Shown: positions 1-64,000 of the stretch, piece by piece
Layout: each line of letters begins with the position of its first letter
Position numbering within the stretch: the first letter of the stretch is position 1
Origin: Verrucomicrobiales bacterium
Lineage (GTDB): Bacteria; Verrucomicrobiota; Verrucomicrobiia; Verrucomicrobiales; Akkermansiaceae
Direction: 5' to 3'
DNA: 64,000 nucleotides
NCBI GenBank assembly: GCA_038204755.1
Contig: JBBRCO010000002.1
Location: 8,404 to 72,403 of the forward strand
The notes under the pieces: model-generated
The model's input: the letters and a program-made list of their open reading frames with translations, nothing else
Told to the model about the DNA's origin: nothing
Database searches by the model: none
Position numbers and translations under genes: made by a program

Positions 1-466
1 GCAAGGCGCGGGAAATACCGATCATTTTCACCCGGCCATCGTGCTTCGGCAGCTCGGCGGACGGCTGGTCCGCGCTGCGGCGGTCCTCTTGCGTCTGAAG
101 CGCGGACTCGACGACGGGGCGGAGCTCGAACGCCAGCGACTCCTTGCGCAAAACATCGTGCGCACCGCGTTGGGTGGCCTCGATGATCTGACCGGTCGTC
201 GGGAAACCGGCGGTCAGCACCACCAGCGTCTGCGGGCTCTGCTGCATGATGCGGCCTAGCAGCTCCATGCCGTCGAATGGCTCCATGTCCATCGCCGCGA
301 CGACGACGCTGACGGAGGCTTTTTCGATGACCTTGATCGCGTTCGCCGCATTGTCGCAGCGCAACACCCGCAGACCCTTGGCGGAGAGATGTTTCGTGGC
401 CCAATCCAGAAAATCCAAATCGGGATCGACCAACAACAAGGTATCTTCAGAGGAGTTTTCCGGCAT
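1..466 (-). CDS. NtrC-like (sigma-54) response regulator, N-terminal part (runs off window)
   Basis: Manual translation from ATG at 466: MPENSSEDTLLLVDPDLDFL...VVVAAMDMEPFDGMELL...VLTAG...LRKE...KMIGISRAL, i.e. a receiver fold followed by the typical 'IG.S..L' start of a sigma-54 AAA domain. Not in the ORF track. Confidence 0.75.
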   Translation of the reverse strand, partial: MPENSSEDTLLLVDPDLDFLDWATKHLSAKGLRVLRCDNAANAIKVIEKASVSVVVAAMDMEPFDGMELLGRIMQQSPQTLVVLTAGFPTTGQIIEATQRGAHDVLRKESLAFELRPVVESALQTQEDRRSADQPSAELPKHDGRVKMIGISRAL

Positions 467-539
467 CGCAAAGGCGGGGGAAGTGAAGCAGGGCAGGCCG
501 GGAAGGCACGATAAAAAAATCTGCCGATTAGAAGTCGGA

Positions 540-1970
540 TTATTCAAAAAAACGCTTGAGCGCCCTTTGCTCCGCCGGATCGAGCGAATCACGCCAGACC
601 CGGTCGCCGCCCTTGCCGGTGGCGTCGGTGTTTCCGCCCTTGGAAACACTTGATGCTGAGTGCTCCACATCATGCTCGCCGTCCTGAAGTTCGAGCAAAT
701 CGCCCGGAGTGGAGCGGGAAAGATCCTTCGCTTCGAGACCGGTGAGTTTGCCGGTTTCCACCGCGTCCTTCTGAGCCCCCAACACGCCTGGCGCATGGCC
801 GGGTCCGCGGTTCACTCCGCCTTTTCCATTGCCGTTGCCATCTTTGCCGTCCTCTCCTTCGCCCTCACCGTTGCCATTTCCGTCCTGGTCACCATCCCCG
901 GCGAGAAGTTCGTCGGACCAATCCTCACCCTCACCCTGGCCCTTGCCGTTTTTCATGGCTTCCTGGTTTTTCTTCAAATTTTCACGGAGCTGCTGCATCT
1001 GCTCGGGGTTGAGTTTGGCCATGTCTTTCAAATCGAGGCCCTTCATTTGTTCCAGCAGTTTCGGGTTCGGCTTCATCGCGCCGTTCTGAAGGCCTTGGAG
1101 CGCTTGGTCGAACTCCTCCATCATCTTGTTCTTCTCCGCCTGGCTGGCGGCTCCGGCGTTTTTCCCGATGTTTGCCAGCGCCTTTTCCGCACGGCCCAGC
1201 TCGCGCTCGACACGGTCTGTCTCCGCGCGGTGGGATTTTTTCAGGGAATCCGTGGCTTCCAGCGACGAGTGGCTGAACCATTGTTCCTCCTCCTGCGCCT
1301 TCAGCTCCTCCAGCCGCTTGCGCGTGTCCTCCAGATATTTTTCATCGACAACCTCCTCCTTCGTCAGCTTGTCCAGCTCCGCGCCGATCTGCTTCCACGC
1401 CTGCGGTTCGTCCGGTGCCGACGGTCCATCCTTGCTCCGTGCCGATATCGGAATCAGCAATCCCGCCGCCAGCAGCGCCAAAGCTCCTAACGGCGGCACC
1501 AGCAACCGCGACCACTGCCACGCCAGTCCGGCATCCACCGCCTTCACCGGCTGCGGCCACGGCGCGACTCCCGCGCTCGCCGCAGACAGGGCATTCCGCA
1601 TCCGCATGCTGGCTTCGATCCGCACCAGCGATTGCTCCGGCTTTTCAAATTTCCGCATCACCCACGCCCAGCAGATCAGCCCTAGCAGTAATACAGCGCC
1701 ACCGGCCGCCGCCATCATCTGCCAGCGCGGGATTTCCGGAAACTCACGCCTCGCCAGCAGAAATCCGCACGCCCCGAGCATCGCCACGATCAACAACGGT
1801 GCCGACAGCGCCTCCAGCCACCAGCCCAGATTCACCCGCCGCGATACCTGCTTCGCGCGGCAAAGCCAGTGATCCCGATGGGAATTTTCCATGCCGGATG
1901 TCATGGCTGGAAAATAAACGGAGCCGTTGGAAAAGCGATGGGAAATTCTGAGTTCCACCGGATGGCTCAT
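540..1970 (-). CDS. Hypothetical membrane-anchored coiled-coil protein with Gly/Asp-rich C-terminus
   Basis: Long ORF with 3 hydrophobic segments, Q/E/K-rich helices and a G-rich tail. True start is probably near 1892-1904. Confidence 0.6.
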   Translation of the reverse strand: MSHPVELRISHRFSNGSVYFPAMTSGMENSHRDHWLCRAKQVSRRVNLGWWLEALSAPLLIVAMLGACGFLLARREFPEIPRWQMMAAAGGAVLLLGLICWAWVMRKFEKPEQSLVRIEASMRMRNALSAASAGVAPWPQPVKAVDAGLAWQWSRLLVPPLGALALLAAGLLIPISARSKDGPSAPDEPQAWKQIGAELDKLTKEEVVDEKYLEDTRKRLEELKAQEEEQWFSHSSLEATDSLKKSHRAETDRVERELGRAEKALANIGKNAGAASQAEKNKMMEEFDQALQGLQNGAMKPNPKLLEQMKGLDLKDMAKLNPEQMQQLRENLKKNQEAMKNGKGQGEGEDWSDELLAGDGDQDGNGNGEGEGEDGKDGNGNGKGGVNRGPGHAPGVLGAQKDAVETGKLTGLEAKDLSRSTPGDLLELQDGEHDVEHSASSVSKGGNTDATGKGGDRVWRDSLDPAEQRALKRFFE

Positions 1971-2206
1971 CTGGGGTTCACGCCACCGCCCCGGACTTCA
2001 CCGAAACGAACCTCCCCTTTGCTGCCATCACCTCGAATCCAATCACCAGAACGAAACCGCGAACCGATGATGGTTTGGACGAGACCGAAGATTGCCGCAC
2101 CAACTCCGACAGCATCTGTTCCATGCTCAAGCGAATAGCTGCCAACGATGGGTGACCGTCGCGGAGAACTTTGTTGTTAATGGCAACAGACTTCTCCTCG
2201 AGAGTT

Positions 2207-2234
2207 GATTGGAGATTGCGGATTGCGGATTGGT
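2207..2234. repeat. Four copies of a 7-nt tandem repeat (GATTGNN)
   Basis: gattgga gattgcg gattgcg gattggt, read directly. Confidence 0.7.
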
Positions 2235-2279
2235 TTCAAACGCCGAGCGAGAATCCCCCCTTCGGACAGGACGCTAGCA

Positions 2280-2316
2280 CCTGATCCGTATCAGGCTGTG
2301 CGGAATTTGCTATAAT
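2280..2316 (+). promoter_or_regulatory. Putative PFOR-operon promoter: extended -10 with upstream FNR/CRP-like palindrome
   Basis: CCTGAT-CCGT-ATCAGG at 2280-2295; TGcTATAAT at 2308-2316. Confidence 0.45.
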
Positions 2317-2357
2317 AGCCTCATATCATGCACTTTGTGGAACTCGGGCGAATTTAA

Positions 2358-5300
2358 GTGTCTATGGGGGGCGTGAAAGCAAATCTCCAACCCGCAATGG
2401 GCACGCTTGATGCCAACGAAGCGGTCGCCTCGGTGGCCTATCGTTTGAACGAATTTTTCGCGATCTATCCGATCACCCCGTCCTCTCCGATGGCTGAGTT
2501 CGCCGATGAATGGTCTGCGGGCGGTAAGAAGAACCTGTGGGGTGCGGTGCCGAGTGTGTTGGAGATGCAATCCGAAGGCGGTGCTGCGGGTGCGCTTCAC
2601 GGAGCTCTGTTAGCGGGTTCGCTCAGTGCGTCTTTCACTTGTTCTCAGGGTCTCTTGTTAATGATCCCGAACATGTATAAAATCGCGGGTGAGTTGATCC
2701 CATTCTGTCTTCACGTCACCGCCCGCGCCCTTGCGACGCATGCGCTGAGCATTTTCGGTGACCACTCGGATGTGATGGCTTGTCGCCAAACCGGATTCGC
2801 GATGCTCTGCGGCGGCTCCGTCCAGGAAGCACAGGACACGGCGGTGATCTCACAAATGGTCACGTTGCGTTCGCGAATTCCATTCCTTCATTTTTTCGAC
2901 GGCTTCCGCACTTCGCACGAAGTTTCGAAAATCGCCCTGCTGAGCGACGATGATCTCCGCGCCCTGATGGATAACGAGTGCATCAGCGCAAACCGCGATC
3001 GCGCCCTCACTCCGGACAAGCCAGCCATCCGTGGCACCGCGCAAAACCCCGATGCATTTTTCCAAGCCCGCGAGGCCGGGAATACCTACTACGACCGACT
3101 TCCAGGCATGGTGAAAGAAGCGATGGACGCATTCGCCACGCAAACCGGACGTGCCTACAAGCCATTCGATTATGAAGGCGATCTCGAAGCCGATCGTGTG
3201 ATTGTGATCATGGGTTCCGGCGGAGAAGCGGTCGCGGAAACGGTCGCTTGGATGAATGAGAACGGCCACAAAACCGGTGTGGTCAAGGTGCGTCTCTATC
3301 GCCCGTTCTCCGTTGCGGACTTTGCTGCCACCCTGCCAAAAACCGTGAAATCCATCGCCGTGCTGGACCGCTCGAAAGAGCCAGGCGCTCTGGGCGATCC
3401 ACTTTTTGTCGATGTTTCCGCTGCTCTCCGCCAGGCGGAGGTCGCTGGCTTGATGAAGGATACGCAGGCGATCCGCTTGATCGGTGGGCGCTATGGACTC
3501 GGCTCCAAGGAATTCACGCCCGCCATGGTCAAGGCGGTGTTTGATGAACTCGCGAAACCACAGGCAAAGCAGGTTTTCACCGTCGGCATCAACGACGATG
3601 TCACCGGCCTGTCTCTCGACTATGATCCTGAATTCGAAGTCGTCCCGGCCGGTGTGAAGCAAGCGGTCTTCTTCGGACTGGGCTCGGACGGCACCGTCGG
3701 CGCTAACAAAAACAGCATCAAGATCATCGGTGAAGGCACGGATAACTACGCGCAAGGCTACTTCGTCTATGACTCGAAAAAGTCGGGAGCGATGACCGTT
3801 TCCCACCTCCGTTTCGGCCCCGCGCCGATTCGCTCGACCTATCTGATCCGCAGCGCGGAGTTTGTGGCCTGCCATCGTTTCGACCTTCTCCACCAGGTGA
3901 ACGTGCTCGATTACGCGAAACCCGGCGGCATTCTGCTCCTCAACTCACCGGGCGACCCGCATGAAGCATGGGGCCGTCTGCCGCGTGAAATCCAAGAGCA
4001 GATCATCCTGAAAAACCTTTCGTTCTACGCGATCGATGCCAGCACCGTGGCCCGCGATTGTGGCATGGCCGGACGCATCAACACGATCATGCAGACGTGT
4101 TATTTCGCGATCTCCGGCGTTCTTGAAAAGGAGGAGGCCATCGCCGCGATCAAGTATGCGATTAAAAAAACCTATGGCAAACGCGGCGACGCCGTGGTCC
4201 AGCGCAACTACGAAGCCGTGGACCGCACCTTGGAAAATCTGGTGAAAATCGAATACCCGGATGCGCCTAACTCAACGATCCGCCTCAATCCGCTGGTCCC
4301 CGAAAACGCCCCGGATTTCGTGCAACGCGTCACAGCGATGATGTTAGGCGGCAAGGGCGATTTGCTTCCTGTGAGCGCGTTCCCGGTCGATGGCACCTGG
4401 CCAACCGGCACCACCCAATGGGAGAAACGCAACATCGCCGAGGAAATCCCGGTTTGGGAAACCGACATTTGTATCCAGTGTAACAAGTGCGCGATTGTTT
4501 GTCCGCACGCCGCGATCCGTCCGAAGATATTCACCCCGGATCACCTCGCGAACGCACCGGCCACCTTCAAGTCCACCGGGTTCAAGGCCCGCGAATATCC
4601 TAACATGCTCTATTCCCTGCAGGTCGCTGCCGAAGATTGCACCGGATGCCAACTCTGCGTGCAGGTCTGCCCCGCCAAGGACAAGAGTAACCCGAGCCGC
4701 AAGGCACTCAACATGGTGCCGCAAATCCCGCTGCGCGATGCCGAGCGCGAGAACTTCGCGTTTTTCCTCGATCTACCCGATCCGGACCGTGCGATGCTGC
4801 GCGATGACGTGAAGACCACCCAGTTCATGCGTCCGCTGTTTGAGTTCTCCGGTGCCTGTTCCGGTTGCGGTGAAACTCCCTATCTGAAACTTCTAACCCA
4901 GCTCTACGGTGACCGTTTGCTCATGGCAAACGCCACCGGATGCTCGTCGATCTATGGCGGTAACCTGCCAACCACTCCATACACCACCGATGCATGCGGA
5001 CGCGGCCCTGCATGGGCGAACTCGCTCTTCGAAGACAACGCGGAATTCGGTCTTGGCATGCGAGCCAGCCTCGACCAATCGCGCGCTTTCGCCAGCGTCC
5101 TGCTCAGTGGTCAGGCTGGTGTGTTAGGAGATGATCTCGTCACCTCCATCCTCGAAGCCGATCAAACGACCGAAGCCGGTATCAATGCCCAACGTGAACG
5201 GGTGATCGCCCTGCGCAGTGCCCTGAAAGGTGTTTCCACCAGCGATGCCCGCACCCTCGATCAAATCGCGGACTACCTTGTGGATAAGAGCGTGTGGATC

Positions 5301-5969
5301 ATCGGTGGCGACGGATGGGCCTACGATATCGGATTCGGTGGACTCGACCATGTGATCGCCTCTGGCAGAAACGTGAACATCCTGGTGCTCGATACAGAGG
5401 TTTACTCTAACACCGGAGGTCAACAATCGAAGTCCACACCGCTCGGCGCGGTCGCGAAGTTCAGTATGGCGGGAAAGGCCCTGCCGAAAAAAGACCTCGC
5501 CCTGATCGCCACCACCTACGGTTCGGTTTACGTCGCCCGTGTCGCGATGGGAGCGAAGGACGGGCACACCGTCTCGGTCCTGCGCGAAGCGGAGAGCTAT
5601 CCCGGGCCATCGCTGATCATCGCCTACAGCCACTGTGTCGCCCACGGGTATAGCTTGTCGCAAGGGCTCGAACAACAAAAGCGCGCCGTCGCTTGCGGTT
5701 ACTGGCCGCTGTTCCGCTTCGATCCGCGCCGCGCTGACAAGGGGGAAAACCCGATGAAGCTCGATTCCAGTGCGCCTAAAGGTTCGCTGAAAGACTTCAC
5801 CAGCAACGAGACCCGATTCCAGATGTTGGAACGCATCAACCCGGAACGTTCTGCGATGCTCCAGCAGATGGCAGCGGATTCCGTGAAGGAACGCTTCGCT
5901 CTCTATCAAAAAATGGCTGCCGTCACGGAGACCGCCGCGCCATCCGAAACCACCGCTCCTAACGCCTGA
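2358..5969 (+). CDS. nifJ: Pyruvate:ferredoxin (flavodoxin) oxidoreductase, single-chain type
   Basis: YPITPS, EMQSEGGAAG, two 4Fe-4S motifs (CIQCNKCAIVCP, CTGCQLCVQVCP), ACSGCGETPY, TPP motif GGDGWAYDIG; 1203 aa. Confidence 0.97.
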   Translation: MSMGGVKANLQPAMGTLDANEAVASVAYRLNEFFAIYPITPSSPMAEFADEWSAGGKKNLWGAVPSVLEMQSEGGAAGALHGALLAGSLSASFTCSQGLLLMIPNMYKIAGELIPFCLHVTARALATHALSIFGDHSDVMACRQTGFAMLCGGSVQEAQDTAVISQMVTLRSRIPFLHFFDGFRTSHEVSKIALLSDDDLRALMDNECISANRDRALTPDKPAIRGTAQNPDAFFQAREAGNTYYDRLPGMVKEAMDAFATQTGRAYKPFDYEGDLEADRVIVIMGSGGEAVAETVAWMNENGHKTGVVKVRLYRPFSVADFAATLPKTVKSIAVLDRSKEPGALGDPLFVDVSAALRQAEVAGLMKDTQAIRLIGGRYGLGSKEFTPAMVKAVFDELAKPQAKQVFTVGINDDVTGLSLDYDPEFEVVPAGVKQAVFFGLGSDGTVGANKNSIKIIGEGTDNYAQGYFVYDSKKSGAMTVSHLRFGPAPIRSTYLIRSAEFVACHRFDLLHQVNVLDYAKPGGILLLNSPGDPHEAWGRLPREIQEQIILKNLSFYAIDASTVARDCGMAGRINTIMQTCYFAISGVLEKEEAIAAIKYAIKKTYGKRGDAVVQRNYEAVDRTLENLVKIEYPDAPNSTIRLNPLVPENAPDFVQRVTAMMLGGKGDLLPVSAFPVDGTWPTGTTQWEKRNIAEEIPVWETDICIQCNKCAIVCPHAAIRPKIFTPDHLANAPATFKSTGFKAREYPNMLYSLQVAAEDCTGCQLCVQVCPAKDKSNPSRKALNMVPQIPLRDAERENFAFFLDLPDPDRAMLRDDVKTTQFMRPLFEFSGACSGCGETPYLKLLTQLYGDRLLMANATGCSSIYGGNLPTTPYTTDACGRGPAWANSLFEDNAEFGLGMRASLDQSRAFASVLLSGQAGVLGDDLVTSILEADQTTEAGINAQRERVIALRSALKGVSTSDARTLDQIADYLVDKSVWIIGGDGWAYDIGFGGLDHVIASGRNVNILVLDTEVYSNTGGQQSKSTPLGAVAKFSMAGKALPKKDLALIATTYGSVYVARVAMGAKDGHTVSVLREAESYPGPSLIIAYSHCVAHGYSLSQGLEQQKRAVACGYWPLFRFDPRRADKGENPMKLDSSAPKGSLKDFTSNETRFQMLERINPERSAMLQQMAADSVKERFALYQKMAAVTETAAPSETTAPNA

Positions 5970-5974
5970 TCACC

Positions 5975-6967
5975 ATGGAACTTGCCACTACCTATCTAGG
6001 TCTGCCTCTGAAAAATCCGGTGATGCCCGGTGCCTCACCCTTGGTCAATCAGCTCGACAACGTGCGGCGTTTGGAAGACGCCGGTGCTGCTGCCGTCGTG
6101 ATGCATTCGCTCTTTGAAGAGCAGATCACCAACGATCAGATTGCGGAGTTCGCCCATACGGAAAACCCTGCGGAGTCCTTCTCCGAAGCGGTTTCCTATT
6201 TCCCTCACATGGAGGATTATGCGTTCGGGCCGGACTGCTATCTCGACCAGATTTCCCGCATCAAGGAATCGGTTGAAATCCCGGTCATTGGTTCGCTCAA
6301 TGGCGTGAGTCAGGGTGGTTGGATCGACTACGCCCGCCTCATTCAACAGGCCGGTGCCGATGCGCTCGAACTCAACGTCTATTACATCGCCACCGCTCCG
6401 GACGAACCGGGAGTCGCCGTGGAGAATCGCACGCTTGAGATTTTTCAAGCGGTGAAGGAAGCCGTGACCATTCCCGTGGCGGTGAAACTTTCCCCTTTCT
6501 TCTCATCACCCGGTCATTTCGCCAAACAGCTGGACGGGATGGGGGCAGCCGGCGTGGTTCTTTTTAATCGCTTCTATCAACCTGATATCAATATCGAGGA
6601 ACTCGAAGCGACACACCGTCTCGATCTTTCGAACTCCACCGAGCTGCGTTTGCGTCTGCGCTGGGCGGCGATTCTCCACGGCCACCTCAAGGCGGACATC
6701 GCGGTCAGCGGTGGCGTGCACACCGTAGAGGACATCATCAAGGCGATCATGAGCGGAGCAAGTGTCGTGCAGGTGGTCTCCTGTTTGTTGAAATACGGAC
6801 CTACCCACATCGGCAGTCTGATCAACGGTCTGCGCCATTGGCTCGAGGATCACGAGTATGATTCCGTCGGGCAAATGCGCGGCAGCATGAGTCTGCAACA
6901 TTGCCCGGATCCAAGCGTCTTCGAACGCGCGAACTATCTTCGTGTCCTGCAACTCTGGAAAGTCTGA
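5975..6967 (+). CDS. Dihydroorotate dehydrogenase-like FMN TIM-barrel protein
   Basis: LGLPLKNPV, ADALELN, PVAVKLSP, SGGVH motifs; lacks the catalytic SCPN loop. Confidence 0.85.
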   Translation: MELATTYLGLPLKNPVMPGASPLVNQLDNVRRLEDAGAAAVVMHSLFEEQITNDQIAEFAHTENPAESFSEAVSYFPHMEDYAFGPDCYLDQISRIKESVEIPVIGSLNGVSQGGWIDYARLIQQAGADALELNVYYIATAPDEPGVAVENRTLEIFQAVKEAVTIPVAVKLSPFFSSPGHFAKQLDGMGAAGVVLFNRFYQPDINIEELEATHRLDLSNSTELRLRLRWAAILHGHLKADIAVSGGVHTVEDIIKAIMSGASVVQVVSCLLKYGPTHIGSLINGLRHWLEDHEYDSVGQMRGSMSLQHCPDPSVFERANYLRVLQLWKV

Positions 6968-6974
6968 TGTAAGC

Positions 6975-7379
6975 ATGAACCATCCCTACCTTCCAATTCT
7001 GATATTCTTCGGAGTAGCCCTAGCGGTCCCTATCGGGTCGCTGGTGCTGGCTAGGGTATGGATGACGTTTTTCACGCCGATCAAACGCGGCAAGGATAAG
7101 AACGCCCTCTACGAATGTGGTGTGGATCCTCTGGCCGGGCGGCAGACGCGCTTCCACTCGCAATACTATTTGTTCGGGCTCTTGTTCCTGCTCTTCGATG
7201 TGGAAACCGTCTTTCTGCTGCCATTCGCGGTCGCTTTCCTGAAACTAACGGTCGGTTCGTTCCTGGTGGCCATGCTTTTCCTGCTGCTCTTGGCGGAAGG
7301 GCTGGTCTGGGCGTGGGGCAAGGGACTTCTCAACTGGCGCGTAAAATCCAAACCTGACCTGACCTATCATGGCGATTGA
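6975..7379 (+). CDS. nuoA: NADH-quinone oxidoreductase subunit A
   Basis: YECG loop, FLLFDVE, 3 TM helices. Confidence 0.93.
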
Positions 7380-7998
7380 TTCCAATCATGCTGAAGACCT
7401 GAAATCGCAGGGCGTGCATGTCACCTCCTTTGAGCAGTTGATCAACTGGGGCCGCTCCAGTTCGCTTTGGCCGCTCCAGTTCGGGCTCGCCTGTTGCGCG
7501 ATTGAAATGATCGCCGCCACCATGGCGAAATACGACATGGCCCGCTTCGGGGCCGAGGTCTTCCGCCCGTCGCCGCGCCAAGCGGATCTGATGATCGTCG
7601 CTGGCACGGTGACCAAGAAGATGGCCCCGCAGGTCGTGCGTCTCTACAATCAGATGGCCGAGCCGAAATATGTCATCGCCATGGGGGCGTGCGCGATTTC
7701 CGGTGGTCCTTTCAAGGATGGCTACAATGTGCTCAAGGGGATTGATCGTTTCATCCCTGTGGACGTCGTCATTCCCGGATGTCCGCCACGACCCGAGGCT
7801 TTGTTGGAAGGTTTGATGACCCTGCGTAACAAGATCGCGAAGGAGAAACTGATAGGAAAACATCGCGCCCGCCACGCGGATGCCAATGGCACTCCATCGT
7901 TTCCTGTGCCGGATTTCGGCCCGCACGATCTCGAGCCCACGGCAAACCGCGAAATCTGGAATCCGCCCACGGTGATCCGTGAAGGAGGTGTGAAATGA
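7369..7998 (+). CDS. nuoB: NADH-quinone oxidoreductase subunit B
   Basis: [31 protein letters not shown] (N2 cluster ligands). Confidence 0.96.
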
Positions 7999-8591
7999 TC
8001 GCGGAGACCGCAACAATTCTCAGTCGCTTGCGGGAGGTATTGCCAAACGCCGAGATTTCACTTTGTAAAAACCCGGGGCCTTCCGCGCAACATTCACTGC
8101 TCGTCAGTGGCGGCTGCCTGCTTGATGTCTGTCGTTTCCTTCATGATACACTCAAGTTCGATCTGCTTTCTAACGTGACCGGCGTCGATTGGCTGGATGC
8201 TGCCAAAGCCAATGCCGTGGCCGTTTTAGACGAGGAGGGGACTTCTGCCACCGAAGGATTTCTTGAAGTGATCTATCACCTCTATTCCACCTCGCTCCGG
8301 ATCGGGCCGCTGGTGCTGCGCGCCCGCACCGCGGATCGCGACAAACTGGTCCAGATTCCATCCGTCGTTTCCGTATATCGAAGTGCCGAGTTTCAGGAAC
8401 GGGAGATTTTCGACCTCTACGGCGTCGATTTTACAGGCCATCCCGACCTTCGCCGCATCCTGATGTGGGATGAGTTTATCGATCACCCGATGCGCAAGGA
8501 CTACGTCGCTCCGGACGATTACGAATACGAACCCACTCCACATGCAGCCGTGTTGGAGCACGCCAAAGCGCATTACCCGGCCGCGCCATGA
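7995..8591 (+). CDS. nuoC: NADH-quinone oxidoreductase subunit C
   Basis: [27 protein letters not shown]. Confidence 0.94.
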
Positions 8592-9745
8592 TTTCCGATC
8601 CATCCATGTTTCCATCATCGCCGGTTCTCGACCCTGCGTCGGACGACGACCAAATGTTGCGTGTTTCGTTAGGCCCGCAGCATCCGTCCACTCATGGGGT
8701 GTTCCGCATGAATGTGGTGCTCGATGGCGAAACCGTGGTGAGCCTCAAGCCTGTTTTTGGCTACCTCCACCGCAATCACGAGAAGATCGGTGAAAGTCTG
8801 AGCTATCTGGCATCGATGCCCTACACGGATCGCCTCGATTATATCTGCCCGCTTACAAACAACTGGGCCTACGCCCATGCGGTGGAAAAACTCGCCGGTA
8901 TCGAGGTGCCCGAACGCGCCGAATACATGCGCGTCATTCTGGGTGAACTCACGCGATTGATCAACCACACCGCGTTCGCCGGATTTATCCTCGGCGACAT
9001 GGGAGCATGGGGATCAGCGCTGATGTATGCCTTCCGGGAGCGGGAGAAAATCCTTGATCTGTTTGAAGAACTCACCGGTGCGAGGATGATGGGGAATTTC
9101 ATGCGTTTCGGCGGCTGCCGCAACGATCTGCCTGCGGGTTGGGCTGCGAAAGTCGGCAAACTCGTCGATGAATACGGACCCTTCCTTGATGAGATGGAGA
9201 AGTTCCTCGTCGGAAATGAAATTTTGTTAGCCCGCACGCAGGATATCGGCGCATTGCCGAAGGAGGTTCTGATCAACGGCGGCATCACCGGCCCGATGCT
9301 GCGCGCGGCGGGGGTGAACTACGACATCCGCAAAGTGGAGCCATACGGTATCTACGAGCGTTTTGATTTCCGAGTTCCGCTAGGCGAAAGAGGCGATTGC
9401 TACGACCGCATCATGATCCGTTTCCTTGAGATGCGAGAGTCGTTGAAAATACTGCGTCAAGCGATCAACCGGTTGCCGGAAGGTGCCTACATCCATCCGA
9501 AAGCCAAATTGCGCAACTTCAAGGCACCGGTCGGGGAAGCCTATGGCCGGATTGAAGGACCGAAAGGCGAACTCGGATTCCATCTGATCAGCGATGGCAC
9601 GACCAGTCCTTATCGTTACCGTGTCCGTCCACCGAGTTTCATCAATCTGACTCTGCTGGAAGACATGTGCCTCGGTCTGGACCTTGCGGATGTCGTCGTG
9701 ATCTTGGGCAGTGTGGACATCGTGTTAGGGGAGGTGGACCGGTGA
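8588..9745 (+). CDS. nuoD: NADH-quinone oxidoreductase subunit D
   Basis: [29 protein letters not shown]-terminal DIVLGEVDR; no NiFe CxxC motifs. Confidence 0.96.
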
Positions 9746-9747
9746 AA

Positions 9748-10323
9748 ATGATTCTACCAGGTCTCGGTTTGTTCCAAGGACTCGTGGTGTCCGGTCGCAA
9801 TATGATCGAGAGCTTCTACAAAAAGGAGCGCATGACCACGATCCAGTATCCTGAGGAGCGTGCGCCAATCAGCCCGAATTTCCGCAATTTCCCATTCCTC
9901 TGTTACGATGGCAACGACCCCGTTGCCGGGCTGCGCTGCACGGCTTGCTCGATCTGTGAAAACGAGTGTCCGCCGCAGTGCATCTACATCGTGCTCGACC
10001 GTGATGAGAACGGGAAGTCGCTCAAGCGCCCGAAGGTTTTTGATATCGATCTCTCCGTTTGCATGAACTGCGGCATCTGCTCCGAGGTTTGTCCGTTCGA
10101 TTCCATCTACATGGACGGCGAGTATGAAATGAGCACCGACGACCGATTCGGTGGATTGCTTTTCGGTCTCGACCGGCTTTCCAAGTCTGCGGACTACCAC
10201 ATGAAACTCCGACCCGAGCAGGCGTCTGAAGTCCTCGCAAAGCGTAAGGCGGACGAAGAGAAGAAAGCCGCGACCGCAGCCGCAAAACTGGCAAAAGCCA
10301 AAGAAAAGGAGGCATCCGAATGA
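9748..10323 (+). CDS. nuoI: NADH-quinone oxidoreductase subunit I (2x[4Fe-4S])
   Basis: TIQYPEE, CTACSICENECP, CMNCGICSEVCP; start at 9742 or 9748. Confidence 0.93.
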   Translation: MILPGLGLFQGLVVSGRNMIESFYKKERMTTIQYPEERAPISPNFRNFPFLCYDGNDPVAGLRCTACSICENECPPQCIYIVLDRDENGKSLKRPKVFDIDLSVCMNCGICSEVCPFDSIYMDGEYEMSTDDRFGGLLFGLDRLSKSADYHMKLRPEQASEVLAKRKADEEKKAATAAAKLAKAKEKEASE

Positions 10324-11546
10324 GCATGTTGGAAAGTCTATCAACCAATCCGCCACTCTGGTCTCCCGAGTTGCTGCCACGCCTGCCGCAGCGACTGGTG
10401 GAACAGTTGCTCATTTGGATCGGTGCGCCTGAATGGCTGGTATTGATCGCTGGATTTGTTGTCGCCGCCTCCACGGTGGTGGGGGTTTTCGCCGGTGGCT
10501 TTGCCTTGCTCTCCTTGATTGAGAGAAAAACGCTGGCACGTATCCAGAACCGCATCGGCCCGAACCGCGCGGGCTGGTTCGGCATCCTGCAACCGGTTGC
10601 GGACGGCATTAAGATGCTGACCAAGGAGGATATCGTGCCCACCAAAGCCGAGTGGCTGTTGCACTTGTCAGCTCCTGTCATGATCGTGTTGCCCGCGATT
10701 CTTGCTCTTGGCGTGCTGCCATACGGTCGCGAATGGACGCCGGTGCCGCTGGAACTCGGGCTGTTATTTTTCTTCTCGGTCGGCGCGATGACAGAGGTCT
10801 CGATATTCATGGCAGGCTGGGCGAGTGGATCGAAATTTCCCATGCTCGGCGCGATGCGGGCGATCTCACAGATGGTGAGCTACGAGCTGCCGCTGATCAT
10901 TTCGTCGCTCGGTGTGGTCATGGTGTCCGGTTCGCTCTCACTGCCGCAGTTGGTAGAGAAACAATCGGGCTTTCATCTCGGATTCATTCCGGCGTGGAAC
11001 ATTTTCACGCCGTGGGGATTGCTCGCTGGCATCGTTTTTTACATCGCCGCCCTGGCCGAGGCGAACCGCTGCCCGTTCGATCTGCCGGAAGGTGAGTCGG
11101 AAATCGTCGCCGGTCACATGACGGAATACTCGGGCTTCAAATATGCCCTCTTTTTCATGGGCGAATACCTCGGGCTTTTTGCGATCAGTGGCTTGGGGAT
11201 AACCTTGTTTCTCGGTGGCTGGCAGGCCCCGCTGCCGGGTCTTGATTTCGTGCCTTCCTGGATCTGGTTCTTCGCGAAACTCGCGGTGATCATCATGTCT
11301 TTCCTATGGATTCGCGGGACGTTTCCACGGGTGCGCATCGACCAACTCATGCGCTTTGCATGGCTCTGCTTGGTCCCGATGGCGCTCGTCACATTGCCTG
11401 CCGCCGCGATCTGGCATTTCACGGGCAGGGGAGCGGTGGCGTGGCTTGTCACCGGACCACTTCTGTTGATTCCCTGGGTCATTCTCACGGTTATCTTTAA
11501 TCGGCGTCTCGCTCCTGCAAACCGTCACTACCACTTCGCCGAATGA
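10320..11546 (+). CDS. nuoH: NADH-quinone oxidoreductase subunit H
   Basis: ERK..ARIQNRIGPN, QPVADGIKMLTKED, PFDLPEGESE. Confidence 0.96.
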   Translation: MSMLESLSTNPPLWSPELLPRLPQRLVEQLLIWIGAPEWLVLIAGFVVAASTVVGVFAGGFALLSLIERKTLARIQNRIGPNRAGWFGILQPVADGIKMLTKEDIVPTKAEWLLHLSAPVMIVLPAILALGVLPYGREWTPVPLELGLLFFFSVGAMTEVSIFMAGWASGSKFPMLGAMRAISQMVSYELPLIISSLGVVMVSGSLSLPQLVEKQSGFHLGFIPAWNIFTPWGLLAGIVFYIAALAEANRCPFDLPEGESEIVAGHMTEYSGFKYALFFMGEYLGLFAISGLGITLFLGGWQAPLPGLDFVPSWIWFFAKLAVIIMSFLWIRGTFPRVRIDQLMRFAWLCLVPMALVTLPAAAIWHFTGRGAVAWLVTGPLLLIPWVILTVIFNRRLAPANRHYHFAE

Positions 11547-12058
11547 TTCCGCTCCTTGTTCTAACGTCTGTAATCCTCATCGCTGCTCTCGGTGCGGTGT
11601 GGAAAGCCCGTCCTGTCCATGCGGCACTGCTTCTGGCGCTCATGCTCGCTTTGAATGCCGTGCTCTATCTGGTAGTCGGGGCGCATTTCATCGGCCTTGT
11701 CCAGTTCATGGTCTATGTCGGTGCGGTGGCTGTGCTGATTGTCTTCTCGCTGCTCATCACCCGCCCCGGGGACGAGGCGGAGGAGTTGATAAGGCGTCCG
11801 GAATCGCTGGCTATCGGTCTTGTCTGCACGCTGCCGGTTTTGATTGTGCTGGGCACTTCGGTTTCACGCATGCCCCTCACAGATTCCAATGTTACCGATG
11901 CTCCCGCACTTCCTGTCGAACGGTTAGGAGAAATTCTTTTCACCACGCATGCCCCTGCGGTGATCGCTATGGGTGTGCTGCTGACCTCCGTGATGATTGG
12001 TGCCGCGCTGCTCGCCCGCGAACCCGGTAAAAAACAGCTAACCCCTTCCGAAAAATGA
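11543..12058 (+). CDS. nuoJ: NADH-quinone oxidoreductase subunit J
   Basis: Q..VYVGAVAVL motif, 5 TM helices. Confidence 0.92.
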   Translation: MIPLLVLTSVILIAALGAVWKARPVHAALLLALMLALNAVLYLVVGAHFIGLVQFMVYVGAVAVLIVFSLLITRPGDEAEELIRRPESLAIGLVCTLPVLIVLGTSVSRMPLTDSNVTDAPALPVERLGEILFTTHAPAVIAMGVLLTSVMIGAALLAREPGKKQLTPSEK

Positions 12059-12366
12059 CGCCGCTCGCCCTGCTGCTCACGCTTTCCTCGGTCCTATTCA
12101 CGCTCGGTCTCTTCGCCGTGCTGACCCGCCGCAATGCGATCCTGATTCTCGTCGGCATCGAGCTGATGCTCAATGCGGCCAATATCAACTTCATCGCCTT
12201 CTGGCGTTATGGCCCGCCCGATCCAGAGCTCACCGGGCCGATGTTTGTGCTTTTCTCCATCGCCATTGCCGCCGCCGAAGCCGCCGTGGGTCTGGCCATC
12301 ATCCTGATGGTTTTCCGCCACACCCGTTCGACCGACCTCAACCGTCTTGATTCCCTCCATGGCTGA
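12055..12366 (+). CDS. nuoK: NADH-quinone oxidoreductase subunit K
   Basis: IELMLNAAN, AAAEAAVGLA. Confidence 0.95.
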   Translation: MTPLALLLTLSSVLFTLGLFAVLTRRNAILILVGIELMLNAANINFIAFWRYGPPDPELTGPMFVLFSIAIAAAEAAVGLAIILMVFRHTRSTDLNRLDSLHG

Positions 12367-14398
12367 AGCACTTAAACCTTATCTTCCCTGCCTGCTTTGG
12401 TGGGTGCCGCTGTTACCATTATTAGCGGGTGGCATCATCGCATTCCTGCCTAACGGACGTGGCCGCGCCGCTTCCAAGCTGGCGATCGGTGCTTTGTTCG
12501 TTTCTTGTTTGATCGCGCTTGGCGCGTTGGTGTGCGCGTTGGCTCCGTCCGAGGGGGAACCCCTGGTGGCGACTGTCCTTCCATGGTTCACTTTTGGCGA
12601 TGTGGCGATAAAGGTCGGCCTGCTGCTCGATCCGATGAGCGCGGCGATGGCGGCGATGGTGACATTCGTGGCGTTGTGGATTTTCATCTACAGCCTCGGA
12701 TACATGCATCATGAACCGCGTTTCGGCAGGTTCTTCGGATTCCTATCCCTGTTCTGCGGCGCGATGTTGATGGTGGTTCTCGCTAACAGCCTGCTGCTTC
12801 TTTTCATCGCGTGGGAACTTGTCGGTCTCGCCTCGTATCTGCTCATCGGTTTCTATTACGAAAAACCTTCCGCCGCCGCTGCCGCGCAGAAAGCATTCAT
12901 CACCACCCGTGTCGGTGATATGGCGTTTTTCCTTGGTTTGATCTGGCTCAACTGCCAATCCGGCACGCTGCTTTTTTATGACAACGGCCACGGTTTGCTG
13001 GAATCCGGCGCGCTCACCTCGTTGGCGGGCACCACGACGATCGGCGGGCTAACGGTTTCTGCGGCGGCTTCGCTGCTATTGTTGGTCGGTGCGATGGGGA
13101 AATCCGGGCAAGTACCGTTGCACACGTGGTTGCCCGATGCCATGGAAGGTCCGACTCCGGTGTCCGCGCTGATCCACGCTGCGACGATGGTAGCCGCTGG
13201 CGTGTTCATGGTGGCCCGCACCCATCCGATTTTCGCCAACGGCGGTGGGTTGACGGCTCCTCTAACAGCCTGCGCGTGGATCGGAGGAATCACTGCGCTT
13301 TACGCGGCGCTGGTCGCTCTGGCGCAAACCGACATCAAGCGCATCCTCGCCTACTCGACGGTTTCGCAACTTGGTTTCATGATGGTAGCCCTCGGCACCG
13401 GCGGTGTGGCGGCCGCGATGTTCCACTTGATCGCCCACGCGTTTTTCAAAGCACTGCTCTTCCTATCCGCTGGCTCGGTGATTCACGGATGCCACGAAGA
13501 ACAGGACATCCGCAAAATGGGCGGGCTGCGTGCGGCGATGCCGAAAACATTCATCGCGTATGCGGTAGGCATGATGGCGCTTTCGGGCTTCCCGTTTGTT
13601 TTCTCCGGATTCTGGAGCAAGGAGGCGATCCTTCACAGCGCCCAAGCCTGGCCGGGAGGTATGGGGCCGTTTCTGCTAGCTGCCACCGCCGCCCTGCTTA
13701 CCGCATTCTATATGACACGCCAGGCGCTGCTCGTATTCTTTGGCACACCGCGCAAACCCGGGATTTCTCATCCGCATGAGAGTGCGGCGATCATGCTGGT
13801 GCCGCTCTATGTGCTGGCTGCTGGAGCGGTGTTGCTCTCATTGGTCGGCACTCCGATCTGGCCTTGGTTTGAATCATGGATCGATGGCGAGCACGCCACC
13901 TTTGATGCCGGCGCTCTAGCCAAACACGGTTCACCGGCGCTCATCGCGCTTTCACTGACCATCGTCACGCTCGGTGTGGGCGTGGCCTGGCTGATCTATC
14001 GGAAACCATCGCAAGACAGCAGTGCATCTGACCCCGTGGAGCGCAGGATCGGCGGACTTTGGGAATTTCTCGCGTCCGGCATGGGCTTCGATGCGCTTTA
14101 CGAAAAGGCCATTATCGGGCCTCTGGCATTTCTAGCTGGTGGCGTGGATTCAGTGGAGCGGCAGTTCTTCGTGCCGCTGATGGGTGCTGCCGAAGGCCTT
14201 CTCAAAGGGTTGGGCCGTCTGACCGGAGCATCCGATGAAAAGGGCCTGAACGATGGTTTCAACGGTGTTTGTGCGGGGCTGATCAAACATGCCAGTTCCA
14301 CATCAAGATCCCAGTCCGGTCGTCCGCAGTCCTATCTCCGGGGCATCGGGCTCGCGATGTCTATTTTGTTAGTTGTCTATTTCTGGCTCAGCGCCTAG
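12359..14398 (+). CDS. nuoL: NADH-quinone oxidoreductase subunit L with extended amphipathic helix
   Basis: WELVGLASYLLIGF, GKSGQVPLHTWLPDAMEGPTPVSALIHAATMV, HAFFKALLF. Confidence 0.96.
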   Translation: MAEALKPYLPCLLWWVPLLPLLAGGIIAFLPNGRGRAASKLAIGALFVSCLIALGALVCALAPSEGEPLVATVLPWFTFGDVAIKVGLLLDPMSAAMAAMVTFVALWIFIYSLGYMHHEPRFGRFFGFLSLFCGAMLMVVLANSLLLLFIAWELVGLASYLLIGFYYEKPSAAAAAQKAFITTRVGDMAFFLGLIWLNCQSGTLLFYDNGHGLLESGALTSLAGTTTIGGLTVSAAASLLLLVGAMGKSGQVPLHTWLPDAMEGPTPVSALIHAATMVAAGVFMVARTHPIFANGGGLTAPLTACAWIGGITALYAALVALAQTDIKRILAYSTVSQLGFMMVALGTGGVAAAMFHLIAHAFFKALLFLSAGSVIHGCHEEQDIRKMGGLRAAMPKTFIAYAVGMMALSGFPFVFSGFWSKEAILHSAQAWPGGMGPFLLAATAALLTAFYMTRQALLVFFGTPRKPGISHPHESAAIMLVPLYVLAAGAVLLSLVGTPIWPWFESWIDGEHATFDAGALAKHGSPALIALSLTIVTLGVGVAWLIYRKPSQDSSASDPVERRIGGLWEFLASGMGFDALYEKAIIGPLAFLAGGVDSVERQFFVPLMGAAEGLLKGLGRLTGASDEKGLNDGFNGVCAGLIKHASSTSRSQSGRPQSYLRGIGLAMSILLVVYFWLSA

Positions 14399-14402
14399 TG
14401 TC

Positions 14403-15926
14403 ATGATTCTACTTTCGCTCATACTGCTACCACTTCTGGGTGCTTTCTGGCTCGCAGTCCGTCCCTGCATGGCGCGGGAATGCTCGGCGCGGCTTGCGCT
14501 GGCATGGTCGTTCCTGCCGCTGATTCTGGTCGTATGGTTAGGAATTTCGGATGGGGCGAAAGCCGAGTGGTCACTGACATGGCTGCCAGATGCGGCGATG
14601 AATCTCCGCTTCAGCGTCGATGGTATTTCCTGGCTGTTCCTGCTGCTCACCGCGCTGGTGACTTCGTTTGCGCTGGCGGCTTCACTGGGGAACGAGCGCA
14701 CCAGTCGTGGCTATTTCGCACTCATTCTTGTTTTGGAGTCCGCCCTGTTCGGAGTCTTTACGGCGCGGCATTTCATCCCGTGGTTCTTGTGTTGGGAAAT
14801 GACATTGATCCCGTCCTATCTGCTGATCCGGCTTTGGGGCGGCAGTGGAGCCCCGCGCGCGGCCTTGCGGTTTTTCATCATGACCTTGGGCGGCAGCGCA
14901 TTCATGTTGGTGGGATTCCTTGCCTTGCAGCTTGCCGTGGGGACGATGGATTTTGATGCACTGGGCCAGCTTGCTAGAAACAAGGAACTCGCCGCAGGTT
15001 TGGCAAAAACCTTCGCCGCGTCTGGTTTTAGCGGCCAGGGAATGCTGACGGGTGTTGCGCTAGCGGTTTTCCTCGGGCTTGCGGTGAAAGTGCCAATTGT
15101 GCCGTTTCACGCGTGGCTGCCCGCCGCCTATGCCGAAGCACCGACTCCGGTGACGATGCTTCTAACCGGACTGCTTTCGAAAATGGGTGTATATGGTTTG
15201 CTCAGGATCTTCCTGCCGGTATTTCCCGAGGTGTTGCCCGCGATCGCACCTTTGCTGACCTGGTTGGCGGTGCTGACAGTTTTGTTGGGCGCGTTCGCAG
15301 CGCTCGCGCAAACGGACCTGAAGCGCATGCTCGCCTATTCTTCCGTCAACCACCTCGGCTACTGCGCCCTGGCAATCGCCGCTGCTGCTGCCGCGCACAC
15401 CGACCGAGCGGCCCTTTCGTCGGCCTTGTCCGGCACCGTGCTTCAAGCGATCAATCACGGCATCATCGCCTCCAGTTTGTTCTTCGGCATCAGCATTCTG
15501 GAAAGCCGCAGTGGGGGATTACGCGGGCTGAATGACTTCGGTGGTCTGCGCGCACGCACTCCCGTGTTCTGCGGCATGTTCGGGTTAGCCGTATTCGCAT
15601 CGCTCGGGCTTCCGGGCTTGAGCGGCTTCATCGGGGAGTTCCTGATCTTCAATGGTGTCTTTGCGCTGGCTCCGTGGGCGGCGGCGGTTTCGGTGCTGGG
15701 TCTGTTACTGACCGCCGTGTTTCTGCTGCGCCTGATCCGCAAGGTTTTCAACGGCCCGCTCAATCCGGCACTCTCGAAACGGGCTGATCTGACAACCGGC
15801 GAGAGGATGATTTTCGGTTTGGCCGTCGCTCTGATCGTCATTCCCGGAGTGTGGCCACAGGTGCTGCTGCGTTTTGCCAATCCCGGCATACTTCAACTTC
15901 TTGACCTTCTTCGTCCGACCCCATGA
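14403..15926 (+). CDS. nuoM: NADH-quinone oxidoreductase subunit M (copy 1)
   Basis: WE..LIP, VKVPIVPFHAWLP, SKMGVYG, AYSSVNH, SLGLPGLSGFIGE. Confidence 0.93.
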   Translation: MILLSLILLPLLGAFWLAVRPCMARECSARLALAWSFLPLILVVWLGISDGAKAEWSLTWLPDAAMNLRFSVDGISWLFLLLTALVTSFALAASLGNERTSRGYFALILVLESALFGVFTARHFIPWFLCWEMTLIPSYLLIRLWGGSGAPRAALRFFIMTLGGSAFMLVGFLALQLAVGTMDFDALGQLARNKELAAGLAKTFAASGFSGQGMLTGVALAVFLGLAVKVPIVPFHAWLPAAYAEAPTPVTMLLTGLLSKMGVYGLLRIFLPVFPEVLPAIAPLLTWLAVLTVLLGAFAALAQTDLKRMLAYSSVNHLGYCALAIAAAAAAHTDRAALSSALSGTVLQAINHGIIASSLFFGISILESRSGGLRGLNDFGGLRARTPVFCGMFGLAVFASLGLPGLSGFIGEFLIFNGVFALAPWAAAVSVLGLLLTAVFLLRLIRKVFNGPLNPALSKRADLTTGERMIFGLAVALIVIPGVWPQVLLRFANPGILQLLDLLRPTP

Positions 15927-17395
15927 CACCTGCCTGGACAATTCTATCATCTTTTGCCGGGGTGCTGTTGGTGCTCCTGCTGCCCGCCCGCACGTCGCGT
16001 TACCTTGCATTGGCGGCCGCGCTTGCCGGAGCTGTGGCAGCAGGAGCAGCTTGCCTCGCCCGTCTGGCTCAGCCTGCCAGCCCGGTCTGGGAATACGACC
16101 ATACATGGATTCCCGAGCTCGGCATCCGCTTTCACCTCGCAGCCGACGGGCTTTCTCTAACGATGTTGCTGCTTACCGGCATTGTGTCAGTGGCAGGTGT
16201 GTTGTTCTCATGGAATGTGACGCTTCGGCCGCGGGCGTTCTTCGCGTTTTTCCTGACGATCATCGGTGGTGTGTATGGCGTTTTCCTCAGCCGTGATGCT
16301 TTCCTGCTGTTTGTCTGTTATGAAATCGTGATCCTGCCGAAATACATGCTCATCGCCATCTGGGGATCGACCAACCGCGAATACGGCGCGATGAAGCTAA
16401 CGATGTATTCCATCGGTGCCAGTGCTCTGATCTTGGTTGGACTGGTGGTGGCATACGCCGCAGCGGGTGCGACCAGCTTTGATCTGATACACCTTGCTCA
16501 CACAAACTATCCGGTGGCGTTGCAAGCGTGGGCGTTTCCGATTCTTTTCCTCGGTTTTGCGATCCTCGCGGGCATGTGGCCGTTCCATACCTGGGCGCCC
16601 ACCGGTCACGTGGCGGCTCCGACCGCCGCATCCATGTTGCTCGCCGGGGTGGTGATGAAACTCGGTGCGTATGGTGCGCTGTGCGTCGCGATGCCTTTGT
16701 TCCCTCAAGGTTTTGAGTTGTGGAAACCTGTGATTGCCGTGCTGGCGGTGGTCGGGATTGTTTACGGGGCGCTCACCGCGCTTTCGCAAAAGGATCTGAA
16801 ATTCGTGATCGGCTATTCCAGCGTGAGTCACATGGGATTCATTCTGCTAGGGCTTGCCACCGCGAACCACTGGGGTCTGCGGGGGGCGGTATTGCAAATG
16901 ATTTCACACGGCATCATCGCGGGATTGCTCTTCGGCATTGCCGGCAGGGTTGTCTATGAACGCACGCATACCCGCGATCTCGCAGCACTCCGGGAGTTTG
17001 ATTTATGGAAAACTCTTCCGGGTGCGGCGCTTGCATTCACCTTGGCCACCGCCGCATCGATGGGGTTGCCGGGTTTCAGCGGATTCGTGGCTGAAATTTC
17101 CGTGGTGATCGGGCTTTGGCAGACCTATCCGTGGCTGACCGCTGCGGTGGCGGTGGGAATCATTATCACGGGCGCGTTCTCACTGCGTGCTTTGCAGAAG
17201 GCGTTTTTCCCGACGCGGAATGAAGGCGATGCGGCGGCACCGCTCCTGCCGCCGCTCACCTGGCCTGAGATCGCTGCCATCACGCTGCTGATCGCTGTTT
17301 CCCTATCCATCGGTCTCTATCCGAAACCTTGGGTAGTGCTGATCGACGATGGTCTTCGTTCTCCCTTGTTCAAATCGATCGTTACCCTACCGTGA
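15923..17395 (+). CDS. nuoM: NADH-quinone oxidoreductase subunit M (copy 2, divergent)
   Basis: PFHTWAP, MKLGAYG, GYSSVSHMG, SMGLPGFSGFVAE. Confidence 0.92.
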   Translation: MTPAWTILSSFAGVLLVLLLPARTSRYLALAAALAGAVAAGAACLARLAQPASPVWEYDHTWIPELGIRFHLAADGLSLTMLLLTGIVSVAGVLFSWNVTLRPRAFFAFFLTIIGGVYGVFLSRDAFLLFVCYEIVILPKYMLIAIWGSTNREYGAMKLTMYSIGASALILVGLVVAYAAAGATSFDLIHLAHTNYPVALQAWAFPILFLGFAILAGMWPFHTWAPTGHVAAPTAASMLLAGVVMKLGAYGALCVAMPLFPQGFELWKPVIAVLAVVGIVYGALTALSQKDLKFVIGYSSVSHMGFILLGLATANHWGLRGAVLQMISHGIIAGLLFGIAGRVVYERTHTRDLAALREFDLWKTLPGAALAFTLATAASMGLPGFSGFVAEISVVIGLWQTYPWLTAAVAVGIIITGAFSLRALQKAFFPTRNEGDAAAPLLPPLTWPEIAAITLLIAVSLSIGLYPKPWVVLIDDGLRSPLFKSIVTLP

Positions 17396-18888
17396 ACCAT
17401 TCCACGCTAATCATCCAACTTTTACCGGAGGCCGCGTTGGTGATCACCGCGCTGCTGCTTCTTGGTGTGGCCGTGGGCTACGAGTCGAAAAAGCAAACGA
17501 CCTTCCCCGTTGCGGCGGCGATTGTGCTCACTTCGCTGGGCATTTTGGTGGCCTTGACGACTTTGTTCGTCGTTCCTCAGGCAGCCGGTGACGGTTCACC
17601 GCTGGTCGCGATGGATCCACTGGCGCGGCTCTTTAAAGCGGTGGTGCTGGGCCTGGGCTTGTTAGCAGTTTGGCTGCCGCCCGCACGGCGTGAAATCCAG
17701 CAGGTCGGGGAGTTCTACGCGCTGATCCTTTTTGCCCTCACCGGCCTATCCCTTACGGTCGGAACGAACCATCTGCTCTTCCTGTTTGTCGCACTGGAGC
17801 TGGCAAGTCTCTCGCTCTATCTGCTTGCGGGTTTTTCGCGCACGCCGCGTGCAGCGGAAGCATCGCTTAAATACTTCCTGTTCGGCGGGGTTTCCGCGGC
17901 GTTCATGCTTTTCGGCCTTAGCTTCCTCTATGGTGTCTCTCACACCGCCACACTCAGCGGCTTGGCGACTGCGCTCGGGTCTGGTCCGCCATCCGTTCTG
18001 GCGATCACCGGGCTGGTGATGGTGTTGGTAGGGCTGGCTTTCAAAATGGCCGCCGCGCCATTCCATTACTGGGCACCGGATGTCTATCAGGGAGCTCCGG
18101 CGACGAGCGTGGCGGTGATATCCGCCGCCTCGAAGGCCGTGGGTCTGGTGGTGTTGGTTCGCCTGTTACTGATCGGATTCCACGCCGCAGCAGGTTCGGC
18201 GGGGTGGGGGAATATGATGCCGGGCTGGTCGATGTGGCTGGCGGTGCTTGCGGCGGTGTCGATCATTTTTGGAAACCTGCTGGCACTGGCCCAGACCAGC
18301 GTGCGACGTTTGTTGGCCTACTCCGCTGTCGCGAATACCGGCTACATGTTGGTGGCTCTCGCGGCCAACGGATCGGCGGCTGCTGGAAGCGCGTTGTTTT
18401 ACGTAGTGGTCTATGGTTTGGCGACTCTCGGTGCTTTGGCTGTGACCGCTGCCGTCGAGCGTGATCGCGGAAATGACAGCCTATCCGCGTTCGGAGGGCT
18501 TGTTCACCGCTCGCCATTTCAGGCAATCGCCCTGTTCATTTGCCTAACATCTCTAGCCGGTATTCCACCCTTGGCGGGATTTTTTGGAAAGTTCGCTCTT
18601 TTCAGCACGGCGCTGGCAGCGACTGCGGATGGCGTCAAACCCGGTCTTGTTTGGTTGGTCGGGCTGGCCGCCATCATGAGTGCGATCTCGCTTTACTACT
18701 ATCTATCTATTTTGAAGCAGGCGTTTGTGAAGGATGCTGGTGACGGGAAAACCAACACCCGCTTGAGCTGGTCTCACGCGCTGGCGGTGGGTGTCCCGGC
18801 ATTGCTGCTCATCGTGCTTGGCTTGTTTCCCTCGCTGTTGCTCAGCCCGATCACACGCGCCGTTGTTGAAACTCTCGGCCGGCGCTGA
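17392..18888 (+). CDS. nuoN: NADH-quinone oxidoreductase subunit N
   Basis: EASLKYF, FKMAAAPFHYWAPDVYQGAP, RRLLAYS, SLAGIPPLAGFFGK; GTG start overlaps the nuoM2 stop. Confidence 0.95.
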   Translation: MNHSTLIIQLLPEAALVITALLLLGVAVGYESKKQTTFPVAAAIVLTSLGILVALTTLFVVPQAAGDGSPLVAMDPLARLFKAVVLGLGLLAVWLPPARREIQQVGEFYALILFALTGLSLTVGTNHLLFLFVALELASLSLYLLAGFSRTPRAAEASLKYFLFGGVSAAFMLFGLSFLYGVSHTATLSGLATALGSGPPSVLAITGLVMVLVGLAFKMAAAPFHYWAPDVYQGAPATSVAVISAASKAVGLVVLVRLLLIGFHAAAGSAGWGNMMPGWSMWLAVLAAVSIIFGNLLALAQTSVRRLLAYSAVANTGYMLVALAANGSAAAGSALFYVVVYGLATLGALAVTAAVERDRGNDSLSAFGGLVHRSPFQAIALFICLTSLAGIPPLAGFFGKFALFSTALAATADGVKPGLVWLVGLAAIMSAISLYYYLSILKQAFVKDAGDGKTNTRLSWSHALAVGVPALLLIVLGLFPSLLLSPITRAVVETLGRR

Positions 18889-19208
18889 GTTTCAACGCGT
18901 GCAGTATCCATGATCGTCTGCACCGGCAATCATGATGAGCAGGAAAAATACCGGCGATCAAGCGCATGGTGACTGCGTTTTTGCCGACGCAGACCGCCTC
19001 CGCGAGCATGGTAATGTATCCGGCGGCCTCGTCATCCGCAAGAGCGCCGAGAAAATCCCCGCGACCGGCAAAGCCACCCAGGCCTGATAATTGAAAAAGG
19101 GCTTTCTCCCGAACCCAAACCCAAACACTAAGACGTACAATCAACGCAACTTTGTTTCCTAGCAGCTGCCAGCAGGTGGTGGTTGGATGGATCAATGGTC
19201 GGAAGCGA

Positions 19209-19595
19209 TTACGTAGCCGAGCAAAGTTCGACGATGATTCCGTCCTTATCCCTTACAAACGCCACGACCTGCCCCCATGGCTTGGCAGTTGGTGGGGAAA
19301 TTGCAGTCGCACCAGCGGCGAGAGCACGCTGATAAGCAGCCTCCACGTCAATCGTCGTAAAAGCCACTTCGAACCCTGCTGCCGGTGCTAACAGCCCGTT
19401 TTCCCGGAACTCACAAGATAAGTTCGATTTCGCCAAACCATATGCAGCGAACGAGAGTTTGGTGGCCCCGGTGTCCATCTCTCCATACAAGCCCGCCTCG
19501 TGCACGAAAGCGCGCTTGAGTCCGAAGGCCTCTTCGTAAAACGCGAGCGATGCGGGCACATCTTTGACATAGAGAATCACGTAACCAAGCTTCAT
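19209..19595 (-). CDS. VOC/glyoxalase family protein
   Basis: MKLGYVILYVKDV..SLAFYE..., KPWGQ.VAFVRD.DG..VELC. Confidence 0.88.
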   Translation of the reverse strand: MKLGYVILYVKDVPASLAFYEEAFGLKRAFVHEAGLYGEMDTGATKLSFAAYGLAKSNLSCEFRENGLLAPAAGFEVAFTTIDVEAAYQRALAAGATAISPPTAKPWGQVVAFVRDKDGIIVELCSAT

Positions 19596-19648
19596 CAGCA
19601 GAGAGTAGCGGTTCCTCGCCGGGCACTTCAAGCTACCATTACAGCATT

Positions 19649-20020
19649 TCACCGGGGCGGGCGGTGACCACTGAATTGTAGGACGGTCATTTCGCCTTGT
19701 TCGCTCTTTTCAATCCCACCGGGCTGCCGTTTCAGCTTTGCGAGGCATTCCCGCCAGAATCCGATCTCCATCACCTCGCAGCGCACGGTGCCCGGATTCA
19801 CCTGCGTGGTGAATAGAATGTTGCCCGGTTCCTCCAACAGTTCCTCGTAAATAGCACGCAAAAGAGAAGCCAGCACTTCGTCGGCATCGTGGAGCAGGGG
19901 AGACGGGTTCTCGTTGCGCGTCCCCGGCTCCTGTGCTGAAGCCCCTTTCAGCAAAAGAATTTGATCCAGCGCGATGCCGATGTGGTCCGCCGACGAGTGA
20001 TGATCCGCGATGATCGCCAT
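19649..20020 (-). CDS. Hypothetical protein
   Basis: 123-aa ORF with plausible composition; no recognised motif. Confidence 0.35.
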   Translation of the reverse strand: MAIIADHHSSADHIGIALDQILLLKGASAQEPGTRNENPSPLLHDADEVLASLLRAIYEELLEEPGNILFTTQVNPGTVRCEVMEIGFWRECLAKLKRQPGGIEKSEQGEMTVLQFSGHRPPR

Positions 20021-20200
20021 CCGGAGGCATTTTGAATTCAGCGGCGGCAGGGTTCATGCGCGGAACATGAACGGATTGCGTCGGATTGCACCTGCATTCG
20101 TTGGTTTCCTTGTAGGGAAAATAACTGACCCTGTCTGCTGTGTTTTACCGACCGAATTAAGAGCAACGGGCCATCTGTTCATTTGTTATCCGCTCCATGA

Positions 20201-21562
20201 ATGTGGTGTGTGTCAGTCAAAAACCCTAAATCATCAAATGGAGCCGCTTCCCGGCTCCATGTAACCTATCTCTTCAGCTTTGCCGCCGCGTGCATGGCGC
20301 TCGTGGCCGTTCCTGCCGTTGCCGCTTCCTCGCCGTTGCCGGTTTCCCTTCATACGGTGAAGCTCGCGTGGAACGCCGTGCAGGAAGAAGGTGTCTCCGG
20401 CTACCGCATTTACGCAGGAACCGGGAGCCATCAATACAGCACGACTTACGACACGGGTTCCGCCGTTTCCTACTCCATCACCGGAATTGAACCGGGAAGA
20501 CCTTACTATTTCGCGGTAAAGGCTCTCGCCATCGGTGGTCTTGAAAGCGATCTCTCAGACGAGCTCGTGGTGACCATATCACCGAGCCCGTTAGCGATGG
20601 CAGACAATTACACAGCCACGCGCAACACGCCGTTGGTCGTGCCGGCGGCAGGTGTGCTGGCGAATGACAGGGACGTCGGTTCCTATGTTCTAACCGCAGT
20701 TGCGGTTTCAGGGCCGTCGCATGGCGGCATCGTGCTGAACGCTGACGGCGGATTTATCTACACGCCGGCGGACGGTTATATCGGCGCGGATTCGTTCTCC
20801 TATTATGCAAACGACGGCTTCGCCCATTCGCCGGTTGTGACCGTTTCGATCCAGGTGGTGCCGAGCCGTCAGTTGATCGTGAACGGCAGTTTCGAGTCGG
20901 GCTTTTACGGCTGGGATGCCAGTGGCAACGGGGTGTTGGAAACGGCCGGAACCTACGTGCCGAGCCATGGTGGCAAGCTGGTGGTCTTCAACAAACTGGA
21001 CCAGCAGCCCAACGGTGTTCTATCACAAATGTTTCCGACGGTGGCTGGTGCAAGCTATACCGTCCAGTTCGACGCCGGGGTGTTTGCCTATAACACCAAT
21101 CCCCAGACGGTGGCCGTCACGGTGACCGGCGAAAACGTAATGCTTTCCAGAACCGTCACGGTCAATGGAGCTGGCGAGGGCTTCAGCCGCTGGCTTCCGC
21201 AGAGTTTTACATTCATTGCGGATACTGGCACCGCGACGATCAGGTTCCGTGACACGTCCGTCAGCGCCACGGCCACCGATCTTCTGTTGGACAACGTCCG
21301 GGTGACCGGCGCGGATGCCTCAAGTGCGATCCCGGTTCTGGCAGGAAGCGTCGATGTTCCCGCGCTGGCGGGGGTTCCCGGAGCTTCCCGGATCGGTATG
21401 AATGCTTCCAAGGCGGGTTCCTATGTTCTGGAGCGCTCGGAAGATCTCAGGAGCTGGGTGGAAGTCGGGACCGTGGTGCTTTCCGCTCCTGGGCCTGTGG
21501 AGTTCGCCGATGACGGCGTGCCGTCGAACGGGAAGATGTTCTATCGGATCGGGTTTCGTTAG
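20201..21562 (+). CDS. Secreted protein: fibronectin III + Ig/cadherin-like + DUF642-like carbohydrate-binding domain + C-terminal Verrucomicrobia-style tail
   Basis: Signal-like N-terminus; LAWN...YRIY...YYFAVKA; GVLAND.D...GPSHG...F.YTP; NGSFE...LLDNV; LERSEDL..W...FYR. Confidence 0.75.
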   Translation: MWCVSVKNPKSSNGAASRLHVTYLFSFAAACMALVAVPAVAASSPLPVSLHTVKLAWNAVQEEGVSGYRIYAGTGSHQYSTTYDTGSAVSYSITGIEPGRPYYFAVKALAIGGLESDLSDELVVTISPSPLAMADNYTATRNTPLVVPAAGVLANDRDVGSYVLTAVAVSGPSHGGIVLNADGGFIYTPADGYIGADSFSYYANDGFAHSPVVTVSIQVVPSRQLIVNGSFESGFYGWDASGNGVLETAGTYVPSHGGKLVVFNKLDQQPNGVLSQMFPTVAGASYTVQFDAGVFAYNTNPQTVAVTVTGENVMLSRTVTVNGAGEGFSRWLPQSFTFIADTGTATIRFRDTSVSATATDLLLDNVRVTGADASSAIPVLAGSVDVPALAGVPGASRIGMNASKAGSYVLERSEDLRSWVEVGTVVLSAPGPVEFADDGVPSNGKMFYRIGFR

Positions 21563-21844
21563 GAATAAATAGATGATGGATGGTGTCCGCCACGTTGCGA
21601 TCCTCCGCGTCCTTGGAAGGGGCCGCGCAGACCGTGGGTTTCTCCTGGCCGATCGCTATCCCAGACTCTGCAGAATTTTTCCACTCACCGAAAGGAACTG
21701 GTAGGGACGTCAAGTTGGTTGTGAGGCACCTGTCAGCGATAGCTTGGAATGTCGATTCGTGGACAAAAATATTTTTCCTGCGATCTTGTAATTTCAAGAT
21801 GGACCTGAGATTTTCAACTCACTCCTGCCTCAGGCAGGAAATCA

Positions 21845-23182
21845 ATGGAAAACCCTATCATGTCCACCCAGCCAGTATGCACCTCACCCGTCCCGAGATC
21901 GATCCTCGTGCCGTTCATCCTCGTCACCAGTTTGTTCGCGCTTTGGGGCTTCGCGAATGACATCACCAATCCGATGGTGGCAGCATTTAAGAATATCCTG
22001 CTAATCAGTAATTTCGAGAGTTCGCTGGTGCAGTTCGCCTTCTATGGCGGCTACTGCGTGATGGCGATTCCGGCGGCGATCTTCATCCAGAAATTCAGTT
22101 ATAAGAAGGGCCTGCTGATGGGACTCTTCCTGTATGCTCTTGGCTGCCTGTTGTTCATTCCCTCCGGCATACTGATGCAGTTCTGGGCCTTTTTGCTGTC
22201 CTACTTCATCATGACGTGCGGGCTTTCGTTTTTGGAAACAAGTGCGAACCCGTATATTCTTGCTCTCGGGCCGGAGGAAACCGCCACGCGACGGCTCAAT
22301 CTCGCCCAAGCATTCAATCCGCTCGGATCCATCACCGGTATGTTCGTCGCGAGCAACCTGGTCCTCTCCAATCTCAACCCTACAACCGAAGCGGAACGCA
22401 TGGTGCTTCAGAAGAACTCGCCGGAAGTATTCACCGCCATTCAAAAGGCGGACCTCGGAGTGATTATCGGTCCTTACACCGTGCTCGGCGTGGTGGTGCT
22501 GGCCGTGCTGGTCGTATTCGCGATCTATAAATTGCCCGCTGGACGGAACGAGGCGGATCACGATATCCACTTCGGTGGCACGATGAAGCGTTTGTTCAGC
22601 ACTCCGCGTTACATCTGGGGCGTCGTCGCCCAGGCGTTTTACGTCGGTGCGCAAATCATGATTTGGACCTTCATCATCCAGTACGCGGGCAATGAGCTCG
22701 GCATGGAAAAGGCCACGGCGCAGCGGTATAACATCCTGGCCATGGCGATTTTTGTCACCAGTCGCTTCATCTGCACCCTGCTGCTCAAGTATGTCAGCCC
22801 GGGAGGTTTGCTAGGCGCGCTCGCCATCGGTGGATTCCTTCTCACGCTCAGTGCGATCTTCATCCAGGGCATGACGGGACTCTACTGCCTCATCGGCATT
22901 TCCGCCTGCATGTCGTTGATGTTCCCGACCATTTATGGAATCGCCCTTGAGGGGCTGCGCGGGGATGCCAAGCTTGGTGCCGCAGGCCTGATCTTCGCCA
23001 TCGGTGGCGGCTGCCTGATGACTCCCCTGCAGGGAGCAATCATGGACATGCAGGCGTTCAGAATCGGTGGCATGGTTCTATCCAGCACTCGCGCCTCGTT
23101 TTTCCTGCCAGCCCTCTGCTTCGTGGTCATCGCCGCCTACGGCATTTGGGTGAAAAACCACAAGTCGCGCGTAGCGGGGTGA
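21845..23182 (+). CDS. fucP: L-fucose:H+ symporter (MFS)
   Basis: LFALWGFAND, LETSANPY, RRLNLAQAFNPLG, SLMFPTI; adjacent to fucI. Confidence 0.9.
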   Translation: MENPIMSTQPVCTSPVPRSILVPFILVTSLFALWGFANDITNPMVAAFKNILLISNFESSLVQFAFYGGYCVMAIPAAIFIQKFSYKKGLLMGLFLYALGCLLFIPSGILMQFWAFLLSYFIMTCGLSFLETSANPYILALGPEETATRRLNLAQAFNPLGSITGMFVASNLVLSNLNPTTEAERMVLQKNSPEVFTAIQKADLGVIIGPYTVLGVVVLAVLVVFAIYKLPAGRNEADHDIHFGGTMKRLFSTPRYIWGVVAQAFYVGAQIMIWTFIIQYAGNELGMEKATAQRYNILAMAIFVTSRFICTLLLKYVSPGGLLGALAIGGFLLTLSAIFIQGMTGLYCLIGISACMSLMFPTIYGIALEGLRGDAKLGAAGLIFAIGGGCLMTPLQGAIMDMQAFRIGGMVLSSTRASFFLPALCFVVIAAYGIWVKNHKSRVAG

Positions 23183-23251
23183 TTCCGGCGGGTTGAAATT
23201 CCGAAAATCTCCGGAGCGGTGGTGGCTCCAGGGTTTTGTTGATCCAACCGA

Positions 23252-25033
23252 TCAGGCCTTGCCGTAAAGCGGGCCGTAGTTCGCGCAGGCGCGGAAGTCC
23301 GCGCCTTCGAGATCAGCGGTGCCGAAGGCGGTCCAGGCACTCGGGCGGAAGACGCGGGCGTCGCTGACGTTATGCATGTAAACCGGAATGCGCAGCATGG
23401 ACGCCAGCGTTAGATAGAGATGGCCGATGTGGCCGCAGGTCATGACGCAGTGGTTGGCACCCCAGTGGTTCATCACCTCGTAGGCGCTGGTGAAGGCACC
23501 TTTTCCTGTTAGCGTCGGGGCGAACCAGGTGGTCGGCCAGGTCGGGTTAGTGCGCAGATCGAGCGCGTCGTGCATATCATCTGGCAGATCGACGGTATAG
23601 CCCTCTGCGATTTGCAGGGCAGGTCCGAGTCCGTCCACGAGGTTCAGCCGGATCATGGTGGCAGGCATGCCGCCGCGGGTGCGGTAGCGCGTGCTGAGTC
23701 CGCCGCCGGGGAAATACTCGGTGATGGACGGATGCCAGGTGGTAGCCTTGAGGCACTTTTCCACCTCGGCGTCGGTGATGTCCCAGAAGGGTTTCATCGT
23801 GGGAATGCCGTCGGTTTCCTGCTCGCCGGTGCCATCGAGCGCGGCCGGGCCGGAGTTGATGAGGTGGAGGATGCCATCGGCGACTAACGGATGGTTGAAC
23901 GACTTGCCGCTGGCGGTTTTGATCGCCCCGGTGCTCCAGTAGGTGCGGAGGTCGGCGAAGATCTGGGCAGTGTTGGTGAGCAGGTAACCGAAGAGCATGC
24001 CGGCGCCGTTGAGCGCGTCGTTTTCTGTGGCGATGATGAAAGGAGCGCGCTTGCCGTTCCAGTCGAAGGAGGAGTTGAGGATGGCTTCGAGGAAATCTCC
24101 GTTAGGAAAATGATCGGTCCACTGGCGCTGACCTTGGAAGCCGGAAACAATCGCGTTGTGGCCATGTGCCTGCTCGGCGAGGCCCATTTCCTTGAGTTTG
24201 GGATTGCCGACCATCAGGTCGCGGGCGATGAGCGCCATCTTTACGCTGTCTTCCCATTCCTTGTCGATCTGCTCGCGAGACCGCGTGGTGGTGGGGGAGT
24301 TGTGGTCCTTTCCTTCCGGGCAGTTTTTTTTCACCCAGGCGAGAGCCTTTTCATACTCTTCCTGATCATACTGGCCCTTCGTCATGCGGCCGACGAACTC
24401 AGTCAAGTCGATGGCTTCCACACGCATGCCAAACCATTTTTCCCACAGCTTCGAATCGATTGCCGAACCGGCGATGCCCATCGAAGTGCCGCCCATGGAA
24501 AGATAGCTCTTGCCGCGCATCAGGCTAACAGCGAGTCCGCATTGGACGAAGGAAAGCAATTTGGCACGCACGTCGGCGGGGATTTCCGTGTCGCTGGCGG
24601 ACTGGACGTCCTTGCCATAGATGCCGAAAGCGGGGAGTCCCTTTTGCGTATAACAGGCAAGCACTGCTGCCAGATAGACCGCTCCGGGGCGCTCGGTGCC
24701 GTTGAATCCCCAGACGGCCTTCGGCAAATGCGGATCCACGTCCATCGTTTCCGAGCCGTAACACCAGCAGGGGGTGACGGTGAGGGAAACGCCGACGTTA
24801 GAGAGCCGGAACTTGTCCGCGCAGGCGGCGGCTTCAGCGACCCCACCGATGCAGGTGTCTGCGATGACGCACTCGACAGGCGTACCGTCCGGATAGCGGA
24901 GTTCAGCAGTGATCAACGCAGCGACGGATCGGGCCTGCTGCATGGTGCGCTCTTCAAGGGATTCCCTGACGCCTCCCAGGCGTCCGTCAATTGCCGGACG
25001 AATGCCGATTCTTGGATTTGGTGAGTTTTGCAT
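23252..25033 (-). CDS. fucI: L-fucose isomerase
   Basis: [50 protein letters not shown]. Confidence 0.97.
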
Positions 25034-25226
25034 AAAATGACGACCGTGGTCGGAAAGTAACGCAATCTTTGTCATGCTGCCTACGCTTGTCATTAAAAAT
25101 TTCGACATTTCTGAGGAAATGGGGTGTCTTTTCGATTTCGGAATCACCCGGCAACCGGCATGATAAAACTTCGTTCAATAGATGATTTTGTCTTTGTTTT
25201 CTGCGGTGTATCTGCTGACCTCGCGC

Positions 25227-26105
25227 ATGAACGAAACTCACGATGCCACTCTCTTCGTTTCGCAGCAGGTCGAATCGTCACGGTTGTTTTTCCTCGATAG
25301 TGCCGCGGATATTGATTTTGCGGTGGTTTTCGGCGGCTTCGAGAGCTGTGGCCCTGACTACCGAATCGACCGCAGCAATTTCCCATGGTTCTCGCTCGAA
25401 TTCGTCAGCCGTGGGGCGGGCACGCTCTGCCTGGATGGCGTGCAAGAGATCCTCAGGCCGGGCAGCTTTTTCCTCTATGGCCCGAACCAGCCCCATCGGA
25501 TAGAGAGCGTGTCTGATAATCCGCTGGGCAAGTACTTCGTCGGCTTCAAGGGGGCTGGCGTGGAGGCGTTTCTCGAAAAATACGACATCCGCCCCGGGTA
25601 TATCTCGCGTTGTTTGAAGGGGGAGCCGATCCGGCGCACCTTCGACACGCTGATTGATCGCGGTGTCCGGAAATCGCGGCTCGCGGTACCGCTGTGCGCC
25701 GGCATCACCCGCCAGCTCCTGCTCATGTGCCGTGACGACGCGACGGATCTCGGAAACACGGACACGCTGGCCTTCGCCACCTACACCCGTGTGAAGGAAT
25801 ACATCGAGAAGAACTACCTAGACCTCAACAAGCTAGAAGCGATCGCGAAATCCTGCGAATTGGACGGGCCGTATCTCTGCCGCCTTTTCGCGCGATTTCA
25901 CGACGAGAGCCCCTATCAGTTTCTAACTCGTCTGCGGATGACGTATGCTTCGTGCATTCTGTTGGAAAGTGACGCCACCGTGAAGGAGGTGGCCGCCGTT
26001 CTCGGCTTCAAGGATGCCTTCCATTTCTCGCGGGTTTTTAAATCCGTCCACCACGCACCGCCATCGCGCTTCCGGCAGTCCATGCACCGGCAATGGCGCG
26101 CCTGA
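25227..26105 (+). CDS. AraC family transcriptional regulator (likely fucose locus)
   Basis: Cupin-like N-terminus; C-terminal HTH VKEVA..LGF.D.FHFSRVFK; divergent from fucI. Confidence 0.9.
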   Translation: MNETHDATLFVSQQVESSRLFFLDSAADIDFAVVFGGFESCGPDYRIDRSNFPWFSLEFVSRGAGTLCLDGVQEILRPGSFFLYGPNQPHRIESVSDNPLGKYFVGFKGAGVEAFLEKYDIRPGYISRCLKGEPIRRTFDTLIDRGVRKSRLAVPLCAGITRQLLLMCRDDATDLGNTDTLAFATYTRVKEYIEKNYLDLNKLEAIAKSCELDGPYLCRLFARFHDESPYQFLTRLRMTYASCILLESDATVKEVAAVLGFKDAFHFSRVFKSVHHAPPSRFRQSMHRQWRA

Positions 26106-26127
26106 CATCATTCATCCAACACCCATC

Positions 26128-26517
26128 ATGCTTAAATCAGGCATCCTCAATCCGCACGTCCTCGATCTCGTCGCCCGCATCCGCCACACGAACACCCTCG
26201 TGATTTCCGACGGGGCGTTTCCTTTCTGGCCGGGAATCGAAACCGTGGACATCTCGCTCACCCACAACATTCCAACCGTGCTCGACGTGCTGGACCTGCT
26301 CACACCGGTTTTCCACATCGGGCGGATCTGGCAAGCGGAGGAGTTCGTCACCATCAACTCGCAGGACATCGTCGGACGCTACGCAAAATCTTTCGGAGAA
26401 ATTCCATTTTTCCGCGAGGCCCACGTCGATTTCAAGAAGCGCGTGCCGTATGCCATCGGTCTGATCCGCACTGGTGACGTGACGCCGTACGGTAATCTTA
26501 TCCTGGAGTCGGCCTGA
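26128..26517 (+). CDS. RbsD/FucU family sugar mutarotase/pyranase
   Basis: HTNTLVISD..FP, IRTGD.TPYGN. Confidence 0.88.
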   Translation: MLKSGILNPHVLDLVARIRHTNTLVISDGAFPFWPGIETVDISLTHNIPTVLDVLDLLTPVFHIGRIWQAEEFVTINSQDIVGRYAKSFGEIPFFREAHVDFKKRVPYAIGLIRTGDVTPYGNLILESA

Positions 26518-26518
26518 T

Positions 26519-27775
26519 TCACACCAGATCTAATAGATCGGCGAGAATGCGGTCGAGCCGGTCCTGCGAGTGATCATCGCGGTAGGCTGCGAAGTCTGGA
26601 GCGAGCGCTTGTCCGCCGCCGCCCTTGCCCGCGAGCAGTAGGGGAATCGCGGCGAGCGCTGCTTCCGCGCTGCCTTCGGGAATGCTGATGCCTAGCTGAT
26701 AGTTCTCCACCCGGCTTCCGATGCATTCCCCGGCGGTGGCGATGCAGGGGATTTCAAACGCCGCGGCCTTGCTGAGCGTGCCGCTGCTGCCTTGGAATTT
26801 TTCGTAAGCGACCCAGGCGATGTCGAAGGTCGAGAACAGCGAGTTGTAGTCCGCCTCATCCGGGACGCGGCCGGCGGCGGGATCGAAATGCAGGTTGTCA
26901 ATTTCGCCGCTCGCGATTTTTTCCACGATCGTCCCGATCTTCTCCCGCTCTGTGGCGCTGTATTCCTGTAAGCGAATCATGCCGGCGCAGACAAAGTAGT
27001 AGGGCAGTGCCTTGGCGCGCGCCAGTTCTGCCGTGCGCAGCAGTGTGAGGAACCCCTTACGGCGTTCCAATCCGATGATACCGATGATGCCACTCCCGGC
27101 GGCCTGTTGTTTCACCGCGGCCGCGAGTGGAGAAGGCTGTGCGGGAAGGTTGGTCTGGGTGATGTCCGGATAGGCGATGATGTTTTTCCCGCTGAGTCTT
27201 TCCATTGCTGGAATGAAGCGCTCGTCGAGCACGCCGATGCCGGGACAAAGGCCGCTCTGCAGGATGGCGTCGCCCTTGGCTAACAATCTTAACGACTTTT
27301 TCGGTGACGGCTTCTCACCGTGATGGTGGTTCCTCAGATAGAGGCCGCTCCACGGGCGGTTCAGCAGGAATTGGGGGATGCCGGAAAACGGAAGAAAGCG
27401 CAGGTAGCTGTCGAGATAGGGAAAATAGACAAGATCCGCGATCATTCCACTCAGTGCCTCCGCATCTGCCAGATGATCGGCGGCGCTTTTCCATCGGAGG
27501 AAGGTGCGCAACGGATCGCCCTCGAAGCGGCCGTTGAAGAAGCTGCGTTTTCCGCTGGGAAGTTCTTGGAAATGGACGCGTCCTTCCAGATCCGTGGCCT
27601 CTCCTTTGATCGCCTTGCGCAAGTCCGCCATCGCCGCATCCGGCGCGGGGCAGAGTCCGATCACGTTCGCCCCGTTCCTCAGGAATGACGCCGTGAACTG
27701 GCTGAAATACATCGGATGATGTCCGATCCACAAGGGATCGACGAGTGCCACAGTTTTTGTTCGGAGAGAACTCAT
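26519..27775 (-). CDS. Glycosyltransferase (GT-B like)
   Basis: DP...GHH N-terminus, RKG, SSG.L..AA....P.I motifs; within a polysaccharide cluster. Confidence 0.75.
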   Translation of the reverse strand: MSSLRTKTVALVDPLWIGHHPMYFSQFTASFLRNGANVIGLCPAPDAAMADLRKAIKGEATDLEGRVHFQELPSGKRSFFNGRFEGDPLRTFLRWKSAADHLADAEALSGMIADLVYFPYLDSYLRFLPFSGIPQFLLNRPWSGLYLRNHHHGEKPSPKKSLRLLAKGDAILQSGLCPGIGVLDERFIPAMERLSGKNIIAYPDITQTNLPAQPSPLAAAVKQQAAGSGIIGIIGLERRKGFLTLLRTAELARAKALPYYFVCAGMIRLQEYSATEREKIGTIVEKIASGEIDNLHFDPAAGRVPDEADYNSLFSTFDIAWVAYEKFQGSSGTLSKAAAFEIPCIATAGECIGSRVENYQLGISIPEGSAEAALAAIPLLLAGKGGGGQALAPDFAAYRDDHSQDRLDRILADLLDLV

Positions 27776-29163
27776 GCGGCGTGGACAGGAAGGGGGTGAG
27801 CCGTGGTGTGGATCCACGAGGAGCGGACCATGAACGCCTGCGGCAGGCCGACCATCATGCCGAAGAAGATACCCACGAGGCGCTCTTGGAACGGATTGGC
27901 GGTTAGGGTTTCGCTGATGAGGCAGCAAGTGGCCACGAACGGGAGAAATGAGAGCCACTGGTCCGGCCCGGGATCGGACGCGTTCGCCCGCGCGGAAAGC
28001 AGGCTAAAGGCGCAGGTGCCTCCGAACAGCAGAAGGTAGCAGGCAACCGCGATCACGCCTCCTGATAGAAGTCCGTAGGTCCATACCGAGTGCCCGGCGA
28101 ACCAGATGTCATCGAAGCTCTCACCCTCCTTCGGAATTACCAGATAGATTTCCGGTAGGTAGGCGGGATCCCAGTAATATGACGAACCGATGCCACGGCC
28201 GTTGATGAAGTGCAAGGGATCCGCGCTGAGAATTTTCAGGATCGCGTCCGCCTCGGCCATGCGGGTGAGGTAGGAGATGTCGGATCCGAGGTTCTGTGCG
28301 GCGGCGTTGTGGAAAAGCCGCTCGTTCCAGCGCTCCAGCATGATCGGTTGGACGAGGGCGACGGCGACGAGCGCGAAGACCATCAGCGCGCCGGCCGCGC
28401 CCACCGGCAGCAGCCGCTGGAACAGGCTGGACCATTGGAACTGCCTCCAGGACACGCCGAGTATGAAACAAACCGAACACGCCAGTGCCGAGGCGATGAC
28501 GGGAAAGAACAGCGAGCGGGTCACGGTGATGAGGATGCCAGCAAAAAGTATGCCGCTGGCGAACAACAAACTCCAGTGGAAGCGGCTGCGTAGGAGCACC
28601 GCACAGCCGATCCACGCCGCGACCCAGTTGGTCGCCGGGCTTTGCACTTCTAGCCGCACTGTTTCCAACGTCGCGGAGGTGAATACCAGCCCGTGGAAAA
28701 TCCGCCAGACGACGTTGGTGCAGGCGGCGATGAAAATCGGGCGCACAATCCGCGACGGCGGTATGCCCATGCAGCCTGCGATGTGGGCGTTGGTCATGCC
28801 GAACAGACAGAGAATCAGCGGCAGGATCACGCGAATGGAGCGACCGGGAGAAACTCCCTGCAGCGCGGCGTTCGCCAGCATGTAGGCCATGAAGAGCGCC
28901 CAGAAACCGATCAGCCAGGCACCGGGCCTCACGGTTAGAAAACGCCAGCCCAGTGCCACGATCCCTGCGGTGGAACAGATGCAGGCACCGAGGAAAACGA
29001 GCTGGTCAAGTCCCGTGCTGCCGCCGCTGACATTGGAAATCTCGTTGCGGTGGTCCAGCGCGAAGGAGAGCATGAACACCCAGATCAGCCGTTCCACCCA
29101 GACGGCTTCGCGGGCCTCTGGGAGGATGATGTGGTCCGGGGGATCTGCTGCGGCGAAAAGCAC
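27772..29163 (-). CDS. O-antigen ligase/polymerase (Wzy/WaaL)-like membrane protein
   Basis: Multiple TM helices, T.TRS, G.G.G loop, conserved H (GHS); flanked by glycosyltransferases. Confidence 0.7.
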   Translation of the reverse strand: MLFAAADPPDHIILPEAREAVWVERLIWVFMLSFALDHRNEISNVSGGSTGLDQLVFLGACICSTAGIVALGWRFLTVRPGAWLIGFWALFMAYMLANAALQGVSPGRSIRVILPLILCLFGMTNAHIAGCMGIPPSRIVRPIFIAACTNVVWRIFHGLVFTSATLETVRLEVQSPATNWVAAWIGCAVLLRSRFHWSLLFASGILFAGILITVTRSLFFPVIASALACSVCFILGVSWRQFQWSSLFQRLLPVGAAGALMVFALVAVALVQPIMLERWNERLFHNAAAQNLGSDISYLTRMAEADAILKILSADPLHFINGRGIGSSYYWDPAYLPEIYLVIPKEGESFDDIWFAGHSVWTYGLLSGGVIAVACYLLLFGGTCAFSLLSARANASDPGPDQWLSFLPFVATCCLISETLTANPFQERLVGIFFGMMVGLPQAFMVRSSWIHTTAHPLPVHAA

Positions 29164-29168
29164 GGGAA

Positions 29169-30365
29169 TTACATGGCCAGGATTCGATCAAAAATCGCGG
29201 CGGTCTTCTCAATGGGAAACGTCTCCTCGGCGTAAGCGCGGGCGTTGGTGGCAAGCTCCGATCGCAGGCTGCCGGACTCATACAAGCGCGCTGCTGCGGT
29301 TAGAAATCCGTCGAGGTCGCCCGGCGCGACGGTCAGGCCCGCCGTATGGTCGCGGGTGATGCGGGCCGCGAGGTTGTCGAGCGGCATCGCCAGCAGGAGC
29401 GGGCGTCCGGCGCAGAGGTAGCTGAGCGTTTTCGAAGGAACCGAAAATGTTCCCGCCTCCTCTTCGAGAATCCCGACGAGAACGTCGCCGGAAGCGAGCA
29501 CCTCCGGCAGGTCGCGGAACGGTTGATAGGGTAGGATCATCAGATTGGTCAGGTTCGCGGCGGCGGCCTCCTTGCGCAGCCAATCCGCGCCGATGCCTTC
29601 GGAAACGATCACGACGCGCACCTTCGGATCTCCGGAATGGCGGCGGGCGAGTTCCAACAACATCGCCGGATTGTGCTTCATGCCAATGGTGCCGGAATAC
29701 AGATAGACGAACTTGTCATGCAGCACATGCCGACGGGACCATGCGTTGTCCTTCGGGAGCACCGGGATTTCCTCAATCAAAGCCCAGTTAGGGACGACTG
29801 AAACCAGTGAGGGATCGACCCCGAACTCACTTGATAGAATGGGCGTGAAATCCTCGGTGATGGCGATGATGCGCGAGCTGCGTCCGAACTGGCGGCGGTC
29901 CAGATGGCGGTACCACGCGCCCACCCATGCTCCGGCGACAGGGATCTTGCGGCGGAGGATCTTATCTACGGCGAGACTGTAGAAATCCTGCACCCAGTAG
30001 TAGAAACGCCCGCCGTCGGCGATGGCAGCGCGGGTGATCGGCTCCTGAGTCTCGGTGGGGGTGTTTCCAGAAAGCACAGCGTCAGGCTTCCAAGCAGTGA
30101 TGAACCTTGCGACCTCTTTACCGTAACAAACCTCCATATTTCGTCGGCGGCGGAAGGAATACTTGTAGCGCACGTAGTTCGGATTCATTTGGATTTCCCG
30201 GAACTCGAGGGTGGGGGAATCGCCGGCTTTCCTGGCCAGATCTCCGCGTGGAGTTTGCAACGAGCTCGCAAACGCATGCACCACATCGTGCCCGCGAGCC
30301 GCCAGGGCACGGCTCAGAGAGGTCGGAAAGGCGTGGCCTGCGTAGTCGTGAACGACAATTCTCAT
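29169..30365 (-). CDS. Glycosyltransferase family 4 (WcaI-like)
   Basis: WVQD, VPNW, LYSGTIG.KH, PYQP, VPSK. Confidence 0.88.
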   Translation of the reverse strand: MRIVVHDYAGHAFPTSLSRALAARGHDVVHAFASSLQTPRGDLARKAGDSPTLEFREIQMNPNYVRYKYSFRRRRNMEVCYGKEVARFITAWKPDAVLSGNTPTETQEPITRAAIADGGRFYYWVQDFYSLAVDKILRRKIPVAGAWVGAWYRHLDRRQFGRSSRIIAITEDFTPILSSEFGVDPSLVSVVPNWALIEEIPVLPKDNAWSRRHVLHDKFVYLYSGTIGMKHNPAMLLELARRHSGDPKVRVVIVSEGIGADWLRKEAAAANLTNLMILPYQPFRDLPEVLASGDVLVGILEEEAGTFSVPSKTLSYLCAGRPLLLAMPLDNLAARITRDHTAGLTVAPGDLDGFLTAAARLYESGSLRSELATNARAYAEETFPIEKTAAIFDRILAM

Positions 30366-30525
30366 ACAAGGGGGAACAACGGAAGTATCTGACAGCGAAC
30401 GGCTCACTCTATATCGCGGGCAGCCACTGTCAACGGTCCCACTCCACGTGATCACGTAGCTGTTGGGCGAATCCGTTCCGCTGGGGGAACGGATTATTTT
30501 TTGTTATGGGAATCTCCAATAAGGT

Positions 30526-30559
30526 GTTTCAGTTCGTGCCCCCCCGCGTAGGGGGCGAA
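30526..30559 (-). CRISPR. Single degenerate type I-C-like CRISPR repeat (no array)
   Basis: Minus strand TTCGCCCCCTACGCGGGGGGGCACGAACTGAAAC: hairpin plus terminal TGAAAC, downstream of the leader and cas2 remnant. Confidence 0.7.
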
Positions 30560-30790
30560 GGCGGGAGTCTGGAATCCTTTCCGTGGTAGGGAAAGAACAG
30601 ACTGTTCCGCAAACCTCCTGAGTTTTCGCTCAGGGAGGCAAAATTATTTTCAACCGAGGATGTCAAAGAACAGAAGCAGCAGGCCCAGCTGCTGGCGCGA
30701 CCCTTTCGGGGATTTTGAGATCGCTTGGGGTTTGCGGAGCGGTTGGCGGGCTGCCGGATGGATGGTGGGCGGCGACTCTCCCCCGAAGCT
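30560..30790 (-). promoter_or_regulatory. Type I-C-like CRISPR leader remnant
   Basis: Minus strand GCAAACCCCAAGCG...AAATCCCCG...GGTCGCG and GGAGGTTTGCG motifs between the cas2 end and the repeat. Confidence 0.55.
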
Positions 30791-30792
30791 CG

Positions 30793-30903
30793 AACCACAA
30801 GCGGCCCTTCAATATCGTAGCCACCGTTCGCCCCGTGGTGCTCGACCTTGTGGTGCCAGTTGCCGCCGAGATGATAGAAGCGGAGGCTCTCGGTTTTCGG
30901 ATT
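30793..30903 (-). pseudogene. cas2: cas2 (type I-C) C-terminal fragment
   Basis: NPKTESLRFYHLGGNWHHKVEHHGANGGYDIEGPLVV matches the I-C Cas2 C-terminus; N-terminal YDV motif absent; expected stop reads CGA. Confidence 0.8.
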
Positions 30904-31128
30904 TGAAACCACCCGCAGCAATCCTGCTAACGGCTTCTCATGATCCTCCAACAGCACCGAGACCCGGCGGCTGAGGATCACTCCCCACCGCCGCTCGAAG
31001 GCCAGCCGTGCAGCGTCCATTTCCTCGCGCCAGCGCCGGTAGCCGTCCTCGGGTCCATTCGCATCGAAGTTGAATTGTCCTTGGTCGAAGCTTGTTTGTT
31101 AGATTATGGGGTTCACTCCAGTTTCCGT

Positions 31129-31262
31129 TCACCGGTAGCGCTGGGTGGGGCTGTTGGGTGAATCCGGTTGGGTCATCTGCCGGGTCACTTTGCAGACGCA
31201 AGCACGGCATCCAGCAGCGCCTGGAGGATGAACCCGGCATAAGGAGCCACATCCGCCTGCTG
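31129..31262 (-). pseudogene. Fic-family protein C-terminal fragments
   Basis: ADVAPYAGFILQALLDAV followed in another frame by MTQPDSPNSPTQRYR. Confidence 0.55.
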
Positions 31263-31483
31263 ATCTCGCAGGGTTCGATGCGGACCAGCGCGTCTTCCTG
31301 AAATGCGGAGAAGGCGTTGTAGGCTTGGTTCGCGAGAATGTTCCGGTCCGCGATCTCAGGGATGCCACGTTGGCCGCGCCCCTCAATGCGGCAGGGGCTG
31401 ATAGGGTATTCCCGCAGGATGCGGCTGCCTGCCACGCCACCCCAGCCGGCTGCTTTTAAGGCGGGATCGATGTGCTCGGCGCG
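31259..31483 (-). pseudogene. hsdR: Type I restriction subunit R fragment with large internal deletion
   Basis: RAEHIDPALKAAGW...REYPI..RI (N-terminus) fused at 'AD' to RNILANQAYNAFSAF.EDALVRI (helicase region). Confidence 0.75.
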
Positions 31484-31498
31484 GTGTGGGGACTTTAT

Positions 31499-31576
31499 TG
31501 ACGTTGTTGACAGGGCTGACCGGCCGGTCAACGCCGTCATTAAGGTCAATGCTGTCATCTCCGTCAATGTGGTCAC
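31499..31576. repeat. Inverted array of 9-nt-period TGAC/GTCA repeats
   Basis: 3 TGAC units, central palindrome TGACCGGCCGGTCA, then 6 GTCA units at 9-nt spacing. Confidence 0.7.
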
Positions 31577-31648
31577 CAGGGCTCTTCCTCACCTGTTCTT
31601 TTCACACCTCCCCGCTGGAGGCGTGGTGCAGCCGGCGCCTTACCAGAG

Positions 31649-31678
31649 GCCGCCTGCGGGGAGTTTCCCGCAGGCGGC
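31649..31678. terminator. 12-bp GC hairpin downstream of the fn3 fragment
   Basis: GCCGCCTGCGGG-gagttt-CCCGCAGGCGGC; no clear U-tract. Confidence 0.45.
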
Positions 31679-31700
31679 GGTTGTGAGTTAGCGGATGGGA

Positions 31701-31850
31701 TCAGATGGTGCGGGCGGTGACGGGGGAGCTCCGGGGGCTTTGGCCGGAGGTGCCGGTGGCGCTACTCTTGGTGGAGGTGCCGCCGAATTTCCAAGCGGCA
31801 TCGGGGGTGCTAGGATCGGTGGCATATTGGAGGACGAAGGATTTGGCTCC
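31701..31850 (-). pseudogene. Fibronectin type III protein C-terminal fragment, apparently internally deleted
   Basis: GAKSFVLQYATDPSTPDAAWKFGGTSTKSSAT|GTSGQSPRSSPVTARTI*; the usual L..G..Y.FRV strand is missing. Confidence 0.5.
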
Positions 31851-31912
31851 TTGGAGGCGCGGCTTTCATAGTTGCCGATCCAGCAGCGGCGGCTGTATGA
31901 ATGAGCACTTCC

Positions 31913-32368
31913 ATGATGAATACGAATAATAAGACGCCGGGAACGGCTGTGGCGCTTGTCGTCCGCGTGCTTCTTGGCTCGTGGTTTCTATACAGCGGTG
32001 GGCTGAAAATTTTCGGCACTGGACTGGACCGCTTCACCCGGGATGTCGCGAACTACCAGCTTTTAAAGCCACCCTTCGATGCGGTGGCCGCCTACTCGGT
32101 GCCGTGGCTGGAATGCATCGCGGGAGTCTGCCTGATGCTCGGAATCCTGCGCAAGGGCGCGATCCTAACGACTTCTGGACTGGTGGTCGTTTTCTCCGTC
32201 TCCATCGGCTGGGCGTGGTATCATCACCTCGAAATTTCCTGCGGTTGCCACGGTGGCGATGCGCCGATCCAGTATTGGAACAAGGTCGCGGAGTTCGTCG
32301 GATATTTCCTCGTGCTCGGGTGGCTGTGGTGGAGGGAGTCTGGCGCAGTCCGGGCCAGTGCCGCGTAG
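31913..32368 (+). CDS. MauE/DoxX family membrane protein
   Basis: R..LG..F..SG..K, ANYQL, PWLE, ISCGC.G. Confidence 0.85.
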   Translation: MMNTNNKTPGTAVALVVRVLLGSWFLYSGGLKIFGTGLDRFTRDVANYQLLKPPFDAVAAYSVPWLECIAGVCLMLGILRKGAILTTSGLVVVFSVSIGWAWYHHLEISCGCHGGDAPIQYWNKVAEFVGYFLVLGWLWWRESGAVRASAA

Positions 32369-32425
32369 ATTATTACCTGGTGGATAGAAATCTGAATGTG
32401 GCTGCGGCGTCTCGCCGCAACCACG
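32369..32425 (+). repeat. 57-nt dispersed REP-like element, copy 1
   Basis: 49/57 identical by manual alignment to the reverse complement of 62772-62828. Confidence 0.85.
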
Positions 32426-32440
32426 CTGAATGATAGCACA

Positions 32441-33064
32441 TTAGGCATCGAACAAGATCCGCAGTTCTTCGGCGATGACTTCGGCGGCTTGGCGCACGTT
32501 GATCGGGCGCTTTGCTTCGTTTTCCAGGCTGCTCATGGTGACGCCGTCGATGCCGCAGGGAGTGATGGCGAAAAACGGCGGCAGGCTTTCGTTGGTGATG
32601 TTGATGGCGAAACCGTGCATCGAGATCCATTTCCGGACGCCCACGCCGATGGACGCGAGTTTGCGGTTTTCCACCCAGACGCCGGTGAGTCCCTCGCGGC
32701 GGCCTGCGTTCACGCCGAAGCGGGCACACGCGCGGATGAGTGCTTCCTCCAGTTTCCGCAGGTGCTCGTGGAGGTCCTTGCCGCGCGGGGTGAGGTCGAG
32801 GATCGGGTAGCCGACGAGCTGGCCGGGGCCGTGATAGGTGGCTTGGCCGCCGCGGTTGGTTTCGTGGACGGGGTAGGGCAGCGAGGCGGGATCTCGCAGG
32901 GATGATTGGTCGCGCAGGCGGCCGATGGTGTAAACGGGCTGATGTTCCAGTAACAGAATAATATCGCCGTCGGTGCCGTCGAGGATGGCCTGGACGTGGC
33001 TTTCCTGAAGATGAAGGCCGGCTTCGTAACCGATGGGAACGGGGAGGTGTTTGATTTCCAACAT
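32441..33064 (-). CDS. lipB: Lipoyl(octanoyl) transferase
   Basis: LEH.PVYT.G, RGG..TYHGPGQLVGYP, K.ASIG, HGFA.N, PCG. Confidence 0.95.
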   Translation of the reverse strand: MLEIKHLPVPIGYEAGLHLQESHVQAILDGTDGDIILLLEHQPVYTIGRLRDQSSLRDPASLPYPVHETNRGGQATYHGPGQLVGYPILDLTPRGKDLHEHLRKLEEALIRACARFGVNAGRREGLTGVWVENRKLASIGVGVRKWISMHGFAINITNESLPPFFAITPCGIDGVTMSSLENEAKRPINVRQAAEVIAEELRILFDA

Positions 33065-33084
33065 TTTCAAGGGAAGATGAATTG

Positions 33085-33185
33085 AACCGCAGATGGACGC
33101 GGATAAAAGCAGATGGAAGAAGGGATGGGATGGAGATAGATTTTTCTTTATTTTACTATCAACTTTATCTCATCCATTTGTGGTT
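33085..33185. repeat. Degenerate inverted ~10-nt repeats (AACCGCAGAT-type)
   Basis: aaccgcagatggacgcggataaaagcagat ... atctcatccatttgtggtt. Confidence 0.55.
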
Positions 33186-33193
33186 GAACCATC

Positions 33194-33697
33194 TCAAACG
33201 AGTCTGCGGTCGAGGAGTTTTGCCTTGAGCGGATCAGAAGCCTGAAGGTGCGCCATGCCGATGGCAAGGGCGTCCGCAGCGTCGGGCGGCGGGGTTTCGG
33301 CGAGGCCGAGCAGGGCGCGGACCATGAAGGCGACCTGTGTTTTATCCGCAGTGCCCTTGCCTACAACGGCCATTTTCACTTTCTTCGGGGAGTATTCATA
33401 AACCTTGATCCCATGATCAGCCGCAGCGATGAGCGCGGCGGCGCGGGCGGCTCCCATCGAGATCGCGGTCTGGTGGGACTGGACGTAAATGATGCCTTCC
33501 ACGGCGATTTCATCCGGCTGGAATTTCTGGATCACGTTGACCAGATGCGTTCGGATGGCGGAGAGCGCGGCGGACTGCGGAACGGTTTTCGGGATGGAAA
33601 TGACGTCGAAGGCGAGGACGGTGGGCCTGCGCGGATCGCCTTCGAGCACGGCATAACCGGTGTTTCTAACGGCTGGATCGATGGAGAGGACACGCAT
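33194..33697 (-). CDS. ruvC: Holliday junction resolvase
   Basis: IDP...TGY, AVE, G.G.A.K.QV..MV, DAADALA. Confidence 0.95.
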   Translation of the reverse strand: MRVLSIDPAVRNTGYAVLEGDPRRPTVLAFDVISIPKTVPQSAALSAIRTHLVNVIQKFQPDEIAVEGIIYVQSHQTAISMGAARAAALIAAADHGIKVYEYSPKKVKMAVVGKGTADKTQVAFMVRALLGLAETPPPDAADALAIGMAHLQASDPLKAKLLDRRLV

Positions 33698-34131
33698 CAG
33701 AGGGGAACAATAAGGCCTTCTTCTTGAGCAAGTATTTTCTGATTGGCATCGAATGTCAGAAAATGGGTAGCTCCGATGATTTTGGCACTCGCTACATGGA
33801 GAATATCAAAACTTCGATGGCCGCCGGTGAGGGTGCTGGCACCTGAGATACGGTTGGCCTCGACGAGAGTGGTAGCGAGGTTGGAGTTGCCCAATACAAT
33901 CCGCCCCGCTGCCACAGAGTTCTCAAAAAGCACCAAACGCTCACGTGCGGTGCCAAGAGCCAAGCGTTTGCTGAATTCCGAAAAGCGAAGGGTATTCCGC
34001 AGTTCGAAATAAGTTAGATCGCTGATCCAAATGGGCTCTTCATTTCCTGAGACCCACGTTGTTGCGGATCCGCTGTGACAATCACTGCCGTAAAGCGCGA
34101 AAAGAAAACTCGTGTCAGGGGCAATTACCAT
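33697..34131 (-). CDS. vapC: PIN-domain toxin (VapC)
   Basis: DTSFL, E, FD.LH.A.A, FLTFD acidic PIN residues. Confidence 0.88.
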   Translation of the reverse strand: MVIAPDTSFLFALYGSDCHSGSATTWVSGNEEPIWISDLTYFELRNTLRFSEFSKRLALGTARERLVLFENSVAAGRIVLGNSNLATTLVEANRISGASTLTGGHRSFDILHVASAKIIGATHFLTFDANQKILAQEEGLIVPL

Positions 34132-34376
34132 TGGCCTGCTGCTGCATGGATGAGATCCGAGGATTCTTGTGGGGTGAGAATTTGGTCGCCACTTCGATCA
34201 CGAGTGACCTCCGGTGCATCCGCCCAAATTACCTTTTTCGGAACTTCTTCGGAATCGGGAATGAGTCGAGCGATTCTCTTTCCACGCTTGGTAATGGCTA
34301 TTTCCTCTCCCGCATCGAGCCAACTTTGAAGGCTCATGTAGCTGTTTCGCAGCTCGCGGATGGTTGCTGTCCTCAT
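34125..34376 (-). CDS. Phd/YefM family antitoxin
   Basis: MRTATIRELRN...GEEI.IT.RG..IARL.P; overlaps the vapC start. Confidence 0.88.
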   Translation of the reverse strand: MRTATIRELRNSYMSLQSWLDAGEEIAITKRGKRIARLIPDSEEVPKKVIWADAPEVTRDRSGDQILTPQESSDLIHAAAGQW

Positions 34377-34760
34377 GTGGCTACAAAGATGTAGCACTTC
34401 GGTGATGTATCAAGTCAACTCTGCTTTCAGATAAACCCGAACTTTGCTGGTTCAGTTGCAATTCGCGGGGCTTTTTGAAGGTGGGGAGGGTGCGGATTTC
34501 GCAGTGGGGCTGGCGGCTCTGGGAAGGATGGTCACAAGCGCAACCATGGTGAACATGGCATTGATGATTCCCGTGATGGGCCATGATGCCGCTCACCTTT
34601 AGGATGCTTGTGAGTTCGTTGTTCCGCTTTTCGAGTCGCTCGGGATTGTTCAGCGCGTCGAGGAAGCTGCTGTCGAGTTTTCGGAACATGTTGGCGATAA
34701 GAGAGCAGTCCGATCTCGATTCGAGACTGGCGGAATGAATTCCGCGCGCCGGTTGCTAGC

Positions 34761-35954
34761 TCAGCGCCGCTTTTTCCCGCCGACCTTCTTCCGGCGGACC
34801 GATTTGATCGGTGAGTCATCCAACAGCGCGGTGTAGATGTAGGCGAAATCGTCGAGCTTCCGGCGTGGGATGGCCTGATCGATGAAAATTTCCACGGACT
34901 TCGCGTAGTCGAGTTCGTCTGCGGTGAGGATGGTGAAGGCATCGCCCTCGGCCTCGGCACGGCCGGTGCGGCCGATGCGGTGGACGTAGTCCTCGGCGTT
35001 TTCCGGGACGCGGTAATTGATGACGTGGGAGACGCCGGAGATGTCGATGCCGCGGGCGGCGACGTCTGTGGCGACGAGAATTTCATAGTCCCCCGCCTTG
35101 AATCCGGCGAGGGCCTTCATGCGGTCCACCTGGTTGATGTCCGAGTGCATCGCGGCGACTTTCGATTGGCCGGTGGTTTTGATCAGCGAGGTGAGTTGAT
35201 CCGCTTCCTTGCGGGTGCGGGTGAAAATCATGACCGAGTGGTAGTCGGTTTGTTTGAGGAGTTCCAAAAGCAGTTCATCGCGCTGGTCCATGGCGACCGG
35301 ATAGAACGCGTGGGTGACGGTGGTGGGGATGGAACTGCGAGCGATTTCGATGCTGAGCGGATCGGTGAGGCACCATTGGGCGAAGGTTTGGATCGCCGGG
35401 GGCATCGTGGCTGAGAAAAACAGCGTTTGACGGCCTTCCCACGGGCAGAGGTTGACGATTTTGCGGACTTGCGGGAGGAAACCCATGTCGAGCATGCGAT
35501 CCACTTCGTCGAGGATGAGCACCTTGATTTCGCCGAAACGCATGGAAGTGCGGTAGAAGTGATCGACGAGGCGGCCGGGCGTGGCGACGACGATATCGGC
35601 ACCGGCGGCGAGTTGCTCGGACTGCGTGCCGAGGCCGACGCCGCCGTAGAGCAGCGCGACTTTCATGCCGGTGTGATTGCCGTATTTTTCGAACTGCTCG
35701 GCGACTTGGTGGGCAAGCTCGCGGGTGGGTTCGAGCACAAGGATCTGCGGTTTGCCGAGCTTCTCGATTTTCGAAAGCGTGGGCAGCGCGAAGGCTGCGG
35801 TTTTCCCGGTGCCGGTCTGGGACGCGCCGATGACGTCCTTGCCCTCGAGGATGATCGGAATTGCCTGAGCCTGAATCGGTGTAGGCGTGGTATAACCGGA
35901 TTCCTCAACGGCTTCCAGAACGGCTGCGGAGAGCCCAAGTGTGTCAAATCCCAT
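34761..35954 (-). CDS. DEAD-box RNA helicase
   Basis: PTPIQ, QTGTGKT, PTRELA, DEVD, SAT, ARGID, HRIGRTGR. Confidence 0.95.
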   Translation of the reverse strand: MGFDTLGLSAAVLEAVEESGYTTPTPIQAQAIPIILEGKDVIGASQTGTGKTAAFALPTLSKIEKLGKPQILVLEPTRELAHQVAEQFEKYGNHTGMKVALLYGGVGLGTQSEQLAAGADIVVATPGRLVDHFYRTSMRFGEIKVLILDEVDRMLDMGFLPQVRKIVNLCPWEGRQTLFFSATMPPAIQTFAQWCLTDPLSIEIARSSIPTTVTHAFYPVAMDQRDELLLELLKQTDYHSVMIFTRTRKEADQLTSLIKTTGQSKVAAMHSDINQVDRMKALAGFKAGDYEILVATDVAARGIDISGVSHVINYRVPENAEDYVHRIGRTGRAEAEGDAFTILTADELDYAKSVEIFIDQAIPRRKLDDFAYIYTALLDDSPIKSVRRKKVGGKKRR

Positions 35955-36255
35955 ACGAGCGGGGTTGGTAGAGGGCTGAGCGGCTTGGGTCAAGGGGCGA
36001 TTATTCGCGAAAATCCAACATTCGGCGGTGGCGGGCCCTGATCGCCGGTATGGTTCCGGGTGAGGAGACCGACGATTACTTGGATTCAAGTCGCCAGTTC
36101 AAGATCCTGCCTGGCGCCTCCATGCTGCCGCCCTCAAGGAGCGCTGGCGTCTCGCCCGCCTGCCAATGAGATGCGAAAATTGAATCTGGCACCGCGCGGA
36201 AAAGTGAGTTTGATTTCACTGAAAGGAAGCGCGGTGAAAATCCGCTGAAACCATC

Positions 36256-36528
36256 ATGTCACAAGCCATCATCGATCCCGAAGAAGTCCGCCGTTTCGCG
36301 GCGGAACTGAAGCGTTTCAACGGCGACCTGCGCGAGCGATCCGGCTCGCTCATGGCCCGGTTCACCGCGCTGGGCGATTCCTGGCAGGACCAGGAACAGG
36401 AAAAGTTCTCGGCGGAGTTTGTGCAATTGATGAAGACCCTCAAATCCTTCCTCGAACTATCCGAGCGCCACACGCCCTACCTCCTGCGCAAGGCCGAGCG
36501 CATCCAGCAATACCTCGACCAACGCTGA
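36256..36528 (+). CDS. WXG100-like protein (W-x-D variant)
   Basis: 90 aa, DPEE.RRFA N-terminus, central SWQD, helix-turn-helix pattern; upstream of an FtsK ATPase. Confidence 0.85.
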   Translation: MSQAIIDPEEVRRFAAELKRFNGDLRERSGSLMARFTALGDSWQDQEQEKFSAEFVQLMKTLKSFLELSERHTPYLLRKAERIQQYLDQR

Positions 36529-36536
36529 TCCCGGCC

Positions 36537-37061
36537 ATGTCAGACCAAGTCAAAATCTCCTCCATTGATGCGCTCGAAGCATTCCGCGCGGACCTCGTCC
36601 AATACATCGCCAAGGCCCGCGTCGCGCTGGAGGACATGGAGGGCGATGTCCGCCGCACCCAGACGTGGCTCGATAGCGACCGCGTCCAGTATTGGGGAAA
36701 TCAGGTGAAACTCTGGACCAAAAATCTCCATCAGGCGGAGCAGGAACTTTACAGCGCGAACTTGACGAATCCACGGGCAAGCAACGCCTTTCAGAAAATG
36801 GCCGTGCTCAAGGCGCAGCGGAAACTCGCGGAGGCCGAGGAGAAAATGCGAGTCGTCAAAAAGTGGCGGCAGACATTTGAAAACCGCGCCACGCCACTGT
36901 TGCGCCAGCTAGATCCAATGTTCGCCCTCGTCGGCCAACAACTCCCGAAGGGCGTTTTCACCCTCGGCGAGCACATCAAGGCGCTCCAGGCCTACGCCGA
37001 AAAAGCGCCAGCCGCCTCACCGCCGCCGGTTGAAACCACCGAACCCGGAGGTGCTCCGTGA
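36537..37061 (+). CDS. Helical/coiled-coil protein of the WXG100 operon
   Basis: 174-aa all-alpha ORF, 8 nt after the WXG100 gene; overlaps the next gene (GTGA). Confidence 0.75.
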   Translation: MSDQVKISSIDALEAFRADLVQYIAKARVALEDMEGDVRRTQTWLDSDRVQYWGNQVKLWTKNLHQAEQELYSANLTNPRASNAFQKMAVLKAQRKLAEAEEKMRVVKKWRQTFENRATPLLRQLDPMFALVGQQLPKGVFTLGEHIKALQAYAEKAPAASPPPVETTEPGGAP

Positions 37062-37270
37062 GCATGTCCAGCAGCAAGGGCCTGCTCACCCTGGCCACCC
37101 GCAACCTCCAGGCCCGCTGGGGCGAGACCCGCTATTCCTGGCGCGACCGCAAGGCCGAGGAGTTTGAGGAAATGTATCTATCAGAGCTGATGGGGGGCGT
37201 GAACTCCGCCCTGCGCGTCATCGAAGAGCTCGGCCACTTGCTAGAGAAAATCCATGCAGACTGCGACTGA
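37058..37270 (+). CDS. Small WXG100-like protein (SWRD)
   Basis: 70 aa; SWRDRKAEEF parallels SWQDQEQEKF of the first gene. Confidence 0.7.
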   Translation: MSMSSSKGLLTLATRNLQARWGETRYSWRDRKAEEFEEMYLSELMGGVNSALRVIEELGHLLEKIHADCD

Positions 37271-40200
37271 ATCCACCGACCTCCGCACCGTGCTCGGAGA
37301 GCTCGGCCATTTGAAATCCGCCATCGCCTCGGTGACGGCGGACGAGGCGGCGCTTTTCAAAAAACAGGCGCAGGCACTCGTCGCCGTGCGCCATGAAATG
37401 ACGCGGCGCGAGGAGACCGACGCCGGGAAACTCAACCGCCGACTGCAGGAAATCGCCGTTATCCAGAAGGACTCGGTCGCACGCGCCGAAGCGGAAACCG
37501 AAGCCCGGCAGGCGCGGGTCCACGAAGCCTACCACTCCAGCCGCACCTCGCTCGCCCAAAGCCAGCAGGAAACGAAGGACCGCCGCATCGGCCAGGTGCA
37601 GGGCTCCATCATGCGCAACCGCCAGGTGCGCCAGCGGGAACTCGATGTGGCGAAAACCGCCCATCAGGAATTTCTAACGATCCTCGAAGGCGACCGCGGC
37701 GTGCGGCGCGAATTGCGCAGATCCGTGCTGTCCGTCTTCCGCTCGTTCCGGCCGTTGGTGGCGGACAAGTTCGAGGGCACGCGATTCAAGGTTCCGGCCG
37801 TCGATGCGCCCGCCACCCCGGAAGCGACGCGCGAGGAACTTTTAAAAACCCACGACGAAGCGCGGGCCGCGTATGCTTCAGCCCAAGCTCTGCCTCTCGC
37901 CCGGTTCTTCCGCTTCGTGCCTCTCACCGCCCTTGCTGCGGTGATCGGCGGCATTCACCTCTGGTATGCGCTGCGCCCCGGCGGCGGAGGACTGGCTGCG
38001 GCGATGCCTTCCTTCCTGATTGCGGAGGGTCTTCTAATAGGAATTTGGAGCACCGCGCTGCTTCTCTCTCAGCCCACCATCCGCCGCGCCGCCACCTTGC
38101 TCGCCACCGCGCGGCTGTTGGAAACCGAGGCCGGGAAAAAATCCGCGGCACGTCTCGCTGCGTTGGAGGCGGAAATCCAGAGCGAGCAGGCTCAGGAAGG
38201 GCGCGGTCTCAGCGAGACATTCCGCGAGTCCGATGCGGACTGGAAAACGCGGCTCAGCGAGGGCCAGCGCAAGCTCGACCGGCAGCTCGCCCGGATTCCC
38301 GCGCGTTTGGGAATACTCCACCAGCGCAAGCTCGCGAAAATTGCAGCAGCGTATGATGGAGCGCTCGCACTCGCCCAACAGGAAGCGGCGGCACTTGCGG
38401 AAGAAACCCACCTCGCCCGGGTAAATGCGAACTCCGAAATTGAAAGCCAGAGGGATGCCGCCATCGACGATCTCTCAGCACCGTGGCAGGGCGGGGTGCT
38501 GCCGCTGTTGGAGAAACTTCACTCGCTGGACTCCGCGTCGCGATCCCGCTTTCCCCAGTGGACTGCGGATTTCTGTGAGAAATGGACGCCACCCGAGGAA
38601 TCGCCGGGTGCGGTGCGCATCGGCTCGATCATCGTGGATGCCGCGAAACTGGCGGGCGGACTGCCGCACGATCCGCGTTTCGCGTTGGCGGATTCCGGCG
38701 GGTTCCGTGTGCCGTTTTCGCTCGGATTTCCGGACCAGGCGTCCCTGATGATCGAAAGCGGCGAGGGTGCGGCATTGGCGTTGAACGCGATCCCGCTTCG
38801 CTTGTTAGCCTCGCATCCCCCGGGGCGGGCGTCGTTTGTTTTCATCGATCCCGTCGGTCTCGGCAAGGATTTCGCCGGACTGATGCACCTCGCGGATTAC
38901 GAAGAAAGCCTGATCAACCACCGCATCTGGACGCAGTCCACGCAGATCGAGGAACGGCTGGTGGAACTCAACGAGCACATCGAAAAGGTCATCCAGATGT
39001 ACCTCCGCAATGAGTATGCGACCATCGAGGAATACAATAAACAGGCTGGCACCATTGCTGAAAAATATCGTTTTCTCGTCATCGCCGGATTTCCCGCGGG
39101 CTTCAGCGACACGTCGATGAAGCGGCTTCTATCCATCGCCTCCAGCGGTGCGCGTTGTGGCGTCTATCTGCTTATCCACCGTGACACGCGCCAACCGCTT
39201 CCGGATGTGGCGCTCAACGATGAACTCCAGCGCGCCTGCATCCGGCTGCTATTGAAGGAGGGCGTTTTTCATCTGGCAGGAGCAGCCGCCGGGGCGGATG
39301 TGGTGATGATCGAGGCGGCGCCCTCGGATGAGGATTCCACGACTTTGATCCATCGGATCGGCCGCTCCAGCATCGACTCGAACCGCGTGCAGGTTCCTTT
39401 CTCCCACATCGCCCCGCCGGCGGAGGATTACTGGAAATCCGAGACGAGCGAGGAACTGAGGGTGCCGATCGGGCGAACTGGAGCGAAAAAACTCCAGATG
39501 CTCGCCATCGGAAAAGGCACGCGCCAGCACGTTCTCGTCGCCGGCAAGACGGGATCGGGGAAATCCACGTTGTTTCACGTCATCATTACGAATCTCGCGC
39601 TGTATTGCAGCCCGGAGCAGGTGGAGTTCTATCTGGTGGATTTCAAGAAGGGCGTGGAATTCAAATGTTACGCCACCAAACATCTGCCGCACGCGCGGGT
39701 GATCGCCATCGAAAGTGATAGGGAATTCGCGCTCAGCGTGCTCCAGCGGGTGGACGCCGAGCTGAAGCGGCGCGGCGAACTTTTCCGCAAGGCGGGCTCG
39801 CAGGATCTGGCGGGATACAAGCGCACGCCGGGTCACGAACCGCTGCCGCGCAGTTTGTTAATAATCGATGAGTTTCAGGAATTTTTCACGGAGGACGATG
39901 CCGTCGCGCAGGAGGCGTCGCTGCTGTTGGACAGGATCGTTAGGCAGGGCCGGGCGTTCGGGATTCATGTCATTCTCGGTTCGCAGACTCTTGGCGGAGC
40001 TTATACTCTGGCCCGTGCGACTTTGGGACAAATGGTCATCCGCATCGCGCTGCAATGCAACGAGGCCGACGCGCATCTGATCATGGACGACGATAATCCC
40101 GCGCCGCGCTTGCTGACCCGGCCGGGCGAGGGGATTTACAACGACCAGGCCGGAGCTTTCGCCGCTAACAGCCCGTTTCAAATCGTCTGGCTGCCGGAGG

Positions 40201-41141
40201 ACGAGCGCGGTGCCGTGCTGGACCAGGTCAACGCGCTGGCGAAGAGGGGCGGAAGAATCCCGCAGACACCGATCATATTCGAAGGAAACGCCCCGGCTGA
40301 CATCCGCGATCATGCGGAACTCCATGCGCTGCTGCGCAGCCACCCCACCACGCGTCCGGCCAAGGCCCGCGCATGGCTGGGAGCGCCGAATTCGATCAAA
40401 GGCCCGACGGAAGCACTGTTCCAACGCCAGAGCGGCAGTCACTTGTTAGCGATCGGCCAGTCGGCGGAACGGACCAGGACGCTGCTCGCCGTCAGCCTGG
40501 TCTCGCTGGCCGCGCAATACCCGCCGGGGGAGGTGGAGTTTGTCGTGCTCGATCCTCACGCGAACGATGCCGGCGAAGGTGGGGTTTTCCAACGGCTCGC
40601 CATCATCCTGCCGCACCGCATCCGCGTCGGCGGGCCGGACGTGGTCGCGCCGCTGATGGCGGAGATTTCTGCGGAGCTGACAGCGCGCGGGCCGAAGCTG
40701 GGCAAGGATGCAGCGGAGGTTTTCCTGATTGTGCACGACCTCCAGCGTTTCAAGAGTCTGCGACCCGATGACGAGTTCCGTTTCTCGATGGACGACGATG
40801 CTTCGGCCGGAGCCAGTCCGTCACAAGCATTCGCGAACCTGCTGGACGAAGGCGGCCCGGTGGGCATGCACGTCATTGCGGCGACCGATACATGGAACAA
40901 CGTCAGTCGCTGGATCCCGCGCAAGCTGATGGCGGAATTTGAAATGCGCGTGCTCTTCCAGATGAGCGCCAACGATTCCTCGAACCTCATTGATTCTCCC
41001 GCCGCGACCTCACTTGGTCTGCACCGCGCGCTGTTCCACAACGAGCACTTCGCCACCCTGGAGACCTTCCGGCCGTATGCGATGCCGGACGACGCGTGGT
41101 TTGATGAAATCGCCGCTTTGTTCCCTGTGAATGCTCGTTAG
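37254..41141 (+). CDS. FtsK/SpoIIIE (EccC/EssC-like) membrane ATPase
   Basis: Coiled coil + 2 TM; Walker A GKTGSGKS, Walker B LIIDEFQ, RQGRAFGIH; degenerate flanking ATPase-like domains. Confidence 0.9.
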   Translation: MQTATESTDLRTVLGELGHLKSAIASVTADEAALFKKQAQALVAVRHEMTRREETDAGKLNRRLQEIAVIQKDSVARAEAETEARQARVHEAYHSSRTSLAQSQQETKDRRIGQVQGSIMRNRQVRQRELDVAKTAHQEFLTILEGDRGVRRELRRSVLSVFRSFRPLVADKFEGTRFKVPAVDAPATPEATREELLKTHDEARAAYASAQALPLARFFRFVPLTALAAVIGGIHLWYALRPGGGGLAAAMPSFLIAEGLLIGIWSTALLLSQPTIRRAATLLATARLLETEAGKKSAARLAALEAEIQSEQAQEGRGLSETFRESDADWKTRLSEGQRKLDRQLARIPARLGILHQRKLAKIAAAYDGALALAQQEAAALAEETHLARVNANSEIESQRDAAIDDLSAPWQGGVLPLLEKLHSLDSASRSRFPQWTADFCEKWTPPEESPGAVRIGSIIVDAAKLAGGLPHDPRFALADSGGFRVPFSLGFPDQASLMIESGEGAALALNAIPLRLLASHPPGRASFVFIDPVGLGKDFAGLMHLADYEESLINHRIWTQSTQIEERLVELNEHIEKVIQMYLRNEYATIEEYNKQAGTIAEKYRFLVIAGFPAGFSDTSMKRLLSIASSGARCGVYLLIHRDTRQPLPDVALNDELQRACIRLLLKEGVFHLAGAAAGADVVMIEAAPSDEDSTTLIHRIGRSSIDSNRVQVPFSHIAPPAEDYWKSETSEELRVPIGRTGAKKLQMLAIGKGTRQHVLVAGKTGSGKSTLFHVIITNLALYCSPEQVEFYLVDFKKGVEFKCYATKHLPHARVIAIESDREFALSVLQRVDAELKRRGELFRKAGSQDLAGYKRTPGHEPLPRSLLIIDEFQEFFTEDDAVAQEASLLLDRIVRQGRAFGIHVILGSQTLGGAYTLARATLGQMVIRIALQCNEADAHLIMDDDNPAPRLLTRPGEGIYNDQAGAFAANSPFQIVWLPEDERGAVLDQVNALAKRGGRIPQTPIIFEGNAPADIRDHAELHALLRSHPTTRPAKARAWLGAPNSIKGPTEALFQRQSGSHLLAIGQSAERTRTLLAVSLVSLAAQYPPGEVEFVVLDPHANDAGEGGVFQRLAIILPHRIRVGGPDVVAPLMAEISAELTARGPKLGKDAAEVFLIVHDLQRFKSLRPDDEFRFSMDDDASAGASPSQAFANLLDEGGPVGMHVIAATDTWNNVSRWIPRKLMAEFEMRVLFQMSANDSSNLIDSPAATSLGLHRALFHNEHFATLETFRPYAMPDDAWFDEIAALFPVNAR

Positions 41142-42127
41142 GCCGCGCTGGCGGGGGCCTGGATGAGAAGGCAGTCTTCGAGGAAGGGCTGGAGCGGGTG
41201 GAGAAGGGCGGAGCCTTCCTTTTGAAATTGCTCGCGGAATCGGTCCTCAATGCGGCGCAGCGAGAATTCCAGATCGGCGATGACGAGTTCGTTCGGGCGG
41301 CCGCGGACGACGGCGACGAGGGTGACGAATTTACCTTGGTGGGAAATGACGTTGCGCTGGTCCGGCAGATCGAAGGCGGTTCGGATTTTCCCATCCTCGT
41401 CGCGGAGCTGGAGGGCGATGCGTTGCACCGTGCTGCCGATGCGTTTCGCGGAGGAATGGCGTGCGGGATCGCAACTGGCGAAGGACACGAGCGCGAGGCT
41501 GGCGGCATCGACGAGGAAAACTTCCTCCACTTGAAAGCGATGGGTTTTCTCAAAGAGGATGTCTTCGTAAGTGCGGCTGGTGAAAAGCGCCTGCAGGTGC
41601 CAGACGAAGCGGTCAAACGCGCCGGGCGCATGGAATGGACGCGAGGCCGGAGAATACTCGGCGAGGGCGCGGCGGATGGTGGCCCGCAGCATGGGCTCCA
41701 GATAGGTATCGATGCCGTTTTCCTTGGCGTAAACCGCCTTGCGGACGGCGTCCTCGACGATGGGGCCGAACGCCTGGCGAAGATCGTCGTCAGTAAAATC
41801 CGGTTCATTTGAAACTACCGTTTTCCCCGCGATAAACGGTGTGACCGGCGTATTTTGAGCGGTTCGATTCACCGGCAGCGGGCTGACTGGGGCGGGGCTG
41901 GCGGTGGCCGAGGGCAGCACCGCGAGCGGCGATGGCCAGGAGGTGGGAAACGCCGGGGCCGCTGGCGCCGGCCCGCTGGGCCATGCCGGGAGGGAGGCCA
42001 GAGCCGGGTGGGTTGTTTGCGTTTCCTGAGGCGATGGAAAGGGCAGGGTATTCCACGTTTTCGGCGGATTGCCGTGGGTTGGAATTCCCGGATTCGGGCT
42101 GGGGAGGGGGGAGAGAACGGCGGTCAT
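41138..42127 (-). CDS. Hypothetical protein: Pro-rich N-terminus plus conserved 'F.VEEVFL' domain
   Basis: Long ORF coupled to the upstream gene (TGATG overlap). Confidence 0.65.
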   Translation of the reverse strand: MTAVLSPLPSPNPGIPTHGNPPKTWNTLPFPSPQETQTTHPALASLPAWPSGPAPAAPAFPTSWPSPLAVLPSATASPAPVSPLPVNRTAQNTPVTPFIAGKTVVSNEPDFTDDDLRQAFGPIVEDAVRKAVYAKENGIDTYLEPMLRATIRRALAEYSPASRPFHAPGAFDRFVWHLQALFTSRTYEDILFEKTHRFQVEEVFLVDAASLALVSFASCDPARHSSAKRIGSTVQRIALQLRDEDGKIRTAFDLPDQRNVISHQGKFVTLVAVVRGRPNELVIADLEFSLRRIEDRFREQFQKEGSALLHPLQPFLEDCLLIQAPASAA

Positions 42128-42741
42128 CAGTGGGTGGCGAAGCCGGGGCCGGTGGTGGAAGGGGAGGCGCACTCGGCGAGGGCGCGGGCGGCGGTGGCGA
42201 TGCGGCTGAAGCGTTCTTCAATCGCATCGCGGTCCATCATGCGGCTTTGGAGGCGCGTGATCTGGGATTCGGTGCTTTCCCAGAGGGTGGCCACTTCGTC
42301 GCGTAACTGGTTGGCGATGCGGTGGTCGCGGTTGTTAAGCTGGCCGTGGAAGGAGGTCTGCCAGTCGGCGAGCCAAGTGCCGATCTTGCGTTCGAGTTGA
42401 TTGACCGCCGGTTGGGTGGACTCGCTGGATTTCATCGCCGCGACCTGCTGGATCTGGGCGGCTAGGCGCTGGGTTTCTTCGCGGCATTGGAAAAGCCGCT
42501 GTTCGGTGACTTCACGGGTGGAATCGACGAGGCGGGTGACGTTTTCCTGAAGTGCTTCCAGGCGGGCTTCGCTGGCGAAAAGCCGGTCCTCCAGGTGAGG
42601 GGACGCGGCGAAAGGTGCGCCTCCGCCGGTTTCGAGGCGTAAGACACGTTGCTCAAGACGTTCGAGATGGCGTCCGACGATGATTTCGCGGATCCTTTCG
42701 ACAGCCTGAGAGGGATTGAGTGGGGATTGGGTGGTTGACAT
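42127..42741 (-). CDS. Coiled-coil hypothetical protein ('VERIREII.G' N-terminal motif)
   Basis: Amphipathic helical ORF. Confidence 0.65.
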   Translation of the reverse strand: MSTTQSPLNPSQAVERIREIIVGRHLERLEQRVLRLETGGGAPFAASPHLEDRLFASEARLEALQENVTRLVDSTREVTEQRLFQCREETQRLAAQIQQVAAMKSSESTQPAVNQLERKIGTWLADWQTSFHGQLNNRDHRIANQLRDEVATLWESTESQITRLQSRMMDRDAIEERFSRIATAARALAECASPSTTGPGFATH

Positions 42742-42973
42742 GCTCGTTCCGTGGGGGGAGTCGGCGATGGGTGAGATCGCGGACACGGTTGAGTGAGGTG
42801 AGAACGGGACGATAGAACAACCCGGTGGGAAATGTAAATAACATCCATGATCCTTCGGTTTTGGCGATGGTTTGAAGGTCTTTACGAAACTTTTTAAAAC
42901 TGATAATCAGGCGGTTGTGAAAAAAATGATTCGGTGAAAGACAGCGGGCGGGGAATGAGGTAAACAGTCCTTA

Positions 42974-43645
42974 ATGTCTGAGGACGAGGAAGAAAAAAAC
43001 GAGGGACGCGAGGCGATTCTTGGCCAAGCCTATGCCAAAACCCGCAAGAGCCTGATCGCCCGGCTGGACAATTGGGAGGACCAGCGGACATGGGATGAGT
43101 TCTATCAAACCTACTGGCGGTTGATCTACTCGGTGGCCGTGAAAGCCGGTTTGCGCCAGGACGAGGCGTTCGATTGCGTGCAGGAAACGATCCTCTCCAT
43201 CGCCAAGCAGAGCAAAAAGAAGCTTTACGATCCCGAACAAGGTTCCTTCAAAACCTGGCTGATGAACATGACCCGCTGGCGCATCAACGACCAGTTCCGC
43301 AAGCGGAAGAAGGACACGGCGATGTTGGCGGGCGAGTGGGAAAATGACCGGAAAACGGCGGTGATCGACCGTGTGGAGGACCCGAACGGTGATGTCCTTT
43401 CCCGACTCTGGAATGTGGAATGGAAAAAAAACGTGGCCGATGCCGCTCTCTCCCGGGTGAAGGCCCAGGTTTCTCCGAAGCAATATCAGATTTTCGATTG
43501 TTATGTGATCAAACAATGGGACGCCAAGCGCGTGCAAGACCAGTTGAACGTCAGCATGGCACAGGTTTATTTGGCGAAACACCGCGTGGGTGCGGTGTTG
43601 AAACGGGAACTCGCCAAGCTCGAAGACGAAGACGATGCCGATTAA
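42974..43645 (+). CDS. ECF sigma-70 factor
   Basis: W.EF...Y..LI, A.D.VQE, GSFKTWL, region 4 'S.AQVYLAK.RV'. Confidence 0.9.
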   Translation: MSEDEEEKNEGREAILGQAYAKTRKSLIARLDNWEDQRTWDEFYQTYWRLIYSVAVKAGLRQDEAFDCVQETILSIAKQSKKKLYDPEQGSFKTWLMNMTRWRINDQFRKRKKDTAMLAGEWENDRKTAVIDRVEDPNGDVLSRLWNVEWKKNVADAALSRVKAQVSPKQYQIFDCYVIKQWDAKRVQDQLNVSMAQVYLAKHRVGAVLKRELAKLEDEDDAD

Positions 43646-46190
43646 GATCCGCCCGAATCCAGTAGTCCCCGACCACGAGGTTCTGCGAAAAATCGGCGGC
43701 GGGGCGTATGGGGAAGTGTGGTTGGCCCGCGGAGTGACGGGTGCCTTGCGGGCGGTGAAAGTCGTCTGGCGTGAGGATTTCGAGGACGAGCGCGGATTCG
43801 AACGGGAGTTCGAGGGGATTTTGAAATTCGAGCCAATGTCGCGGGACCACCCGGCGTTGGTGAATATCCTGCACGTCGGTCGCAGTCCGGACGGAGTTTC
43901 GTTTTACTACTATGTGATGGAACTGGGAGACGATATGACGTCGGGCCAGGACATCAATCCTATCGAATACCAACCGCGCACACTCAGGGCGGACAATCAT
44001 CAGGCGACCGGGGTGCAATGGGACACCAACGAGTGCATCGATGTGGGGCTCCGATTGTCGGAAGCACTCGATCACCTCCACGAGCGGGGACTCGCGCACC
44101 GCGACGTGAAACCATCTAACGTGATTTTCGTCAATGGCCGGGCGAAACTGGCGGACATCGGTCTGGTGGCAACGCGCGGCCAGCGGACCTTCGTCGGCAC
44201 CGAGGGGTTTGTGCCACCCGAAGGGCCGGGCTCGGCACAGGCGGATGTTTATAGTCTGGGGAAGGTGCTCTATGAAATCGCCACGGGGAAGGACCGGTTG
44301 TCGTTTCCCGAACTGCCGGAGGAGATGCCGACGGGCGTCGATAAAAAGCGCTGGCTGGAGCTGAACAAAATCATCTGCGACATTTGTGAACCGCGGATAT
44401 CCAAACGGAAAATCTCCACCGCCGCTGATCTAGCAGACGCGCTGCGGCGCTTGCAGCGCGGAAAACGCCGGCGTCAGACCGGACTGGCCGTGTGGGTGAC
44501 CACACTTATTCTAGCAGGCTTCATCGGCTGGACGGGCTGGGCGATGCTCAGGGACAGCGAGTGGGTGACCATGTGGCAGACGCCGCCTTTGCAGCAGCCG
44601 CTGCCGACGCCGACGGGGATGCTGCGGGTGGTCAGCGCACCGGAAGGAGCTGAAGTCACGGACGCAGATGACAACCACGTAGGCTACACGAACACGCCGA
44701 TCCTAACGGCCAAGGTAGGGGATGGATTTCATTTCACCATCCGCAAGAAGGGCTTCCGCGAGCTGCGCCTGGAAGGCAAGGTGCCGGCCTCATCCGTCAG
44801 CGAGCCGCTGGTGATATCCGGCACGCTGGAGAACTTCACCCCGCCATTTGTGGGAGAGCCGTGGAACGATCATTTCGGCAATACCTATCAGCCGGTGGGA
44901 GACGAGCACGTGAGCTCCGGCTACATGCCCAAGTGGGTCTGGGCGCAGTATCTGAAAGCCACCAAGAGGCAGTCCGAATCGCTGGAGTCGGTGAAGTTCT
45001 CCCGCAACGGGACGGAATCCGAAATCGCCCTGGTTTCCAATGATGAAGCGAACGCCTTCTGCGGGTGGTTCCGCAACGGAGGAAACCGCGCTGGCTATCT
45101 GACAGACGACCACGAGGTCTTCGCCATGCGCGAGACATCGTTCGATAGTCCCGGTCTCAGCGAGCGCGCCCGCAAGAACGACCTGAAGCCGTTCCGCGTC
45201 ATGGTCCGCCAGATCAACTACGGCGCGATCAATCTCACCAGCAATCCGCCGGGTGCCGACGTCTATCTGAACAACACTTCCGTCGGAAACACCAACGGCG
45301 CGCTGCTGATACCCAAGGTGAAACCGGGAAAAGTGGACCTGTTGTTTGTGCTCGAAGGCTACAAGCCGCTGTCCAAGCAGATCATGGTGAAGGAGGGCGA
45401 TACGTTTGCGGAGAACGTAACGCTGAAAAAAAGCGAGGGAGTGGTTTTCGGAAAACCTTGGGAAAACGGCATTCAGATGCGTTTTGCTCCCGTCGGGCCA
45501 GACCTGATGGCCTCCATCTGGGAGACCCGGGTGTGCGACTACGATCTCTTCGTGAAGGGAACCGGTCGCAAGTCCGCGCCGCGTCCCGATTATCCGCAGA
45601 GCCCGGATCACCCTGTCGTCCACGTCACCCGTGAGGATGCCCAGGAGTTCTGCAAATGGCTGACCACGCGCGAGATCAAGGAGGAGCGGATCGCGGACAA
45701 GACCCACATCTATCGGCTGCCTACCGATCTGGAATGGAGCATGATGGCCGGGCTCCAGGAAGAGGAGGGGATCAGTCCCGGCTGGCGGGATGCCCGCAAG
45801 CAGCGCGTCTATCCGTGGGGTGCCAATTGGCCGAAGGAAGGTGCTGTCGGAAATTTCGCGGACGTGACCACCTCGCGGATTGCCGGCATTTCCAGTGAAC
45901 AGACGATTTCCAACTACGATGATGGTTTCGCCTACGCAGCTCCGGTAGGCTCGTTTCCGCCGAACGCCTACGGCCTCTACGACCTCAGCGGCAACGTTCA
46001 GGAATGGGTGGGCGACGAGTATTCCAAACTGGGAACCAACGCCCTCGGCGTGCTCCGCGGCGGCGGCTGGAATACCTATCAGCTCGAAAATCTCTTCACC
46101 GGATCCCGCAACGCCGTGCCACCGACGTTTCAGGACTGGATCTACGGATTCCGCATCGTGCTTGCAAAGGTGCCGCTGAAAGCCGAGTGA
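43635..46190 (+). CDS. Membrane Ser/Thr kinase with PEGA and FGE-sulfatase (SUMF1)-like domains
   Basis: GGGAYGEV, AVK, HRDVKPSN, DIG, GTEGF.PPE; TM; S.P.GA.V x2; RLPT..EW, GLYDLSGNV.EW, RGG.W. Confidence 0.92.
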   Translation: MPIKIRPNPVVPDHEVLRKIGGGAYGEVWLARGVTGALRAVKVVWREDFEDERGFEREFEGILKFEPMSRDHPALVNILHVGRSPDGVSFYYYVMELGDDMTSGQDINPIEYQPRTLRADNHQATGVQWDTNECIDVGLRLSEALDHLHERGLAHRDVKPSNVIFVNGRAKLADIGLVATRGQRTFVGTEGFVPPEGPGSAQADVYSLGKVLYEIATGKDRLSFPELPEEMPTGVDKKRWLELNKIICDICEPRISKRKISTAADLADALRRLQRGKRRRQTGLAVWVTTLILAGFIGWTGWAMLRDSEWVTMWQTPPLQQPLPTPTGMLRVVSAPEGAEVTDADDNHVGYTNTPILTAKVGDGFHFTIRKKGFRELRLEGKVPASSVSEPLVISGTLENFTPPFVGEPWNDHFGNTYQPVGDEHVSSGYMPKWVWAQYLKATKRQSESLESVKFSRNGTESEIALVSNDEANAFCGWFRNGGNRAGYLTDDHEVFAMRETSFDSPGLSERARKNDLKPFRVMVRQINYGAINLTSNPPGADVYLNNTSVGNTNGALLIPKVKPGKVDLLFVLEGYKPLSKQIMVKEGDTFAENVTLKKSEGVVFGKPWENGIQMRFAPVGPDLMASIWETRVCDYDLFVKGTGRKSAPRPDYPQSPDHPVVHVTREDAQEFCKWLTTREIKEERIADKTHIYRLPTDLEWSMMAGLQEEEGISPGWRDARKQRVYPWGANWPKEGAVGNFADVTTSRIAGISSEQTISNYDDGFAYAAPVGSFPPNAYGLYDLSGNVQEWVGDEYSKLGTNALGVLRGGGWNTYQLENLFTGSRNAVPPTFQDWIYGFRIVLAKVPLKAE

Positions 46191-46227
46191 GGCGCCGCCC
46201 CACGGCTCGCTTCAAAACACTAAGATC

Positions 46228-46641
46228 ATGGTTGAAATCAAACTGTCCTACGAAGGCGACCTGCATTGCAGCGCCGTCCACACGCCCTCCGGAAACGTGC
46301 TCGTCACCGATGCACCGGTGGATAACAACGGCCGCGGCCAAGCGTTTTCGCCGACCGATCTGCTCGCCACTGCGCTGGGTTCCTGCATGGCGACGGTCAT
46401 CGGCATTGTTGCGAAGAGGAAGGAAATCGCCGTCGAAGGGATGGTCGTGACCGTCCGAAAATTCATGTCGGACGACCAGCCCCGCCGTGTGAAACGCCTG
46501 GAACTCGATCTCATCATGCCGCTCTCCGCGACCCACCCGGACCGCAAGTTGCTAGAAAGCGCCGCCCGCGGTTGCCCGGTGCACCATAGCATCCACCCTG
46601 ATATCGAAGTGGTGATGAACTGGATCTGGCAGGAGGGCTGA
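46228..46641 (+). CDS. OsmC family protein
   Basis: TDAP.DN.G....FSPTDL...LG.C, CPV. Confidence 0.9.
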   Translation: MVEIKLSYEGDLHCSAVHTPSGNVLVTDAPVDNNGRGQAFSPTDLLATALGSCMATVIGIVAKRKEIAVEGMVVTVRKFMSDDQPRRVKRLELDLIMPLSATHPDRKLLESAARGCPVHHSIHPDIEVVMNWIWQEG

Positions 46642-46642
46642 G

Positions 46643-48622
46643 TCAGGGAGCGTAAACTTCCAGCTCCGACAAGAAGGCGAAATTGGTGCCATATACGTCC
46701 TGGGCCGGATGCTGGTCGATGAAGGTGGCCCTGACGAAGCGGGCCTTTGTCGGCTCGAACCTGTCCGTCGCACCGAACGCGGTTTTCGCAGGAAACTCGT
46801 CGCGGCCCACTTCGGAGAACGTCTTTCCATCCTCGCTGATGGAGATGGCGACTGTTTTGGTGGCACCGATGTCAGGTGTACCGTAGTTGATGAGATGGAT
46901 GGTCTGCGCCTTCCCGAGGTCCACGGTGACGAATTTCGGAAACGTCTCGCTTTCGTCGGTGGCGTAGCAGCCGGGCGAGCTACTGCCCCAGACGCCGTCG
47001 GTCAGGCCGCCGTCCCAGCCGTGACTGTTGGGGTGGCTTGATAGAATCGGTTTCCCGCCGGACACCTTGCGGCCGAGCGTGGGATCGGACGGCCAATGGG
47101 TGTTGAAGGCGGCGGCGGGCAGACGCTCCTTGTTGGTCAGGTTCGGCTCGGCGATCTGGGACCAAGCAAAACGCGCGCGGTCGGGATGGGACACCGCTTG
47201 AGCGGAGAGCATGAGGGTTTTGGCATCTGACGAAATTTCCGCATTGGCCGGCTGCCACTCGCCATCAATGCCGGCAATTTCAAACAGGGTGGGGGACTTG
47301 CCATCTCGCGTGACCAGGCCCCCGCCGGTGTGGTCAAAGTGGATCTCAATGCCGGAGCGGGTCACCCTGTAGGCGGAAAACAAGGGGCCGGATTTCACGA
47401 TGTCCTCTTTCCCGTAGGTATCGGCGAGTGCCCACAGCGCAAGCCTGCGGGCGACTTCCGATTTTTGGTCCGGATGGATGTCCTTCACGTTGCCGATGTC
47501 ATTAATCACCGCCATGCCGGTATGCGGGATTTTGAGGGCTTCCTGCTGGGCCCTCCAGATGCCGGGTAGATCGGAATTGCGGTTATCCCCGTAATGATAG
47601 GGAGCCAGTTGCACGAACAGGAAGGGCGCGTCGGCGGCACGGAACTGTTTGCGCCAACCGGCGATGAGTGCCTGCATTTTCGTGGTGTAGAGCATGCCCT
47701 CGCCGTTGTTGGACTCGCCCTGATACCAGATGAAGCCCTGCAAGGCGAAGGGAACCAGCGGGTGGATCATTGCCTGATAGGTCCCGGCTTCCTCGGTGTG
47801 GCCGAGCTTGAGCTTCTGCGGCTCGGTAGGCATTTCGGGGGCCGGCTTTCCAGCGTCGAGTGCCTTGTCCGCCAGTTTCGACCATTCGCCGACGGCGGTG
47901 ACATACCTGCGGTAAGACCGGTCGTATTCGGGAAATCCGGGGCTTTTGGAAAGTCGCGTCGCCCGCAACCGAGCGAAATCTTCGATGCCTTCCAGCCCCT
48001 CCTCGGCCCACCACGGCTCGATCCGCGATCCGCCCCACGAGCTGTGAATCATGCCCACAGGCACCTTGAGCTCCTCCGTCAGCTTTTTCCCGAAAAAGTA
48101 AGCGACTGCGGAAAACCCCTTCGCCGTCTCCAGAGTGGCGGGCAGCCATTTTGAGTCCACGGTTTCCTGCCGAACGTTGTCGAGAACGCGCGGTACGTCG
48201 AACAATCGGAGCAGGGGGACAGCGGCTGCGGCCATTTCCTGGTCCCCTTCGCACGTTTGGTTCACGGCAAACTGCATGTTCGACTGTCCGCTGCCGATCC
48301 AGACCTCGCCGACCAGCAAATCCTTCACTTCCACGGGCGGCGCGTCCACCTCGGAGGCGGTCAGGATCCGTCCTTGCACGCTGGTGTGCAAGGCATCGAG
48401 AGTCACCTGCCAGCGTCCGGCGGGATCGGTGATCGTGGATTTCTTCTGTCCTGCGAAGGTGACGGTGACCCGTTTTCCCGCTTCCGCGTGCCCCCAGACC
48501 GGCACCGGCTTATCCCTTTGAAGCACCGCGTGGTCCTGAAACAGCGGGGCAAGGGTCACCCTCGCGGATATGGGTTGCACGACCATCAGCAGCACGAGCC
48601 ACCGGTAACTGGTTTTCGTCAT
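46643..48622 (-). CDS. Sialate O-acetylesterase (SASA) with C-terminal discoidin/F5/8-like domain
   Basis: GEVW..SGQSNM, WGGS.IE.W, WYQGESN, DIHP..K. Confidence 0.9.
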   Translation of the reverse strand: MTKTSYRWLVLLMVVQPISARVTLAPLFQDHAVLQRDKPVPVWGHAEAGKRVTVTFAGQKKSTITDPAGRWQVTLDALHTSVQGRILTASEVDAPPVEVKDLLVGEVWIGSGQSNMQFAVNQTCEGDQEMAAAAVPLLRLFDVPRVLDNVRQETVDSKWLPATLETAKGFSAVAYFFGKKLTEELKVPVGMIHSSWGGSRIEPWWAEEGLEGIEDFARLRATRLSKSPGFPEYDRSYRRYVTAVGEWSKLADKALDAGKPAPEMPTEPQKLKLGHTEEAGTYQAMIHPLVPFALQGFIWYQGESNNGEGMLYTTKMQALIAGWRKQFRAADAPFLFVQLAPYHYGDNRNSDLPGIWRAQQEALKIPHTGMAVINDIGNVKDIHPDQKSEVARRLALWALADTYGKEDIVKSGPLFSAYRVTRSGIEIHFDHTGGGLVTRDGKSPTLFEIAGIDGEWQPANAEISSDAKTLMLSAQAVSHPDRARFAWSQIAEPNLTNKERLPAAAFNTHWPSDPTLGRKVSGGKPILSSHPNSHGWDGGLTDGVWGSSSPGCYATDESETFPKFVTVDLGKAQTIHLINYGTPDIGATKTVAISISEDGKTFSEVGRDEFPAKTAFGATDRFEPTKARFVRATFIDQHPAQDVYGTNFAFLSELEVYAP

Positions 48623-48791
48623 GATGTATCAATACTCGGCGTCTGCTGTGGGTCGAGCGAATCATCAGCGCAATTTTACCCAAACAGTTGCAAAGAATAC
48701 GCGGCAACAACCAAAAAAAAGTTGCGTTTCCGGTGGTTTGCACTCACTTTCTCGGCGAAACCTCATAAAACAAGGTAATTAACTAAGGATT

Positions 48792-50561
48792 ATGCTTCCC
48801 GAGCACGCCCCATTCACGTCTGACCAACGCCGCGCGTTGGATTCTCTCCTTGCTGGCCTCGATCCCGTACAACGCGGTTGGCTCAGTGGATTTCTTGCAG
48901 CGGTCGCGGCTCCAGCCCCTGTGGCTGCTTCTGCTCCGGTTTCCGCAGGGAAATTGTTCGTGCTCTACGGAACCGAATCCGGAAACTCCGAATCCTTAGC
49001 GGATCGCACGGTAAAAGAAGCCAAGAAGCGCGGTTTCCAAGCGGTCATGAAAAACATGTCCGATATTTCGCCCGCCGATCTGGCGAAGGCCTCGAACCTG
49101 CTCGTGATCATTTCGACTTGGGGCGATGGCGAACCACCGGAAACCGCCATCACCTTTTACAAGGATTTCATGAGTGCCGGGCTGGCGCTTTCCGGCGTCC
49201 GTTATTCTGTTCTGGCCCTGGGCGACACATCCTACGAAAAGTTTTGTCAGACTGGCAAGGACATCGATGCCCGGCTGGAAGCGCTCGGTGCCGCCCGCGT
49301 TTTCGCCCGTCAGGATTGCGACGTGGACTACGAGGAAAACTACGTTTCATGGCTCGACAACAGCCTGAAGGCCCTCGCTCCTGCTGGCGCCGCTCCTGCC
49401 ATATCCGCAGCTCCGGTGGCCGCCACGTTTGCCGTCGAATATGGGAAAACGAATCCGTTTCCTGCGGAAATGATCGATACCATTGTTCTCAACGGCGAAG
49501 GCTCGGCCAAGGAAACACTGCACCTGGAATTTTCCCTCGCAGGTTCCGGCCTTTCCTATGAGCCCGGCGACGCCCTGGCGGTGCTTCCGGTGAACGCGCC
49601 GGATGTCGTGAAAGCCATCATCCAAGCCGCCAAGCTCACCGGTAACGAGGAAATCGAAGTGAAAAACGTGGGCCGCAAGCTGCTTGCCGACGCCCTGCGC
49701 GAGGACTACGACATCACCGCCATTTCCCGCGCGGTTCTCACGAAACTCGCGGAAGCACTCAATTCCACAGTCCTGCGCGGCTTGCTCTCCGAGGATGCGA
49801 AAGAACGCCTCAAGGAATACACAGCCGGCCGCGAGATCATTGATGCAATTGTCGATTTTGCGCCTAACGGCCTATCAGCCAAGGCTCTCACCGGAATCTT
49901 CCGCAAGCTTCCGCCGCGGCTCTATTCGATCGCTTCCAGTCCGCTGGCCCATGATAACGAGGTGCATCTCACCGTCGCCGCCCTCCGCTACGAAACCCAC
50001 GGCCGCCAGCGCAAGGGCGTTTGTTCAACCTATCTCGCAGACCTCGTGAAATCGGGCGATCCCGTGCAGGTCTTCGTCCAGCCGAACAAGAATTTCCGCC
50101 TTCCCGCCGATCCCGCCACGCCGATCATCATGGTCGGGCCGGGCACTGGTATTGCCCCGTTCCGCGCCTTTGTCGAGCACCGCGCGGCCACCGGCAGTGG
50201 TGGCAAGAACTGGCTGATCTTCGGCGACCAGCACTACACCTATGACTTCCTCTATCAGCTTGAGTGGCAGGATTTCCTCAAGGATGGGGCGCTCACCCGC
50301 CTCGACGTCGCATTCTCCCGCGACCAGCCGGAGAAGGTGTATGTCCAGGACCGCATGATCGAGCAGGCGGATGAACTCTATCAATGGCTTGAGGAAGGCG
50401 CCCATTTCTACGTCTGCGGCGATGCCAACCGGATGGCCTGCGATGTCCATCAGGCGCTTTTGACCGTGGTGGAAATTCAGGCGGGCATTTCCCGCGAAGC
50501 CGCCGAAGCTTATGTCGAGGATCTCAAGAAGGCCAAACGTTATCAACGCGACGTCTATTGA
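48792..50561 (+). CDS. cysJ: Sulfite reductase flavoprotein alpha subunit
   Basis: YGTESGN, STWGDG, RLYSIAS, GPGTGIAPFR, YVCGD, RYQRDVY. Confidence 0.96.
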   Translation: MLPEHAPFTSDQRRALDSLLAGLDPVQRGWLSGFLAAVAAPAPVAASAPVSAGKLFVLYGTESGNSESLADRTVKEAKKRGFQAVMKNMSDISPADLAKASNLLVIISTWGDGEPPETAITFYKDFMSAGLALSGVRYSVLALGDTSYEKFCQTGKDIDARLEALGAARVFARQDCDVDYEENYVSWLDNSLKALAPAGAAPAISAAPVAATFAVEYGKTNPFPAEMIDTIVLNGEGSAKETLHLEFSLAGSGLSYEPGDALAVLPVNAPDVVKAIIQAAKLTGNEEIEVKNVGRKLLADALREDYDITAISRAVLTKLAEALNSTVLRGLLSEDAKERLKEYTAGREIIDAIVDFAPNGLSAKALTGIFRKLPPRLYSIASSPLAHDNEVHLTVAALRYETHGRQRKGVCSTYLADLVKSGDPVQVFVQPNKNFRLPADPATPIIMVGPGTGIAPFRAFVEHRAATGSGGKNWLIFGDQHYTYDFLYQLEWQDFLKDGALTRLDVAFSRDQPEKVYVQDRMIEQADELYQWLEEGAHFYVCGDANRMACDVHQALLTVVEIQAGISREAAEAYVEDLKKAKRYQRDVY

Positions 50562-50595
50562 TCTCAAATCTGAGATTTCAAATTTCAAATTCCAT
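50561..50595. repeat. Five copies of a 7-nt tandem repeat (ATYTCAA-like)
   Basis: atctcaa atctgag atttcaa atttcaa attccat. Confidence 0.7.
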
Positions 50596-50600
50596 TTCCC

Positions 50601-52325
50601 ATGTCCGAAGAAAAGAAACTCGCCGCCAACGAATATATCAAGATCCGCAGCAACTACCTGCGCGGCACCATTGAGGAAGGACTTGCCGATCTTTCCACCG
50701 GCTCGATGTGTGAGGACGACCAGCAGCTCCTCAAGTTCCACGGAACCTATCAGCAGGACGATCGCGACATCCGGGCCGGCCGCCGCAAGCACAAGCTGGA
50801 GAAGGCATATTCTTTCATGATCCGCATCCGCGTGCCCGGCGGTGTGGCCACACCGCAGCAGTGGTTGGAAACAGACCGACTCGCGACCCAGTTTGCAAAC
50901 GGCACCATCAAGCTCACCACGCGCCAGGCGTTTCAGTTCCACGGCATTATCAAGACGAACCTGAAGCGCACGATCAAGGAGATCAACCAGACCGCCATGG
51001 ACACCATCGCCGCCTGCGGGGATGTGAACCGGAACGTGATGTGCAATCCGAATCCGTATCTATCCGGTATCCACGCGCAGGCACTGAAAGCGGCGGAGGA
51101 AATTTCCGCACACCTCACTCCGCAGACCCGCGCCTATCATGAGATCTGGCTGGACGGCGAGAAGATCGAGTCGAGCGAAGAGGAAATCGAGCCGATCTAC
51201 GGCAAGACCTATCTGCCGCGGAAATTCAAAATCACCATCGCCGTGCCGCCGTCCAACGACGTCGATATTTATGCGAACTGCCTTTCCTTCATCGCCATCG
51301 TTGAAGCCGGAAAACTCGTCGGCTACAACGTCGCTGTCGGCGGCGGCATGGGTTCGACCCACGGCAATGAAGCGACCTATCCGCGCATCGCCGACGTGAT
51401 CGGCTTCTGCACGCCGGAGCAGGTCGTGGACGTCGCGGAAAAAGTCGTGCTCGTGCAGCGCGACTTCGGCGACCGCACCGATAGAAAACACTCGCGTTTT
51501 AAATACACCGTGGACGATCACGGTCCGGTCTGGATACTCGCCAAGATCAACGAGTACCTCGGCTATGACCTCGGCCCGGTGCGCGATTTCAAATTCGAGG
51601 ACAATGGCGACCGTTACGGCTGGACCGAGGATGCGAATGGCAACTCCCACCTCACGCTTTACATCTCCGGCGGTCGCGTGCTCGACACGCCGTCCTATCC
51701 GATGCGCACCGGTCTTCGCGAGATCGCTAAAATTCACGACGGTGACTTCCGCCTCACCGCGAACCAGAACCTGATCATCGCCAACGTCTCGCAGGCCAAA
51801 CGGCTCGAAATCGAAGCGCTGTTGGAAAAGCACGGCATCCAGGACAGTCATTTGAAGAGCGCGCTGCGTCTCAACTCGATGTCATGCGTCGCCCTGCCGA
51901 CCTGCGGCCTCGCCCTCGCCGAAGCCGAACGGTATCTCCCTGAACTGGTCACGGAACTTGAGGAATCACTGGAGGAAAACGGCCTCCGCCACGACGCCAT
52001 CACCATCCGCATGACCGGCTGCCCTAACGGTTGTTCCCGTCCGTTCATCGCCGAGATCGGCTTCGTCGGCCGCGGACCGGATCGCTACAACGTTTATCTC
52101 GGCGGTGGATTCGCCGGCCAGCGGCTGTCGAAACTCTATCGGGAAGACGTCGCAGCAGAGGAAATCAAGCCGCTGCTCGCCCCCATCTTCCGCCACTATG
52201 CCAAGGCCAGGATCGATGGCGAACGTTTCGGAGATTTCTGCATTCGGACCGGGTATGTGAACGCCACCATTCAAGGCCCGGACTTCCATAAGAATCTGAA
52301 ACCCGAGGCGCACGTCGCCGTTTAA
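50601..52325 (+). CDS. cysI: Sulfite reductase hemoprotein beta subunit
   Basis: KFHG.YQQDDRD, LPRKFK, CVALPTC, MTGCPNGC. Confidence 0.97.
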   Translation: MSEEKKLAANEYIKIRSNYLRGTIEEGLADLSTGSMCEDDQQLLKFHGTYQQDDRDIRAGRRKHKLEKAYSFMIRIRVPGGVATPQQWLETDRLATQFANGTIKLTTRQAFQFHGIIKTNLKRTIKEINQTAMDTIAACGDVNRNVMCNPNPYLSGIHAQALKAAEEISAHLTPQTRAYHEIWLDGEKIESSEEEIEPIYGKTYLPRKFKITIAVPPSNDVDIYANCLSFIAIVEAGKLVGYNVAVGGGMGSTHGNEATYPRIADVIGFCTPEQVVDVAEKVVLVQRDFGDRTDRKHSRFKYTVDDHGPVWILAKINEYLGYDLGPVRDFKFEDNGDRYGWTEDANGNSHLTLYISGGRVLDTPSYPMRTGLREIAKIHDGDFRLTANQNLIIANVSQAKRLEIEALLEKHGIQDSHLKSALRLNSMSCVALPTCGLALAEAERYLPELVTELEESLEENGLRHDAITIRMTGCPNGCSRPFIAEIGFVGRGPDRYNVYLGGGFAGQRLSKLYREDVAAEEIKPLLAPIFRHYAKARIDGERFGDFCIRTGYVNATIQGPDFHKNLKPEAHVAV

Positions 52326-52350
52326 CCAAATCTCTGACTCCCGCTCCCTC

Positions 52351-53097
52351 ATGGAAGCACTCAAATTCGAAATACCCACCGTGATTTCTCACGATATTGA
52401 TCCCGAAGGGCTCACTGCCGCCCTCGCACCCTTGCGCGCGGGCGACCGGCTCCGTCTGCTATATGATCAGCTCGGCGAGCGCTTGGTGGCCACCACCAGC
52501 TTCGGCATCCAGGCGGCGGTCATGCTGCATCTGATCCACGAACACGCGCCGAAAATTCCAGTCGTTTTCATCGATACCGGGTTCCTGTTTCCTGAAACCT
52601 ATCAATATGCCGAGGAACTGACGTCGAAGTTCGATCTCGACCTGCGGATCTATCAACCCACGGTTTCCGCCGCGCGCCTTCAGGCGATTCATGGAAACCT
52701 CTGGGACCAGGGCAAGGAAGGCGCCGATCGTTACGGCCTGATCACCAAGGTTGAGCCGATGAACCGCGCGCTGCGTGAAACTGGTGCCGACGTCTGGCTC
52801 AGCGGCCTGCGCAGGTCGCAATCCAAGACCCGCGAGGACCGGACGTTCGTCGAGCAGCAGAAGAAAACCGTGAAGGCCTATCCGATTCTCGATTGGGCGG
52901 ACGCGCAGGTTGATCTTTATTTCCATCAGAACGGCCTGCCGCGCCACCCGCTGGCGGAGAAGGGCTACGTCACGATGGGCGACTGGCATAGCACGCGCCC
53001 CTCGGAAGACGGCTCCACCGATTCCACTCGTTTCAACGGCGAGAAGTTCGAGTGCGGCTTGCATCTTGACTCCGGTTCCCCTGATTTCCAGATTTGA
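52351..53097 (+). CDS. cysH: Phosphoadenylyl-sulfate reductase
   Basis: SFG, DTG.LFPETY, GLRR.QS, ECGLH; no CC pair. Confidence 0.94.
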   Translation: MEALKFEIPTVISHDIDPEGLTAALAPLRAGDRLRLLYDQLGERLVATTSFGIQAAVMLHLIHEHAPKIPVVFIDTGFLFPETYQYAEELTSKFDLDLRIYQPTVSAARLQAIHGNLWDQGKEGADRYGLITKVEPMNRALRETGADVWLSGLRRSQSKTREDRTFVEQQKKTVKAYPILDWADAQVDLYFHQNGLPRHPLAEKGYVTMGDWHSTRPSEDGSTDSTRFNGEKFECGLHLDSGSPDFQI

Positions 53098-53101
53098 GGC
53101 A

Positions 53102-53194
53102 AGACATAAGACTTAAGAAAAAATTCCCATGTCCATGAACAGCCGTCACGTTCTTGCTCCCTTCTTGTGTCTAATGTTTTTAAGTCTTACGTCT
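53102..53194. repeat. 15-nt imperfect inverted repeat built of ~7-nt units
   Basis: AGACATAAGACTTAA (53102-53116) / TTAAGTCTTACGTCT (53180-53194), 14/15 complementary. Confidence 0.65.
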
Positions 53195-53226
53195 CATTTT
53201 CAATCCCCATACCTAACGAATTCCCC

Positions 53227-54186
53227 ATGAACATTGCTCCAAACATGGTTGCCACCGTTGGCAATACTCCGCTGATCCGCCTCAACCACGTCACCAAAGG
53301 TCTCGAAGCCGAGGTCTGTGTGAAGGCCGAGTTTTTCAACCCGCTCTTCAGCGTGAAGGATCGGATCGGCAAGGCGATGATCGAAGCCGCTGAAAAAGAC
53401 GGCTCGCTCAAGCCTGGCGGACTCATCATCGAGCCCACCTCCGGTAACACCGGCATCGCGCTGGCCTTCATCGCCCGCTCCAAAGGTTACCGCTGCATCC
53501 TGACCATGCCCGAGAGCATGTCGATCGAGCGCCGCGTGCTGCTCCGTCTGTTGGGTGCGGAAATCGTGCTCACCCCGCGGGCTCGCGGCATGAACGGTGC
53601 CATCGCGATGGCGAAGAAACTCATTGAGGAAAACCCGGGTGCGTTCGGCCCCGGTCAGTTTGACAATCCTGCCAATCCACAAGTCCACCGCGAGACGACC
53701 GCCGAGGAAATCTGGCGCGATACCGATGGTGAGGTGGACGCATTCGTTGCCGGTGTCGGCACCGGCGGCACGCTGACCGGTGTGGGTGAGGTTTTGAAAT
53801 CCCGCCGCGACGTGAAGGTTTTCGCAGTGGAGCCGGTTGGTAGCCCGGTGATTTCCGGCGGTGCTCCCGGCCCGCACATGATTCAGGGCATCGGTGCCGG
53901 CTTCATTCCGAAGAACCTCAATGTTTCCGTTATTGACGAAATCATCCAGGTCTCCAACGAGGACGCCATCGCCACTGCCCAGGCACTCGCCCAGGAAGAA
54001 GGCCTGCCAGCCGGCATCTCCACCGGTGCGAACGTATGGGCCTCCATCCAAGTCGCCAAGCGCCCTGAATACAAAGGTAAGCGCATCGTCACGATAGGTT
54101 GCTCGTCCACCGAGCGCTACCTCTCGACCGCCCTGGCGGAGAAGGTGCGTGAGGAAGTGACGAATCTGCCGGTTCACGAGATCTAA
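53227..54186 (+). CDS. cysK: Cysteine synthase A
   Basis: GNTPL, SVKDRI, EPTSGNTG, GVGTGGT, H.IQGIG. Confidence 0.96.
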   Translation: MNIAPNMVATVGNTPLIRLNHVTKGLEAEVCVKAEFFNPLFSVKDRIGKAMIEAAEKDGSLKPGGLIIEPTSGNTGIALAFIARSKGYRCILTMPESMSIERRVLLRLLGAEIVLTPRARGMNGAIAMAKKLIEENPGAFGPGQFDNPANPQVHRETTAEEIWRDTDGEVDAFVAGVGTGGTLTGVGEVLKSRRDVKVFAVEPVGSPVISGGAPGPHMIQGIGAGFIPKNLNVSVIDEIIQVSNEDAIATAQALAQEEGLPAGISTGANVWASIQVAKRPEYKGKRIVTIGCSSTERYLSTALAEKVREEVTNLPVHEI

Positions 54187-54203
54187 CGATCGTTTCCAAT
54201 CTC

Positions 54204-54238
54204 ACGCCGGGACCTTCCAGCAAAGTCCCGGCGTTTTT
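54204..54238 (+). terminator. Rho-independent terminator after cysK
   Basis: ACGCCGGGAC...GTCCCGGCGT followed by TTTT. Confidence 0.8.
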
Positions 54239-54893
54239 GCGCCAGAGTCTGGGGTGATTCAGGAGTTCCAGCCTGTTCTGCCACAAGGCACAGCCACCAT
54301 TCCGTCGCATACGTCGATAAGGCCGATGAAATGGGTGAGCTGGGCGGTAAAGGAGCGCCACGATGTGACTCCACTGGCTTTCCACGCGGAAGCCCTGCGT
54401 GAATTTGCCGCTTTCATGCGCAAAATCAGATAGGGAAGTTGATTCTGGTCTGAAATGGTAAAGATCAATACCGATTACAGGGGTTGAACCAAACCTATGA
54501 AAACAATCCACAAAATCCTGAATCTCTATTCCATGAGCCCACTCATATTTGGGATAACCTTGTCTCAATCCAACGCGATGTTCTGAGCCTTGACCAGCGC
54601 ACGGGTGGAGGTGCTTGGGTATAATTGGGTAACTATAGTTTTGCCTTTGGAACCGCAGGCAGCGTGATGATTGAAAAGGCAGGCACGATCAATTTCGTCA
54701 TGGCAGATGCCATCCGGTTTATGCCAAACCAAGGTCTGTTTGTTTCTTTCATGCCATCCTCCCGTCTGGGGAGGATGGCATTTATTTTGTGATTCGTGGT
54801 GAACGCCCGGAGGACACTCGAAGGGGTCAAACCACGGGCGAAGAAGTCCCGTTTCATAATGCGGATTCACCACCAATTTCAGTGCTACCCAAT

Positions 54894-56960
54894 TCAGGGT
54901 TCCGGAACGGGCTCGACGATGATCACGGCGCGAGGGGCTTCCTCCTTGGGGTCTTCGGGCTCCTTCGCCGGTGTGATGTCCTCATGCTGCGAGAGATTCG
55001 CGTTGGACAGAACCTGCGGGCTGGCGTTCTGGGAGGCGGTGTTACCGGTGTAGGCTGCGGGTGATAGGCCTTTTTCGAGGATGAGGCCGGGGCCATGGTT
55101 GAGCAGCGCCTGATTGCCGGTGACGGGCAGGTTCGCAGCGGCGGCGCGGATGACGAGGCCGCCTAGCAGGTTGGCGCGGGCGGTGTTTCCTGAAATTTTT
55201 CCGGTGCCCGCGCTGTCGAGCACGAGGCCGAACTCGCGGTTCGCGATGAGTTGATTCCCGGTGATGGTGGCGGAGGCGGGGCCGTTGTCGGCGTGGATGC
55301 CGTTGCGGCTGTTTCCCTCGCAGCGATTGTTGGTTAGAATGACGGCGGCTCCGTCCCATGACTCGATGCCGTGCTCGAAATTGCCTAGCGATTCGGAGTC
55401 CTTCACTTCGAGCGTGCAGCCCTCGCCGATGGCGGCGACGCCGTTCCAACCGTTGTTCGCAAAGCGGCAGCGGTCGGCGGTGGCCTGGCCTTTTTCGATG
55501 ACCGCGAGGCCGTGACCGCTGGCGTCGTTGAAGCGGCAATCGGTGAAAACCGCGCCGCCGCCGCGGACGAGGGCGACGGCAAAGCGGTCGGTTCCGATGG
55601 CGAAGGACTTGTGGCGGAAGGTGATGCCGGTGACGCGTGTACCCTTCGCGCCGGGACCGATGGTGATGGCGCTGCCGTCTTCCGGTGAGCACTCGACGGT
55701 GGTTTTCGTGGGATCCTCGCTCTGGAGATCGACGGCGGTGTTGATGACGAGCGGACCTTTCCAAGTCTGCGCGGCGAGGATGATGCGGTCGCGGTCGCGG
55801 GCTTGGGCGAGTGCTTCTTCCGGCGTGGCAAAATCGCCGGGGACGCGCAGGGTGCGGGTGTAGCTGGAAAGTTTTTCCAATTGCGCGGTGATCTGCGCGT
55901 TATCGGGATCGAGGGATTTTGCTTCGCGAAGCCAGTCGAGGGATTGCTGGTCGAACTGACCTTGGTCGCGGGCGAGGGCCATTTTCAGGAGATCGGCGGC
56001 TTTCGTTTGGTTAGCGGCGGCCTTTTCCCGCGCGGCGGTGGCGTCGGCGACGAGGGACTTTGCATCGGGATCGTCGGGCAGGTTGGCGAGGATGGACTTG
56101 GCGGTTTGAATGGCGTCGTTCCATTTCCGTTGGTCGAGCTGGGCGCGGGCGGCAGTGAGCGTGGCGGTGCGGGACTGGCTTGCGCGGGCAGCGTTGATGC
56201 GGCTAACGAGGGCGGTGGCTTCCGCGTGGTTCGGGTATTTGTCGAGGACCTGGCGGGCAGATGCGGTGGCTTCGTCGAGACGGCCGACTTCGAGTTCTGC
56301 TAGAGTTTGGCCGGTCCAGTAACCGATGAACTGGGTTTGCTCCTCGGTCATTCCGGCCTCGATGCTGCGTCGGCCCAGCAGGGAGATTTCAGAGCCGGGA
56401 GATAGGCTTTCGATTTCGGTAAACGCCTGGGTGGCTTCCGGCCAGCGGCGGTTCTCGATGAAGATGGAGCCTTGTCGCTCGAGGAAGGCGATGCGCGTCT
56501 GGCGTTGTTCTGTTTTCGACCGTTCGTTTTCCAGATAGATCCAGCCGCCGCCGGATGCTGCTAACAAAACGATGAGGAGCCAGGCGAAAATTGATAGGGT
56601 GCGCTTGCGGCGTGGGGCGGGTTCGTCGTCTGTTTGGAAATCAACGGCAGGTGATTTTTTCGGAACAGCGGGAGAGGGGATTTTCTTCTGACGGGTGGTG
56701 GCGTCCTGTGGGCTGGTGACTGGCACAGGCGGCAGCGGAGGAGCGGCGAGGCCGGTGGCTTCGAGGTGTTCCTGGACGGCGGCGAGCGCCTGATCGAACT
56801 CGATGAGGCCTTTCTGATAGCGGTCGCCGAGTGTGTCGTTAGGCGCGGTGCGGACGAGCTCGGCGATGCGTTCGCGGGCTTCTTTGAACTCAGCGAGGTG
56901 GATGCGCGGATCTTCGTTCGGGCCGAGTCCGAGGATCTTGCTGGCTTCTGTGAATGTCAT
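54894..56960 (-). CDS. Membrane protein with J-like N-terminus, TPR-like helices and right-handed beta-helix
   Basis: EA..ILGL start, single TM, helical repeats, N..HGI/N..NGI beta-helix repeats. Confidence 0.75.
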   Translation of the reverse strand: MTFTEASKILGLGPNEDPRIHLAEFKEARERIAELVRTAPNDTLGDRYQKGLIEFDQALAAVQEHLEATGLAAPPLPPVPVTSPQDATTRQKKIPSPAVPKKSPAVDFQTDDEPAPRRKRTLSIFAWLLIVLLAASGGGWIYLENERSKTEQRQTRIAFLERQGSIFIENRRWPEATQAFTEIESLSPGSEISLLGRRSIEAGMTEEQTQFIGYWTGQTLAELEVGRLDEATASARQVLDKYPNHAEATALVSRINAARASQSRTATLTAARAQLDQRKWNDAIQTAKSILANLPDDPDAKSLVADATAAREKAAANQTKAADLLKMALARDQGQFDQQSLDWLREAKSLDPDNAQITAQLEKLSSYTRTLRVPGDFATPEEALAQARDRDRIILAAQTWKGPLVINTAVDLQSEDPTKTTVECSPEDGSAITIGPGAKGTRVTGITFRHKSFAIGTDRFAVALVRGGGAVFTDCRFNDASGHGLAVIEKGQATADRCRFANNGWNGVAAIGEGCTLEVKDSESLGNFEHGIESWDGAAVILTNNRCEGNSRNGIHADNGPASATITGNQLIANREFGLVLDSAGTGKISGNTARANLLGGLVIRAAAANLPVTGNQALLNHGPGLILEKGLSPAAYTGNTASQNASPQVLSNANLSQHEDITPAKEPEDPKEEAPRAVIIVEPVPEP

Positions 56961-56987
56961 CTGAGGGGGAGGGGAAAGTGGGTGAAA

Positions 56988-58625
56988 TCAGCCGATGAAC
57001 CTCTGGACGATCGGCATCCGGCGCCCGATGCCAAAGGCCTTGGACGTCACGCGTAGGCCGGGAGCCGCCTGGTGGCGTTTCCATTCGTTGAGATCGACGC
57101 GGCGCTGGATCCAGCGGACGGTGGTTTCATCGAAGCCGCGGGAGATGATTTCGTCGGATGAAAGCTGGAACTCGACGTAGAGTTCGAGGATTTTATCAAG
57201 CACTTCATAAGGCGGCAGGGTGTCCTGATCCTTTTGGTCCGGCCGGAGTTCGGCGCTGGGTGGCTTGTCGATGGTGTTCCACGGGATGATCTCGCGCTCG
57301 CGGTTGAGCCAGCGGGAGACTTCGTAAACACGTATTTTCGGCAGGTCCGAAATCACCGCGAGGCCGCCGCACATGTCGCCGTAGATGGTGCAGTATCCGA
57401 CGGCGAGTTCACTTTTGTTACCGGTTGTTAGGAGGAGGTGATTGTCCTTGTTGGAAAGTGACATGAGAAGCAATCCGCGGATGCGGGCCTGCATGTTTTC
57501 CTCGGTGACGTCCTCGGGCTTTCCGGCGAAGATGGGGGCCATGGTCGCCTTGATCGCTTCGAAGGGCGTGACGATCGGGACCTCGGTACACTGGATGCCT
57601 AGGTTTTTCGCTAGAGCAAAGGAATCGTCCACGCTGCCCCGCGACGAATACGGGCTGGGCATGGTGAGTCCGACGACGTTTTCCGGGCCGAGCGCATCGG
57701 CGGCGATGGCGGCGGTGAGCGCGGAATCGATCCCGCCGCTGAGGCCGAGGCAGACGCTGGAAAATCCGCATTTCGTGACGTAGTCGCGGACGCCGAGGAC
57801 GAGGGCCTGATAGAGCTGCTCGGGATCGCAATCTTCGAAAGGCGTTTCGTTTTCCACGGCTTGAAATGGATCGAGCACGCGGCAAGCGATTTCAAACCCC
57901 GGAAGCTGTGCGGCGATGCGGCCGGTGGCGTCGGTGACGAGTGAGTGGCCGTCGAAAACGAGTTGGTCGTTCGCACCGACCGCATTGCAATAGACGACCG
58001 GCACCTTGGCCTTGCGGGCGACGCCGCCGATCATCGCGCGGCGCAGGCGGGGCTTGCCGAGATGGAACGGGGAGGCGGAGAGATTGAGCAGGATATCGAT
58101 GCCCTTCGCGCAGAGTTCGTCCACCGGATCGCGGTCGTAAAACGGGCGCTGGAGGTAGTCCTCGGTCCAGATGTCCTCGCAGATCGTCACGCCGAAGCGC
58201 TTGCCTTTCCAAAGGATAGGCTCGTTGGATTCACCGGGCTCGAAGTAGCGGCGCTCGTCGAAAACATCGTAGGTCGGCAGCAGCGTTTTCCAAATCCGGT
58301 GGCGGATTTCGCCCTGTTCGAGCCACGCAGCGGCGTTGCGGAATGGTTTCCCCGGGCGGGAGGGATGGTGGTGGTCCACGTAACCGACGAGCAGCGGCAC
58401 TTCGCGGATTTCCCCGGCCAGGTAGTCCAGCGCTTGCAGGCATTTCGGCACAAATTGCGATTTAAAAACGAGGTCGCGCGGCGGGTAGCCGACGAGGGAG
58501 AGTTCCGGAGTCACCACCAGCTCCGCGCCGGCGTCCAGGCACTCGCGGTAGGCCGCGAGGATGCGTTTCGCGTTGCCGGGGAAGTCTCCGACGACCGGGT
58601 TGATTTGGGCGAGGCTGATTTTCAT
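56988..58625 (-). CDS. nadE: Glutamine-dependent NAD+ synthetase
   Basis: PEL...GYPP.DL, ICED, LSGGIDS, TGNKSE, PSAEL. Confidence 0.96.
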   Translation of the reverse strand: MKISLAQINPVVGDFPGNAKRILAAYRECLDAGAELVVTPELSLVGYPPRDLVFKSQFVPKCLQALDYLAGEIREVPLLVGYVDHHHPSRPGKPFRNAAAWLEQGEIRHRIWKTLLPTYDVFDERRYFEPGESNEPILWKGKRFGVTICEDIWTEDYLQRPFYDRDPVDELCAKGIDILLNLSASPFHLGKPRLRRAMIGGVARKAKVPVVYCNAVGANDQLVFDGHSLVTDATGRIAAQLPGFEIACRVLDPFQAVENETPFEDCDPEQLYQALVLGVRDYVTKCGFSSVCLGLSGGIDSALTAAIAADALGPENVVGLTMPSPYSSRGSVDDSFALAKNLGIQCTEVPIVTPFEAIKATMAPIFAGKPEDVTEENMQARIRGLLLMSLSNKDNHLLLTTGNKSELAVGYCTIYGDMCGGLAVISDLPKIRVYEVSRWLNREREIIPWNTIDKPPSAELRPDQKDQDTLPPYEVLDKILELYVEFQLSSDEIISRGFDETTVRWIQRRVDLNEWKRHQAAPGLRVTSKAFGIGRRMPIVQRFIG

Positions 58626-58776
58626 GCTCGCACTCAGAAAACACCCGCTCCCGACATGGGCAAAAGGAAAAACCGAGATTCCTTGCGATGGGGGCGATTT
58701 CGTCACGCAAATCGACATCAACGACGGCTTGCCGTTTGCAAATTTGGCGTCTAGCCTTTGCGCAATTACTCATTCC

Positions 58777-59550
58777 ATGAAAGCCATCACCCTCCTCTCC
58801 CTGCTTGTTTCGATGACCCCACTGCTGGCCCAGGAAGGAACGGCCAAGGTCGAAGCCGCTGCGGCAGCCAGCCAAAAAGAGCTGATGCCAAACCAAAAGG
58901 CCTTCCTCAATCTCCCGGAGGAAAGCCGCAAGGAGTTCATCAAGCACCTCGGCGAGGCCAGCCGGCTTTTCCAACAGAAGCGTGTTTTCGAAACGCTCGA
59001 AGAAGTGGACAAGGCCTCGAAAATTTTCGCCGACAGCCCGGAAGTGCTCAACATGCGCGGCAGTTGTTTTGTCGAGATGCGCGCGTTCGATAAGGCGCTC
59101 GTTCAGTTTCAGCAAGCCGCCGCGCTCGCCAAGGATAATCCGAGTATCGAGTTCAACATCGCCGAAGTGCTTTTCTGCACCAAGCAATGGCAGAAGGCGC
59201 ACGACCTGTTTCAGAAGATCAGTAAAGCGCTGCCACCCGAGAATACCGCCCTCGGCCGGTTAGTGGAATTCAAGATCCTGCTGTGCAAAAAGAAACTCGG
59301 CCAGAATGCCGAAGTCGCCATCCTCGCGGAGAAATACGATTTCCTCGATGACTCGCCGTATTACTACTATTCAAAGGCCGCCCTCGCCTACGATGCGAAC
59401 GATCTCGTGAAAGCCGAAGAATGGCTTGGCATCGCGGGGCGCATTTTCACCGACCCTAACGCCCTCGCTCCGTGGCAGGACACGCTCGTGGAATACGGCT
59501 ACATCAAGAGCTTCTACGGCGACGATGCTGCTGCTGCCGCCGAGAAATAA
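58777..59550 (+). CDS. Secreted TPR protein
   Basis: Signal peptide plus TPR-like helical repeats. Confidence 0.75.
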   Translation: MKAITLLSLLVSMTPLLAQEGTAKVEAAAAASQKELMPNQKAFLNLPEESRKEFIKHLGEASRLFQQKRVFETLEEVDKASKIFADSPEVLNMRGSCFVEMRAFDKALVQFQQAAALAKDNPSIEFNIAEVLFCTKQWQKAHDLFQKISKALPPENTALGRLVEFKILLCKKKLGQNAEVAILAEKYDFLDDSPYYYYSKAALAYDANDLVKAEEWLGIAGRIFTDPNALAPWQDTLVEYGYIKSFYGDDAAAAAEK

Positions 59551-59559
59551 GCGCCGTTC

Positions 59560-59842
59560 TCACGACTCTGCCGCGGCGCGTTTGAGTTCCTCGACGAACG
59601 CGAGAATCTGCGGCGCAATCGATAAGTCGGTGGAAATTCCCGCCGCTACTTCGATCCTCCTCGGTTCATGTGCCAGCGGACGCGTGATCAGACGTTGACG
59701 CTGGCCGCGGTTGATCGGGCTGCCAGCCGCTAACAGGGCGATCCCCAGATTCCCTTCGAGCGCCGCAGTCAGGCTGCTCACACCATCGAATTCCCCTGCG
59801 ACCTTCGCCTGGAGGTGGTGCTCTTTCTGCCATCTCTGATAT
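59560..59842 (-). pseudogene. LysR substrate-binding domain C-terminal fragment
   Basis: ...AKVAGEFDGVSSL.AALE.NLGIALL...LAFVEELK; in-frame stop upstream, no HTH. Confidence 0.6.
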
Positions 59843-59896
59843 CACAGGCGGGCATCACCATTTGACACTCTGGAATTTTTGCGTAAAAGTTCTGTT

Positions 59897-62470
59897 ATGG
59901 GACTCGAAAAAATCACTCAGAAACTCCAGGAAGCTCTGCAGTCGGCACAAAGCATCGCCTCGAAATCCGCCCACTCGGAAGTGAAAAGCGCGCACGTTCT
60001 GCTAGCACTTCTCCAGCAGGAAGGCGGCATCGCAGTGCCGATCCTGCAAAAGGCGGGCATCGATATCGCGCACCTCAAGGCCTCCGTCGCCGCCGCGCTT
60101 TCCCGCGAGCCGAGCGTCCAGGGTGCCTCCACCCAGCCACAAATCAGCGTCGGGCTCCGGTCCACGCTGGAGGCCGCTGACGCCGCACGCGAATCGCTCG
60201 GTGACGACTATCTGAGCGTCGAACATTTCATCCTCGGCTCGTTGAAAGGGAATTCGCCTGCTGGAAAACTGCTCAAGGAAACCGGACTCGATGAGAAGAA
60301 AGCCCGCGATGCCATCACCAGCGTGCGCGGTTCCCAAAAAGTCACCGACGATGCTCCCGAGGGAAAATATCAGACGCTCGAAAAATACGGCACCGACCTA
60401 ACTGCCCGCGCCCGCGCCGGTAAGATCGATCCCGTCATCGGCCGCGATCACGAGATCCGCCGCGTGCTCCAGGTGCTTTCACGCCGCACGAAAAACAATC
60501 CCGTCCTCATCGGCGAGCCCGGCGTCGGCAAGACCGCCATCGTCGAAGGCCTCGCCCGCCGCATCGTTTCCGGCGACGTGCCGGAATCCATGAAGAACAA
60601 GCGCGTCATCAGCATGGACCTCGGCGGCATGCTCGCCGGCGCGAAATACCGTGGCGAATTCGAGGAACGGCTGAAGGCGTTTTTGAAAGAAGTCACCGAC
60701 TCCGAAGGCCAGATCATCCTCTTCATCGACGAGCTCCACACCATCGTCGGAGCCGGTGCCAGCGAAGGCGCGGTCGATGCCTCGAATCTTTTGAAACCCC
60801 AGCTTGCCCGCGGCGAATTGCACGCCATCGGCGCGACCACGCTCGATGAATATCGGAAATACATCGAAAAGGACGCCGCCCTCGAACGCCGTTTCCAACC
60901 GGTCATGGTTGGCGAGCCGTCCGTGGAAGACACCGTCGCTATACTCCGTGGTCTGAAAGAGCGCTACGAAGTTCACCACGGCGTCCGCATTCAGGATGGT
61001 GCCATCGTCGCTGCCGCTGCTCTATCCGACCGTTATATTTCGGACCGCTTCCTTCCCGACAAGGCCGTCGATCTCATCGACGAAGCCGCCTCCCGACTCA
61101 AGATCGAACTCGATTCCATGCCCACCGAGATCGACGTGCTGGAGCGCCAGATCCTCCAGCTCGAAATGGAAAAAAAAGCCCTCGAAAAGGAAACCGACAA
61201 GGCCTCCGCCGTTCGCCTGGACAAGGTGAAGGAAGAGCAGGCGAATCTCCGCGAGAAATCGTCCGGCCTCATGGCCCAGTGGCGGAATGAAAAAGCCATC
61301 ATCGACCGTGTCCGCGCTGCCCAGGAGAAGATCGAGAACCTGAAAAGCGATGCCGAGCGCGCCCAACGCATCGGCGATCTCACCCGTGCCTCACAGATAA
61401 CTTATGGCGATCTACCAGAAGCGAATCGCGAGCAGGAAGCGGCCCAAGACCAGCTTTCCATCCTTCAGAAAAACGGTGCAATGCTCAAAGAGGAAGTCAC
61501 CGAGGAGGACATCGCTCGCGTGGTTTCCTCGTGGACCGGCATTCCCGTGAACCGCCTGCAGGAAGGCGAAAAACAAAAGCTCGTCCAGATGGAAGCCCGT
61601 CTTGGCGATCGCGTGGTCGGTCAGAAAAAAGCCATCAAGGCCGTCGCCAACGCCGTCCGCCGCGCGCGCGCCGGATTGCAGGACGAGAACCGCCCTATCG
61701 GCTCGTTCATTTTCCTCGGCCCCACCGGTGTCGGTAAAACCGAACTCTCGAAAGCCCTCGCGGAATTCCTCTTCGACGACGAGGGCGCGATGGTTCGCAT
61801 CGACATGTCGGAGTACATGGAAAAGCACAGCGTTGCCCGTCTGATAGGCGCGCCTCCCGGATACGTCGGCTATGACGAAGGCGGCCAGCTCAGCGAGGCG
61901 GTCCGCCGCAAGCCCTACTCGGTCGTGCTTTTCGACGAAATTGAAAAAGCCCACCCGGATGTATTCAACGTCCTGCTCCAGGTGCTCGACGACGGGCGCA
62001 TCACCGACGGCAAAGGCCGCACCGTGGATTTCCGCAACACCGTGCTCATCATGACCTCCAATATCGGCTCGCAATACATCCTGCACGAGGAAAACTCCGA
62101 GCAGCGCGAAGCCAAAGTCACCGAAGCCCTGCGCGGCCACTTCCGTCCCGAGTTCCTCAACCGTGTCGATGAAACCATCATCTTTGATCGCCTCGACCGC
62201 GCGGAGCTCACCACCATCGTCGATCTCCAGCTAGACCGCGTCCGCAAGCGTCTCGCCAAAAAAGGTCTCGGCCTTGCACTCACGGAAGCCGCCAAGGAAT
62301 ACATCGGCAATCAAGGCTACGATCCCGTTTACGGTGCCCGCCCGCTCAAACGCGCCATCCAACACCAGCTCCTCGATCCTCTCAGCCTCGACGTGCTCGA
62401 CGGTAAATTCGTCGATGGCGACGTCATCCAAGCAGACTTCGCCAACGGCGGCATCGTTTTCACAAAGTGA
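59897..62470 (+). CDS. clpB: ATP-dependent disaggregase ClpB
   Basis: [14 protein letters not shown], long M-domain, [22 protein letters not shown]. Confidence 0.97.
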
Positions 62471-62771
62471 GATGATAGAGGGCAACTAAAAGTGTGGTCC
62501 GCACAGTCCCCTGTGCGGTCTTCGCTGGGCCAGGCTGGATATGCCATGCACCGTCGAAGCTCGGAATCAAACGTGCCCGGCCCTCCACGAAGTGTTTCCG
62601 GCGAGGGTGCCCCCCGGAAGAACAGACAGGAATGTCTGTGTCACGCCAGAAACCGCACGCGCGCTCACCATGCTCCCTTCACCGAGAACTCAGACTTTCC
62701 TGCCGCCTGCCCACCACTTTCAGTTCTCTTTCTGTGCTGTCAGATTCAATGTGACGGTCAGCATGTGCAGA

Positions 62772-62828
62772 CGTGGTTGCGGCGGGACGCCAAACCCACG
62801 TTCACATTTCTGTCCGCCAGGTAATAAT
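62772..62828 (-). repeat. 57-nt dispersed REP-like element, copy 2
   Basis: Reverse complement matches 32369-32425 with 8 mismatches. Confidence 0.85.
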
Positions 62829-62866
62829 TTACGCTACACCAAGTCCGCATCAGGATGCGCCACATC

Positions 62867-64000
62867 ATGAACCCACCCGCATCCTCGAAAATCGGCACGC
62901 TGGCAGCGACGGCGTTGGTCGTGTCCAGCATGGTTGGCACCGGCGTGTTCACGAGTCTGGGCTATCAGGTAGGGGATATTCCTTCGGGTCCAGGGATTCT
63001 GTTGGTGTGGATTCTGGGCGGACTGGTAGCACTGTGCGGGGCGCTGTCGTATGCGGAGCTGGCAGGGGCGCTGCCGAGATCGGGCGGCGAATATCATTTC
63101 ATCGGGCGGCTCTATCATCCATCGCTCGGCTGGACGGCGGGCTTGCTGTCGGCAGTGGTCGGGTTCGCAGCGCCCACGGCGTTGGCGGCGCTGGCACTCG
63201 GCAGTTATGCGCACCGGGCCTTTCCGCAGGTTCCGGCGGCGTTGGCTGCGGTGGTGGCGTTGATCGCGGTGACAGGCGGGCATTTGCTGACTTTGAAAAC
63301 AAGCGCGCGACTTCAGACGGTATCCACGGCGTTGAAACTAACGCTGATTCTCGGATTCATCCTCGCGGCGTTTCTCAAGACCGGACACGGCGATATCCGC
63401 TGGGAAATCCGGCCGCAGGAGGATCTATCGATCATCGCCCGCCCGGCGTTCGCGGTGGCGTTGTTGTTCGTTTTCTATGCCTACTCGGGATGGAACGCGG
63501 CGGTTTACATGCTGGAGGAACTCAATGACCAGCGGCACACGGTTTCTCGATCGTTAGTTTTCGGAACATTGCTGGTGATGTTGCTTTATGTGCTGCTGAA
63601 CGCCGCGTTCTTGAAAGCAGCGCCGGTGGCGGATCTGGCAGGAGTGACGGAGGTGGGTCACGTGGCGGCGCAGGCACTGTTCGGAGAGGGAGCGGCGCGC
63701 TGGTTCAGCGGTTTGCTTTCTCTCGGACTGGTGGCGACAGTGAGCGCGCTGGTCTGGGCCGGGCCGCGGGTGCTGCATGTGATGGGGCGGGATTTCCATT
63801 TCCTGCGCGTGCTGGCGGTGAAAAACCGCCATGGCATCCCGGTTCCGGCGACGTTGATTCTGTCAGGTCTGGCGCTGCTATTCGTGCATGTGGGAAATTT
63901 CGCCCAACTGCTCACCTACACCCAGTTCGCGCTGACCTTGTGCGCTTTTCTGGCGGTGTTTGGAATCTTCATCGTGCGGAGAAAGCCCCGGGTTGAGGGT
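62867..64000 (+). CDS. APC family amino acid permease (partial, runs off window)
   Basis: Manual translation: MNPP...MVGTGVF...W..GG..ALCGALSYAEL...PRSGGEY, FYAYSGWN; not in the ORF track. Confidence 0.9.
   Translation, partial: MNPPASSKIGTLAATALVVSSMVGTGVFTSLGYQVGDIPSGPGILLVWILGGLVALCGALSYAELAGALPRSGGEYHFIGRLYHPSLGWTAGLLSAVVGFAAPTALAALALGSYAHRAFPQVPAALAAVVALIAVTGGHLLTLKTSARLQTVSTALKLTLILGFILAAFLKTGHGDIRWEIRPQEDLSIIARPAFAVALLFVFYAYSGWNAAVYMLEELNDQRHTVSRSLVFGTLLVMLLYVLLNAAFLKAAPVADLAGVTEVGHVAAQALFGEGAARWFSGLLSLGLVATVSALVWAGPRVLHVMGRDFHFLRVLAVKNRHGIPVPATLILSGLALLFVHVGNFAQLLTYTQFALTLCAFLAVFGIFIVRRKPRVEG

What the first reader, a model, noticed from the sequence alone, without database searches (positions are those of the whole stretch)
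2358..18888. PFOR + flavoprotein + NuoEFG-less 2M complex I in one operon: candidate pyruvate/ferredoxin-driven proton-pumping module
Seen: 14 co-oriented genes with overlaps or gaps under 10 nt (nifJ, DHOD-like, nuoA B C D I H J K L M M N), no nuoE/F/G and two nuoM. Known: complex I homologues with a duplicated nuoM ('2M') were described by Chadwick et al. 2018 (ISME J) and proposed to pump an extra proton. Inference: reduced ferredoxin from PFOR, or the PFOR clusters directly, feeds NuoI with quinone as acceptor, or the complex runs in reverse to drive pyruvate synthesis. To my knowledge this electron input has not been shown biochemically.
Basis: partly seen in the sequence, partly recalled or inferred. 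Interest (0 to 1): 0.85.

Follow-up and report, generated by a model that had tools for sequence, protein, structure and literature searches.

The report
Four-pump complex I behind pyruvate oxidoreductase
A gene cluster places a pyruvate-oxidising, ferredoxin-reducing enzyme directly in front of a known four-pump form of respiratory complex I that lacks its NADH-binding head, so the pump is likely fed by ferredoxin rather than NADH, an electron source so far only proposed for this enzyme type.

Summary
In detail: 14 tightly packed, co-oriented genes (PFOR, DHOD-like, nuoABCDIHJKLMMN) with no nuoEFG. The nuo part is a 2M complex I: two divergent NuoM, a NuoL lateral helix about 25 residues longer, and pump and quinone-site residues conserved. 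That enzyme type is known.

The PFOR link is real but not obligatory. It is confined to one Akkermansiaceae clade. There it is intact in 11 relatives and broken right after nuoA in 23, and the break is not a single event. Either module also occurs without the other.

The DHOD-like protein lacks the catalytic cysteine and travels with PFOR, not with complex I, so a dedicated flavoprotein input head is unsupported.

Ferredoxin input is still well supported indirectly. 8 of 21 more distant 2M genomes have PFOR/DHOD-like, another 2-oxoacid oxidoreductase or a ferredoxin gene flanking the operon. Some NuoI carry a fused extra Fe-S domain. NADH to menaquinone is too weak to move five protons.

Best reading: PFOR to soluble ferredoxin to 2M complex to menaquinone, probably at low oxygen. 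No expression, binding or biochemical data were obtained. The original 2M paper was not readable.

The parts
2298..2345 (+). Conserved upstream block, putative promoter; TGnTATAAT at 2308-2316
   Evidence: Conserved across 9 aligned PFOR upstream regions and seen in the sequence. The sigma-70 scan did not list it. Function inferred.
2358..5969 (+). Single-chain pyruvate:ferredoxin/flavodoxin oxidoreductase (nifJ type); start probably 2373 or 2397
   Evidence: TIGR02176 1728 bits; two CxxCxxCxxxCP motifs
5975..6967 (+). PRK07565 DHOD-like TIM-barrel protein, predicted FMN-binding, without the DHOD catalytic Cys (Tyr136)
6975..7379 (+). nuoA
   Evidence: PF00507; D75 and E77 invariant in 47 of 47
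7369..7998 (+). nuoB (N2 cluster ligands)
   Evidence: four Cys invariant in 88 of 88
7995..8591 (+). nuoC
   Evidence: PF00329
8588..9745 (+). nuoD with quinone-site His32, His36, Tyr85
   Evidence: residues in 90 of 92, the other two gapped
9748..10323 (+). nuoI, two [4Fe-4S] motifs plus an Ala/Lys-rich C-terminal tail
10320..11546 (+). nuoH
   Evidence: PF00146
11543..12058 (+). nuoJ
   Evidence: PF00499
12055..12366 (+). nuoK
   Evidence: PF00420; E36 and E75 invariant in 70 of 70
12359..14398 (+). nuoL with lengthened lateral helix (about +25 residues)
   Evidence: predicted continuous helix at residues 574-651
14403..15926 (+). nuoM1, with TM5 Glu, TM7 Lys, TM8 Lys and TM12 Glu
   Evidence: TIGR01972 398 bits; residues in 55 of 55
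15923..17395 (+). nuoM2: Leu at the TM7 Lys position, invariant Lys six residues after the TM5 Glu
   Evidence: TIGR01972 423 bits; 56 of 56
17392..18888 (+). nuoN
   Evidence: TIGR01770 356 bits; charged residues in 30 of 30

Best explanation
The cluster encodes PFOR, its usual DHOD-like companion and a headless four-antiporter (2M) complex I, likely transcribed together, and the complex likely works as a ferredoxin:menaquinone oxidoreductase that takes electrons from PFOR through a soluble ferredoxin rather than by direct contact. Inferred steps: PFOR oxidises pyruvate to acetyl-CoA and CO2 and reduces the small acidic ferredoxin encoded elsewhere (G000:C26). Ferredoxin hands electrons to the NuoI clusters, then to N2 in NuoB, then to menaquinone at NuoD/NuoH. 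The larger potential drop would pay for up to five protons per two electrons, and menaquinol would be reoxidised by cytochrome bd or a heme-copper oxidase, probably at low oxygen. The ordinary NuoEFG-type complex I handles NADH. The operon is a lineage-specific regulatory fusion (ancestrally PFOR, DHOD-like, Rrf2 regulator, nuoA-N), not an obligate physical module. Shown: gene content, order, residues, distribution. Inferred: co-transcription, donor, acceptor, direction, stoichiometry, oxygen control.
For: (1) 2M anatomy is intact. (2) PFOR/DHOD-like stands before nuoA in 34 related genomes plus the window, and the linked DHOD-like copies form one clade. (3) In other families, PFOR and/or DHOD-like sit tail-to-tail with nuoN in 3 of 21 sampled 2M genomes; 0.04 expected by chance if independent. 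One has ferredoxin plus a 2-oxoacid:acceptor oxidoreductase directly after nuoN. Five have a divergent ferredoxin gene at nuoA. That is 8 of 21 genomes in all, one counted in two classes. (4) 4 of 86 NuoI carry a fused extra Fe-S domain. (5) The ferredoxin is present in 25 of 25 genomes tested; the window's copy has net charge -13. (6) menD in 12 of 12 relatives. With recalled midpoint potentials, NADH to MK supports about 3 H+ and ferredoxin to MK about 4-5.7. (7) The genome has a bd oxidase, two heme-copper oxidase subunits I and three E1-type dehydrogenases. In Synechocystis the nifJ operon with sll0744 is induced under microoxia (PMC11368403).
Against: No expression, binding or activity data. 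The ferredoxin is probably near-universal in the family, so its presence is weak evidence. 13 of 21 sampled 2M genomes show no such neighbour in the stretch fetched, and 6 of 21 have no nifJ-type PFOR over cut-off. Kin are not independent: three of the five ferredoxin cases are one genus, and the tail-to-tail cases may share an origin. The NuoI tail is near neutral (median net +1) and its inter-cluster loop is no more basic than in canonical NuoI, so I found no sequence sign of a ferredoxin dock. menD was not found in the window's own 82%-complete genome. NuoM2 lacks the TM7 Lys, so a fifth proton is unproven; the canonical NuoM of the same family also lacks it.
Confidence: 0.6

Rival explanations
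1. The 2M complex borrows NuoEFG from the canonical complex I, or has another donor, and the PFOR pair merely landed in front of it once in a genome that shuffles genes freely.
For: NuoG was found in 5 of 5 and 18 of 20 2M genomes. NuoE and NuoF lie on other contigs of this genome. The link has one origin and is often broken or lost. G139, G062 and G131 lack nifJ-type PFOR and DHOD-like.
Against: nuoG sits with the canonical nuoHIJKL genes in the three regions inspected. Ferredoxin-related neighbours recur in different arrangements. NADH to MK cannot drive five protons (recalled potentials).
Confidence: 0.15
2. The complex runs mainly in reverse, using proton-motive force to reduce ferredoxin from menaquinol so that PFOR makes pyruvate or other low-potential reactions are supplied.
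For: Proposed for Nitrospira 2M complexes (PMC6606698; PMC9040806). At five H+ the Fd/MK couple is close to equilibrium at 150-180 mV. A divergent carboxylase/decarboxylase gene (PF00682 + PF02436) precedes PFOR in 3 loci.
Against: The genome looks heterotrophic: a fucose permease lies nearby, terminal oxidases are present and no RuBisCO motif was found. The ATP-citrate-lyase search was uninformative because no control rang. The genome is 82% complete.
Confidence: 0.13
3. The DHOD-like flavoprotein, alone or bound to PFOR, docks on NuoI/NuoD as a dedicated input head replacing NuoEFG, giving a pyruvate:quinone proton-pumping supercomplex.
For: It lies directly before nuoA, 7 nt apart here. It has lost the DHOD catalytic Cys but keeps likely FMN-pocket residues. 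A true pyrD exists elsewhere in the genome. NuoI has a long tail that other members use as a tether.
Against: DHOD-like occurs in 105 of 400 phylum genomes and the 2M-type NuoD in 21 of 400. It follows PFOR in 11 of the 15 sampled 2M genomes that have nifJ-type PFOR. 6 of 21 2M genomes lack it, and G022 keeps it without the 2M NuoD. It has no conserved Cys for Fe-S wiring. nuoI is separated from it in 23 of 34 linked relatives.
Confidence: 0.12

Closest known systems
2M complex I (Chadwick, Hemp, Fischer, Orphan 2018, ISME J 12:2668; paper not held, known here from passages of PMC9040806, PMC6606698, PMC7117926, PMC11636273)
   Same: Second NuoM; NuoL lateral-helix insertion of similar size (26 aa is cited for a related complex in PMC9040806); no NuoE/F in the cluster; co-exists with a canonical complex I; ferredoxin proposed as partner.
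   Different: The Nitrospira form lacks nuoH (present here); the Chloroflexi form has fused nuoCD and a separated nuoBCDI. Here the order is ABCDIHJKLMMN, directly behind PFOR and DHOD-like, in a likely heterotroph. I could not check which of Chadwick's clades this is or whether that paper already notes the PFOR neighbour.
11-subunit (headless) complex I: cyanobacterial NDH-1 with ferredoxin, archaeal Fpo, Campylobacter flavodoxin-using complex I (PMC3144371, PMC4453560 passages; PMC7021789 abstract start only)
   Same: No N-module in the cluster; Q- and P-modules conserved; low-potential carrier as likely donor. PMC3144371 proposes the Q-module as a docking platform without a designated partner, which fits the variable neighbours seen here.
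   Different: Four antiporter-like subunits instead of three; no homologues of the cyanobacterial accessory subunits were sought; donor not shown.
nifJ (PFOR) + DHOD-like gene pair, e.g. Synechocystis sll0741/sll0744 (PMC11368403)
   Same: Same two genes in one unit; microoxic induction in Synechocystis.
   Different: Here fused transcriptionally (inferred) to a complex I operon, ancestrally with an Rrf2 gene between. The biochemical role of the DHOD-like protein was not found in my searches.
Class 1 dihydroorotate dehydrogenase / dihydropyrimidine dehydrogenase FMN domain (PDB 1DOR, 1H7W)
   Same: TIM-barrel fold (TM 0.64-0.70); Asn134, Lys171, Asn198 and Gly247 retained.
   Different: Tyr at the catalytic Cys column in 104 of 124 family members; about 20% identity; below all true-DHOD cut-offs.

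Membership tests
2M complex I | Two nuoM genes between nuoL and nuoN | tested here: met
   Both over the TIGR01972 cut-off, 34% identical; two M in 55 of 55 related loci showing both L and N, three of them duplicates
2M complex I | Lengthened NuoL lateral helix | tested here: met
   76-78 residues between anchors in 63 of 63 versus 52-53 in 5 canonical NuoL of the same family; 26-column gap block; predicted helix 574-651. Earlier AI notes say this insertion also occurs with a single nuoM, so it is not diagnostic alone.
2M complex I | Proton-channel charged residues in all four antiporter subunits | tested here: inconclusive
   Complete in L, M1 and N; M2 has Leu at the TM7 Lys position and an invariant Lys in TM5, 56 of 56. 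E. coli numbering is recalled.
2M complex I | Both NuoM assembled in one complex; five H+ per turnover | not testable with these tools
   Needs structure and pumping assay; described as a hypothesis in the citing papers
Headless (11-subunit type) complex I | No nuoEFG in the cluster | tested here: met
Headless (11-subunit type) complex I | Works without NuoEFG from elsewhere | not testable with these tools
   NuoE and NuoF are in this genome, NuoG in relatives
Complex I rather than [NiFe]-hydrogenase | Quinone-site His/His/Tyr in NuoD, no Ni-binding CxxC pairs | tested here: met
   translation ends in GEVDR without CxxC
nifJ-type PFOR | Single chain over the TIGR02176 cut-off with two ferredoxin motifs | tested here: met
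Dihydroorotate dehydrogenase (class 1) | Catalytic Cys after the ELN motif | tested here: not met
   ELNVYY versus ELNLSCP; Tyr in 104 of 124
   Intact in 11, split in 23; upstream link in 0 of 21 and 0 of 27 distant loci; modules occur singly

The most novel reading that the evidence does not exclude
Verrucomicrobial 2M complex I is a five-proton ferredoxin:menaquinone pump with a plug-in electron input: PFOR with its non-catalytic DHOD-like FMN protein in this clade, a ferredoxin or 2-oxoacid oxidoreductase in others, and a NuoI-tethered Fe-S domain in a third group. In this clade the DHOD-like protein would be the relay that docks PFOR onto the complex, and placing nuoA alone under the PFOR promoter would be enough to switch assembly on.
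Probability: 0.15. Interest if true: 0.85.

Novelty: new variant of a known kind. Interest (0 to 1): 0.5.

Why it matters
The donor for headless and 2M complex I enzymes outside cyanobacteria and methanogens is largely unproven, and the five-proton stoichiometry is a hypothesis. This locus, with the independent ferredoxin-related neighbourhoods in other Verrucomicrobiota, names a concrete donor chain (PFOR and a specific small ferredoxin) and an acceptor (menaquinone) that can be tested. If right, common heterotrophic verrucomicrobia conserve extra energy from pyruvate oxidation at low oxygen. It also flags the very widespread PRK07565 protein as a mis-annotated PFOR companion worth assaying.

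Tried and rejected
Chadwick 2018 could not be read by PMC id or DOI.

Paper searches for a PFOR-linked 2M cluster listed no paper describing it. The library lacks most subscription papers, so this is not proof of novelty.

No RNA holder was listed, so no reads were laid. Complex prediction of PFOR domains III-V + NuoI + DHOD-like was not available, so there is no verdict on binding.

The promoter scan found 8 sites against 6.4 expected and 31 terminator-like hits against 19.5, mostly within membrane-protein genes, with none on + after nuoN; uninformative. Rfam had no match in 1-22000.

The idea that the Lys-rich NuoI tail is a basic ferredoxin dock was not supported: median net charge +1, and 19 of 86 reach +3 or more; the inter-cluster loop is neutral as in canonical NuoI. 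The idea that the genome lacks ferredoxin, making the DHOD-like protein the necessary carrier, was rejected. A recent nuoM duplication or misassembly was rejected (34% identity, conserved in relatives). A single origin of the nuoA/nuoB split was rejected (p-AU 2e-53).

The ATP-citrate-lyase search was void. Futalosine-pathway genes were found in 0 of 1 and 0 of 12 genomes. The careful NuoD tree did not finish; one search is the quick tree.
Full report
OBSERVATION. The ORF list shows 14 consecutive + strand genes from 2358 to 18888. NCBIfam and Pfam name them nifJ-type PFOR, PRK07565 DHOD-like, NuoA, B, C, D, I, H, J, K, L, M, M, N. With the nearest in-frame start codons the junctions run from -11 to +7 nt, most of them 4-nt overlaps. 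GC content is like the rest of the window. The neighbours on both sides are on the - strand. A block about 50 nt long upstream of PFOR is conserved in 9 aligned regions and holds TGnTATAAT at 2308-2316. One transcript is therefore likely, but no RNA run was listed. The closest relatives are labelled Akkermansiaceae/Luteolibacter, with NuoD 76-93% identical. The genome is 82% complete.

THE NUO PART IS A 2M COMPLEX I. The two NuoM are 34% identical. All 55 related loci that show both nuoL and nuoN have two nuoM; three of the 55 are duplicates. One sampled genome (G433) ends its cluster after the first nuoM, and I did not look for the rest. Between two anchors in the NuoL lateral helix, 63 of 63 sequences have 76-78 residues, against 52-53 in five canonical NuoL from the same family. 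AlphaFold2 models residues 574-651 as one helix, with pLDDT 60-84 along it. N2 cysteines, quinone-site His/His/Tyr, NuoA, NuoK, NuoL, NuoM1 and NuoN charged residues are invariant where aligned (E. coli and T. thermophilus numbering recalled). NuoM2 has Leu at the TM7 lysine and an invariant Lys six residues after the TM5 Glu (56 of 56). The two canonical NuoM examined also lack the TM7 Lys but have Thr at the TM5 site. Whether M2 pumps is therefore open. Yu et al. (PMC9040806, passages) and Mundinger et al. (PMC6606698, passages) describe the 2M type by a second NuoM and a lengthened NuoL, and cite reverse electron flow to ferredoxin as a hypothesis. Chadwick 2018 itself was not held.

A SECOND COMPLEX I EXISTS. 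The genome has scattered canonical nuoA (C11), nuoBC (C5), nuoDE (C79), nuoF (C51) and nuoMN (C133). Its nuoG and nuoH-K were not found, which fits incompleteness. NuoG was found in 5 of 5 and 18 of 20 related 2M genomes, next to canonical nuoHI(J)KL in the three regions fetched.

HOW CONSERVED IS THE PFOR LINK. Of 73 GTDB loci, 10 show PFOR and/or DHOD-like directly before nuoA-nuoB, and an eleventh (L013) does so in its genome. Many other loci begin at nuoB. I searched 29 genomes in which nuoA was not seen directly before nuoB in the locus (four at contig edges or with an insertion). nuoA was found in 28. In 22 of them, plus G142, it still follows DHOD-like but is not followed by nuoB. One was intact (L013), one has only a PFOR fragment (L021), one only Rrf2 at a contig edge (L008), one is at a contig edge, and two are unlinked. 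So 34 relatives are linked: 11 intact and 23 split. An Rrf2 gene lies between DHOD-like and nuoA in 23 of the 34 and is missing in the window. All linked rows fall in one 54-row NuoD clade (SH-aLRT 97, quick tree). The 35 linked DHOD-like copies form one clade with G022 (support 100). The split state is not one clade (p-AU 2e-53; 50 rows, L033 and L007 dropped), and several nuoB upstream regions look like decayed nuoA ends (by eye). Reading: one ancestral fusion, then repeated breaks and losses.

THE MODULES ARE SEPARABLE. In 150 family genomes DHOD-like was found in 9 and the 2M-type NuoD in 5, both in 2. G139, G062 and G131 (95-98% complete) have the intact 2M operon without DHOD-like or an over-cut-off nifJ. 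G022 (98%) has PFOR and DHOD-like without the 2M NuoD. In 400 phylum genomes DHOD-like occurs in 105 and 2M-type NuoD in 21. Of those 21, 15 have nifJ-type PFOR, 15 have DHOD-like, 11 have the two adjacent (coordinates), and none shows them upstream of nuoA in the stretch fetched, which was short or absent for three. Among the best 80 of 583 metagenome loci, 30 show nuoB with at least 1.5 kb upstream. The two linked ones are close relatives, and 0 of 27 distant ones are linked.

YET FERREDOXIN-RELATED NEIGHBOURS RECUR. In the same 21 genomes, PFOR and DHOD-like lie tail-to-tail with nuoN in G195 (about 70 bp between hit ends) and in G256 (with a GltD-like gene between), and a DHOD-like copy does so in G454. 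About 0.04 such cases are expected by chance among the 15 genomes, if independent. G524 has a ferredoxin and a 2-oxoacid:acceptor oxidoreductase right after nuoN. Five genomes, G454 among them and three from one genus, have a single-cluster ferredoxin gene divergent from nuoA. That makes 8 of 21. Four of 86 NuoI, and three metagenome NuoI, extend the Ala/Lys tail into a PF04060 Fe-S domain. These cases are partly kin, so the count is suggestive and not a test. The ferredoxin homologue is in 25 of 25 genomes searched; the window's genome has it on C26, 78 residues, net charge -13.

THE FLAVOPROTEIN. The model (pLDDT 90.8) matches the FMN barrel of dihydropyrimidine and class 1A dihydroorotate dehydrogenases at about 20% identity. 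The catalytic Cys column is Tyr in 104 of 124 family members, no Cys column reaches 30%, and Asn134, Lys171, Asn198 and Gly247 are kept (their FMN role is recalled from DHOD). A true pyrD lies on C41. It is a very large family (1054 clusters at E<=1e-30). In Synechocystis sll0744 shares the nifJ transcription unit and is induced under microoxia (PMC11368403, passages). It belongs with PFOR; FMN binding and function are inferred. Binding could not be modelled.

MECHANISM. menD is in 12 of 12 relatives but was not found in this incomplete genome, so menaquinone is the likely acceptor. With recalled potentials, NADH to MK yields 47 kJ and supports 2.7-3.3 H+ at 150-180 mV. Ferredoxin at -0.45 to -0.50 V yields 73-82 kJ and supports 4.2-5.7 H+. 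A fourth antiporter makes energetic sense only with a low-potential donor, and the reaction would sit near equilibrium, so reversal is possible. The genome has cytochrome bd, two heme-copper oxidase subunits I and three E1-type dehydrogenases, a second PFOR without DHOD-like, a fucose permease beside the cluster and no RuBisCO motif. I commit to forward flow from pyruvate through ferredoxin to menaquinone (0.6). Rivals: borrowed head or incidental (0.15), reverse (0.13), direct flavoprotein head (0.12). Against my reading: no basic docking patch was seen on NuoI, and 13 of 21 genomes show no relevant neighbour.

LITERATURE SEEN. Passages by term search: PMC7117926, PMC9040806, PMC11636273 (Acidobacterium 2M nuoABC up at low O2), PMC6606698, PMC13768988 (PFOR review, no mention of nuo or dihydroorotate), PMC11368403, PMC12361115, PMC7419157, PMC10540074, PMC8129789, PMC3144371 (no designated partner found for 11-subunit complex I), PMC4453560 (flavodoxin and ferredoxin donors known). 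PMC7021789: listing only. No supplements were read. Searches listed no description of this cluster; Chadwick 2018 and its supplements may contain one.

VERDICT. Real, well conserved within one clade, and a new arrangement of known parts. It strengthens a standing hypothesis (ferredoxin as donor of 2M complex I) and makes it testable, but it does not show a new input module. Interest 0.5.

Noticed in passing
L040:11169-12191, L041, L042, L047; metagenome L200, L208, L224: 2M-type NuoI fused through its Ala/Lys tail to a short helix like the N-terminus of CysJ-type diflavin reductases and to a PF04060 Fe-S domain: a possible tethered input.
   Followed up: partly
window 15923-17395 (NuoM2 residues 134-215): TM7 lysine replaced by Leu, with an invariant Lys six residues after the TM5 Glu in 56 of 56; may be a relocated ion-pair partner.
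   Followed up: partly
L133-L158, L075 versus L002-L059: The operon breaks repeatedly at the nuoA/nuoB junction, leaving only nuoA with PFOR and DHOD-like; decayed nuoA-like ends precede nuoB in several loci. In about ten loci of one subclade (e.g. L051-L059) it also ends after nuoI.
   Followed up: partly
L029, L031, L066, L067, L175: nuoA is moved to the end of the operon, after nuoN.
   Followed up: no
G000:C11:29326-31862 (L160); window 48792-50561: The canonical nuoA is followed by a CysJ-like flavodoxin/FAD/NAD gene; a second CysJ-like gene in the window precedes a sulfite-reductase-like gene.
   Followed up: no
L252 (G524:C177): 2M operon followed by ferredoxin, a 2-oxoacid:acceptor oxidoreductase and a second, different headless nuo-like cluster; DHOD-like lies about 2 kb beyond it.
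   Followed up: partly
L014, L018, L025: A carboxylase/decarboxylase subunit gene (PF00682 + PF02436) is divergent from PFOR.
   Followed up: no
G000:C59:5870-13040, C33:11868-16553, C48:3-3812: The genome also holds a hydrogenase-4-like cluster, an Mrp-like antiporter and a lone NuoL-like gene beside a large ORF; named from tblastn hits and translations only.
   Followed up: no
window 36256-41141: A 90-aa protein, a 174-aa protein and a 1295-aa ORF; the first resembles a WXG100-like protein by recall, not tested.
   Followed up: no
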